Below are positions 1 through 42,579 of a stretch of 42,579 nt of DNA, in pieces. The DNA is from Prorocentrum cordatum. Its lineage: Eukaryota. The stretch's first letter is position 1; every line of letters starts with the position of its first letter. Below the pieces are notes generated by a model. The model was not told the DNA's origin. It was given only the letters and a program-made list of their open reading frames with translations, and did not search any database. The position numbers and the translations under genes were made by a program. Location of the stretch: positions 620,001-662,579 of the forward strand of contig CAUYUJ010000292.1 of the NCBI GenBank assembly GCA_963575745.1. Direction: 5' to 3'.

Positions 1-829
1 GGAGGAGGAGGAGGAGGGGGAGGGGGAGGGGGAGGACCGCCCTCACCTCCCCCTTGTCGGAACCGCCTGCGTGCACCACGCCCGCTCCCCTTCCGAGGCT
101 TCCCGGGCGCCCCGTCGCCACGCCCGCAGGCGGCCCCCCAGCGCCTGCGGGAGCCGAGCAGCCTGCGCTCCGGACCGCCCAAAGACAGGGCACGAGAGGG
201 CCGTTCTGACTCGAAGAGGAGGCCCCCCAGAGGGAGGGCCCAGACAGCCCCAGTCCCTAACTGCTGTGCCTGTGTGGCGTGTCCGATGCGCGTTCCTCTC
301 CCAAGCTTTCCGCAAAGGTGCCTCCAGGATGCGTAGGAAGGCATTAGAGGAGGCCCCAGGAAGGCCCAACAACTCCCCAAGACGGCGGACCCCAGAACGG
401 CTCCAAGAGAGCCCAAGAGCGCCTCCCGGAGGGCCCGAGCAAAAGAGCGTGCAGCACCGTCGCCACCTTCTCTCCGGCCCTCCCTCTCGCACCTCCTCCG
501 TTTCCGTTCGTCGTCGTCTTTCTCCTCCTCGTCCTCCTCGTCTTACGCATACTCCTCCTCCTCCCCCCCCTACGCTGTGACATGTTACGGTCTTCCCGTC
601 GCTGGACTACCAGGCCGTTGCAAGTCACGACGATCTGGGCCCCAAGGACGGCAACAATCGCATGACGTGGCTTTCCCGAGCCAGGGGAAGGACGCGTCAC
701 GTAATACGGGACTCGAACACCCGAGGAGGAAACCCATCACTTCTGATATCCATGTGGGCGGAATCGCAGGTGTGACCACACGGAGTGCCGCGCTGGCACG
801 GTGGCGGAACTTGCCACAGGCAACTGGAC

Positions 830-903
830 ACGAAGCCGAACCCTCGCGAGCGGCTCGTGCTGGGGTCGATCATCACCACCGCGTCTGAGACGACGCCGTA
901 GGC
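830..903 (-). CDS. RRM protein exon (RRM2: AYGVVSDAVVMIDPSTSRSRGFGFV); 3' boundary approximate, gene continues downstream
   Basis: Contains the RNP1 motif RGFGFV. The acceptor CCGAG|GCC at 903 joins in phase 0 to the exon ending at 1924. The donor (GT at 831 or 829) is uncertain. Confidence 0.9.
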
Positions 904-1764
904 CTCGGAATGCGGTTACATGTTCCTCCTGCTCCTGGTGCTCTTCCTCCGACTCCTCCGCATCCCCCCTCCTTCGCCTGCTCCTTTCCCCCCCACACAC
1001 ACACCTCTTCCCCCCCCCCATCCTCCTCCTGGAGCCCCTGTCCGTTCTTCTAGCTCCTCGCTCCGCGGGTCCTGCTGCGCGCTTCCAACTCATCCTCCCA
1101 TGCCCCGCGCTCCTCCTGCTCTCGTGCCCTCCGTCTCCTCCTCGTCCCGCTTGTCCTCCTATGGCAAGTGGGTTGTTCGTCCGCCTTCTCCTCCTCTTCT
1201 CGCTGCTGCGGCTACTGCTCGTCCACACACCTCAAGCACACTACCTCAGTGGAGACAAAGAACATACAAGCATAAAGAAGTGCACGTATATTAGAACCCA
1301 ATATGCAACATCCAAACGATCCTGATTCGACACGCCTGCTCCTCCTTCTCTTACTCCTCCTCGTCCTCCTCCTCCTCCTTCTCCTGCTTGCCTCCTCTAT
1401 TTGTTCTCCTCCCCGTCCATATCCTCCCTTCCACCTTGGTCTATTCCTGCTCCTCCCTCCTTCCTGCCTCAGTTTGCTCCTCTTCTCCCAGGCCGTCCTC
1501 GTCCCTCACTCGCTTCCTTTCTGCTCCTCCTCATCTCCTCCCTCTCTCTCAGGGGAAACAATGAGGAACCGATGATGCTACTTCGCTGACGTCTTCCAAG
1601 GTGCGTTCTGACTAGAATTTCGAGGAAAATCTAGCCGTGGGGACGAGGACCTCCCAGACAGGCAGAAATGAGGGGAGGGGAGAGGAGCGGTATCAGGACT
1701 ATTTCCTCCTCTGACTCTCCTCCTTTTCAACCTCCCTCCCTCCCTCGTTCCCCCCTGCCCCCAC

Positions 1765-1870
1765 CCTCCTCCTCCTCCTCCTCCTCCTCCTCCTCCTCCT
1801 CCTCCTCGTCCTGCTCGTCCTGCTCGTCCTCCTCCTCCTCCTCCTCCTCCTCCTCCTCCTCCTCCTCCTC
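1765..1870. repeat. (CCT)n tract
   Basis: Read directly from the sequence. Confidence 0.95.
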
Positions 1871-1923
1871 CCTCTCCCACCCCTCCTCCTCCCCCGAACG
1901 CCCAGGACGACGCGCAATGCTGC

Positions 1924-1994
1924 CTCGAAGTGCTCCCGGAGCTCCGCTGCGGTGGCGTTCTGCGGCAGCCCCCCCACGAAGAGCTTGTTCGTGC
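1924..1994 (-). CDS. RRM protein exon (RRM2 start: (G)TNKLFVGGLPQNATAAELREHFE)
   Basis: Contains the RNP2 motif LFVGGL. Acceptor CCCAG|GC (phase 1), donor GAG|GC. Both phases match the neighbouring exons. Confidence 0.93.
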
Positions 1995-2167
1995 CTGGGA
2001 AAAGCCCACTTCGGGAGGGAGTCAGGGGTCTCGTAAACAATGAAAGAAGTCCACTCGGATTTCCCGGACCGGCATTCCCCAAAAAGCTCCAAGAGCATCC
2101 CCAAGACAACCCCCAGAGGGTCAAACAATTGCTCCTTTCAGCTCAACAAAAAGTTGTCGAATGTTTT

Positions 2168-2168
<1 letters not shown>

Positions 2169-2198
<30 letters not shown>

Positions 2199-2224
2199 TG
2201 TCGTTGTCGTTGTCGTTGTCATTG

Positions 2225-2256
<32 letters not shown>

Positions 2257-2277
2257 GTCGTCGTCGTCGTCGTCGTC
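2169..2277. repeat. (GTC)n/(GTT) tract
   Basis: Read directly from the sequence. Confidence 0.95.
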
Positions 2278-2617
2278 CCCCTTCAGGGTCGGTGGCGCCG
2301 GCCGGAAGGCCTTCGCCATACAGGAGGTCCGCGCGGATTTCCTGCATCTGCTCTGGAACTCCCTGGCCTAGGCGTCGCTTGATGGGGGGAGATAAACGGG
2401 AGGGGATGAAGAATGTGCATGTTTTGGGCCCTAGAGGACACCTTTCGGATTCTCAACGGCTCCTCTAGGGGCCCTAAACTAGGACATAAACTTTTGGCGC
2501 TTCGCGCGGATTTCTTGGATCTGCGCTGGACCGGCGCCGCCAGGGAGCCCCAGCGCGGACCCAACAGATCCGCGCGGAGCACCACAAATGTAGGTTTATG
2601 GCGCTCTCCCTTCTTCA

Positions 2618-2788
2618 TCGGCGGTGGACAAACCTTCCCTTAGTAGACCTCCCCTTAGCGAAAACGGCCTGGGACCGAAACCGACGGACCTGGACCCGCA
2701 AACATGACGGCCGCGACGCCCTCTCGCGAAGCGAAAACGGCCGATTTCTTAATCGACGTGTCAGGGTAGGAGGTCTGTCCACCCGCGA
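2618..2788. mobile_element. 171-bp MITE family A, copy 1
   Basis: TIR TCGGCGGTGGACAAACCT / AGGTCTGTCCACCCGCGA. There are three equal-length copies in the window. Confidence 0.85.
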
Positions 2789-3047
2789 TAAACGGCCCCT
2801 TCTCTGAAGCCCTCGCTGCCCCCGATTCATCGCCCCCCTGCGACGCGGTGCCCAACTGGCGGCGCCTTTGGCGCCGCCAGGGCGTCAGCGCCGTCGGCCC
2901 CGACCACAGGGTGGGCTCTTCGTCCCAGATCGTCCGTCGACGGTCCTTGGGCCCGAGACTGACCTCCACGGGCAGGAGGAAGCGACAGGACAATACTGTT
3001 GCCGGTTCCGGTGTGCCGTTTCTGCTGCCAATTCTGGCGCCGTTTTG

Positions 3048-3067
3048 GTTGTTGTTGTTGTTGTTGC

Positions 3068-3110
<43 letters not shown>

Positions 3111-3111
3111 G
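3048..3111. repeat. (TTG)n tract
   Basis: Read directly from the sequence. Confidence 0.95.
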
Positions 3112-3532
3112 CCGGTTCCATCGCTGTTTTTTGTTGCCAATCCCGGTTCCAATTTCAACTACGGAGCCGTCACCAGTTGCCGTTTTTCTTCGCCGCTTCC
3201 TTCTGCAAGGGACGCTTTTCCAAACGGCCCTACCGTTCCGGGGCCCACTCGGGGCAGCCGGCCGTGGAGGAAAAACAAAAAAAAAAAAAACTGCGGAGCC
3301 GGGCAGTTTTGGAGGTCGGCGCGGGTGCTCCCCGGCTCGGTGGCGGACCCCCTCGGGCGGCGCCTTCGACGCCGCCCTTGGCGCGCTCCGCGCGCACACG
3401 TGAGGGGGGAGGGGTCCAGTACGCCAGGCCTCCTACTTACCGTCGCTCGGACGTCCATTTCCCGTGCATTTGTCGCTTTCGTGCGTGTTTTTGTTCGCTC
3501 GATGGTCTTCGCCGAAGGAAACACGCCTAATT

Positions 3533-3723
3533 GGGGTCCGAGAGGATGGGGTCGGAGGATCGCGCTGCATCGCCGATGCATCGCCGATGCGGCTCGATGT
3601 GGGGCCCCGTTTTCTCCGCGCTGGCGTCGCCGAAGCTCCGCCGACGTCGCCGACGCCTCGCCGATGTATCGGCGATGCATCGCCGGTGCGGCGTGATCCT
3701 CAGACCCCATCTCATCGGACCCC
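3533..3723. mobile_element. 191-bp palindromic MITE family C, copy 1
   Basis: Long imperfect TIRs GGGGTCCGA..GATGGGGTC.GAGGATC / GATCCTCAGACCCCATC..TCGGACCCC, with internal GCATCGCCGAT units. Confidence 0.8.
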
Positions 3724-4248
3724 ATCTCTGGGAGACCTCTCGAAGTGCCCTCCCACGAATACGCGCGGACCTCCCAGAGTTCGTGCTTCTGCGATATTCC
3801 ACCGCCCGACCTACAGAAGCTGGCGGCGCGCACCAGAAGGGGGTACGGGGAGGGGGGAAGGCTTCTTCGAAGGAGACTCCTTCTTGGAAGGCGCGGGCCC
3901 TCAATGGGCCTGTTTTTGTTACGTGTTGCTGGTTTCTTGCCAAATCCGACGCCGTTTTTGTTGCCGGTTCCGTCGCCGTTGTTCCCCCGGTCCTGTTGCC
4001 GTTGTTTCCAATCTCTGAACTGTTTTCGGTTGCCATTTCTGGTCGCCGTTGTTTTGCAGCTCCCATGTTCAAGAGACACTTTTTCCGGAAACGGTGAAAA
4101 CACGGCCGAGCCGCTTCCAGGGCTCACTAAGCGCGGCGCCTCATCAGAAGCAACCTCCTTCCAAGAAGCCTTCCCCCCTCTCCCTGTACCCCTTTGCGCA
4201 CCGTCAGAAAATGGTGGGTGGGTGGTGCGAGTCCGTTCGCGCATAGCT

Positions 4249-4413
4249 TTAGGTCGGACCTGTCCCCCTGCAGGCGGATTCTGGACGAAAAACCAATGAT
4301 ACCCCCAAAAAACTCCAAACAAAAATCCAAAATGATCAAAAAGTCGTCCCCCTATTATTTTTGGACGATTTGTGGATAATTATTCCTCCTGTGGAAGGAC
4401 CGGCCCGACTCAA
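4249..4413. mobile_element. MITE family F copy
   Basis: Starts TTAGGTCGGACCTGTCC and ends GGCCCGACTCAA, with an AT-rich core. Confidence 0.72.
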
Positions 4414-5122
4414 GTTAAAACGACGCGAAGATCGGGACAAAATCGGATCGGGATAACTCGAAATCTCTGAGAGTCGGCGGGCTTCGAGGATGTATTGGGC
4501 GCTGCGGCCGCTCCAGAGCGTTCCGGAACGCTCTGAGAGCGCTCCGGAACGCTCTGGAGCGATTTACCCCGATCCTAGCCCTGTTTTACAACTATAGCTG
4601 GCTGGTGCTCCTGGCGCCCAGGCCGCCCGTGCATCGAGGACGGCGCACGGCGGCGGGGCCTGAAGGCTGGCTGCGCGCGGCCGGCGCGCCGGGGCTCCCC
4701 CGCGGCCACGGAGGCTCGCAGGGAGCTCTCGCGCGAGCTCCCGCCGGAGTCGGCGTGGACGCGTCCCCCTTCCGGGGTTCGCTCGGAGTCCATCTCTGGA
4801 AGCAGACCGAGTCCGGGCATCTAGATACTAGAGGCTAGCGCTTCTGATGATTTCCTTTCGATGGTTGAGCCAAACAGCTCTATAGCTCATCTGCAGGCAG
4901 CTCGAGTTATCTCAAGAAAACATCATAATATTTAAAAACATTAGCGTGATGCTGCACTGCTGCGCAGTGGGAGAGATCCGTGCAGGCATCCGTACCGGTT
5001 AGTGTTTTTATGCCCTATGGCTCGCGCCGCGGAATCCATGCGCAAATCCACGCCCGGGATGGAAACATCCATACAGAACTAATCCACTCAGAATCCATAC
5101 TGCATCATCCCGGTCATATCCA

Positions 5123-5333
5123 GTCCTATTGGTTTAGGTTGCCCCCATCGTATTTGAGGACCAAAACCCAAAGTAATTTCGAGCTCCCAGAAAAGTGTCG
5201 AAACAGTGTCGAACGAGTATTGCCTCCCAGAGCCCGACACGTGAAAACTCTCCAGTTTCAGTACTTTCTTTGTGCTCGAAATGATTTCTGGTGGTCAAAG
5301 CTACAGTAGGTTGGAACATCATAACAATAGGAC
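5123..5333. mobile_element. MITE-like family G (second copy at about 27826-28022)
   Basis: TIR GTCCTATTG / CAATAGGAC. Shares blocks such as GTGTCGAACGAGT..GCCTCCCAG and AGTAGGT.GGAACATCATA with the 27.8-28.0 kb copy. Confidence 0.7.
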
Positions 5334-5739
5334 CTAGCCCCGCTCGACTCCCCCCCCTCCCGTCGAGGCCCGCCTGGACTGCCCCTGGAGGCTGCAGCCA
5401 CCCCCACTGCCCCCCGGCGCCGCTTCGCAACCCGAAGGTCCGTTACTGGGCCCAGGGGACCTCAGAGACGGATCCTCGGGGCTTCCTAAAACGGGGGTTT
5501 AGCTCAACGGGGGCTTAGGCTTTTTCAGACCTCAACGGCGTTCCCCGTGCCTCCGTCTGCTGTGCCCCCGTCTCTGGCGCCCTGAGATCCGCGACGAAAA
5601 AACACGCCGGGGGACGAGGCCGGGACATCTGGGGGCCGCGGGCTGTCAAAGTAATCTCTGTGGATGTATGGGTGCCTTCCAGCATGGTTTGTTCAAGCGC
5701 CCCGGATCCAACCCGCGCCGAATTCACTCCCAACGGTGC

Positions 5740-5812
5740 CTGGAACGGCACGCTTCACGTCCACTGGACGCCCGCCGACGACGTGCTGCGTGCGCAGCGC
5801 CGCCATGGTTGC
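5740..5812 (-). CDS. RRM protein exon (end of RRM1: ATMAALRTQHVVGGRPVDVKRAVP)
   Basis: Typical RRM C-terminal H..GGR.VDVKRAVP. The donor CCAG|GC (phase 1) joins to 1994. The acceptor is non-AG (see findings). Confidence 0.9.
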
Positions 5813-6225
5813 CGATGGAGGGGAGGAGCAGGAGGAGCAGGAGAAGAAAGAGACGGCAGATGAGCAGGGAGCTAGGAAGCGAGGAGGAGCAGGAGGAGGA
5901 GGAGGAGCAGGAGGAGCAGTTGGAGCAGCAAGAGAGAGATGACGAAGAGACGAGAAGCAAGACGAGGATGGATTAAGGGAAGCAGGAGGCAGCCAGCGGC
6001 AGCGTGATATCCGCAGACATGCGATGCCTGGATTTTCTCTAGGCTGGGTCTCCGAAGCCCCGACCCCATCCTCAAGAAAGCCCGTCTTGCATCCCGAACC
6101 GCTTGTTGAACCTCCGCGGGGCCACCCGACGGGGGCCGAAAGCGGGAAAAAGCAATGCTTGCCCTGAGTTGTTTCACGAAGCGAGCATGTCTGGCCATTT
6201 TCTTGCGCGATAACAGGGGGAAGGG

Positions 6226-6780
6226 GGGAGGAGGAGGAGGAGGAGGAGGAGGAGGAGGAGGAGGAGGAGGAGGAGGAGGAGGAGGAGGAGGAGGAGGGGA
6301 GGAGGAGGAGGGAGAGGGGGGGAGGGGGGGGGGAGGGGGAGGGGGAGGGGGAGGGGAGGGGGGGAGGAGGAGGAGGAGGAGGAGGAGGAGGAGGAGGAGG
6401 AGAGAGGAGGAGGAGGAGGAGGAGGAGGGAGGAGGAGATGGAGGAGGAGGAGGAGGAGGAGGAGGAGGAGGAGGAGGAGGAGGGAGGAGGAGGGGGGGAG
6501 GAGGAGAAGGAGGAGGAGCATGAGGAGGAAGAGGAGGAGGAGGAGAGGGGAGGAGGAGGAGGAGGAGGAGGGAGGAGGAGGAGGAGGAGGAGGGGGGAGG
6601 GGAGGAGGAGGACGAGGAGGCGGAGAGAGGAGGAGGAGGAGGAGGAGGAGGAGGTGGATGAGACGGGGGAGGAGAGGAGGAGGAGGAGGGAGGCGGAGGG
6701 AGGAGGAGGAGGAGGCGGAGGAGAAGGACGAGGGAGGAGGAGGAGGAGGAGGAGGAGGAGAGGAGAGGGGAAAAAGGAGG
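6226..6780. repeat. (GGA)n microsatellite tract
   Basis: Read directly from the sequence. Confidence 0.97.
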
Positions 6781-6805
6781 AGTCTCGTGGAGGGCGGGGC
6801 GGCGC

Positions 6806-6916
6806 CGAGGCGTCCGCGTAGGTCACGTACCCGAAGCCCCTGGAGCGGCCGTCTGGCCACTGCAGCACCACGGCGTCCGCCACGGCGCCGAACCGCGAAA
6901 AGTACCCCCTCAGGTC
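6806..6916 (-). CDS. RRM protein exon (RRM1: DLRGYFSRFGAVADAVVLQWPDGRSRGFGYVTYADAS)
   Basis: Contains RNP1 RGFGYV. Acceptor CGCAG|GAC, 111 nt, putative GC donor. Confidence 0.93.
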
Positions 6917-6973
6917 CTGCGGGGGAGAGCCCAGTGCCTAGGCAACGACCCCTGGCCCACGACGGCCCCTGCT

Positions 6974-7105
6974 TCTCCTCCTCCTCCTCCTCCTCCTCCT
7001 CCTCCTCCTCCTCCTCATATTCCTCCTGCTTCTCCTCCTCCTTTTCCTCCTCCTCCTCCTCCTTTTCCTCCTCCTCCTCCTCCTCCTCCTCCTCCTTCTC
7101 CTCCT
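6974..7105. repeat. (CCT)n tract
   Basis: Read directly from the sequence. Confidence 0.95.
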
Positions 7106-8586
7106 TGTCCTCCCTGTCCTCCCTCCTACGCGAGGAGTGCCCTCTCATGTCCTTCAGGGGGAGCCCGGTGCCCACTAGTTAGGGCTCGAATACCTCAATA
7201 CCTCGGGGCCGGATGCTTCAATCAATCGTCACCTGGGCACCCGAGACTATTGAGGGCCCACCCCAAGATCGTTCATTGGTCACCCTGGAACCCTTGAGGT
7301 ACTCAGAAGTATTTTTGAGATGCCCAGGCAATGCCCCCTGAGAGCCTGGCGTGGCAATGTTTGCACATCGGGCGTTTTTGCCAGGTTTCGGGCCACCCGG
7401 GACCCTCGCAGATCGATCCGGCTCGGCAAATTATGCAGAACAAGGGACGTCCGGGGTTCCGGTGGCGATTTTCTACGATGTTAGAAGTTTTTCGCAACGT
7501 CGGATCTCAGGGCCAGTCCGATGACCAGGCATCACTAGGACGATGCCTAGGCACATGCTGCGTCCAGCTGCGGCCCGCGACGTCCGTGGGCGCAGCCCTC
7601 GAAGCATGCGTGGGCATATCCGTGCGGACGCCTAGGCATCAGCAGTGCCATGCCTAGGGCCACGCCCAGGCATCCTGCGCGCGATGCTATGATGATACGA
7701 GGCTGGCACCCCGATCCCCGATCAGTCGTTTCCCTTCCGTTTTGCCATGGCTTCCACACACTCCTTCTACAGTGTGGGGGGGGGTCAGGGTAGTGCTTGG
7801 GAGGAGAGCGAGCGGACCGACCCGAAGGAAGAGAGCAAAAGCAGCGAACGGCTTCTCGCTGGCTCTCCCATGGCTCGCAGCGGCGCCTCCCGAGACGGCG
7901 GGCGCCAAAACTGCACGAGCGCCTGCGCTGCAGGCCTGCGTGCCGCCACGCTGGGCCCCGGCGAGGGAGAAGCAGGCCAACGACGACGAACGCGCAAGCG
8001 GGAGGCCTGGCCCCGGCGGGCATGGACAGGGGCTGGGCGAAGGCGGCAGGTTGCCTGGGTGCTGCCTGCCTGATCTGCTCCGCAAAGAGCACGAGTTCGG
8101 AGCCGACGAACATCGAGACCCTCCTCGCCTGAGGCCTTGGGGGGGAAGAAGAGGATGAGCAAGAAAGAGGAGGAAGGGGGAGCAGCTGCAAGCCGGCGGG
8201 CCTGGTAAGGGGCAGGGAAAGGGCCACGCGCCAGGAGGCCACGGACACTACGGCGGCGGCCCGACCAGGCGGCGCAGGTGGAGGAAGTACTGGAAGGGAT
8301 GGTGGTTGCCGGGCTCGTCGTGCTGGGCGTGGGGCTGGGCGTGGAGCGAGGCGAAAGGGCTGGGCGTGGAACTGGGCGAAGGGGCTGGGCGTGGGGAAAG
8401 GCGTCCAGAAGGGGGGAGTGCCTGACCGAACCCAGCAAGCAGCGGCATGGCGGGGAGCCCCCCGCGGGATCCAGCCACCGCCCCGCCGACAGGAAGGGGC
8501 TGCAGGGGCGCGACGCCCCTGCAGGGGCGCGTGGGGGTGCTGCGCGCTGCTCAGCAAGGGCGACGGGCGTGGGCGGGAGGGAGTTC

Positions 8587-8778
8587 TCCTCCTCCTCCTC
8601 CTCCTCCTCCTCCTCCTCCTGCTCCTCCTCCTCCTCCTCCTCCTCCTCCTCCTCCAGCTCCAGCTCCAGCTCCAGCTCCAGTTCCTCCTCCTCCTTTTCC
8701 TCCTCATCCTCTTCCTCCTCTTCCTCATGCTCCTCCTCCTCCTCCTCCTCCTCCTCCTCCTCCTCCTCCTCCTCCTCC
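8587..8778. repeat. (CCT)n tract with (CTCCAG)n
   Basis: Read directly from the sequence. Confidence 0.95.
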
Positions 8779-8929
8779 ATAAGCATCGCCCAAGGCGCCT
8801 CACACAGCGTCCGCCACGGAGGCCGCCGTGGCCGTGGCCCAGCGGGCTGGGCGGGTGGGCGCCGGCCACCCGCGTGTAAGCGGCCTCCTCCTCCTCTAGC
8901 CTGCTAGGGTCAGCCCCGGTTCTTGGCTT

Positions 8930-10658
8930 GCGGGCCCCTCAGATCCGCCCTGGAAAACGCGTGCCTCTCCTGCGGTGCAGTAGCTGTCTGAACAGCCGAA
9001 GCACATTGTCCAGCTCCGTCCGATGCACCCTGGCATAGGCTTGCCAGACCTCATCTGTGTAGTCTCAGACGGTCGTTAAAAAAGCACCCGCCTCGTAGCT
9101 CCTTTGGTCCATCATCAAGATTGAACTTTGCGGACTGCACCTGTTGATACCACTCTGGCGCAAATCCTGACGGCCACCTCGACCTTGCGCTTACCGCACC
9201 ATTCCATTCCAATTTCGTGATCCTCGACTGCTTCTTCTCTGAGGTCCCAGAGATATATGGTGCTCCAGGTTGACAAGTCCTGTAGAAATTAGCGCCTGAC
9301 TCTGGTTGGGTCAGGCGGGGCTGCAGGCAGTGACCCTAGTGGTGGCCTGTCCATGTCAGAAGGCTCACCCCTACTCGAGTCCTCCAGCACGCTTTGTAAA
9401 AGAGTGGGCCTACGGTCCTTGCGTGCAACCGCAACCCTGGCTGCTGCGATGATCTTCACATATCTTCACGACCCATGCCCCGTCTGGATCAAGATGTGGA
9501 TCGTCCTTGGATCCTGCTTCAACCTGTTCTGCTGGGGGCCCAGCTGGTGTATTGGAGCAGGCTTAGCAGTAGAACGAGCACTGCCGCTGCCGCTGCCTTC
9601 CACAACACCCAGGGAGGATGCCGCTTATTCTGGTCATTCATGTTTGCGGGGGCGCTTTGCTGCCAATCGTTGCCGCACCTCCACTACTTACTGCCGTATA
9701 ACCTGGATGTTACCCGCCGTGGGGCCGATGACGTCGACGATGCTTTGTTGCACTTCCTTCCCAATCTGCACTCTGAGCTTGTCCTACTTTTTCGGTTATG
9801 AGTCTTCCACTTCCAGGCCTGAGAAGTCCACGATGTCGCCAGCAATGTTCTCGACTGCTTCACTGCTATTACGTATCTCCGAGCAGCTGCGACAGGTTGA
9901 TACTCTTGGTGCCTTTGGGCGAGGAGTCTCCCGAGCTTCCTTGCACTCAGCCAACCACTGCGCTGCCTCACCCTCCTGCGCGACATAGCTTTCGAGGTGT
10001 GGGTGCGCCCTGCGGCGCGCAATAGCCTTGGCCGAGTTGACGGTCTCCAGCAACTGTTTTTGCGGCTGCGGGGCGAGGATCTGAACGACAAGGTTCTCCA
10101 GGGCCTTGAGTTCAGTCGCCCCCTGGTCACCCAACCTCCCCCTGAGCTGCTCCGACACGTCCGACATGGGAATGGTTGATGCATTCTGCGCTGGAGCCGC
10201 ACTGGGGGGTGGAGTGGATATCTTGGGTGGAGTGCCCCACCCTGGTACATCACTGCATTGCCTGTTCCCTGCCCGGCGTCTGGGTCGATCTGCCACCGCC
10301 TGCACCTTATCCTTGATTGAGCCCAGACACCTCGGGTTGGCGCATTTATCCAAGGCGTCTCCTGTGGCACCAGGGTTGCATTGCAGCGGCCCTCGTTTTC
10401 CGATTCTACATGTACCTGCACGCTGAGCAAGTGAGAAAATCTTTAGCATTCTTGCCCATGGGCTCCGACAGGCGCTCACACAGCGACGAGAGCGCTCTCA
10501 GCACAGGAATTTACGCTAGCAGAGCCTCCGAGCAGGGCGCAAATGTGAGCATCATGTGAAACAGGCCTCAGAGATTTCTGGCAGGGGCGCGCCTCACCCC
10601 TTACCAGACCCAAATCGCTGAGCCTCATTGCTCAGGACTTGAGCAAAAATGGCTACGG
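8930..10658 (-). mobile_element. Decayed SL-capped retroposed insert, LINE ORF1-like pseudogene; 3' end approximate
   Basis: SL, then about 180 nt, then ATG at 10459: MGKNAKDFLTCSACRYM*NRKTRAAAMQPWCHR (CxxC). A frameshift leads into a Pro-rich then helical/coiled-coil frame ending ...VRQRLAAKRPRK, with several stops. The sequence is complex and less GC-rich than its flanks. Confidence 0.6.
10638..10658 (-). other. Genomic relic of the dinoflagellate spliced leader (DinoSL)
   Basis: The minus strand reads CCGTAGCCATTTTTGCTCAAG versus DinoSL CCGTAGCCATTTTGGCTCAAG (20/21 identical). Confidence 0.93.
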
Positions 10659-10760
10659 GCTCGTTATCCTCCTCTTCCTCCTCCTCCACCTCCTCATCAT
10701 CATCCTCCTTCTCCTTCTCCTCGTTCTCCTTCTCCTCGTTCTCCTCCCTCCCCCCTTCTC

Positions 10761-10820
10761 CTGCGTAGTCGTGGTGCTGGGAAGGCCACCGATGAAGATC
10801 TTCCGGGGGTGGCAGTGGTC
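10761..10820 (-). CDS. RRM protein exon (RRM1 start: DHCHPRKIFIGGLPSTTTTQ)
   Basis: Contains RNP2 IFIGGL. Acceptor GGAG|GAC, donor CAG|GA, 60 nt, phase 0 at both ends. Confidence 0.92.
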
Positions 10821-11607
10821 CTCCAGGGCGGCGCCAAGGGCGGCGAAGCGGAGTCGGGGCAACGATGAGGTGGCTGAGACCGGCCCAAACCGCTTTGCGA
10901 TTGTATACGGGGGGGGGGTTAGGGGGACGAGTTGAGGAGGAGGATGAGGAGGAGACGCATAAAGAGGAGGGCGACGATGACAGCGCACACCTACGGAGCC
11001 AGCGTCAGGACCCCCCACGCACGCAGGACTGGAGGAGGAACATGAGGCGGAGGAGCAAAGAAGGAAGACCATCATCAGAAGGAAGATGCTTGTTGGTTTC
11101 AGCGGCGGTCAGCCACTCATTACGCGAGAGACAGGAGACGATGAGGTAGTAGAAAACGGGCAGACGGAGGAGACAACCGGGGGAGAAAGGGGGATAGGAG
11201 GAATATGGGAAGCAGGTTGAGGGTAGGAGGAAGAGAAGGAGGGCCCTGATGGGGAGAAAAAGAGGAGCGGGAGGAGGAGAAGCAAGTAAGAGCTGCGAGG
11301 AGGGCAGGAGGAAGAGGACCAGGATTACCCCTCCCCCCAGCCACAAACGCAAGCAATCATCTACCAGTCGTATACCTGCGGTGATCCAGGCACGGGACTG
11401 GCGCGCGTCCAAACACAAGCTGACACACCGGCAACAACGGGAAGGAGGAGGAGGATCCGCAAGAGGAGAGGCAGGAGGAGCTCCTGGTAGCGAGGAGGAT
11501 GGACGGGCGGAGGAGCGCGAGAAAGAGAGGGAGAGAGAGAGAGAGAGAGAGAGGGAGAGGGGAGCAGGATGAGGGGGAGGACGAGGCCGCCGATGAATGC
11601 AGCGCTC

Positions 11608-11698
11608 CTCGTGCGTGGCGCTGTCGGCCACCGCCGCTCGCCGCTGGCGGCCCTCGCCGCCGCTGTGGGCGTCCCTCCTCTCCCGGTCCGCGCCCGGC
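11608..11698 (-). CDS. Probable RRM protein exon (PGADRERRDAHSGGEGRQRRAAVADSATHE)
   Basis: Acceptor CGCAG|G (phase 2) and donor GAG|GA (phase 0) are in phase with the flanking exons. Confidence 0.7.
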
Positions 11699-12356
11699 CT
11701 GCGACGGCGACGGCGACGACGCCGACGACGACGAAACCGACCACGACGCCTCCTCATCCTCTCGATGCTGCGCTGCTCCTGGTTTGCCTATGGGTCCTCC
11801 CCTGCCTCCTCCTGATCTCAGAGAGAGCGCCTTTCACGGGCGCTTGCCTTGGGAACATTCGGCGGCGCGTTTCGAACTGGGGGGGCGCCCCCCCCCCAAC
11901 ACTCAGCGCCGTCGATCAGAACCAGGGGGACTCCCCTTCCCCCTAACCCCCTCCCCTCTCGAACCCCCCCCCTCTCCCAAGGGGCGGGGGGGTCCAAAAC
12001 CCGCCCCCCCTCCCCTGGCGCCGGCGCCAGCGCTGGCGGCCGCCGTATACCGCCAACGCAGCGACGATGACCAGAGAGAGCCCAGGAGGGGAGGGGGGGT
12101 TCAAACCCCTCCCCCTCCCCAACCCCCGCGCCAGCGCCGGCGCCGGCGCTGGCGGTGGTCAGCAGCGCCGACTTCGGAGACGCAGCGACGATGACCAGAG
12201 AGGGCCTAGAGGCCGCAGAGGGAACACACAAATCGCCATATCGAGCCCACGCATGCTCCTCAGACACCCCCGAGACCCTTCTGACGAGACCTCAAGAGGC
12301 AGCCATTAGGACTCTGACCCTTTGCCAAAACACAGTGGCGGGAAGAGCCGAAGGCC

Positions 12357-13135
12357 ACACCACCACCACCTCCGCCACCACAGACCACCATACCACCACC
12401 ACCACCGCCACCACCACAACCACTACCATAACCACCACAACCCACCATCACCACAACCACCACCATCACCACAAACCACCACCACCACCACCACCACCAC
12501 CACTACCACCACCACCACCACCACCACCACCACCACCAAAAACGCCACCACCAGCAACACCACGACCCACCACAACCCACCACAACCACCATCACCAGCA
12601 CCACAAACCACTACAACATTAACACCACCACCACCGCCACAACCACCACCATCACCACAACCCACCACCAACACCACCACCACAAACACCACACAACCAC
12701 CACAACCACCACCACCATCCACCACCCATCACCCACCACCACCACCACCACTCCTACCAGCAGCAGCACCGCCACCACCAACACCACAGCCCATCACCAC
12801 CACCACCACAAACCACCACGCCACCACCACCACCACCAACACCACCACAACCACCATCATCACCACCTCAACCCGCCACCACCACAACCACCAAACCACA
12901 ACACAACCAACACCACCACCACAGCCACCACCACCACCACAACAACTCACCACCATCACCATCACCAATACAACAACCCACCACCACTACCACCACCATC
13001 ACCACAGTCTACCACACCACCAACACCGCCACAACCACCACCACTACTACCGCAATACAACCCACCACCACCACCACCACAACCACCACAAACCACCTCA
13101 CCACCACCACCACCACCGCCGCCGCCACCACCAGC
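12357..13135. repeat. Degenerate (ACC)n tract
   Basis: Read directly from the sequence. Confidence 0.95.
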
Positions 13136-13929
13136 ACCCCCGCCGCCGCCGCCAGCCGCCGCCGACGCCGGCGCGGGCCCGAGGAAAGGGAGAGAGGAGA
13201 AGTAGGGGAAGGGGGGGGAGGGGGTGGGTGCGAACCCCCCGCCCCCCCTCCATCCATGGGGGGGGGGTCCGATTCCAAACCCCCCAAGCGACCACAGAAC
13301 GCCCTCTTTCTGATCTCACATCCTCCTCTTACTCTCCGGCTCCTCCTCCTTCTCCTCCTCCTCCTTCTCCACCTCGTCATCCAACTCTCCGTGCCGCTCC
13401 TCGTGGTCATTCCCCTCCCACCTTCTCCCTCCCCCTGGTCAAACTTTTTCCCCTCCTCCTCCTCTTCCTCCTCCTCCTCCTCCTCCTCCTCCCTGACCCT
13501 CCTCAATTATCCTCCCTCTGCAAATCACCCAAAGAGTGGCGGATTGGACTTGCACATGTTTCCCAACCCAGGATCTGGCCTGAATGAAAAGAGGGAGAGA
13601 GAGCGAGAGAGAGAGAGAGAACAAACAAGTGAGAGATAGAAAGAGTAAACAAAACATATATGTAATCAGGATCTGAGGATCTGGCCTGTATGGCCTTTCC
13701 GAACTTTCTCCCCCCCTCCCCTCCTCCCCCTCTTCCTCCAACTCACCCTCCTCATCTTTCCGCTTCTCCAACCTAGTCCACCCCGTCCTCCCCGTCCCCA
13801 CCCGCCCTCCTCCGCGCCCTCCTCCTGCGGCGCCCTCCCTCCTCGTGGTCCTCCTTTTCCTCGAGACCCTCTCCTTCCCGCCCGCCCCCCCTCCCCCTCT
13901 CCCTGGCGTTTATGATGTTTGTGTGTTTA

Positions 13930-14255
13930 TCTCTCTGTTTCTCTCCCTCTCTCTCTCCCCCTCTCTCTGCCTCTCTTGATTACGGTTTCGCTTGCTTTCT
14001 CTCTCTCCCTCTCTCTCTTTCTCTTTATATATCTCGCGCTTTGTTTTTGTGTTTGGGCTGGTTCCCTCTCTCTCTCTCTCGCTCTCTGTATCTCTTGGTT
14101 CTGGTTCGTTTTGAGATCCCTCTCTCTCTCTCTCTTTTTGTGTATGGTATCTCCCTCTCTCTTGCTTATGGTTAGTGTTGCTCTCTCTCTCTCTATACTG
14201 GCGCTTATTTGTTTTGTTATCTCACTCTCTCTCTCTCTCTCTCTTTCTCGAAAGG

Positions 14256-14289
<34 letters not shown>

Positions 14290-14592
14290 CAGAGAGAGAG
14301 AGAGAGAGGAAGAAAGAGAGAGAGAGAGAGAGGGAGAGAGAGAGAGAGGGAGAGGAGGCGGGGAAAGAGGAGGAGGAGGAGGAAGGAGGAGGAAGGAGGA
14401 GGAGGAGGAGGGAGGGAGGGAGGAGGAGGAGGAGGAGGAGGAGGAGGAGGAGGAGGAGGAGGAGGAGGAGGAGGAGGAGGAGGAGGAGGAGGGGGAGGGA
14501 GGAGGAGGAGGAGGAGGAGGATGAGGGAGGAGGAGGAGGAGGGAGGGGAGGAGGAGGAGGAGGCAGGAGCAGGAGGAGGCAGGAGGAGGAGG
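13930..14592. repeat. Compound (CT)n, (GA)n, (GGA)n tract
   Basis: Read directly from the sequence. Confidence 0.95.
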
Positions 14593-14698
14593 ACAAGGCG
14601 GACGAGCCCCGTCTCCCTCCCTCCCTCCCCGCGGCCCCCGCCTGCCCCTCGCGCCGCCCCGCGCGCCCCGGGCGCCCTCGTGGCGCGCGGCGTCCCTC

Positions 14699-14787
14699 CT
14701 GTCCTGCCCAGGCGCCATGCGCTCCGCCTTCGAGAGGGCCTCCGCGGCAGCCCCGCAATGCTTGGAGGCCACGCCTAATGCGAGGGC
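14699..14787 (-). CDS. Probable RRM protein exon (ALALGVASKHCGAAAEALSKAERMAPGQD); alternative acceptor at 14774
   Basis: Non-repetitive island between microsatellites. The donor GACAG|GA (phase 2) joins to 11698. Acceptors CGAG|GCC or TTAG|GC. Confidence 0.62.
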
Positions 14788-14841
14788 CTCGGGTCTGAGC
14801 CGAACGGCTGCCGGGCACGACATGCCCACAGCACGCGCGGC

Positions 14842-14904
14842 GCACACACACACAGGCACACACGCGACACACGCGCGACACACGCGCGACACACACACAC
14901 ACAG

Positions 14905-14935
<31 letters not shown>

Positions 14936-15263
14936 CGGCACACACACACGTACGCGATACACACATACGCGATACACACACGACGCACACACACACACAC
15001 GCACGACACACGCACACATACACACACGACACACACACACACACGAACCCACGCACGCACGCACGCATACACGCACGACCCACACACACACGAACCCACG
15101 CACGCACGCACGCACACACACACACACACGCACACGACACACGCAAACAGACACACACGCGCACACACAAACGCACACACACACACCACACACCACACCA
15201 CACACATACACGCGACACCCACGCAACACACAAAGACACACAATAAACACACACACACACACC

Positions 15264-15357
<94 letters not shown>

Positions 15358-15460
15358 CAACACACACACACACGCACACACACACACACACACACGCACG
15401 CACACACACACACTGACACACATACACGTGGACACCTACACACGCACACACACACACACA
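14842..15460. repeat. Degenerate (CA)n with an internal (CAA)n at about 15262-15355
   Basis: Read directly from the sequence. Confidence 0.95.
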
Positions 15461-15556
15461 CTTGTTTGGCGTCGCGGCCACGAGTGCGGCGGCGCGGCGC
15501 AGGTCACGTTGAGAGTGAGCGCGCGGGCTGGCCCAGCTCACGCAGCGGGGAGAAGC

Positions 15557-15587
15557 TGGATCCACCCACGGGGCATCGTCATCATCA
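15557..15587 (-). CDS. Possible micro-exon of the RRM gene (DDDDAPWVDP)
   Basis: AG acceptor (phase 2) and GC donor (phase 0) fit the neighbouring candidate exons. The exon is short, so support is weak. Confidence 0.4.
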
Positions 15588-16019
15588 CTCGCGGGGCGGG
15601 GCAGCCGCGAGGGTACAGTCAAAACGTTTATTAAGGACGGGTGGTGAGGACGCAAGACCCTTGGAGGCCGAAGTTGGATTTTTGGGGCGGGGGGCGGCCA
15701 GTGAAAACGGCGAAGGACGGGCCGCAGAGGCAAGGACTCAAGGGTACCCAAGATGAAGGCATGCGTCCTTACTACGCGCGCTGCCTGTAAGGGACGAGGG
15801 GGAAGAGGGGAACCTGGGGAAAAGAGGACATGGAGGAGCAGCGCGGCGGAAAACAGGCCGAAGCGCCAAGCGAGGCTCAGCAGGACTGCGGCCACAGCCA
15901 CCGTTCAGGAAAGAGGGCAGCACGCGGAAGCCTGAGCCGACCAGGGAGCACCCAGGGGGCAGCAGCAAGGCGGACAGGCAGCGCCCAAGCGAGGAGGGGT
16001 AAGGCAACGGCGCAAGGGA

Positions 16020-16297
16020 CACGCGCACGGACGCAAACACAAACATACACAAACACACACGCAAACACACACACAGGCAGACACAAGCACACAGAAGCAC
16101 GCACACAAGCACTTTTACACTTTCTTGGGGCAGTCGCGGCCTCGCACCCGGCGACGAGGCGAAGCAAACACACGCACACACACAAACACACAAACACAAA
16201 TATACACACACTTACCCTTTTCTTGGGGGCGGTCGCGGCCTCGCACGCGGCGGCGAGGCGAAGCAACCACAAGCACGCGCACACACGCAAACACACA

Positions 16298-16340
<43 letters not shown>
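16020..16340. repeat. (CA)-rich tract with an about 60-bp internal duplication (16121 and 16220)
   Basis: TTCTTGGGG..GTCGCGGCCTCGCAC..GGCG.CGAGGCGAAGCAA occurs twice. Confidence 0.9.
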
Positions 16341-16342
<2 letters not shown>

Positions 16343-17621
16343 CAACACTCGACTGGCGTCGGGCATGCTTCAAATGCCGGTCGGTCGTGTGGCCCGTCTT
16401 CTGCCGCGTACCAGTGGTTGCATCATGTGATGTGCTTGCATGTGCGCTGTCCGTACTTCGTAGCAGCGAGGCTACGTGTACGACTGGCGAATACACGATC
16501 TTACCGAGATTGAGGGTTGGAACTCTCCAGATTGGATTCCAATCTCTCGCCGCACGACTCGCAATCGATCCACTATCAATTTGTCAAGTACAATATGGTT
16601 TTCATGTGGTTCAATTAGTCTACGTTGGGCGTGCTGAATCAATAACTCACGCAGGATGCTCAACTTCCCAACCTGTATCTACGCGTGCCTTACATTCGAT
16701 TGCCATTGTTGTTCACAATTGTTTCAAATTGGGCCTGGACACTTGGTTCAACCTGTTTGATACGTTCGACACAGATACTACGCACGTTCGGTTTACATCC
16801 AAGTCAGTCAGGACACAGTCAAGACAGCACCAACATGCCATCTGAGCATCATCGGAATACCATCAACAAATAATCGGGGCACTGCCAAGAAACTGTAGAG
16901 GCACCACCACCACCACTGGGACACAACCAACAAGCCATCCAGATACCACCAGGGCACAATCAACACAACATTGGAGCACAATCGACAGACTGTGAGGAAG
17001 CAATCGGGGCCCTATCGGAATACCACCGACAAACCATCGAGGGCACGCCGACGCCAAAGCATGAGGACACGCCAAACGCCGAACGAGGACGCCCGCCCGG
17101 CGGCGGAGTTGGAATCCTGAGCGCGGCCGCCAGCGCCACGATATCACGCGCACGACTACGCACCCCCGACCCGTCACGCACGACACGCAAGCGAAGCCCG
17201 AAACTGGATCCTCCGATATGAGAGGCAGGAGCTGCATAAACATAAACTTTGGGAGGTCTGCGATGATTCTGGGATCCCCTCCCTGTCGCGCGGAGCGCGC
17301 CAGGGGCGGCGCTGGAGGCGCCGCCGGGGGGCCCAGCGCCGATCCAAGAATCCGCGGGAGCTCCAGGAAAATATGTGTATGCCTTTGTCTGCTCTTCGAG
17401 ATCACAGGGTTTGCCACCCCTACATCCATGAGCACCGTCTAACTGGCCCCCATCCCTATGGGCGTGGCCTGGGCCCACTGGCCAGTTTGCCTCCGTAGTT
17501 GGGGATATGGGCTGTTCCCGTCCGGTCTCGAGAGGTGTATACCCAACTGGGGTGCTGATATTGTAGGGTTCTGGACAGGGATGGGGACGGGGACAGGGGT
17601 CGGTTATTCGATGCTGACTCC

Positions 17622-17808
17622 CCAGATCCCCGACGTCATGATTGTTTCATTGCGTCGACCCCTGGAGGTCTCGACCCATTCCCCTGGACCGTTTTTTTCT
17701 CCTGAGTCGTTGTTTGACGGTCCCGAGGGCCCAAAAAGGCCCTCGGAGGCCGGAAATAGCAAAACACCTCCCGTCATGATTTTTTCATTGCCCGAAGGGG
17801 TTGGGGTC
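17622..17808. repeat. Family E repeat (other copies at about 34846-35030, split at 34108-34440 and split at 23361-23972)
   Basis: Shared CCCCGACGTCAT...GACGGTCCC..GAGGCCG.AAA...CCTCCCGTC.TGATTTTTT...GGGG; ends CAGACCCC / GGGGTCTG. Confidence 0.65.
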
Positions 17809-17879
17809 CAATGGCTCTGGGCAAGTCGTTGGCCACTAGAATCCGGCCCTCGGAAGCGCCGGCTCCTTGCACTACACTC

Positions 17880-18290
17880 GAGGCCAGTCTTCAAGAAACC
17901 TTCCACAAGAAACCCAGCCCTGAGACCCCAGGACGCCCATCGATTTTTGGCGCAGGAACGTCTCACGCTTTCCATGTCAACACCATCGAAACCCAAGAAA
18001 CCCAGGGCGCCCTGGAGGCAAGCAGGTTGTTTCTTGGCATGGGCCCCCGACTGTAGTCCAGCCGCCCTCTGGGGCGCCGGTGGCTGCGGTGCCGGCTCCT
18101 GACCAATAGGTCCTGCCGTGCAGGAGTGGTGCTCCCAAACCCAACTGGAGGTCTGGACCCCTCAGGGCCCCCCAGGATTCCCCAGGATTCCCCAGGAGGA
18201 GGAGGAGGAGGAGGAGGAGGAGGACGAGGAGGAGGAGGAGGAGGAGGAGGAGGAGGAGGAGGAGAGGGGCGAGGAGGAGGAGGAGGAGGA
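17880..18290 (+). repeat. Dispersed repeat family D, copy 1 (ends in a GGA tract)
   Basis: Highly similar to the reverse complement of 20405-20775. Confidence 0.88.
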
Positions 18291-19295
18291 TTCCCCAAGA
18301 TCCTTATATATTCCCAAGGACTCCTGGGAGGGCGTCACGAAGCCTCCAAAAGCCGGGGACTTCCGAAAACGGCACCTCGCCCATGAGCTGGTGGCGACAC
18401 GCGATGCGCACAGTCTGCTTCGACCTGTCGGTAGTGCGAGGGCCACTTGTCAGACATTTGCAATGGCCTGAAACTGCAATGTGCCACGCACTCGACAGAT
18501 TTGAAATGAGGGGCCCATCAAAACGGATGTCTCATATGTCTGGCGATTCGACGGGCGTCCCGAATATCACCTGGACTGTCCTGGGGGCTCTTCCATTTGA
18601 AGACTATGCCCGCAGAAACCTTAGATACGCTCCTCAGGGATGCATACCCGATCTCGCCAGCCATGGCATCAACAATGCGTGACTATTTTTGCTACACCGT
18701 GAGGCTTGAGTCGCGTGCGCTATGTGCGCGCTGTTTGGGCATCGAAAGATGTGCACAGGGTACCCTCTACTCAAACAGCTAGCATGCTGAAATAGTGCAG
18801 GCGGCGATGACCTTATTGTACTGTTCTGTCGAGTCGCCCTGTATACAATGACGCTTTGAAATAGGCTGTGTACGTCAAAAAATAAACCAGAGCAGGTTGA
18901 TTCGACTAATCATGCACCTGTACATGTGATTGCTCGGATGACCCGCACATCTACCAAGGCCATCACCAGGGCTTTCTCCTGGAAGCGCGCACATGCGCAA
19001 GCCGATTACGATCTCGAGTGATACAATGCGCGCGACTAGGCAAACCGCTCTGAGCATGAGCATGCCTTCGCGCCCGAAGACTGAAAGTGAAGACTGGGGG
19101 CCGTATGCGAAGGCTCCAGCCTGCTCGAATTGTGCGCGTGAGCATGGATGGTATCGCACACTCGGATAAACTCAATCTGCTCGCCCCGAGCTGCTTCCGG
19201 AGGGGCCGAGCACGACCGCAGCACCGACCTCCGCCCATGTCGTTCCGCAGGCGGGGCAGGAGGAGCTGTACAAATGCCGTGGGCGTGCAGTCTGC

Positions 19296-19408
19296 CTGTA
19301 CGGCAGGCAGCTCTGAGCTCGTCGCTGCGGGCCTGGACAGGCACGCTGCAGCACGGCCTCCTCGTAGACGGTGACGGGCACTGCAGCTACCGAGCTGCAA
19401 GAGATCAT
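19296..19408 (-). CDS. Candidate first coding exon of the RRM gene (MISCSSVAAVPVTVYEEAVLQRACPGPQRRAQSCLPY)
   Basis: GCCGCCATG start context. The donor ACAG|GC (phase 2) fits the 15587 acceptor. Confidence 0.5.
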
Positions 19409-20119
19409 GGCGGCAACTGTTGCTGGACTGGGTCAGCAACGTGCAGGGGGGAAGGGGGGGAGGAGTAGCGGGTACGTATTTGGGAGGCAGGGGGAAGGAA
19501 AGAGAAGGGTGGGGGACCGACGACCCAGAACACGCTTATGTTGCATTGTCGGGGGACCTTGCCTGTCCCGTCGCGCCGCTGTAGGCGCCGAATCCATGTC
19601 GACTCCGTGTCGGACTCGCCGACTCCTCGCCGAATCCACGCCAAACCCGTGCCGAGTCCACATCGAACCCGCGTCGGGCACGAGAAAAGACAACAATATT
19701 GGGCACAGACGAGGTCTCCCGAACGTGCTACGTGAAGACGCGTGTTGACGCTCACGTGTGCTTGTCCACTGGCGGCCTTCAGTAAGTCTACGGGGACGCA
19801 GGTGCACTGGGCGCACTACGGCAGAGGGACACGATTACTGAACACTCCCCCTCCCCCCCAAACTCTCAAAGTTGGCACGCGCGGGGGAGACTGCGGTCGA
19901 GGTGCAACTCATCAGACCCACCGCCAACTCTGAACATTTGGGAGGAGGGGGACGCGTTGACAGACGAATGTGGCAGGAGTGTTCGCTACTTTTGTCCGAG
20001 GCCTGTACCGTGGAGGGGAGGCAAAGGGAAGAAAAGGGACGGGTGAGAGACCGACGGTCCAGTAGACGCATGTTGACGCTCGCGTGGGCCTGTCCGCTGG
20101 CGGTCTCCAGCAAGTCTAC

Positions 20120-20281
20120 TTGGGTCTGGCATGTCCTCCTACAGGCGGATTTTTGGAGGACGCATAAAACATAGTCAAACAAATGTCCAACAATAATCAA
20201 AACCTAGTCGAAAAATCGTGCCCCGACCATTTTTGGACTACTGTTGGACATTTCTCCATTCGATGGACACGCCCGACTAAA
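20120..20281. mobile_element. MITE family F copy
   Basis: Starts TTGGGTCTGGCATGTCCTCCTACAGG and ends GGACACGCCCGACTAAA. Confidence 0.72.
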
Positions 20282-20404
20282 AAAAAAAAAAAACTATATG
20301 CGGGCGCAGGTGAACTGGGCGCCGCCCCCTCCCCTCCAGCTCCGCTGGACTACCACGCTCTCCATTGGCCGCCGAGTTGAGAGGCATCGATAGCCCTCCC
20401 CCCG

Positions 20405-20775
20405 CCTCGTCCTCCTCCTCCTCCTCCTCCTCCTCTTCCTCCTCCTCCTCCTCCTCCTCCTCCTCCTGCTGCTGGGGAATCCTGGGAGGCCCTGAGGGGT
20501 CCAGGCCCCCAATCGGGTTTGGCAGCACCACCCCTGCACGGCAAGACCTGTTGGTCAGGAGCCGGCACCGCAGCCACCGGCGCCCCAGAATGCGGATGGA
20601 CTACAGTCGGGGGCCCATGCCAAGAAACACCCTGCTTGCCTCCAGGGCGCCCTGGGTTGCTTGGGTTTCGATAGCTTTGCAGTGGGAAGCGCGACGTTCC
20701 CACACAAAAAATTCATGGACGTCCTGGGGTCTCAGGGTTGGGTTTCTTGTGGAAGGTTTCTTGTGGACTGGCCTC
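20405..20775 (-). repeat. Dispersed repeat family D, copy 2 (inverted)
   Basis: Inverted partner of 17880-18290. Confidence 0.88.
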
Positions 20776-21498
20776 CACTCTAGGGGGGGCCAGAAGCGCC
20801 CCCAAAACGCCCCCACACGGCCGCAAGTCATCAATTTTGAGCCTCCGAGAGGGGGAGCTGAATTTACGAACCGCCGTCCTTTTGAACAGTGAGCCCGAAG
20901 TTGCCTCAGGAGGTCTCTCAGGCCCACAGGCACAACGGGGGGGAACATCGACCCGGAATCGGCGAAAAATCGCGGACAGATCGGCGAGAGGCGCCCGATG
21001 GCGAATCCCCACGACCCTGAGAGGAGTGGGGCTATCAGGCCCTACATCATGTAGCCTACATCGGCGATCAGCGGGCGATTGGGGGTCGATGCGTCCCCCC
21101 TAAGCAATCCCCTTGTATCGATGCCCCTGGCGAGGGGAGGAGAAGAAGGACCGGTGGCCTGGAGCGGCTCCCGTCGGCGGTCTGCAACATCCCCGAGAGC
21201 CGACGTTGTCGAAAAGTGGCAACATCGCAAAACATCACCACCTTAACCACGGGCCCCATCTTTCTGCGTCATCTTCCGAGGGGTCGGCGAGGGCCCCGGG
21301 GCCCGGAACCGGGCGAAAACGCCCTCGGTGAAAAAATGGCAACGCCAGTATTCGAACAAGTAAAATCAACATCAACATGCGGAATTGTGGGATCTGCGCT
21401 GCGCCCCTCCCTGGCCTGCGGGGCACGCCAGGGGCGGCGCTGGAGGCGCCGCCGGGGGTCCCAGCGCGGATCCAAGAAATCCGCGTGGAGCGCCAAAA

Positions 21499-21669
21499 TC
21501 GGCGGTGGACAAATCTCCCTGTAGTAGACCTCCCCTTAGTGAAAACGGCCTGGGGCCGAAACTGACGGACCTGGACCCGCAAAAGTGACGGCCGCGACGC
21601 CCTCTCGCGAACCGAAAACGGCCAATTCCTGAATCGACGCGTCAAGGTAGGAGGTCTGTCCACCCCCGA
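21499..21669. mobile_element. 171-bp MITE family A, copy 2
   Basis: Colinear with 2618-2788. Confidence 0.85.
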
Positions 21670-21742
21670 CAAAAGTTCATGCTCATGGCGTTTCTTCTTC
21701 TGCGACGTATCTCAATTGAGCAGGGACCGACCGTCCCAGCAT

Positions 21743-21921
21743 TCCTATAGTCCTACCACGAGATATTCGTAGAACCCAAAGATGTTCTAATAACAAAAAC
21801 AATGTTCTTAGAACATAAACCCGATGTGATAAAGCAGGACAGGCTCCGCCAGAAATGTTCAAAGGACATTTCGTGGAAGCCCCAAAGGGTTCTTTGAACA
21901 TTGTTTGGTAGGGCTATAGGA
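21743..21921. mobile_element. MITE-like element with AT-rich core
   Basis: TIR TCCTATAGTCCTACCA / TGGTAGGGCTATAGGA (1 mismatch). Confidence 0.7.
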
Positions 21922-22673
21922 GCGGCGCGTGAGCCGCGGGGCGGGCACGAGGGCGGGAGCGGCCCGGCCCCAGAGAGAGAAGCGGGCAGTGCGGGATCCC
22001 CCGCGGGCTTGCACATCTGGGGGCCGGCTCGTCGCACCGAGGCGCTCCCTTGGCCAGGCGAGCCCCGAATCGAATCGATGTCGGATCGGCGATCGGAAAG
22101 AATCAAGAGTCGGATCGGCGGAGATCGGCCCCCAATCCGTGAAAGGTCGGATCAGCAGAAGTCGGCATGCTTGTAAGGCCTCCAGTAGGACATCGGCGCG
22201 TCGGGGCCCAGATCGGAACCCGAAGTCGAATCGAATCGGAATCGGAAGCCATCAAAACTGAATCGAACCGAATCGGAGGAATCGAAATGAGCCCTGAGAA
22301 GCCCGGCGGGCGTCTGAGAAGCCCCGCGGTTTTCTTACCCCCCCCCCCTCTCCTGCCCCCCCCCCCGGTGGGCGCCGCGAATCCACGGCACAGGGGCCAC
22401 GAAGGGCCAAGATGTTTTGCGTGGCAGCCTTGGGGACGCATGAGATGACACCACGCACGGCAGCGGCGATCCGGGCAAGAGCGCATGGCACAAGAAGCGT
22501 CCTCTCGGAAAAAACACCAAATGAGAGCCGAGGGCGGAGAAGGACACCCGGGCCTCCGGGCACTTATATGTATCCGCGGGCGCCAGGGTGTGCGAGACGG
22601 CCGGGCGCCAGTCAGAGCGAGCGGTGGGCCGCACTGGAAGCGAAACGAACATCCTCTGGGTTTCTTACTACTT

Positions 22674-22967
22674 AAGCGTGGGGGGGGTACCCCCCCGCAG
22701 ACGGGGGTCAACCTCGCCTCGTCGTCGCGCCGCGACGGGGGTCGGGGCGACTTCGGCGCGCGGTGGCTGCCCGCGACGGGGGTCGATGTGGGGGACGAAT
22801 CTACTCCGAGTTTCTTAATAAGCGTCGGGGGGGCGTCACCCCCGCCGACAGACCCACATCGACCCCCGTCGCGGGCAGCCACCACGCGCCGAAGGCGCTC
22901 CGAGCCCCGTCGCGGCGCGACGACGAGGCGAGGTTGACACCCGTCGGGGGGGTACCCCCCCACGCTT
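22674..22967. repeat. Foldback element with about 115-120-bp inverted arms and about 60-bp spacer
   Basis: 22674-22792 is the near reverse complement of 22853-22967. Confidence 0.88.
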
Positions 22968-23168
22968 GTAAAGGAACCCCGAGCAGGCACGAAGCGGAAG
23001 GGCACGAGCCGAGAGAAAGACTAAGGCGGAGCCCGATCAGACCGGGCGGGTCGGCGCGGGAGCGCGGGGAGGGTACGCGGCCGCGCACGAGCAGCGGGCC
23101 ACCTGCGCGAGGTGGGAGGCCTTGCAGGAGCTGAGGTCAGCCGGGCCCCCCGACATCCTACGCTGGCG

Positions 23169-23332
23169 TCAGGTCGGACATGTCCTCCTACAGGCGCATT
23201 TTCGGGAGAGAAGCAAAAATGAAGCGTATGCAAACATAGCAAGCCATCGTCAACATTATAGGAACATCCGCTCCAGACTAATTTCTGCTTATTTTTGGAC
23301 ACTCCTCTTTTAATGGGACACGCCCGACTTAA
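23169..23332. mobile_element. MITE family F copy
   Basis: Same TIRs. Degenerate TSD CGCTGGCG / CGCTAGCA. Confidence 0.78.
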
Positions 23333-23979
23333 CGCTAGCATCTTCTCAAGCCGAGGCCGGTCCAGACCCCCGACGTCATAACTTATTCATGGCGTCGGCC
23401 CTCAGAGGCTTCGACCCGAGGATGAGGAATAATGAAACTAATACAAATAATAATACATCTACTACTACGACTACGTCTAATAATAATAACAACAATAATA
23501 TTAAGAACATGATTATTAATACGTAGAAGAATAAGAAGAAGACGAATCATACATATAATAATGACAATATGGAGCATAAACATACGATTAGCAAGACCAT
23601 ATGAATCATAAACGAATGCCAAGAAGACGAACCGTAGGAATAACACTAACAATATAAATAACAATACCAAGAAAAAGGAGGAGGAGGAGGAGAACTGATC
23701 CCCCCGCCTTCCCCCCCCCCCCGCGCTCGAGGGGCCCGCGGGGGGGGCCGAGGGGGGGGAGGCGCCTGGCGTCCGAGGCGTCTCCCGCGCCCTGGCAGGC
23801 TCGGCGCCCCCAGCGGGGCTCGGAGAGAGGCCCTTCCAAGGACCCGCTCTTCCTCACGAGTCGCTGACTTCACGGCCCCGAGGCCTGGGGCGAGGGCCCC
23901 TGGAGGCCGAAAGGAGAGCGAGACACATCCCGCCGGGATCTCTGGCCACAGCGCGAGAGGCGGGGTCTGGGTCCTACGC

Positions 23980-24147
23980 TTAGGTCGGGCATGTCCTCCG
24001 ACTACAGGTGGGTTTTGGAGCGATTCTTTAAACATGGCGAAACAAGCATAATCGAACAAATATTCAGAGATCATCGAAAAATAGTCCTCAAACTATTTTC
24101 TGACTCTTCTTGAATATTCCTTCAGTAGAGGGACGTGCCCGACTTAA
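23980..24147. mobile_element. hAT-like MITE family F with 8-bp TSD
   Basis: TIR TTAGGTCGGGC / GCCCGACTTAA. Perfect TSD TCCTACGC at 23972-23979 and 24148-24155. Confidence 0.85.
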
Positions 24148-24320
24148 TCCTACGCTGGCATCGCCTCCAGCCGCGGCCCCCAACCCCCCCCCCCCGACGC
24201 CCAGGCCCCTCTGCCTCGGCCCCCCCCCGCCGGCCGCACGCCGGGTTGGATGCTCCTCCTGGGGACCTTCCTGGAGACACGCGGGTCCACTCGTGCGTCG
24301 AAGCTGCGTCGAACGTTGGG

Positions 24321-24549
24321 CGCCCGAGTTATCCAGGGTAGCTCGGGCCCGGGGTACCTCGTGTTCGGATTCCCGAAGAACGAACCCGAGTTAGCCCTGA
24401 CCCGAGTGACCCCTGATGACTTGGGTCCGTGGACGCCCGAGTTATCCGGGGGAACTCGAGCCCGGGGTAACTCGGGTTTGGATTCCCGGAACACGAACCC
24501 CAGTTAGCCCTGACCCGAGTTACCCCTGATGATTCGGGGCTCCGAGAAC
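24321..24549. repeat. Tandem duplication with a 113-bp period
   Basis: CGCCCGAGTTATCC starts at 24321 and 24434. GTTAGCCCTGACCCGAGT occurs in both units. Confidence 0.85.
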
Positions 24550-24688
24550 GTCCGTCGATTCGAGTCGACCCTGAGAGTCGAACCCGAGTCGCACCTGAGT
24601 CGAACTCGAGTCGAGCTGGGGTCGAGCTGCAGTCGAACAGGTCCGTTTGGTGGGTCTCAGGAAGCTAGGTCCCCCAAACGAGCGTCTG

Positions 24689-24859
24689 TCGGCGGTGGAC
24701 AAACCTCCCTTTAGTAGACCTCCCCTTAGAGAAAACGGCCTGGGACCGAAACCGACGGACCTGGACCCGCAAACATGACGGCCGCGGCGCCCTCTCGCGA
24801 ACCGAAAACGGCCCATTCCTGAATCGACGCGTCAGGGTAGGAGGTCTGTCCACCTCCGA
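24689..24859. mobile_element. 171-bp MITE family A, copy 3
   Basis: Colinear with 2618-2788. Confidence 0.85.
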
Positions 24860-24867
24860 TAGAGGCC

Positions 24868-25058
24868 AGGGTCCGAGCAGATGGGGTCCAAGGATCGCGC
24901 TGCATCGCCGAGGCATCGGCGATGCATTGGCGATGCGGCGGCGGTGCCCGCGACGCACGGGTTCCGTCGGCGTGGCGAAAGTCGGGCTCCGCGTCGGGCC
25001 GCATCGTCGGTGCATCCGCGATGCGGCGCGATCCTTCGACCCCATCTACTCCGACCCC
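24868..25058. mobile_element. 191-bp palindromic MITE family C, copy 2
   Basis: Same TIRs and length as 3533-3723. Confidence 0.8.
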
Positions 25059-26326
25059 GTCTGGGAGGCCTGGAGCACAGGGGGGGCACGGCACATGGAC
25101 AAAATGTTGCACCACCTGGCGCGGACAATGCATTGCATCGCTGTTCCATAAGCTTTTGTTTTCCACCCCCCTCTCCTCTCCCCCCCCGATCTCAATATTG
25201 GGTTCAGTCCGGGCTGGTCGAAACAGCTCGGTGGTGCAACATTTTGACGGGAGTCCCCGGGCGGCCCAAGAACTCTCCGCCATGCACCCACTATTAAGAT
25301 CGGGGGGAAAAGGGTGGACAGCAATGCAGTAATAGGTGTCAATGCGCAACAAAAGTGGTGCAACAGTTCGTCGATGTACGGTGTGGGGAGAGGGGAAGGC
25401 TTCTAAGCTGGCGTTTCTTATTTTTATGTTCCATCTGGGTTTCGTCATTTGGCTCCCGAAGGGGTTCTTACTTCGTGAAAAGACGGATCCTCGGGGGCTT
25501 ACTTTGCCCGTTCCTCGGAGGTTCCCCGGGTTCCCCGGTGCCTCATGCGAAGCAATGCTAAGCAATGCCAAACACTACGCCCATGCAGTAAGAATACTTC
25601 CCCTAATAGGGGTCGCGCCGGGTTCATGTAGTTCTGGGTTTCGACATTTGGCCGAAGGGTGGGAGAGGGGCCGGTGGTCAGTCGATCTGCCTTTAACTTT
25701 CGCGCAAGCAGACTGGGGCAGAGGGACCCTGACCAGTCGCCACAAGCAGCCGCCAGAAGCATCCAGGATCTGGTGTATTTGGGGGGAGAGGGGGCGGACG
25801 GGGGGCGCGCCGATCGGCGAAGCAAACATAAAAAAACGGCGACTTAGAAAGAGGCTGCTTCTTAGAAGGCGCCGGCCTTACATCTATAGACAAGGCCCGC
25901 GCCTTCTCAGAGGCAGCCGCCCTCTGAGAAGCCTTCCCCCCTCCCCCGATCTCCCTCTGCGCGTGGCGGAACTGGCCAGTGCTGGTGGGACCCCTGTGGG
26001 CCAGCACCAAAGATCACTCCGGCGAGAGATCTACGCGAAGCCGGCTCTTGCTCATGTGTCCTGGTCGTGGGCATGGTATACAAAACTCCCTCCCTGGGGC
26101 GCGATCTGTTGTATGCTGGTAGTGGCCCCGGGCGGGGGAATCTGACTGGGGAGGGGCGGGTGTGGTATGCAAAACAGCTGGAGGATCATCCTCTCGCGAG
26201 AGCGGCTCTTGCTGGGGGGGAGAGGAAAAAAGAGAGGGGGGGGAGAGGGGGGCGGCGCTGGCGCGAGCCGTGGCGTCACCAGGACCTCGGCGCCCCCGCG
26301 ACGGCTGCGGCCTCGGATCGAAGCAC

Positions 26327-27016
26327 TCACCACTCCTGCTGGCCCTCGCCGGCAAGGACGTGCAGAGGCCTGGCTTGCGAGGTCCTGGCTTCAGGGGCTC
26401 CAAGGGCGGCGGCGCCCCCGAGGCCCGCCGGGGCGCTGGGCGCGGCCGGCGCCAGCGCCGACGACGCTGGCGCTGGCGCAGTCGCCGCCAGCGCGGGCCG
26501 CGGGGCCTCTGCGGCCCTGGCCGCCAGCGTGAGCCGCAGGGCCACCGTGAGCTCCGCCCGGTCGGAGTCGCCACTGCAGAGCTGCCACGGCTCGTGCTGG
26601 TAGGCGCTGCGCTCGGCGAAGCTGTGCTGCACCGCGGGCGGGTGCCACGGGGCCTCGCCGCCGTCCTCCAGCCAGAGGGCGATGCCGAACGTGGAGGCTG
26701 CGAGCGGGCCGCCCTTGCACTTGATCATGGCCAGCCCGCGGCCCCTCGACTTCTTGAAGGAGTGGCGGCCCCTGCCCACCGTGCCGAGACTCTCCCTGTG
26801 AGTGGTCAGCATCAGCGCGAACCTCGTGGGCTCCTGCCCAGGCAGGCCGAGCTGGAACTCTGGGGAGACGACGCGGGAGCCGCCGGATGTCAGGATCCTG
26901 CTGCCGACAGCCCAGGAGTGCGCCCACACGATCGCTCCGTTCGCGTCCCGCGCGGGCGCGAGCAGCCCAGATGAGCAGCCGTCCTTCGCCAGAAGAAGAA
27001 GAGTCGGCGTAGACAT
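26327..27016 (-). CDS. Uncharacterised single-exon ORF (229 aa) with a globular domain typical of dinoflagellate proteins; may be a terminal exon starting at TAG|TTT near 27040
   Basis: Pattern W.V.SR.L.....VVSPEF.L...F.LML....G..SFKKSRGRG...IKC...F.I....V.H.F....W.L....LTVALRL. It resembles a dinoflagellate-expanded domain family as I recall it (not searched). Codons are GC3-rich. Confidence 0.7.
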   Translation of the reverse strand: MSTPTLLLLAKDGCSSGLLAPARDANGAIVWAHSWAVGSRILTSGGSRVVSPEFQLGLPGQEPTRFALMLTTHRESLGTVGRGRHSFKKSRGRGLAMIKCKGGPLAASTFGIALWLEDGGEAPWHPPAVQHSFAERSAYQHEPWQLCSGDSDRAELTVALRLTLAARAAEAPRPALAATAPAPASSALAPAAPSAPAGLGGAAALGAPEARTSQARPLHVLAGEGQQEW

Positions 27017-27825
27017 TGCATTGTCAAACGTACGATCGAGAAACTAATCATGCCAGACATCTGGGCCAGCTTCCCGGAAGCTCCTGCAAGCAAGCCTGGG
27101 CCAACCTCTGACCTCTGCTGTCAACGCTGGAGGGGCGCACGCGCTCAAGCACCTGGCCCACCTCTCTGCCGAGCTGGTGAAGAAACGCTGGCGCAGGCGT
27201 CCGACGAGGAGGTCTCTCGATCATGTGCTCGACCGTCGGCTAGACGCAAGAGCGACCCTGGGTGAGAGTGACCTTTGGTGCGCAGCTTCTGGGGGCGCGA
27301 GGGAGCCAAACCCAGGGCGCGGGCCGCTCATGTCGCATCACGCTCGGCGATCGGGGGGAGCCCGACGAGCCCGCACCAGAGGTCACTCCGGCGAAGTGTG
27401 CACTCTTACGTGTAGTCGAGACCGTGCTGTCGGAGGTCCGCAGGGCTGCCCCGAGAACCTGCGCCGGGCTCCCCCCTCCGAAAGCGCGCGGAACGCGCGC
27501 CCAGGGGGCGGCGCCGGGCCCGCCGCCAGAGAGGGGCCTGCGGCGATCCGAGGCATGCCGCGCGGACCTCCGGGAGGCCACGGCCGAGGGCGCCCTGCCC
27601 AGCGTGTCGCGGCGGCGGCTCCCGCGGCACGCCCGTGCCGGGCAAGCGGATACGGTCGGACTTCAGTAGACAGGACACGCGAGAGGACAGAAGACCCTTC
27701 CGGGGGGCCACATTGCCATATAGGAACGCAAGAAGCACGGGTCGCGAGACACAGGACGGAAAGGTACCCCTGATTTGGCAGGGTCGACCTACTAATCCGG
27801 GCCGACTGTATCTAGCGTTATGCTG

Positions 27826-28022
27826 GTCCCATCGTACTTAGACTTGGGGACCACATGCCAGACAGAATTTCGAGCACCCAGAAAAAAGGGTCGAAAGGGT
27901 GTCGAACGAGTCTCGCCTCCCAGGGCCCCGCCGCGTGGGAGCCCTCCAGTTTCGGTACGTTCCTGGTGCTCGGAATTCTTCCTGGTGGTAAAGGCTAAAG
28001 TAGGTCGGAACATCATACAGTT
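27826..28022. repeat. Family G copy 2
   Basis: Colinear with 5141-5325. Confidence 0.7.
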
Positions 28023-28338
28023 AGCGTGCCGCGCCACTCCGCGGGACGGGCAGGAGAGCCCAGAATCGAATCGATGAGTCGCATCGGCGATCGAGAAGTC
28101 GAATCAGCAGAACTCGGCAGGGCTGGTAGGCCTCCATGGAAGCATCGGCGCCCGGATCGACATCCCGGGTCGGACCGCACCTGAATCGGAAAAGCCCTCG
28201 AAGCCGAAGGGGCATCGAGCCGCAGGAACCGCAACGAGCCCCGCGGAAGTAGGCTGGAGCATCACAGAGAGCCAGCGCGCCGCGCCGCTCCGCGGGACGG
28301 GGCGCCAGAGAGCAGCTCGGGACGCTGCTGCCCGGGGA

Positions 28339-28682
28339 AGGAGGAGGAGGAGGAGGAGGAGGAGGAGGAGGAGGAGGAGGAGGAGGAGGGAAAGGAGGGG
28401 GATGAGGGGGAGGAGGAGGAGGCAGGAGGAGGAGGAGGAGGAGGGAGAGAGAGGAGGAGAGGAGGAGGGGAGGAGGAGGAGGAGGAGGGAGGAGGAGAGA
28501 GGAGAGGAGGAGGGAGGAGAAGGGGGAGGGAGAGAGGAGGAGGAGGAGGAGGAGGAGGAGGGAGGAGGAGGAGGAGGGAGAGGAGAGGAGGGAAGGAGGA
28601 GGTAAGGAGGAGAAGAGGAGGAGCGGGGAGGAAGGGAGGGGGAGGAGGAGGAAGGAGGAGGAGAGGAGGAGGGGAGGAGGAG
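28339..28682. repeat. (GGA)n tract on the 3' side of the retrotransposon
   Basis: Read directly from the sequence. Confidence 0.95.
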
Positions 28683-28683
28683 C

Positions 28684-31600
28684 TTTTTTGCAATGCACGG
28701 CAGCCAGGCGCACACCCAAATCGCGAAAGCAAAAAGGCCGGGCGACAGGCTGGCAGTCAAAACACGCGGGCTAAACACCCGCCGAGGGCCACTCGCAGAC
28801 CCCAGGCCTGGGAGGGAGGCCCTTGCGCAGCCGCAGCAGGGCAGTAAGCTGCGCCTTGGTCAGCGCGAAAGGTCCGTGCCTCGCCGCCTCGCACTCCTCC
28901 AGAAGTCGCGAGGGCCTGGAGTCAGCGTAGCGCCCGCAGAGGCTGCAAAAAGTGATGGCACCCTTGCGCCACAAAAAGTGAGAGGCATGCGGCACATGTC
29001 CAGCAATGCCCGTGCCAGGAGGCAAGCGAGAGGGGGGATCAGGCATCCCCAGAGAACGAAAGAGCTGCTCGTCGATGGGCGGCAGCCCCGAGTACGAGCG
29101 CGGCAGCCTGACGCAGACCCGAAGCGCGGGAGCTGCGTCCGCTTCTGGCTCGACCGCAGGCTCGAGAGGCACCTCACCGTCCCCCCCCCCGTCCTCGTCC
29201 GCCCCGTCCCCCTCCCTCTGATGGCCTCGCTGCTGCAGCTCCACGCGGCAGGGAGGCGGGCTAGGCGGCGGCCGCAAGGCCGAGCACGAGGAGCGCAGCA
29301 GGTGGAGGGCGCGGCTCTGAGAACGCCTGACCGATCGGCCACAGCTCTTGCAGCACCAGCCGAACGCGGTCGAGGCAAAGGCATGCTGGGAACGAGCCGC
29401 AAAGCCCGAAAGCAGCTCCTCCCTCCTCTGAGCCCTAGAAACCTTGGGTTTGGTAACCTCACGGCCAGGGCTCTTGGGGGCGGAGGCGGCGGCAGCACAG
29501 AGAGTGGCATTGCGGAGCAGGATGGCCTCGGCCTGCTCCACCAGGTCCAAAGCGCGGCGGGCAACGTCTGGATCAAGCTGAACCTCCTCAGCCCGCTCCT
29601 CGGCGAGCCCATCGGCCACCGCATTGAGAAAAATAGCCTCGGGCAGCACAGAGTGGCCGAGGCGAGCAAACTTAGCTGGGTCCTCGGCAAGATGCGAGGG
29701 CACGTGCAGGAGCGCGAAGCGGCCCTCGCGGGCGTCAAGCAGCGAGAAGAGATCGTGCCAGAGGTCCGCGTGCTCGAGCTTGTAGCAGTGGCGGCGTCCG
29801 CGCGCTATCGCATTCACGTGATTCACGTGGTCGGAATAAAGCTTGACATCGGCAGCAGGGTGGACGGCCCTGACGCACTCCACAATGGCCAGGAGCTCAG
29901 CGCGAGGCACAGTTTGCACAGGACCGTCCACCAAGCCCGTGCAGCCAGAGTCCCAGTCCAAGCCTTGGCCGTCGTCAAGGCGAGCGAAGCTCCACCCCAC
30001 ACGGCGTAGCAAGGGCTGAGACGACCAGGCTCCACCTGCACCGTCGGTAGCGTAGATCCCCCCTGGCAGCGCCCCGACGCCGCAGCGCAGCCAACGATGG
30101 CCACGCTCGTCAGGGGGCGGCGGGAGGTTCAGCCAGGCGAGGGGCACAAGCCCGCGGCACCAGAAAACAGGGAAGCGGTCGATCTCCTCCAACGCCTGAC
30201 TGCGAAGGTGGTTGGAGGAGACCACAGCCTCAGGAGGGGGAGGCACACCGACCGAGAGCGCCCAGTCCCTCTCCATGGAATTGCACATGCATTCCCAGAA
30301 ACGATGACGGCTGGATTCACGGGAGCGGTGGCAGCGCTGGCACAGGTCGTCCGTGCGGTAGCCAGCCTGGAAACGTCGCTCCTCCGTCCAGTAGCCACCG
30401 CATGCAACTAGGCGAACAAGGCTGGCAAGACTGTGCTGGGACTCCTTCTCCAGCCGCTCCGCCAGTGCAGGCGCGTGCTGCCACCAGACGCCCTCCTCCG
30501 CCCCACCCCCGTCAAGATGCTTGGCCGCCTGGCGCCAAACCGCGTTCTCAGCGGTCTGCTCCAGAGCCGCGAGGAGGCTGGTGACGGGGGCGACGGTGGT
30601 GGCGAAAAGCTCCCACTCCTGCCCGTCTGGCTCAACCAACTTGGACAGGGACGGGCACTGCCAGCCAGCAGAAAGGACAGAGGCCTGAAAGGCCGAAAGC
30701 GGGCCGCGCACGAAGTTCCAGCCACGCGCCACACGCTCCAGGGACGCGTCCCATCCTCGCTGGACCTTGGCAGCGAGGCCGTCCTCTCCAAGGACTCGAG
30801 AGTAGAACGCACCTACGATGTGCCGCAGGTACCAGATGGGCGGGTCGCGCCGCGCCCCAAAACTGATGCGAATGGCCACAGTAGCGCACGTGCCGCGCTG
30901 AGGACACTTGCTGGCCAGCCGCGCCTGACCACGAAGCTGCTTCAGCATGGTCGGCGCCAGCCCGTGCACCTCAGGCGCCCACACCGACTTCGGCAGGGCA
31001 TTGGAGACGAAAAGGCGTGAGGCTCGCGGCGCGGACCTGACCAGTCCCGAAATCTTGAGAGCGGCGCGCCTGCCCTTCATGAAACGCTTCTTGCGCACCT
31101 TCACGGAGCGCGAGGCACCGAAAGATGTGTCGTGGCCGAGGTCGCGGGCAACACGAACAGTCCTGAGGCCACCAGCCCCGACCTCGGCCGCCGACGCCCA
31201 CGCGGGCAGCAAGGCGCGGATGGCAGCAGAAGAGGCCATGAGGCCGCACTTTCCCAGGGAAAACTCGCATCGCAGCCTGCGCAGGCCCGTAAAGAGGGCG
31301 CGCAGCACCACTGGAAAGGCCAAGCTGAGCGAGTGCTCAGTGCCGAAAAGGCGGAAGGCGAGATCGTCGATCCACTCCCTCAGGCGCAACCCTGGCACCA
31401 AGGAGTGGGCCGCCTTCAGCGGGGCGTGCAGGTAGGCGCGCGCCTGCGAGACAGCTTGGCCACAGCCGGCGAGGATGCCTCCACCAGGCAAGATACCTGT
31501 GTGCACCTGGCGCTGGAGGGTGAGGAGGCGAGGACCGAGGTAGACGTCGAGGGCGAGAGCGAGGAGGCGGAGAGGGTAGCCTAGATCCTGGGCCGCCGCC

Positions 31601-32798
31601 GCCAAATCAGGCAGGGACACCAGGTCGTAAAACTTCCGAAGGTCGAGCAGTCCGCCCGCAACCTCGAAGCCTCCCAGGAGCGCAAGCTCCCCCTCCAGCT
31701 CGTCCAACCACCCCGCAAGATCGGCCGAGCCGCCCACTGTCTTGTCCCAGGCCCCGTGCTGGTCACGGTCCCAGGCGCCTATCACTGGCTTCCTAATGCG
31801 GCATAGCAACACGTAGCTGAAATTGAGCAAGGCGATGGGCCTCAGGCCTCCATCCTCCTTGTCCAGCAAGGCGATGAGGTTGAACAGCTCTTGAAAGGGC
31901 ACTGTGGCCTCGCGCTCGATGGCCGTCAGAAGGGCCGCGAGCGCATCGATGGCAGCAGGCGGCGCATCCTTGACCAGGCGAGGCGGCATCATGTCAATCC
32001 CCCTCCCCCGACGATCAGGAACGGTCTTTAACGCCCCCCTCACCTGGTCAGGAGAAACAGGCTCGAAGCAGGCTGACGACAGAGCAGCACGGCGGATCCT
32101 CGCGAGGGCCTCCAACGCCTCGGGCCGCGAATGCTTGCACCAGATTGCGTGCCACGAGGCGCCTTCCGCCTCCAGCACGGCAGAGGGCGTGGAGGCAGGC
32201 TCTCCATCCCAGACAGGCTCGGCGCGACAGATTGAGGGAGAATCGCGGAGGAGCCTATGGGCTTTGCTAGCAGAGCCCGCCAAAGCGTCGGACAACCAGG
32301 AGCGCCAGCGCGCACGGGCCGCCGCAGCCGCGCGCTGGGCAGCCTGGACTCCCTGCTCCTTAGCCTCCTCCGCGATTTGCTGAAGGCTGTCGAGCGACAG
32401 CGAGCGAAGCTGGCGGAGCCAAGAGATCCAACGCTCAAGGATCGCTTTCTCCACCGCGTCGTTCGGATCGAAAGGCGGGGGCAGCTGCAGGGCCTCCAGC
32501 CCGCGCATCGTGCTCCAGAACTGCTCACCACAGCGGGCGCGCGGAGTAGAAGGCTCGGAAGGATCCGCCTCGGGATCAGCCAAACGCAGAAGCAAGGAGG
32601 CCTGCACAGCGAGGGCCTGCCAAAAACGGGCATGGCGGTCAGCGAGAGGAGGGCCGTCGCTGGCGCGTGGCACGATGGGGGCGTACTTGAGGCGAGGCTG
32701 CTGGCACCGTCCTACGTACAGAGGCCACTGCGAGCGAGGGATTCCTTTTTTGGCACAGTGCACGAACTCCAGAGCCAGGGCCCACTCCCCGAGCTGGC
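28684..32798 (-). mobile_element. 5'-truncated non-LTR retrotransposon with RT and RNase H
   Basis: Uninterrupted frame of about 1340 aa, short 3' UTR, A6 tail at 28684-28689, and (GGA)n on both sides. No endonuclease is present in the retained part. Confidence 0.93.
28771..32798 (-). CDS. ORF2 fragment: reverse transcriptase, Zn finger, RNase H, C-terminal Cys/His motifs
   Basis: RT motifs GRGID, K.DGGLRPIAL, LDLRKFYD, GILAGC and WIDD (31363-31374). Zn finger CQRCHRSRESSRHRFWEC. RNase H motifs TDGAG, QTVPRAEL, YSD, ADLW, HVPSH and NAVADGLA. Confidence 0.92.
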
Positions 32799-33207
32799 AA
32801 GGAGGGGGATGAGGGGGAGGAGGAGGAGGAGGAGGAGGAGGAGGAGGAGGAGGAGGAGGAGGAGGAGGAGGAGGAGGAGGGAGGAGGAGGAGGAGGGAGG
32901 AAGAGGAGGAGGAGGATGAAGGAGGAGAGGAGGAGAAGGAGGAGAAGGAGGAGGAGGAGGAGGAGGAGGAGGACGAGGGAGGAGGAGGAGGAGGAGAGGA
33001 GGAGGAGGAGGAGGAGGAGGAGGAGGAGAAGGAGAAAGAGGAGGAGGAGGAGCAGGAGGAGGAGGAGGAAGGAGGGGGAGGAGGAGGAGGAGTAGGAGTA
33101 GGAGTAGGAGGAGGAGAACTCCTGCTGACATCCGCTCCTGACCGTATGCTCATGCCGATGTCCCCCACGGCAACGACGACGACGAAGACGACGACGAGGA
33201 CGAGGAC

Positions 33208-33247
<40 letters not shown>
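32799..33247. repeat. (GGA)n then (GAC)n tracts on the 5' side of the retrotransposon
   Basis: Read directly from the sequence. Confidence 0.95.
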
Positions 33248-34063
33248 CTTTCTCTCATTCTGACGGGGAGGGGTCGCCCCCCCTGCCTGTCTTGAGGTGA
33301 GTGTGCGGCGAACCGATATCATTCTAGGCAGCTCACGGGAGCCTCCCATGTCATCCTGCTGGCTCCTGCGAACCGACGCTGGCCGGAGCCAATCGACGCC
33401 AAGTCGGCGCTGCATCGGCGCTTTATCCCATCGATCACCTAGGCGCTGGCACGCGCCAGGGCACTCTGCAGGCGGACGTCGGAGGACACGTGCTGCTCCC
33501 ATTGGGTCACTGCAGAATGCTCCGATGGTCGCCCCGGTAGGGGAGCTCGGAGTCGAATCGATCTGCGCGGTCGGCCGTCGAAGCAAATCGGGATCGGCGG
33601 AAGTCGGCAGCGGAGTCGCGAGAAGTCGAACCGGCGGACTCTGGCAGGCGAATAGGCCTCCACAGAAAAATCGGAATCCAAATCGGAAGCCGAAGCCGCA
33701 GCCGAATCGGAATCGGAATCCATCGAAATCGAATCGAATCGATTCGGAGGAATCGGAATGAGCCCTGCTTGGCGGCGTGCACAGTGGGGCAGGGGGAGTT
33801 TGGGGAAGGCTGTTGCATGGAAGGCGCCAGCCGCCTTACATCTATAGGCAGGGCCAGCACCTTCTCAGAAGCGCGGTAAGGACGCAAGAGCCTTGGACGC
33901 CCATGCCGAGGCTCTTCGAGCGGGGCTGGCCATCGAAAGTGGCTGAGGACGGACCGAGGATGACCGAATAGGCAAGGGTGCAAGGTGTACCCTGGGGGAG
34001 GCGATCATCCTCACTGTCGGGGTTGACAGTGACCCCTCTGCGCGTGGCTGAGATGAGAGCTGC

Positions 34064-34108
34064 CTCGGCCACCGCGGGCGGGGCTAGCGCGGGCGGCACC
34101 AAGCTTCC
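34064..34108 (-). CDS. Repeat-module copy (EAWCRP/LAPPAVAE) with an apparent 1-nt frameshift
   Basis: Homologous module ending GCCGAG|GC. Confidence 0.35.
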
Positions 34109-34171
34109 CAGACACTCGACGTCATGATTTTGTCATAACGTCGACCGCCAGGATCGGGGACGCACTGACCC

Positions 34172-34320
34172 GGGTCGATGCAAACCTGGGTCAGTCAAGC
34201 CTTGCAGACTCCATCAAAATACTGCAGGATCCTGCACCCAAACCCGGGTCAATGCAACCCTGGCCCTGCAGAATCCTGCAAGATCTGGCCCTCTGGCTGA
34301 CCCCCGTTTGCATTGACCCC
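34172..34320. mobile_element. MITE nested in a family E copy
   Basis: TIR GGGTCGATGCAAACCTGGGTCAGTCA / TGGCTGACCCCCGTTTGCATTGACCC. Confidence 0.7.
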
Positions 34321-34615
34321 GTCTCTTGAGCCCCCGGCAGGAGGACTAGACCCCGTCCCCGGCGAGGGCCCCCAGAGGCCGAAAAGAATGAGACACTTCC
34401 CGTCCTATGTTTTGTCATGACTCGAGGAGGTCTGGGGGTGGTAGAGGAGGAGGGGGAGGGGGAGGAGGAGGGGGAGGAGGAGGAGGAGGGGAGGAGGAGG
34501 AGGAGGAGGAGGAGGAGGAGGAGGAGGGGGAGGCGGGAGAAAAGAAGAGGAGGAGGAAGAGGAGGAGGAGGAGGAGGAGGAGGAGGAGGAGGAGGAGGAG
34601 GAGGGAGTCTGGGTC

Positions 34616-34697
34616 CTCCGGCAGCCCTGCCTCGGCCAGCGCGGGCGCGGCCAGCGGGCGGCAGAGGGCTTCCTGTGGTTCCGGGCAGAGGGGGGCC
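34616..34697 (-). CDS. Repeat-module exon (EALCRPLAAPALAEAGLPE); boundaries ambiguous
   Basis: Homologous module. AG|G acceptors at 34697 and 34672, donors at 34631 (GC) and 34616 (GA). Confidence 0.5.
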
Positions 34698-35325
34698 TCC
34701 GTAAAGGGGCCGCCACAAAACGTGCAATGGTTCATCTCGTTGGGCACGGTGCGTGGCAGCCACGCGCTGATGTTGTACGGCGTGCGTATCCCGCACGAAC
34801 GATTGCACGAACCATGGCGAGAGCTTCTGGGAGCACCTTCGCAAAGGACCCCCGACGTCATCCCCCAGAGGTCGACCTCCAGAGGTCTGGGCCCCTTCCC
34901 CCCCGGACCTGTTTTTCGTCCGGTGTCGTTTCCTGACGGTCCCAGGGCCCGGCGAGGGTCCCCAGAGGCCGAAAATCTAGAAAAACCTCCCGTCGTGATT
35001 TTTTGTTGCGATCGGAGGGGGTCTGGGGGTGGAAGAGGAGGAGGAGGAGGAGGGAGGGAGGAGGGATGAGGAGGAGGAGGAGGAGGAGTGAGGAGGAGGA
35101 TGGGGAGGAGGATAAGGAGGAGGGAGGATACAGGAGGAGGAGGCACAGGAGGAGGAGGATGAGGCAGGAGGAAGGCAGGAGGAGAGACGTGAAGGAGGAG
35201 AGGAGGAAGAGGACAAGGATGAGGAGAAGGAGGAGGAGGAGAAGGAGGAGGAGGAGGAGGAGGGACGACGAGGACGACGACGATGAGGACGACGACGAGG
35301 ACGACGAGGACGACTTTATCCCTAC

Positions 35326-35379
35326 CTCGGACAGCGCGGGCGGGGCTGGCGCGCGGCACGGGGCTTCCAGAGGCAGCTC
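35326..35379 (-). CDS. Repeat-module exon (ELPLEAPCRAPAPPALSE)
   Basis: Acceptor CGAG|GAG, donor GAG|GT, 54 nt, phase 0 at both ends. Confidence 0.55.
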
Positions 35380-35459
35380 CTCGGCTGCAACGCAAGGAGC
35401 GGCCCCCTAGGCAAGAGCGACCTCCTTTGGTGGGAGAACGAACGAGGATCACGAGAACC

Positions 35460-35818
35460 AGGAGAAGAAGGGAGAGGAGGAGGAGGAGGAGGAGGAGGAG
35501 GAGTAATAGAAAGAGGAGAAGAAGGAGGAGGAAAGGGAGATGATGGAGACGAGGGGGGAGAGGAGGAGGAGGAGGAGGAAGGAGGAGGAGGAGGAGGAAG
35601 GAGGAGGAGGGGGAGGAAGAGGAAGAGGAGGAGAGGAGGAGGAGAAAGGGAAGAGGAGGAGGAGGAGGATGAGGAGGATGGGAGGAGGAGGAGGCGAGGG
35701 AGAGCGAGAGGAGGAGGAGGAGGAAGGAGGAGGAGGCGGAGGAGAGAAGAGGGGAGGAGGAGGAAGGAGGGAGGAGGAAAGTGAAGGGGAGGAGGAGGAG
35801 GAGAAGGGTAGGAGGAGG
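35460..35818. repeat. Degenerate (GGA)n tract (others at 34444-34605 and 35030-35312)
   Basis: Read directly from the sequence. Confidence 0.95.
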
Positions 35819-36313
35819 TAGTAGTCCGGTCTTATAGGATTGACGGGGCTAGAAAAAGGAGAGGATTCATAGGACGTACGGTGATTATCTAATGTGAGAG
35901 TGATGATGTAGTAGTCGGATGTAGAGGAAGAAGACGCGGAGGGAGGAGGAGGAGGAAGAAGAGGAGGAAGAGGAGGAAGATGAGGAGGTGGGGGAGGGGG
36001 GAGGGAGGGGGATCACGAGGGGGGGGCGGAAGGCAGCCCAATCCAAGCGGGCAAGCAGCCGCTGCCGTATTGCGCTCTAGTCGGCGGCGACGATAAGGAC
36101 GACTAGCCCAAGGATGGGCATTGCACGCAATCGCCCAGGAGCCGCGCCGGAGACATTGATCATCGGCGCCCCTAGGTACATGCAGTGCTTCCCCTTGGAC
36201 TGTTCGCCCCTATCGCGACCTCCGATCAACCATCGGGGAGACCCTGATCAGCCCGCACCCAAAGGTCGCTCCAGCGAAGGGCCACTCTTGCGCGCAGTCG
36301 GAATGGGCCCTGC

Positions 36314-36372
36314 CTCGGCCAGCGCGGGCGGTGCCGGCGGCGGGAGGCACAGGGCTTCCGGCAGGGCTCGAA
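36314..36372 (-). CDS. Repeat-module exon (RALPEALCLPPPAPPALAE); 5' end approximate
   Basis: Homologous to the modules at 35326, 34631 and 34064. Donor GAG|GC. Confidence 0.5.
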
Positions 36373-36712
36373 CTAGACGTTTTTTTTTCGAGCTCGTGCC
36401 GGTGTGGCTCTCCTTTTCTATAAAATCGTTCCGCTATCCCTCATTTCGCATTCGTGTCGCTTTCGCTCGTCTCTCCACTGTCCTCTCGTGGTTCCGTGTC
36501 GCGTTCGTTCTCCTTCCTTCCGTCTCCGCTCCGCCCTTGCTGCGGAACAACATCAAAACGGTCACGGTCCACGAAATCGCCCAAACAGGAGGAGCGAGGG
36601 GCGAGGAGCGAGCAGAGAGGCTCGAAGCAGCGACGAGCGAGACGGACGGGGATCACGAGGAGGAGGAGGAGGAGGAGGAGCGAGCGAGCGAGCGAGCGAG
36701 CGAGCGAGCGAC

Positions 36713-36822
36713 CTCGGCAGCAGTTCGGCTTCGATGCGCGGAGCACGGGCCTTGGAAGATTGGGCGCCTGTCAGCGTCCTGCATTGCTGCTGGCACTGTC
36801 GGTGGGCGGAGCGGTAGGGCGC
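36713..36822 (-). CDS. Candidate exon of a Pro/Ala-repeat gene (ATG at 36784: MQDADRRPIFQGPCSAHRSRTAAE)
   Basis: Acceptor TTCAG|G at 36822 and donor GAG|GT. The 3' part aligns loosely with the repeat module. Confidence 0.4.
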
Positions 36823-37648
36823 CTGAAGGAGCCCGTGGGGGCCTATAAAGCCTTGGGCCCCTCGTCGGCCCTAGACCGTCTCAGACCTCCTAACTAGAGC
36901 AAAACAAGAGGGCGATACACTAGGCTCAACCCTCCCAATCTGCGTTCAAACATGTAGGTACATGCTTAGTGGACGCTAAGGGCACAATCTGCAAACAATT
37001 ATGCGCATCGCGTGCTCACTGTGCCGTGCTAGGTACGACGTACATGTGTGAGACAATGAACGTTATGCTACACCACCGTGCAATGTGGCCGCGCTCACAT
37101 GTCCCAGAGAGCAGGAATCTTAGCCGAAGTAGTCCAGGCTGGGCGGGGATGAGACCGTCCTGGACGGGGCGGGTGGTACAGCTCGATCCTGACGGACAAA
37201 GCTAATTCCACCCCGAACGCATAAGCGTAGGCTGAATCAGAACACTGACGTCAATCGAGACCTCAGAAGGCAGCGCGGCTGCCGCGCCTCAGATCCCGAG
37301 ACTGCACCATCACTCCAAGAAGTCCAGCAACCAGGCAGCTCAAGGCAGGAGTGATCCCGTGGAGCTCGGAAGTGCCAGAGGTGAGCGATGGTACGGTGCG
37401 CTCTGAGGCAAGTTATGGCCAAAGCCAGGTTGGTATGTACACGTATATCCACTGATATCAATAGTATATTGGTGAGTGGTTGGTGTAGGTGAGGGCATGC
37501 ACAGGGCGCATCACCCAGCCGCCTTCACAGAGGCCGAAGCGACTGGACATACTGGATAATACTAGATAGTATTCCATCCAATCAAAGACATTCAAAGACA
37601 TTGAATTGATGCAAGCTCGGATCCACAGATATTGCAAACCCGTTCGTT

Positions 37649-38569
37649 TCAGCATATCTTTTGCTCGTTGACTGCCTGCCTTGGCTTGCTTCCGTAAGCC
37701 AGCCGCGTCCACATCTGCGTATCTCGCATCTGGCGCGCGCGGAGCTGGCTCTGAAGTGCGAGCTCGAGTGTGCTCGGCGGTGCTGACCCCTGGATGGTCG
37801 TGCCACCCGTGTGGGCGATGGCCTGATGCACTGCCTGGCGAAACTGCTGCGCTGTGATCGGCGGTAGTTTGAGCGGCTCCTTGGGCCCCTCGCTGTGCTG
37901 CCCCCTGGCGCGGTTGACTGCGGCGATGACCGATTCGTCCATGAACGGGCTGGCTGCGAGGGAGTTGTACATGATATGTAGCTCGTACGTTTTCGGCTGG
38001 CCCATGGGCGTGCACGCGGCCTTGAGACGGAAGTATGGGACAAGGTCCCCCACGTGCAGGCGTGACATCTTGGTCACCAAAATAGCGAAAGCCTCGAGGA
38101 TCTCTTTCGATGGGCTCGGCAAATCCAGTCGTACCAGTCCTCCTAAGAAGGCGACCACGATATGTATGTGACGGCTGCCCAGATCCTTCTCGCCTGCCTT
38201 TACCTTCTCTGCGTAGGCTGTCCCCATCTCCGCGCCCTGGTCCGTCGCCTCGTTCTCTGGAATCAAGTAGAAGTCCCAGACCGAGCCCGCCAGGTGCCTC
38301 GACATCTGCATCGTGTTGAGGGCGGCCCTCTGTAGCGTCGTCACTTCCTCGGACTCTGCAGGCATTCCCAATCCATGCCCAGCATTCGCACGCCGCTGCT
38401 GGAGCCCACCTTGCGGTGCTGGGCCTTGTCGTGGTCGCTGTGCTGCTGGTGCGGCTGCGGCGCCTGCTGCTTCGAAGGTCTGAGATCGCGGGCGCGTCAC
38501 CGCCGAGGCCGGCGACGTCCATTCCGCTGTCCCCAACATCCTGTGTCTCTGGGCCAGGGACGTGCTCAC
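37649..38569 (-). CDS. Intact uncharacterised ORF (about 300 aa) directly 3' of LINE ORF2; start codon uncertain
   Basis: Protein-like complex sequence (TTLQRAALNTMQMSRHLAG..., LGSRHIH, VPYFRLK, GSAPPSTLELALQ) with no stops, on the same strand as the LINE. Confidence 0.72.
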   Translation of the reverse strand: MSTSLAQRHRMLGTAEWTSPASAVTRPRSQTFEAAGAAAAPAAQRPRQGPAPQGGLQQRRANAGHGLGMPAESEEVTTLQRAALNTMQMSRHLAGSVWDFYLIPENEATDQGAEMGTAYAEKVKAGEKDLGSRHIHIVVAFLGGLVRLDLPSPSKEILEAFAILVTKMSRLHVGDLVPYFRLKAACTPMGQPKTYELHIMYNSLAASPFMDESVIAAVNRARGQHSEGPKEPLKLPPITAQQFRQAVHQAIAHTGGTTIQGSAPPSTLELALQSQLRARQMRDTQMWTRLAYGSKPRQAVNEQKIC

Positions 38570-41500
38570 GCACGTGAAGCAAGTGTGAGTGTAAATCTTG
38601 GTGGACGATACTGCAGCGCCCGCGCGTATAAGGAGGATCAGGCTCGGGCCAGAGATCGGAAGATACGGAGCGGGTTGGGCATTGTCTCGGCATCTGTGCG
38701 GCCATCGCCCAGGCGCGTCTCAGGCATGAGGCCTTGCTCGCAAACGTCGTCATACACCGTGGGCACGTGTTCGTGCAGATGGCGAGCGAGTATTCGTTCC
38801 GAAGTTGGTGAGCGAAAGTACCATGTGCATTTAGGGCCTTCATTGTAGGGCACGTAGCTCCGCAGGCCGTGCCATCGTGCAACTCGTGCATGCACAAGTG
38901 CTCTCCCTCGCCCTCTCCCTTTCGTCGTGCATGACGTGCCCTCGTGCTTGTCGCTCGTCGTCGCGTGATCGCTCTAGCCAGGTGCGGGGAATAGGCTTGT
39001 CCATCTTGAATTTCTTGAATACTGATGCTGCTTCTGTGTCTTTAAATAGCTCCGTGATATTTTGGGTGTCGTGCCAACCACTTGTACAATCAAAGTCTGG
39101 CATGAATCCGTATACCTGGACATGTATGTCGCTGTAGTGCTGGACTGCTTTAGCTAATGCGTTGAGATCGCTCAACCATTGCATAGCCCACGGGGAGCTG
39201 TGTTCGCATACTTTGCCAGTGCTGTCGAGGCGGCGGTGCTTGACGCATTCATCCAAGCGAGTGGTCCCGAATGCCCCCATGAGGACCTGCTCGTGATTGC
39301 CCGGGTCCCTGACTATTGTATGAATCCAACGTAACCGCTGCAACTGGAGCTCGACGGCTGCTGGCGATATTTCCCAGAACTGTAGGGCGCCACGGGGCGG
39401 CATTGTGCGCGTGCGACCATCGTCCAACTTTAGGGCTGCCTTCCCTTTCATCAGACCACGAAGCATTTTTACAATCACGCTGTCCAATCGATCAGCGAAG
39501 TCCTCGGGCAGTACAAAAGCTGGCAGGCCAGAAATCGCAGCAGAGTTAAACAAAGGAAGAGCATGCGCTTCAGCCTGCGCGGGAGTGGCTGGTGCCATGC
39601 ATGCCCGAGAGATCGCCGCCCCGCGCGTGCTGCCTTGATGCGATTGTCCAGCGTGGTGCGCAACGCACCGTCGAAAGGCAATATGGGACCTAAGAGCCTC
39701 GCCTCTCTGTCGACAGTGCCTTGAACGAGCGCGGGGGCGCTGACTGCTTGACGCAAGCGAACGAGCCGTGCCCCATGATGTTCACGATGTGTGTGCTGCT
39801 TTTGCTTATTGAGATGATGTCATGTTTGCAGTACTTGCTCTTGCAATAGGTCAGTTGCATGATTGGGCTGTGCTGCGATATGCGGTGCCACAGGTTTGTG
39901 CGGGTGTATGTGCATGCGCGATACGTCGTCGATAAACGTGCCTACGCCGATGTCGGTGATCCCCCCCGTGATAATACTACGGCATGTGAGCAACTGATAG
40001 CTGAAGTCCCCCTGCCTAAGTTTATCGCACCATGTCTCTATCCCAGGAGTGAATACGTCCACGCAATCCGCAGCGCCACAGCAACCGCAGCGGCAGGGAG
40101 CGCCCCATGGCGGCCCCCTCTCAGCCCTAACCCCCCAAACCCCCCCCCCCCCGCCCCCCCCCCCCCCCCCCCCCCCCCGCACACCCACACCGCCACCACC
40201 ACCACCACCCCCCGTCAATGCTGTTCACGTGCACCGTGGCGTTCTCAAATGGCGGCTCTGGGAAAGGTCTGCTGCTCTGGCGCTACCGTGCTCTCGTGCA
40301 AGGTGCGCAGGCGATCCCTCTCTGTACATGCGAAAGCATTCGCGCCATCGGAGTTCGTGATTGTGCGCGATACTCGTGCACCCCTACATCCCCAGGCCGC
40401 TGAAAAATAAGCTAGCACGCACCCTTCACGACGGCGTCCCCTGAGTCCCCCATGTGCTATGTCACGTGGTACTGGTCGCTTCGTGCGCGCGAGTAACTGC
40501 CCGTAGAAGCTCATGCCGAACGCGTCGTGACAGCGCAGTATCCGTAGCCCTTTGGTGCCGTGCGCTCCGTTGCACCTGGGCTGGAAGAATGAATTCGACC
40601 ATGCGGACGAGGGCGAGGAGGTCATTGTATCTGCGCGAGAACGCGCGAGGGAGATACAAATGCGTGTCGGCCCCATTTGAATACATCTGTCTAGCAATTG
40701 CCATCAATAACGCTTCAGAACCCCCCCCCCAAAAAAAAAGCAGGGCAAACTCGGCGCTTGGGCGCCTGTCATACATATTTGATCTGGCCCATGCGGTCCA
40801 GCTGCGCCTGTTCTATGGCTAGTCCAGGAGATGCCAGCTTCGGTAACATTTGAAAATATGCTGCCATCTCGGTCCAATCAACTGGCTTGGCTCCGAATCC
40901 TCCCTCATCTGCCTTATGTGCGAAACCTTGTGTGGCCTCGTCGACGGTCATGTTGTGTTTTATGCCGAATGCGAAACGCTTTGTTGGTCCCCGTCCAGTG
41001 CCAGAGAGTGATGTCTTCAGTCGGTGTACCAGTGCCCAATCGCGACGCTTCCAAACTCGTTCGAATTGTTATGTTGTGTCTGCGCGTCGCTCAAGAGTAT
41101 GCCGGCGTCGTGCCGCTTGAAGTTCTCGTGTAATCGCACATAGGTTCTTGCACACCTCGTCGTATTTGGAAAAGGTGTAAATCGTTCTGGTCAAATGCTT
41201 TGCTGCCATCTCGCCCCAGCTGCTCCCGTAGTACTGCGCGCTGCTTGGTGAGGCCAATCCTTTCTTTCCTCATGTGTTCGTACTGCTCTGATGGGTGCTC
41301 GCCAGGCGGAAAGACATGTTGTAGACTTGTCTGAGTGTCCTCAATAAATCCCAGCCAGCCTGCACGTCCCCACGGCCCCACACATCTCTCCAAGTTTCCT
41401 CTGGGATCTCCCCCGTATTCTTCTCGAGCTCCTTCAGACAGTCGATCCGCAAGTGGCCGTGCACGTAGGCGCCCATGATGGAGCCTCGGTTAACCACAGG

Positions 41501-42347
41501 ATGGTGTGAGCCCTTGTGGGCTATCTTTTTGTGTATATCCAGCTCGAGGAGTAGAGGTATATGGTCCTGGGGCAATGTCGTGGCTCTGCGCTGTAGTCGC
41601 CGTCCCAGCTGTCGTAACGTCTTCAGAGATTTTATGCGATCCAGGGGCGCGGTCGGGACAATGTAATGGTCAATCTTGCTGCTGGCGATGCCATTGAAGT
41701 AGGTTGGCCCTGTGTCCCAAAAGCTAATGGCCAATGACATATGATGTTCCTCCATGGCGTCCCGTACCCGCTGTGCTACTGGATTTTCCATGCCAGGGTT
41801 CTTCAGTCCTACGAGCTGATCAGCCCGATAATACTTTCGTCCTGTGGCGTCCCGCCGTATGCCAAATGAGCAGTTGAGGTCGCCCACCATAATGAGAAGA
41901 CACTGGTGACCAAGTTTGTCGACGGTCTCTGTGAACCAGGTCATGCATTTGTCCACTGCCTCCTTCAGAATAGATGGCGTGGTACCTTTGGGCGGCAGGT
42001 AAACAGGGAAGAAAACGACCGTACTAGCACCGATGCGGAACTTTGCCATGGCGGTGCGCCCAGCGATGCCTCTAGAACGAGGCGGGAACTGAGTCTGCTG
42101 GAGGGTTCCTTTCAGCTCCGAGTTGAAAAATAGTGCTAGTCCACATGAACGATTTGCCCATCTTGAGTTTCAAGAGCCAAATTGAATGCACGTGTGGTTC
42201 GGCAAGTTTGTCTTCAGCACATTTTCGTCCTTCAAGGCGGCACGCCCTGTGCCGTTTAGCATCAGCACGTCGACCGTCGGCGTGAATCTCCTCCAGTCTA
42301 GTGTGATCTGCCGATTCCACATTATGAGCGAATGCGCGTAGTACCAT
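38560..42347 (-). pseudogene. Decayed LINE ORF2 (APE endonuclease, RT, C-terminal Cys/His region) with multiple frameshifts
   Basis: APE motifs MVLRAFAHNV, VYLPP, VGDLN, GPTY, SKIDHY and DHIP. RT motifs RRREG, DGANAF and FIDD. C-terminal CPRCMTTF..K and H..HV..H. A poly-C/ACC tract at about 40130-40213 interrupts the RT. Confidence 0.88.
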
Positions 42348-42505
42348 GAGGAGACGGATTCCTGCGGGTGGAGGTAAGAAAGGGTAGGAACAGCAGGCCA
42401 GCCTAGTCCTACCGCCCCGCCTGATGTCAACCTCCGCCCGTGAGATGTACGGTGTGGCAGGTGTGGTAGGAGCTCCTGCTGTGCTGAAAGCCACAGCAGT
42501 TCCTA

Positions 42506-42579
42506 GGGGGAGGAGGAGGAGGAGGAGGAGGAGGAGGAGGAGGAGGAGGAGGAGGAGGAGGAGGAGGAGGAGGAGGAGG
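42506..42579. repeat. (GGA)n tract running off the window end
   Basis: Read directly from the sequence. Confidence 0.97.

What the first reader, a model, noticed from the sequence alone, without database searches (positions are those of the whole stretch)
8930..10658. Spliced-leader-capped, LINE-ORF1-like retroposed insert inside an intron
Seen: a 21-nt near-perfect DinoSL (1 mismatch) marks the 5' edge of an about 1.7-kb complex-sequence insert. It is followed about 180 nt later by an ATG encoding a CxxC-containing N-terminus, then a Pro-rich linker and a coiled-coil-like region ending RLAAKRPRK, now broken by stops and a frameshift. Established: DinoSL is added to mRNAs by trans-splicing, and genomic SL relics mark reverse-transcribed mRNAs. 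Inference: the protein layout resembles a non-LTR ORF1. That would mean a retrotransposon RNA was SL trans-spliced and re-integrated with its 5' end complete, so SL addition defines the element's 5' end.
Basis: partly seen in the sequence, partly recalled or inferred. Interest (0 to 1): 0.82.

Follow-up and report, generated by a model that had tools for sequence, protein, structure and literature searches.

The report
Spliced-leader-tagged retrocopy pseudogene in an intron
An intron of a dinoflagellate gene holds a decayed, reverse-transcribed copy of a messenger RNA that still carries the spliced-leader tag and comes from a small, uncharacterised zinc-finger protein family; such copies are common in these algae, and nothing found here shows that it is a jumping gene of its own.

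Summary
On the minus strand a DinoSL 21-mer with one mismatch (10658-10638) opens a 1.73-kb insert of lower G+C. The insert lies between GAG/CCT low-complexity arrays, inside an inferred 3.8-kb GA..AG intron of an RRM gene on the same strand. After 178 nt comes an ATG (10459) and a broken reading frame with at least 4 frameshifts, 4 premature stops and a damaged zinc finger.

The frame belongs to a real, dinoflagellate-only protein family. I found four Prorocentrum cordatum proteins, one ENA protein and two metagenome contigs. The layout is an N-terminal CxxC..CxxC finger, a Pro-rich linker, long helices and a basic KRxR tail.

The retrotransposon-ORF1 reading is not supported:
- The family has no ORF1, APE or RT signature.
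- No RT lies next to the insert.
- There is no poly(A) tail and no clean target duplication.

One lead remains. Both metagenome contigs start with the DinoSL and carry a conserved second ORF of unknown kind directly after the first.

Best reading (0.75): an ordinary SL-tagged processed pseudogene, a well-known dinoflagellate feature. The retroelement reading stays at about 0.13. Interest is low to moderate.

The parts
10638..10658 (-). DinoSL relic: 21 nt with 1 mismatch (G to T). The preceding base, 10659, is C.
   Evidence: 0 of 100 shuffles matched. It is followed by TCCTGAGC, not a GT donor, so it is not an SL RNA gene exon.
10460..10637 (-). 5' UTR of the retrocopied mRNA, 178 nt.
   Evidence: The last bases, GAGCCC before the ATG, correspond to the 'EP' read in front of the internal Met in P0004 and P0005. 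It is otherwise unrelated to the UTRs of L001 and L002. A metagenome contig of about 89% identity covers 10417-10490.
9634..10459 (-). Broken reading frame of the zinc-finger / coiled-coil family, from ATG 10459 to stop 9636-9634. It has at least 4 frameshifts and 4 premature stops, and the third Cys of the finger is lost.
   Evidence: tblastn with P0001: 99 of 294 identical, joint E 1e-38 for two pieces in two frames, plus the N-terminus in a third frame. One search gives frames and stops. One search shows that 9919-9875 matches 'PTGSQINLSQLLGE' in another frame.
8930..9633 (-). 3' part of the insert, identity unknown. It may be remnants of the protein's Ala/Pro-rich tail, a 3' UTR, or a truncated second ORF. 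No poly(A) tail.
   Evidence: G+C stays at insert level down to about 8950. No Pfam hit for 9051-9335(-). No similarity to the second ORF of L001 and L002. No A-run on the minus strand.
10667..10747 (.). Low-complexity (TCCTCC)n array, which is GAG-rich on the gene strand. It is intron DNA just 5' of the insert.
8586..8778 (.). Low-complexity (CTCCTC)n array, intron DNA 3' of the insert. A short GAGGAGGAGGAGG run abuts the insert at about 8887-8899.
   Evidence: The only repeats shared by the two flanks are GAGGAGG-type words.
6917..10760 (-). Inferred host intron of 3,844 nt, GA..AG, which contains the insert. The insert makes up 45% of it.
   Evidence: Read. The exon '..PRKIFIGGLPSTTTTQ' ends at 10761 and the exon 'DLRGYFSRFGAVADAVVLQWPDGRSRGFGYVTYADAS' starts at 6916. 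Joined, they give a continuous RRM. No transcript evidence.
6795..6916 (-). Host RRM exon containing RNP1 (the exon's 3' end is approximate).
   Evidence: Pfam RRM_1: 23.3 bits (cut-off 20.7), profile positions 13-49 of 70.
10761..10811 (-). Host exon end carrying the RNP2-like KIFIGGLP (the exon's 5' limit was not determined).
   Evidence: Read by eye. It is too short for Pfam (no hit).

Best explanation
The insert is a processed pseudogene. A mature mRNA, trans-spliced to the spliced leader, from a dinoflagellate-specific gene family was reverse-transcribed by an enzyme supplied in trans and integrated into GAG/CCT low-complexity DNA. The family encodes an N-terminal RanBP2-like CxxC..CxxC finger, a Pro-rich linker, long helices and a basic KRxR tail. 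The integration site lies inside an intron of an RRM gene, in the same orientation. The copy was never maintained and has since decayed.

Shown:
- the SL at the exact 5' edge;
- colinearity of the insert with cDNA-like relatives;
- family membership;
- the disabling mutations.

Inferred:
- that the surrounding DNA is an intron (from RRM continuity);
- that the reverse transcriptase came from a retroelement such as the RT-like ORFs elsewhere in the window;
- that cDNA synthesis was primed on a GAG-rich stretch of the RNA by the CCT-rich target strand, which would explain the missing poly(A) tail and the position in a GAG/CCT array.
For: - SL relic at 10658-10638(-), beyond chance. It is followed by a UTR, not by an SL-gene intron, and there is no Rfam family in 8500-11000.
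- An exhaustive phmmer search of 1.84 billion representatives found 3 relatives (E 9e-8 to 3e-6). A search with P0001 found 3 proteins besides the query itself. Four of these proteins are Prorocentrum cordatum proteins on four different contigs.
- The window copy aligns to them over the whole protein without intervening sequence, but across three frames and through stops.
- Two metagenome contigs of the family begin with the DinoSL. L002 has the full 21-mer with 0 mismatches at bases 2-22. L001 starts with the SL's last 12 nt. The family's mRNAs are therefore SL-capped like other dinoflagellate mRNAs.
- ORF1 of these two contigs evolves under purifying selection (dN/dS 0.34 over 400 codons), so the family encodes a working protein.
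- SL-tagged retrocopies are a documented, abundant feature. About 22-23% of Symbiodinium genes carry DinoSL relics (PMC6050394 passages; PMC5585692 passages).
- The window's G+C of about 0.61 and the nearest relatives fit a Prorocentrum-like genome. P. cordatum has 59.7% G+C (PMC10666404 passage).
Against: - There is no poly(A) remnant and no target-site duplication beyond GAGGAGG words, so two classical marks of LINE-mediated retroposition are absent or unreadable.
- No parent gene was identified. The nearest proteins are only 30-36% identical, and the source genome was not available.
- About 700 nt at the 3' end are unexplained.
- Several features of the family are also what a mobile element would show: near-identical dispersed paralogues (P0003 and P0004 are 89% identical); two gene models in which the family core starts internally behind unrelated N-termini; and a conserved second ORF right after ORF1 in L001 and L002.
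Confidence: 0.75

Rival explanations
1. The family is the ORF1 of a so far undescribed dinoflagellate retroelement. Its bicistronic RNA receives the SL by trans-splicing. Full-length reverse transcription then puts the SL at the 5' end of each new copy. The window copy would be a dead, 3'-truncated member.
For: - The layout is ORF1-like in function: a putative nucleic-acid-binding finger, long helices predicted with pLDDT of about 81-93 over residues 141-200 of the model, and a basic tail.
- 3 of 3 copies with visible upstream sequence start with the SL.
- 2 of 2 contigs that extend past ORF1 have a second frame (+1) opening within 5 nt of the ORF1 stop. Its 51 shared codons score BLOSUM 176, against 97 and 89 in the other frames (which contain stops). 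It has no indel, and dN/dS is 0.41.
- The paralogues are dispersed, near-identical, and partly embedded in chimeric gene models.
- RT-related genes with DinoSL relics are implied in Symbiodinium (the GO term 'RNA-dependent DNA replication' is enriched among retrogenes, PMC5585692 passage). SL-containing retrotransposons were suggested in Schistosoma (PMC5832876 passages).
Against: - No RT, APE or known ORF1 signature was found in any family member or in the 251 visible residues of ORF2.
- The ORF2 model is all-helical and then disordered, not an endonuclease fold, but its confidence is low (pLDDT 55).
- No longer protein related to ORF2 was found.
- The window's 3' part shows no similarity to that ORF2.
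- The RT-like ORF in the window (P0008) is unrelated to the family and to ORF2.
- Multi-ORF transcripts are reported for ordinary P. cordatum genes (PMC10666404 passage), so two ORFs on one RNA is not TE-specific here.
- No stacked relic SLs follow the SL in the window, in L001 or in L002. Repeated cycles would usually leave them, unless the terminal AG of the relic is re-used as acceptor.
Confidence: 0.13
2. The copy did not arrive here by retroposition. It is either a DNA-level duplicate (segmental or ectopic) of an older retrogene, or a still-active nested retrogene whose apparent defects are assembly errors.
For: - Dinoflagellate genomes duplicate genes heavily at the DNA level.
- There is no poly(A) tail and no target duplication to prove insertion at this site.
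- A 243-nt metagenome contig is 100% identical to 9681-9923, so at least that part of the sequence is reproducible.
Against: - The unit's 5' boundary coincides exactly with the first SL base against unrelated low-complexity DNA. That is what direct integration of a capped RNA copy predicts.
- Four substitution-type stops, a lost Cys codon and an internal deletion cannot all be indel-type assembly errors. The identical metagenome contig covers three of the stops (9798, 9786, 9690).
Confidence: 0.07
3. The 21-mer is a chance match or part of an SL RNA gene.
For: None beyond the sequence itself.
Against: - 0 of 100 shuffles gave a match.
- There is no GT donor after the SL, and a family 5' UTR and ORF follow instead.
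- There is no Rfam hit.
Confidence: 0.01

Closest known systems
DinoSL-relic retrogenes and processed cDNA 'recycling' in dinoflagellates. Sources: Slamovits and Keeling 2008, as cited in PMC6050394; Song et al. 2017, PMC5585692; PMC12014239; PMC7245778. I saw passages of all four PMC papers.
   Same: A genomic DinoSL sits directly in front of a UTR and coding sequence, marking an mRNA that was reverse-transcribed and re-integrated. The phenomenon is abundant across dinoflagellates.
   Different: Published surveys focus on expressed, intact retrogenes, which are often found through SL-plus-relic stacks in transcripts. This copy is dead, intronic, carries a single full-length SL, and comes from an uncharacterised family. 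No poly(A) tail or target duplication is readable.
LINE-1-type ORF1p (coiled coil + RRM + CTD; Pfam Transposase_22) and other non-LTR ORF1 classes with CCHC knuckles, PHD or esterase domains. This classification is recalled from memory, not from a call.
   Same: A small protein with a putative nucleic-acid-binding module, long helices and basic regions. In two contigs it is followed at once by a second ORF.
   Different: No sequence or fold match to any ORF1 class was found. The finger is a RanBP2-like CxxC-x11-CxxC at the N-terminus. There is no RRM/CTD in the model, and no RT is shown downstream.
SL-associated non-LTR elements SLACS, CZAR, CRE and NeSL-1 of trypanosomatids and nematodes (recalled from memory, not from a call).
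   Same: Retroelement copies whose 5' end abuts spliced-leader sequence.
   Different: Those elements insert site-specifically into SL RNA genes, so they are flanked by SL-gene DNA. Here the SL is complete and flanked by intron low-complexity DNA, which fits a trans-spliced RNA template.
SL-containing retrotransposon copies suggested in Schistosoma mansoni (PMC5832876, Discussion passages).
   Same: The idea that a trans-spliced retroelement RNA is reverse-transcribed, so that the SL becomes genomic.
   Different: It is only a suggestion there, with assembly artefacts named as the alternative. The phylum and the SL are different.
RanBP2-type zinc fingers (ZRANB2, Nup358, Mdm4).
   Same: Four-Cys ribbon with W/N between the pairs. 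UniRef names P0005 'RanBP2-type domain-containing protein'. The weak Foldseek rows are 7mns_B, 2k1p and 2cr8 (E 6-9).
   Different: Spacing is one residue longer than the pattern I recall. There is no Pfam zf-RanBP hit at E up to 1. The fold evidence is far below significance.

Membership tests
DinoSL-tagged retrocopy (processed pseudogene) | Genomic DinoSL directly at the 5' edge of UTR plus CDS | tested here: met
   (1 mismatch in 21, 0 of 100 shuffles matched).
DinoSL-tagged retrocopy (processed pseudogene) | Homologous expressed gene family exists, and the copy is colinear with mRNA-like sequences | tested here: met
   The direct parent gene and its intron structure could not be examined because no genome is held.
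DinoSL-tagged retrocopy (processed pseudogene) | Poly(A) remnant at the 3' end | tested here: not met
   No A-run on the minus strand near 8930 or anywhere in 8900-9640. This is not required in dinoflagellate surveys, which define retrocopies by the SL alone (PMC6050394 passages).
DinoSL-tagged retrocopy (processed pseudogene) | Target-site duplication | tested here: inconclusive
   Only GAGGAGG-type words are shared between the flanks, and these are the local repeat.
Pseudogene | Frame-disrupting mutations relative to intact relatives | tested here: met
   At least 4 frame changes, 4 premature stops, a lost Cys and an internal deletion. Three of the stops lie in a stretch reproduced 100% by an independent metagenome contig.
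Non-LTR retrotransposon ORF1 (L1-type, Transposase_22, or CCHC/PHD/esterase classes) | Significant match to an ORF1 family model | tested here: not met
   No Pfam family reached its cut-off at E up to 1 for the window frames or for the 7 homologues. The PDB profile search gave only noise at E 0.26.
Non-LTR retrotransposon ORF1 (L1-type) | Coiled coil followed by RRM and C-terminal domain | tested here: inconclusive
   The AF2 model of P0001 has long helices at 135-202 and 258-311 but no beta-rich domain. Mean pLDDT is only 58.7. The fold searches list only generic coiled coils.
Autonomous non-LTR retrotransposon | ORF with endonuclease and reverse transcriptase directly downstream of ORF1 | tested here: not met
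   This holds for the window copy. There is no APE or RT signal in 8930-9633, and none in 89 of 90 scanned ORFs except two distant, unrelated elements. For L001 and L002 the second ORF is present, but its 251 visible residues match nothing. That part is inconclusive.
Autonomous or non-autonomous retroelement family | Many dispersed copies sharing both termini | not testable with these tools
   No source genome is held. Only 4 annotated P. cordatum proteins, 1 ENA protein, 2 metagenome contigs and 2 short metagenome contigs of about 89% identity were seen.
SL RNA gene | SL exon followed by a GT donor and an Sm-site intron | tested here: not met
   The SL is followed by TCCTGAGC and a 178-nt UTR. 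No Rfam match.
RanBP2-type zinc finger | Match to the zf-RanBP model or fold | tested here: inconclusive
   No Pfam hit. UniRef gives that name to P0005. The Foldseek rows have E 6-9.

The most novel reading that the evidence does not exclude
The zinc-finger / coiled-coil family is the first ORF of an undescribed, dinoflagellate-specific bicistronic retroelement. Its RNA is capped by SL trans-splicing, so the 22-nt leader becomes the defined 5' terminus of every new genomic copy. If the relic's terminal AG is re-used as trans-splice acceptor, the leader would regenerate precisely at each cycle. The second ORF seen in L001 and L002 would be the still unrecognised N-terminus of its replicase or endonuclease protein. 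The window insert would be a dead, 3'-truncated member.
Probability: 0.13. Interest if true: 0.7.

Novelty: new member of a known kind. Interest (0 to 1): 0.27.

Why it matters
As it stands, this is one more example of the SL-tagged retrocopies that fill dinoflagellate genomes. It is useful mainly as a clean, datable case of full-length reverse transcription into an intron.

The small added value is twofold:
- It defines an uncharacterised, lineage-specific protein family: finger, helices, basic tail.
- It flags that SL-initiated contigs of this family carry a conserved second ORF.

If that second ORF proved to encode a replicase, it would identify a retroelement that uses the host's trans-splicing to define its 5' end. 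It would also give a candidate for the still unknown machinery behind dinoflagellate retroposition. The reviews I read leave that question open (PMC6050394 and PMC5585692, passages).

Tried and rejected
- Sequencing runs: no RNA holder is listed. Only one metagenome study holds 14% of the words. Laying three runs gave one identical 243-nt contig and a few short pieces under 90% identity; the SL region and most of the insert had no cover.
- Protein searches: the near-length word search with the window frame found nothing. The search for longer relatives of ORF2 found nothing.
- ESM Atlas: no usable hit for P0001 or P0006.
- Other collections: viral contigs and genome contigs held no relatives of the family or of ORF2.
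- PDB sequence searches returned only noise.
- Fold searches: the P0001 model gave nothing at E up to 0.001 and only generic coiled coils at Z up to 7.1. The ORF2 model gave nothing at E up to 0.001. Both models have low confidence.
- NCBIfam and PADLOC gave nothing meaningful.
- ORF2 of L001/L002 against the window: no similarity. A by-eye resemblance ('QDP', 'W.LR..M..C') was rejected because the spacing differs (266 nt against 75 nt) and tblastn does not find it.
- P0008 (RT-like ORF) against the insert, L001/L002 and ORF2: no similarity.
- Other SL relics in the window: none, with the 21-mer, 15-mer or 13-mer.
- Inverted repeats or a target duplication around the insert: none beyond low complexity.
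- Prokaryote-type promoter and terminator scan: irrelevant and empty.
- Earlier findings of this scan: nothing on this genome, this sequence or this theme.
- Literature: six of the seven full-text searches combined terms such as DinoSL, dinoflagellate, spliced leader, relic, retroposition, retrotransposon, trans-spliced, trans-splicing, reverse transcriptase, non-LTR and ORF1; none was made for the protein family itself. None returned a paper describing an SL-capped non-LTR element in dinoflagellates. I did not open any supplementary tables. Those of PMC5585692, PMC12014239 and PMC10666404 could list RT-bearing retrogenes or this family.
- A planned fold of the P0008 RT region was not run.
Full report
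**What is in the sequence**

The feature lies on the minus strand. CCGTAGCCATTTTTGCTCAAG occupies 10658-10638. It has one mismatch to the 21-nt DinoSL core, and none of 100 dinucleotide-preserving shuffles of the window gave any match with up to three mismatches. The base before it is C, where the 22-nt consensus DCCGTAGCCATTTTGGCTCAAG has D (consensus from PMC7245778, passages).

The SL is followed by TCCTGAGC, not a GT donor, and no Rfam family matches in 8500-11000. It is therefore not an SL RNA gene.

From the SL down to about 8930 the DNA is complex. G+C is 0.51-0.63 in the 150-nt windows that start between 8925 and 10575. It is 0.67-0.77 in five of the six windows that start between 8400 and 8850, and 0.62-0.66 in the CCT array at 8550-8774. 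The unit is bracketed by (CTCCTC)n at 8586-8778 and (TCCTCC)n at 10667-10747. Within the window the insert is single-copy; only the flanks match elsewhere.

**Host context**

On the same strand an exon ends '...PRKIFIGGLPSTTTTQ' at 10761. The next open stretch starts at 6916 with 'DLRGYFSRFGAVADAVVLQWPDGRSRGFGYVTYADAS'. The second piece matches Pfam RRM_1 above its cut-off, from profile position 13 onward. The first piece supplies the missing RNP2 by eye.

Joining them requires a 3,844-nt GA..AG intron (10760-6917). The insert begins 101 nt into it and makes up 45% of it. 'Inside an intron' is thus a well-founded inference, without transcript evidence.

**The reading frame**

The ATG at 10459 lies 178 nt after the SL and opens MGKNAKDFLTCSACRY. 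The frame then breaks:
- a W codon has become TAG (10410-10408);
- the third Cys of the finger is gone;
- the homology moves to a second frame near 10400, to a third near 10300, out again for 9919-9875 ('PKGTKSINLSQLLGD') and back at 9861;
- three more stops sit at 9798, 9786 and 9690 (first base of each codon on the gene strand);
- the frame ends 'RQRLAAKRPRKHE*' at 9636-9634.

A 243-nt contig from an unrelated metagenome run is 100% identical to 9681-9923, which includes three of the stops. These stops are therefore not assembly noise.

**The family**

The window frame alone found nothing in the word-indexed search. An exhaustive phmmer over 1.84 billion representatives found three proteins (E 9e-8 to 3e-6). 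Searching with the best of them, P0001, brought the total to five proteins:
- four unnamed Prorocentrum cordatum proteins on four contigs;
- one ENA protein on a 1,426-nt contig.

A scan of metagenome contigs added two loci (2 confirmed of 476 pattern matches).

All seven share the following layout:
- an N-terminal finger of the form [FY]xSCxxCRYRWN[WF]Kx5CxxC;
- a Pro-rich linker;
- the invariant LLE..S..VACRRA block inside a long helix;
- an acidic 'IIDG..LDLS.LE' patch;
- a second helix ending in AKRxR.

The window copy is 30-36% identical to them. It is thus a divergent or old member, not a copy of any protein I could see.

P0004 and P0005 are gene models in which the family core begins at an internal Met behind unrelated N-termini. 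In both, the two residues before that Met are 'EP'. The window also has GAGCCC before its ATG.

No Pfam family reaches its cut-off for any member. A PDB profile search gave noise. UniRef calls P0005 a RanBP2-type domain protein.

The AlphaFold model of P0001 (7-sequence alignment, mean pLDDT 58.7) shows a small, low-confidence ribbon, disorder, and helices at 135-202 and 258-311. It has no beta-rich domain. Foldseek found nothing at E up to 0.001, with RanBP2 fingers among the rows at E 6-9. The wide structural search returned only generic coiled coils at Z up to 7.1.

For three family copies I could see upstream DNA, and all three begin with the SL:
- the window copy;
- L002, with the full 21-mer and no mismatch at bases 2-22 of the contig;
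- L001, whose first 12 bases are the SL's last 12.

Contigs that stop exactly at the SL could be cDNA ends. They could also be assembly breaks at the edge of a repeated unit. I cannot tell which.

None of the three copies continues into a recognisable APE or RT:
- In the window, the 700 nt after the frame match nothing.
- I scanned 89 of the 90 ORFs of 100 aa or more with residue entropy of at least 3.8. The 155 low-complexity ORFs of the 245 found were not scanned. Only RRM_1 passed a cut-off.

With lenient thresholds two retroelement-like regions appear elsewhere in the window, and both are unrelated to the insert:
- An intact 1,515-aa ORF at 28774-33318(-) gives RVT_1 (E 0.071, profile 3-193 of 205), zf-RVT (E 0.00096) and RNase_H (E 0.041) in canonical order.
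- An APE-like ORF at 41270-42169(-) gives Exo_endo_phos at E 0.081.

They do show that reverse transcriptases of non-LTR type are encoded nearby in this genome.

**A lead that keeps the retroelement idea alive**

In both L001 and L002 a second frame (+1) is open right after the ORF1 stop. In L002 it starts with an ATG 5 nt after the stop.

Over the 51 codons the two contigs share:
- this frame scores BLOSUM 176 with 33 identities and no indel;
- the other two frames score 97 and 89 and contain stops;
- dN/dS is 0.41, close to the 0.34 of ORF1 over 400 codons;
- the raw codon-position counts alone are not decisive (14/9/16).

The 251 visible residues match nothing in Pfam, NCBIfam, PADLOC, PDB or the Atlas. 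No longer relative was found. The low-confidence model (pLDDT 55) is helical to residue 145 and then disordered.

Two ORFs on one RNA is suggestive of a non-LTR element. However, multi-coding-unit transcripts are reported for ordinary P. cordatum genes (PMC10666404, passage). In addition, neither contig nor the window shows the stacked relic SLs that repeated retroposition cycles usually leave.

**Mechanism**

The best-supported account is ordinary retroposition. An SL-capped mRNA of this family was copied to its very 5' end and integrated.

The absence of a poly(A) tail, together with the GAGGAGGAGGAGG run at the 3' junction inside a CCT/GAG array, suggests one route. The CCT-rich target strand may have primed cDNA synthesis on a GAG-rich stretch of the RNA. 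This is inference only.

The copy then decayed. The 1-2 changes in the 22-nt SL and the load of stops and indels over about 820 nt are mutually compatible with moderate age.

**Comparison with what is known**

Genomic DinoSL relics as marks of retroposed mRNAs are textbook for dinoflagellates:
- about 22-23% of Symbiodinium genes carry them (PMC6050394, passages);
- retrogenes are found across orders (PMC12014239, passages);
- Song et al. found the GO term 'RNA-dependent DNA replication' enriched among such retrogenes (PMC5585692, passage);
- a schistosome study suggested SL-containing retrotransposon copies (PMC5832876, passages).

I found no paper describing an SL-capped non-LTR element in dinoflagellates or this protein family (full-text searches). 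I opened no supplements.

**Verdict**

It is a new member of a known kind. Interest is 0.27. The retroelement reading keeps about 0.13 probability because of the conserved second ORF and the dispersed, partly chimeric paralogues.

Noticed in passing
window 28774-33318 (-): An intact 1,515-aa ORF (P0008). Scanned in two halves, it gives sub-threshold but colinear RVT_1 (E 0.071), zf-RVT (E 0.00096) and RNase_H (E 0.041) hits. By eye it has RT motifs (LRPIALL, LDLRKFYD, WIDDLAF). It looks like a very divergent, possibly active non-LTR-type reverse transcriptase without an N-terminal APE, and no SL relic is nearby.
   Followed up: partly
window 37458-42579 (-): An APE-like ORF at 41270-42169 (Exo_endo_phos E 0.081; GDLN and IDHYIV motifs by eye) is followed by broken long ORFs (38840-39781, 37458-39041) with no family hit. 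This is probably a decayed LINE whose 5' end runs off the window.
   Followed up: partly
L001 1382-2134 and L002 1383-1550: A conserved second ORF in the +1 frame directly after the family ORF, on two SL-initiated metagenome contigs. It is helical for about 145 residues and then disordered, and it has no known relatives.
   Followed up: partly
window 6917-10760 (-) and 1702-2142 (-): The host RRM gene uses an apparent GA..AG intron. A second RNP2-like 'NKLFVGGLP' about 8.8 kb further down the same strand suggests a tandem paralogue.
   Followed up: no
window 12300-16400: Long stretches of low-complexity sequence: His/Thr/Pro-rich open frames at 12310-13636(+), CA/TG-type arrays and poly-Cys/Val frames at 13930-16400. 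Strong GC and AT skews occur at 12-13 kb and 35-36 kb.
   Followed up: no
window 9681-9923 and 10417-10490: A coded metagenome run holds a 243-nt contig identical to the insert. It also holds two short contigs about 87-89% identical across the start codon and proximal 5' UTR. One of them has a flanking overhang that resembles the window's UTR by eye, which hints at further copies of this subfamily.
   Followed up: partly

What the first reader, a model, noticed from the sequence alone, without database searches (positions are those of the whole stretch)
37649..38900. LINE with an intact extra ORF downstream of ORF2
Seen: directly after the Cys/His-rich C-terminus of a heavily frameshifted APE-RT ORF2, and overlapping its frame, lies a stop-free, intronless about 300-aa ORF on the same strand with helical, globular character (LGSRHIH, FRLK, GSAPPSTLELALQ). 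Established: canonical LINEs place accessory ORFs 5' of ORF2, and a 3' ORF is atypical. Inference: either an undescribed LINE lineage with a 3' accessory gene (possibly replacing ORF1 and expressed by SL trans-splicing of a bicistronic RNA) or a domesticated cargo gene that outlasted its element. No ORF1 is evident in the about 160 nt between the ORF2 start and the flanking GGA tract.
Basis: partly seen in the sequence, partly recalled or inferred. Interest (0 to 1): 0.8.

Follow-up and report, generated by a model that had tools for sequence, protein, structure and literature searches.

The report
Dinoflagellate LINE with third gene
The open reading frame is a real, conserved protein gene of unknown fold that sits just behind the reverse-transcriptase gene of a family of dinoflagellate jumping elements, and the copy in this window is a decaying one.

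Summary
On the minus strand, 37649-38719 is stop-free for 356 codons (296 aa from the ATG at 38539). It lies directly 3' of the Cys/His fingers of a decayed APE-RT element and overlaps that frame.

It is not a chance ORF. A family profile built without the window scores it E 5e-65. AlphaFold gives pLDDT 95 for the core. Forty-two cluster representatives match; the labelled ones are dinoflagellate gene models or transcripts. No Pfam, PDB or fold match was found.

Linkage to the LINE is conserved in 3 of 3 cases where upstream context is visible: the window, metagenome contig L001, and Prorocentrum cordatum models P0005/P0044. In the window and in L001 the ORF is +1 relative to the zinc-finger frame. 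It starts 8-12 codons after the last finger. Eighteen of 21 relatives with an N-terminus start at a Met near a conserved Trp.

Best reading (0.6): a separate ORF3 of an undescribed LINE lineage, with this copy dead. P123R and R260L hit near-invariant sites. The main rival (0.25) is a C-terminal ORF2 domain or frameshift fusion. Function is unknown; I infer an ORF1p-like RNP role.

The parts
37649..38539 (-). ORF3, 296 aa plus stop. It has a basic, disordered N-terminus of about 57 aa, a long helix, an alpha/beta core (residues 88-256) and a long C-terminal helix. The last 25 aa or so are not shared with relatives.
   Evidence: ORF listing. Family profile built without the window, E 5.4e-65. 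AlphaFold pLDDT 82.9 for the whole protein and 95.1 for the core. 18 of 36 listed paralog variants are synonymous in this frame.
38540..38719 (-). Upstream open extension of the ORF3 frame, from the TGA at 38720-38722 to the ATG. It overlaps the end of ORF2 (fingers 2-3).
   Evidence: Three-frame print. P0044 residues 272-303 align here in the ORF3 frame.
38562..38903 (-). Cys/His finger block at the end of ORF2 (three C2H2-like units), in the frame that is -1 relative to ORF3. This frame has no stop until 37458.
   Evidence: P0044 residues 234-279 align with 51% identity. L001 residues 242-309 align with E 1e-4. HVREH in the window versus HVRTH in L001. Zero stops over 296 codons against a shuffle mean of 4.26.
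38843..39781 (-). Conserved C-terminal region of ORF2, downstream of RT. It is in the same frame as ORF3 and out of frame with the fingers in this copy.
   Evidence: 41% identity to P0005, E 3e-47. 31% identity to the L001 ORF at 1301-2450, E 2.7e-14.
39823..41270 (-). Reverse-transcriptase remnants spread over three frames, with a FIDD motif near 39900-39954 and a poly-G low-complexity tract near 40130-40224.
   Evidence: Frame map. L001 RT residues 160-256 align to 40308-40598, E 1e-7 in a relaxed tblastn; the FADD/FIDD alignment is weak. The L001 ORF matches RVT_1, E 2.5e-5.
41273..42340 (-). APE-like endonuclease region, with an in-frame stop at 42170-42172.
   Evidence: PF03372 E 0.081, 13.1 bits, below the cut-off of 24.5. 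Exonuclease III chains E 0.48. Frame map.
37450..37714 (-). AT-richer 3' flank that other copies do not share. Paralogous contigs part from the window at 37715-37717.
   Evidence: Summed depth is 3.2 here against up to 59 in the ORF3 core. There are loose ends at 37715 and 37717.
42505..42579 (-). TCC (GGA on the + strand) microsatellite about 165 nt upstream of the APE start. The window ends inside it.
   Evidence: Translation is poly-L/poly-P.

Best explanation
The ORF is the third gene (ORF3) of a previously undescribed lineage of dinoflagellate LINE elements.

Shown:
- The order APE - RT - conserved C-terminal region - three C2H2-like fingers - ORF3 is conserved between lineages that share only about 28-40% protein identity.
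- ORF3 lies in the +1 frame relative to the fingers and begins 8-12 codons after the last finger histidine.
- Most relatives begin with their own Met next to a conserved Trp-Arg motif.
- The protein folds confidently into a helical hairpin around an alpha/beta core with no detectable known relative.
- Paralogs diverge mainly by changes that are synonymous in the ORF3 frame.

Inferred:
- ORF3 is translated on its own, from a separate 1-2 kb mRNA made from the 3' part of the element. In dinoflagellates, SL trans-splicing or an internal start would do this.
- Its product, with a basic disordered tail, long paired helices and a small alpha/beta core, acts as a nucleic-acid-binding or RNP-assembly partner of ORF2p. 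That is the job ORF1p does in other LINEs.

The copy in this window is dead. ORF2 is shattered, and ORF3 is still open but carries damaging substitutions and a foreign 3' end.
For: A real, conserved protein:
- 42 representatives at E<=1e-3, 15 at <=1e-10 and 2 at <=1e-30, one of the two being the window's own product.
- A 72%-identical homolog, P0002.
- A profile built without the window gives E 5.4e-65.
- pLDDT is 95.1 and pTM 0.89 for the core.

Linkage:
- L001 carries an RT ORF (RVT_1 E 2.5e-5), one continuous ORF from the C-terminal region through three fingers (1301-3154), and ORF3 at 2313-3224 (profile E 5.1e-33).
- Its C-terminal region and fingers match the window (E 2.7e-14 and 1e-4).
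- P0044 maps colinearly to 39544-39002, 38903-38763 and 38593-37739.

Same +1 offset: in L001, (2352-1301) mod 3 = 1. In the window the fingers are in script frame 1 and ORF3 in script frame 2.

Own start codon. Of the 21 representatives that have the N-terminal region:
- 13 start with Met and have the Trp motif within 22 residues; in 7 of these the Met is 1-4 residues before the Trp.
- 3 start at a second conserved Met.
- 2 start with Met without the Trp.
- 1 is partial.
- 2 run on upstream.

Coding signal in the ORF3 frame only:
- GC by codon position is 0.65/0.50/0.73 in the window and 0.74/0.53/0.82 in L001.
- 18 of 36 listed paralog variants are synonymous, against 0.239 expected (binomial P 6e-4). 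The ORF2 frame gives 10 of 36 and the third frame 8 of 36.

Transcribed:
- One relative comes from a Polykrikos kofoidii Trinity transcriptome.
- Five come from another EukProt transcriptome.
- Complete ORFs sit on contigs of 0.9-2.8 kb.

This copy is dead:
- 3 of 17 highly conserved columns deviate. P123R is against 28 of 29 with Pro, and R260L against 25 of 27 with Arg.
- P0002 keeps both consensus residues.
- The variants at 38171/38172 restore Pro in most other contigs.
Against: - P0005 and P0044 (P. cordatum) read from the ORF2 C-terminal region through finger 1 into ORF3 in one frame with no stop. P0007 also has 40 residues upstream of its Met.
- In the window the ORF2 C-terminal piece and ORF3 share a frame, and only the finger block is out of frame.
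- In neither the window nor L001 does the ORF2 frame stop near the ORF3 start. It stays open for 295 codons in the window and 236 in L001. A simple stop-then-restart arrangement would not look like this.
- Genomic context is unknown for the other 35 or so relatives. They could be free-standing genes.
- No function is shown: no Pfam, NCBIfam, PDB-sequence or fold match was found.
- The variant test uses only the 36 best-supported sites that fall in the ORF, out of a listing that left 87 more sites unshown.
Confidence: 0.6

Rival explanations
1. The '300-aa ORF' is not a separate gene. It is the C-terminal domain of ORF2, either in frame in intact copies or joined to it by a programmed +1 ribosomal frameshift just after the last zinc finger. 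On this reading its separate look here comes from frame changes.
For: - P0005/P0044 are continuous from the ORF2 C-terminal region into the domain.
- The window's ORF2 C-terminal piece and the ORF share a frame.
- The ORF2 frame has no stop near the junction in the window or in L001. That fits a fusion made by frameshifting.
- In the ORF3 frame a finger-like string (YTHTCFTCVSTSLAQRH) precedes the Met in the window and resembles P0044.
Against: - The L001 ORF2 is continuous through three fingers, and the domain is +1 to it. The window shows the same +1 offset. Two independent same-sign frameshift mutations within the same 20-130 nt are unlikely; I estimate about 1e-3 from the observed densities of frame breaks.
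- 18 of 21 relatives start with Met at or near the Trp motif. A pure fusion does not need this.
- P0005/P0044 are gene models on 30-330 kb genome contigs. Relative to the window and L001 they lack about 65 residues (fingers 2-3) exactly at the junction. The transcript-derived P0045 departs from P0044 exactly at that point. A predicted intron would look like this.
- No slippery site could be sought with only two DNA sequences.
Confidence: 0.25
2. The ORF belongs to a cellular (or domesticated) dinoflagellate gene family. Its position next to a dead LINE is capture, retroposition or coincidence, and the LINE-linked copies are a side branch.
For: - Many relatives are complete Met-to-stop ORFs of 230-290 aa on contigs of 0.9-2.8 kb with no visible RT.
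- Some P. cordatum models are free-standing (P0019, P0004).
- ORF3 is intact beside a shattered ORF2.
Against: - Linkage with the same ORF2 tail holds in 3 of 3 cases where upstream context is visible.
- This copy has P123R and R260L at near-invariant sites and lacks the Met-x-Trp-Arg start.
- Many diverged paralogous contigs lie over the ORF in one DNA run.
- At about one break per kb in ORF2, an unbroken 0.9 kb has roughly a 0.4 chance without any selection (my estimate).
Confidence: 0.1
3. It is a chance open frame in GC-rich DNA, or the ORF1 of a second element lying downstream.
For: - All three minus-strand frames have long open stretches here.
- Off-frame open runs of 225-314 codons occur in the neighbouring 1515-aa ORF.
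Against: - Profile E 5.4e-65, a 72%-identical homolog and pLDDT 95.
- No APE or RT lies downstream of 37649 in the window, nor in the 367 nt after ORF3 in L001.
Confidence: 0.01

Closest known systems
LINE ORF1p (the L1-type RNA-binding chaperone; its architecture is recalled, not tested here)
   Same: An accessory protein encoded by a non-LTR element beside ORF2. It has a basic disordered end, long helices and a small alpha/beta domain. The inferred role is in the element's RNP.
   Different: It is encoded 3' of ORF2, not 5'. It sits in an overlapping +1 frame. No sequence or fold similarity to any ORF1p family was detected.
SymbioLINE-Dnmt of Symbiodinium (de Mendoza et al. 2018, PMC5890265; passages read)
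   Same: A dinoflagellate LINE that has taken on an unusual accessory ORF. Its ORF2 has Exo_endo_phos and RVT_1, and it has no poly-A tail.
   Different: There the extra gene is a DNA methyltransferase in the ORF1 position, upstream of ORF2. The passages read mention no 3' ORF. The protein here is not a DNMT (no Pfam hit).
ORF3 genes of LTR retrotransposons and Athena Penelope-like elements (Rodriguez et al. 2017, PMC5408684; abstract and passages read)
   Same: An extra gene captured downstream of the polymerase gene of a retroelement.
   Different: Those are LTR or Penelope-like elements. Their ORF3s are env-like, GDSL esterase or DEDDy exonuclease. This is an APE-type LINE with a protein of no known family.
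DIRS-1 overlapping ORFs with a proposed +1 frameshift (figure legend in PMC5006619; one passage read)
   Same: Retroelement genes overlap in different frames. A +1 frameshift fusion is proposed there but not tested.
   Different: That is a tyrosine-recombinase element with different proteins. Here a conserved own start codon argues for separate translation.
Primate L1 ORF0 (as cited in PMC5203782; passage read)
   Same: A 'third ORF' of a LINE.
   Different: ORF0 is a 71-aa antisense ORF in the 5' UTR and is primate-specific. It is unrelated in position, size and sequence.

Membership tests
APE-type non-LTR (LINE) retrotransposon | Apurinic-like endonuclease domain N-terminal to RT | tested here: inconclusive
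   PF03372 E 0.081, 13.1 bits against a cut-off of 24.5, on 41273-42169. Exonuclease III chains E 0.48. The position and order fit, but the scores are below threshold.
APE-type non-LTR (LINE) retrotransposon | Reverse transcriptase with an F/YxDD motif | tested here: met
   The relative L001 matches RVT_1 at E 2.5e-5 (24.5 bits, under the 29.6 cut-off) and has FADD. The window 40308-40598 aligns to that RT at E 1e-7 in a relaxed search, and FIDD is present near 39900-39954. The window pieces alone give no Pfam hit.
APE-type non-LTR (LINE) retrotransposon | No long terminal repeats | tested here: met
   No direct repeat family flanks 37.5-42.5 kb apart from microsatellites. The test is limited because the window ends about 400 nt upstream of the APE.
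APE-type non-LTR (LINE) retrotransposon | 3' tail (poly-A or simple repeat) and target-site duplication | tested here: inconclusive
   No tail was seen after ORF3 in the window or in L001. The 3' end of this copy is not shared with its paralogs.
L1-type ORF1p / other known LINE ORF1 families (esterase, PHD, RRM, CCHC) | Sequence or fold match to a known ORF1 domain | tested here: inconclusive
   No Pfam family at E<=0.1 for the ORF, and none shared by more than 2 of 30 members at E<=1. The best structural Z is 4.9 for the core and 7.2 (helical hairpins only) for the whole protein. Ferredoxin-like and ACT domains reach Z 4.1-4.6, which is not significant.
SymbioLINE-Dnmt | DNMT-encoding ORF1 upstream of ORF2 | not testable with these tools
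   Only about 165 nt plus a microsatellite lie upstream of the APE before the window ends. No genome is held.
C2H2 zinc fingers at the ORF2 C-terminus | C-x2-4-C ... H-x3-5-H units | tested here: inconclusive
   zf-C2H2 E 0.072 in L001 and zf_ZIC E 0.0069 in P0044, both under their cut-offs. The Cys/His spacing is visible by eye.

The most novel reading that the evidence does not exclude
A LINE lineage has moved its RNP partner gene to the 3' end. ORF3 encodes a protein with a new fold. It overlaps a stop-free extension of the ORF2 frame, and selection keeps that extension open. The purpose would be either to let ribosomes make an ORF2-ORF3 fusion by a +1 shift, or to carry ORF2 translation to the 3' end of the RNA (cis-preference, or avoiding a long 3' UTR). 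Free ORF3p would come from a trans-spliced sub-genomic mRNA. That would be a new way of organising and expressing a non-LTR retrotransposon.
Probability: 0.2. Interest if true: 0.8.

Novelty: new variant of a known kind. Interest (0 to 1): 0.58.

Why it matters
LINEs are defined by ORF1 followed by ORF2. A conserved protein gene behind ORF2, in an overlapping frame and with no recognisable fold, would add a new architecture to non-LTR elements.

Dinoflagellate genomes are huge, full of retroposed sequence, and process their RNAs by trans-splicing. A LINE that expresses a 3' gene there bears on three questions:
- how cis-preference and RNP assembly work without, or in addition to, ORF1;
- how polycistronic TE RNAs are decoded in these organisms;
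- what a set of unnamed or automatically named dinoflagellate gene models really are. Two carry UniRef labels, NDUFAF7 and COMM domain-containing protein 1, for which searches found no Pfam support.

Tried and rejected
Context and relatives:
- No whole genome is held, so copy counts and RT linkage could not be tallied.
- The word-based search for longer (fused) forms found nothing, either with the single protein or with alignment A2. The tool itself calls this weak evidence.
- Metagenome scans: patterns from A4 found no relative. A5 found L001 and L002. L002 is a false positive that shares only the motif and gets no profile hit.
- The viral-contig scan found nothing.
- Alignments A2 and A3 were too diverse for pattern scans.

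Family and fold:
- ESM Atlas: best scores 0.79 and 0.84, in the noise range. The DUF6532 lead has no Pfam support.
- PDB profile search: one hit to an Ala-rich helix of BMC-H at E 8e-4 (0.41 for the single domain). I judge it compositional.
- Fold searches gave no match at Foldseek E<=0.001 in PDB or BFVD. VIA-align gave only helical hairpins at Z<=7.2 for the whole model and Z<=4.9 (PAN3 C-terminal domain, ferredoxin-like domains) for the core. This does not prove that the fold is new.

Other tests:
- A tandem duplication at the ORF2/ORF3 junction was tested and rejected (local score 18 against a shuffle mean of 17.3).
- No RNA holder was listed among the sequencing runs.
- No DinoSL relic lies near the ORF; the only one is at 10638-10658.
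- Earlier-findings look-ups returned nothing.
- The neighbouring 1515-aa ORF is unrelated to this element by tblastn.

Literature: four searches returned no paper whose title or abstract, or the passages I read, describes a 3' ORF in a dinoflagellate LINE. Repbase reports and subscription journals are not in that library.
Full report
**1. What is there**

On the minus strand the frame 37649..38719 is open for 356 codons. The ATG that best fits the relatives is at 38539-38537, giving 296 aa. A second frame, 37458..39041 (527 aa), overlaps it completely and carries the Cys/His fingers.

Upstream lies a broken element:
- an APE-like piece at 41273-42169 (PF03372 E 0.081; exonuclease III E 0.48), with an in-frame stop at 42170-42172;
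- RT remnants in three frames, with a FIDD motif and a poly-G tract;
- a conserved C-terminal region at 38843-39781;
- the finger block at 38562-38903.

A DinoSL relic with one mismatch at 10638-10658 (the motif is recalled) and the labels of the relatives place the window in a dinoflagellate.

**2. The ORF is a real gene product**

- The exhaustive search found 42 cluster representatives at E<=1e-3, 15 at <=1e-10 and 2 at <=1e-30, one of the two being the window's own product.
- The word-based search found a 72%-identical 168-aa protein among 369 candidates.
- A profile of 29 relatives built without the window scores the ORF at E 5.4e-65 across nearly the whole profile. It scores nothing else in the window.
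- AlphaFold2 with 30 sequences gives pLDDT 82.9 and pTM 0.71. Residues 1-57 are disordered and basic. The rest is a long helix, an alpha/beta core and a long C-terminal helix that packs on the first. The core alone (residues 88-256) gives pLDDT 95.1 and pTM 0.89.
- Conserved motifs are GSxWDFxL, LGxPHxH (His nearly invariant), PYFRVK and GAPPxxLERxxQ.
- None of these found a relative of known function:
  - Pfam;
  - NCBIfam;
  - PDB sequences;
  - Foldseek on PDB and BFVD;
  - VIA-align against 48,161 chains;
  - ESM Atlas.
- The best core match is Z 4.9. Ferredoxin-like and ACT domains reach Z 4.1-4.6, which is a lead at most.

**3. It belongs to the LINE**

Three contexts are visible, and all three show the same order.

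(a) The window itself.

(b) Metagenome contig L001 (3594 nt):
- An ORF at 1-1356 has FADD and matches RVT_1 at E 2.5e-5.
- An ORF at 1301-3154 is continuous from the C-terminal region through three fingers. It matches the window's C-terminal region (E 2.7e-14) and fingers (E 1e-4).
- The family ORF lies at 2313-3224 (profile E 5.1e-33).

(c) The P. cordatum gene models P0005/P0044. Their residues 17-181, 234-279 and 272-557 map in order to 39544-39002, 38903-38763 and 38593-37739.

For the other roughly 35 relatives the context cannot be seen.

**4. Separate ORF or part of ORF2?**

For a separate ORF:
- In L001 the ORF2 tail is unbroken for 373 codons, while both other frames there hold 18 and 24 stops. 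The family ORF is +1 to it.
- In the window the fingers and the ORF have the same +1 relation. The ORF3 Met follows the last finger His by 8 codons in the window and by 12 in L001.
- The two elements are about 28% identical in ORF3. A shared accident is therefore unlikely, and I take the +1 arrangement as ancestral.
- Of 21 representatives with the N-terminal region, 13 begin with Met and have the Trp motif within 22 residues. In 7 of these the Met is 1-4 residues before the Trp. A further 3 begin at a second conserved Met, 2 begin with Met without the Trp, and 1 is partial. Only 2 run on upstream, and both are P. cordatum genome models.
- The coding signature fits the ORF3 frame only. GC3 exceeds GC1, which exceeds GC2.
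- Among the paralog differences that one search lists inside the ORF, 18 of 36 are synonymous in the ORF3 frame. The ORF2 frame gives 10 of 36 and the third frame 8 of 36. The expectation is 0.24-0.27, and the binomial P is 6e-4. One search left 87 further sites unshown.

Against a separate ORF:
- P0005/P0044 read through.
- However, they are eukaryotic gene models on contigs of 330 kb and 30 kb.
- They lack fingers 2-3 exactly at the junction.
- The transcript-derived fragment P0045 differs from P0044 upstream of that very point. A predicted intron would produce this. I could not check it.

An oddity remains. The ORF2 frame has no stop across ORF3:
- The window has 0 stops in 296 codons, against a codon-shuffle mean of 4.26 and P 0.007.
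- L001 is open for 236 of 261 codons.
- Control ORFs have 2.0-6.4 stops per 100 codons in that frame. The neighbouring 1515-aa ORF does contain off-frame open runs of 225-314 codons. Composition may therefore explain it.
- If it is real, it points to a +1 frameshift fusion or to selection for a long ORF2 frame.

**5. This copy**

- At 17 columns conserved in at least 75% of relatives, the window deviates at 3: K71R, P123R (28 of 29 have Pro) and R260L (25 of 27 have Arg). Its closest relative P0002 keeps Pro and Arg.
- In the one DNA run that holds the stretch, most contigs over codon 123 carry the changes that give Pro (38172 C>G in 9 contigs, 38171 A>C in 7).
- Summed contig depth rises from 3.2 in the flank 37450-37673 to 47-59 over 38066-38289. 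This is not a copy number, but it shows many diverged paralogs.
- Other copies leave the window at 37715-37717, four codons after the family's last motif. The 25-residue tail and the AT-richer flank are therefore private to this copy.
- With ORF2 broken about once per kb, an unbroken 0.9-kb ORF3 needs no selection.

I read the copy as dead, not domesticated.

**6. Mechanism**

Shown: a conserved, folded protein under purifying selection across paralogs. It is encoded in +1 directly behind the ORF2 fingers, has its own conserved Met, and is present in transcriptome assemblies (Polykrikos kofoidii and another EukProt set).

Inferred:
- It is translated from its own short mRNA. This is plausible in dinoflagellates, where SL trans-splicing can cap an internal cistron (established knowledge, not tested here).
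- It works as an RNP partner of ORF2p, suggested only by the basic disordered N-terminus, the paired long helices and the small alpha/beta core.
- The invariant His in G-x-P-H leaves an enzymatic role open.

**7. Known or new**

- The passages I read from de Mendoza et al. 2018 (PMC5890265) describe Symbiodinium LINEs with a DNMT in ORF1 and no 3' ORF.
- ORF3s are known for LTR and Penelope-like elements (PMC5408684, abstract and passages).
- A +1 overlap is proposed for DIRS-1 (PMC5006619, one legend).
- The 'third ORF' of L1 is the antisense ORF0 (PMC5203782, passage).
- Four full-text searches returned no paper whose title or abstract, or the passages I read, describes a dinoflagellate LINE with a 3' ORF. 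Repbase and subscription journals were not searchable.

I rate it a new variant of a known kind. Interest is 0.58.

Noticed in passing
28771-33318 (-): An intact 1515-aa ORF that looks like a different retroelement polymerase. It has a weak zf-RVT match (E 0.015) and an RNase H-like YATDGAGG string seen by eye. It begins in poly-Ser/Pro microsatellite-derived sequence. RVT_1 is not detected by Pfam, and it is unrelated to the 38-42 kb element by tblastn.
   Followed up: partly
10638-10658 (-): A relic of the dinoflagellate spliced leader with one mismatch (0 expected in 100 shuffles). This is the mark of a retroposed mRNA copy.
   Followed up: no
37458-38561 (-), the frame -1 to ORF3; also L001 2420-3154: The ORF2 frame runs on without a stop across the whole of ORF3 in both elements (295 and 236 codons). 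The shuffle P is 0.007 for the window. The cause may be composition or selection and is unresolved.
   Followed up: partly
17963-18185 and 20472-20694: A 223-nt inverted repeat, 90% complementary, with arms 2286 nt apart. It may be the termini of a DNA transposon or a foldback element.
   Followed up: no
2618-2790, 21499-21671, 24689-24861: Three copies of a 173-nt direct repeat, 90-94% identical, dispersed over 22 kb.
   Followed up: no
40130-40224 (-): A poly-G/GGN low-complexity tract inserted inside the RT remnants. GGA/TCC microsatellites also border the element at 42505-42579 and fill 34.4-36 kb.
   Followed up: no
P0019 and P0004 (relatives; P. cordatum models): UniRef labels these family members 'Protein arginine methyltransferase NDUFAF7' and 'COMM domain-containing protein 1'. 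No Pfam support for either name was found, so the labels look like automatic mis-annotation.
   Followed up: partly
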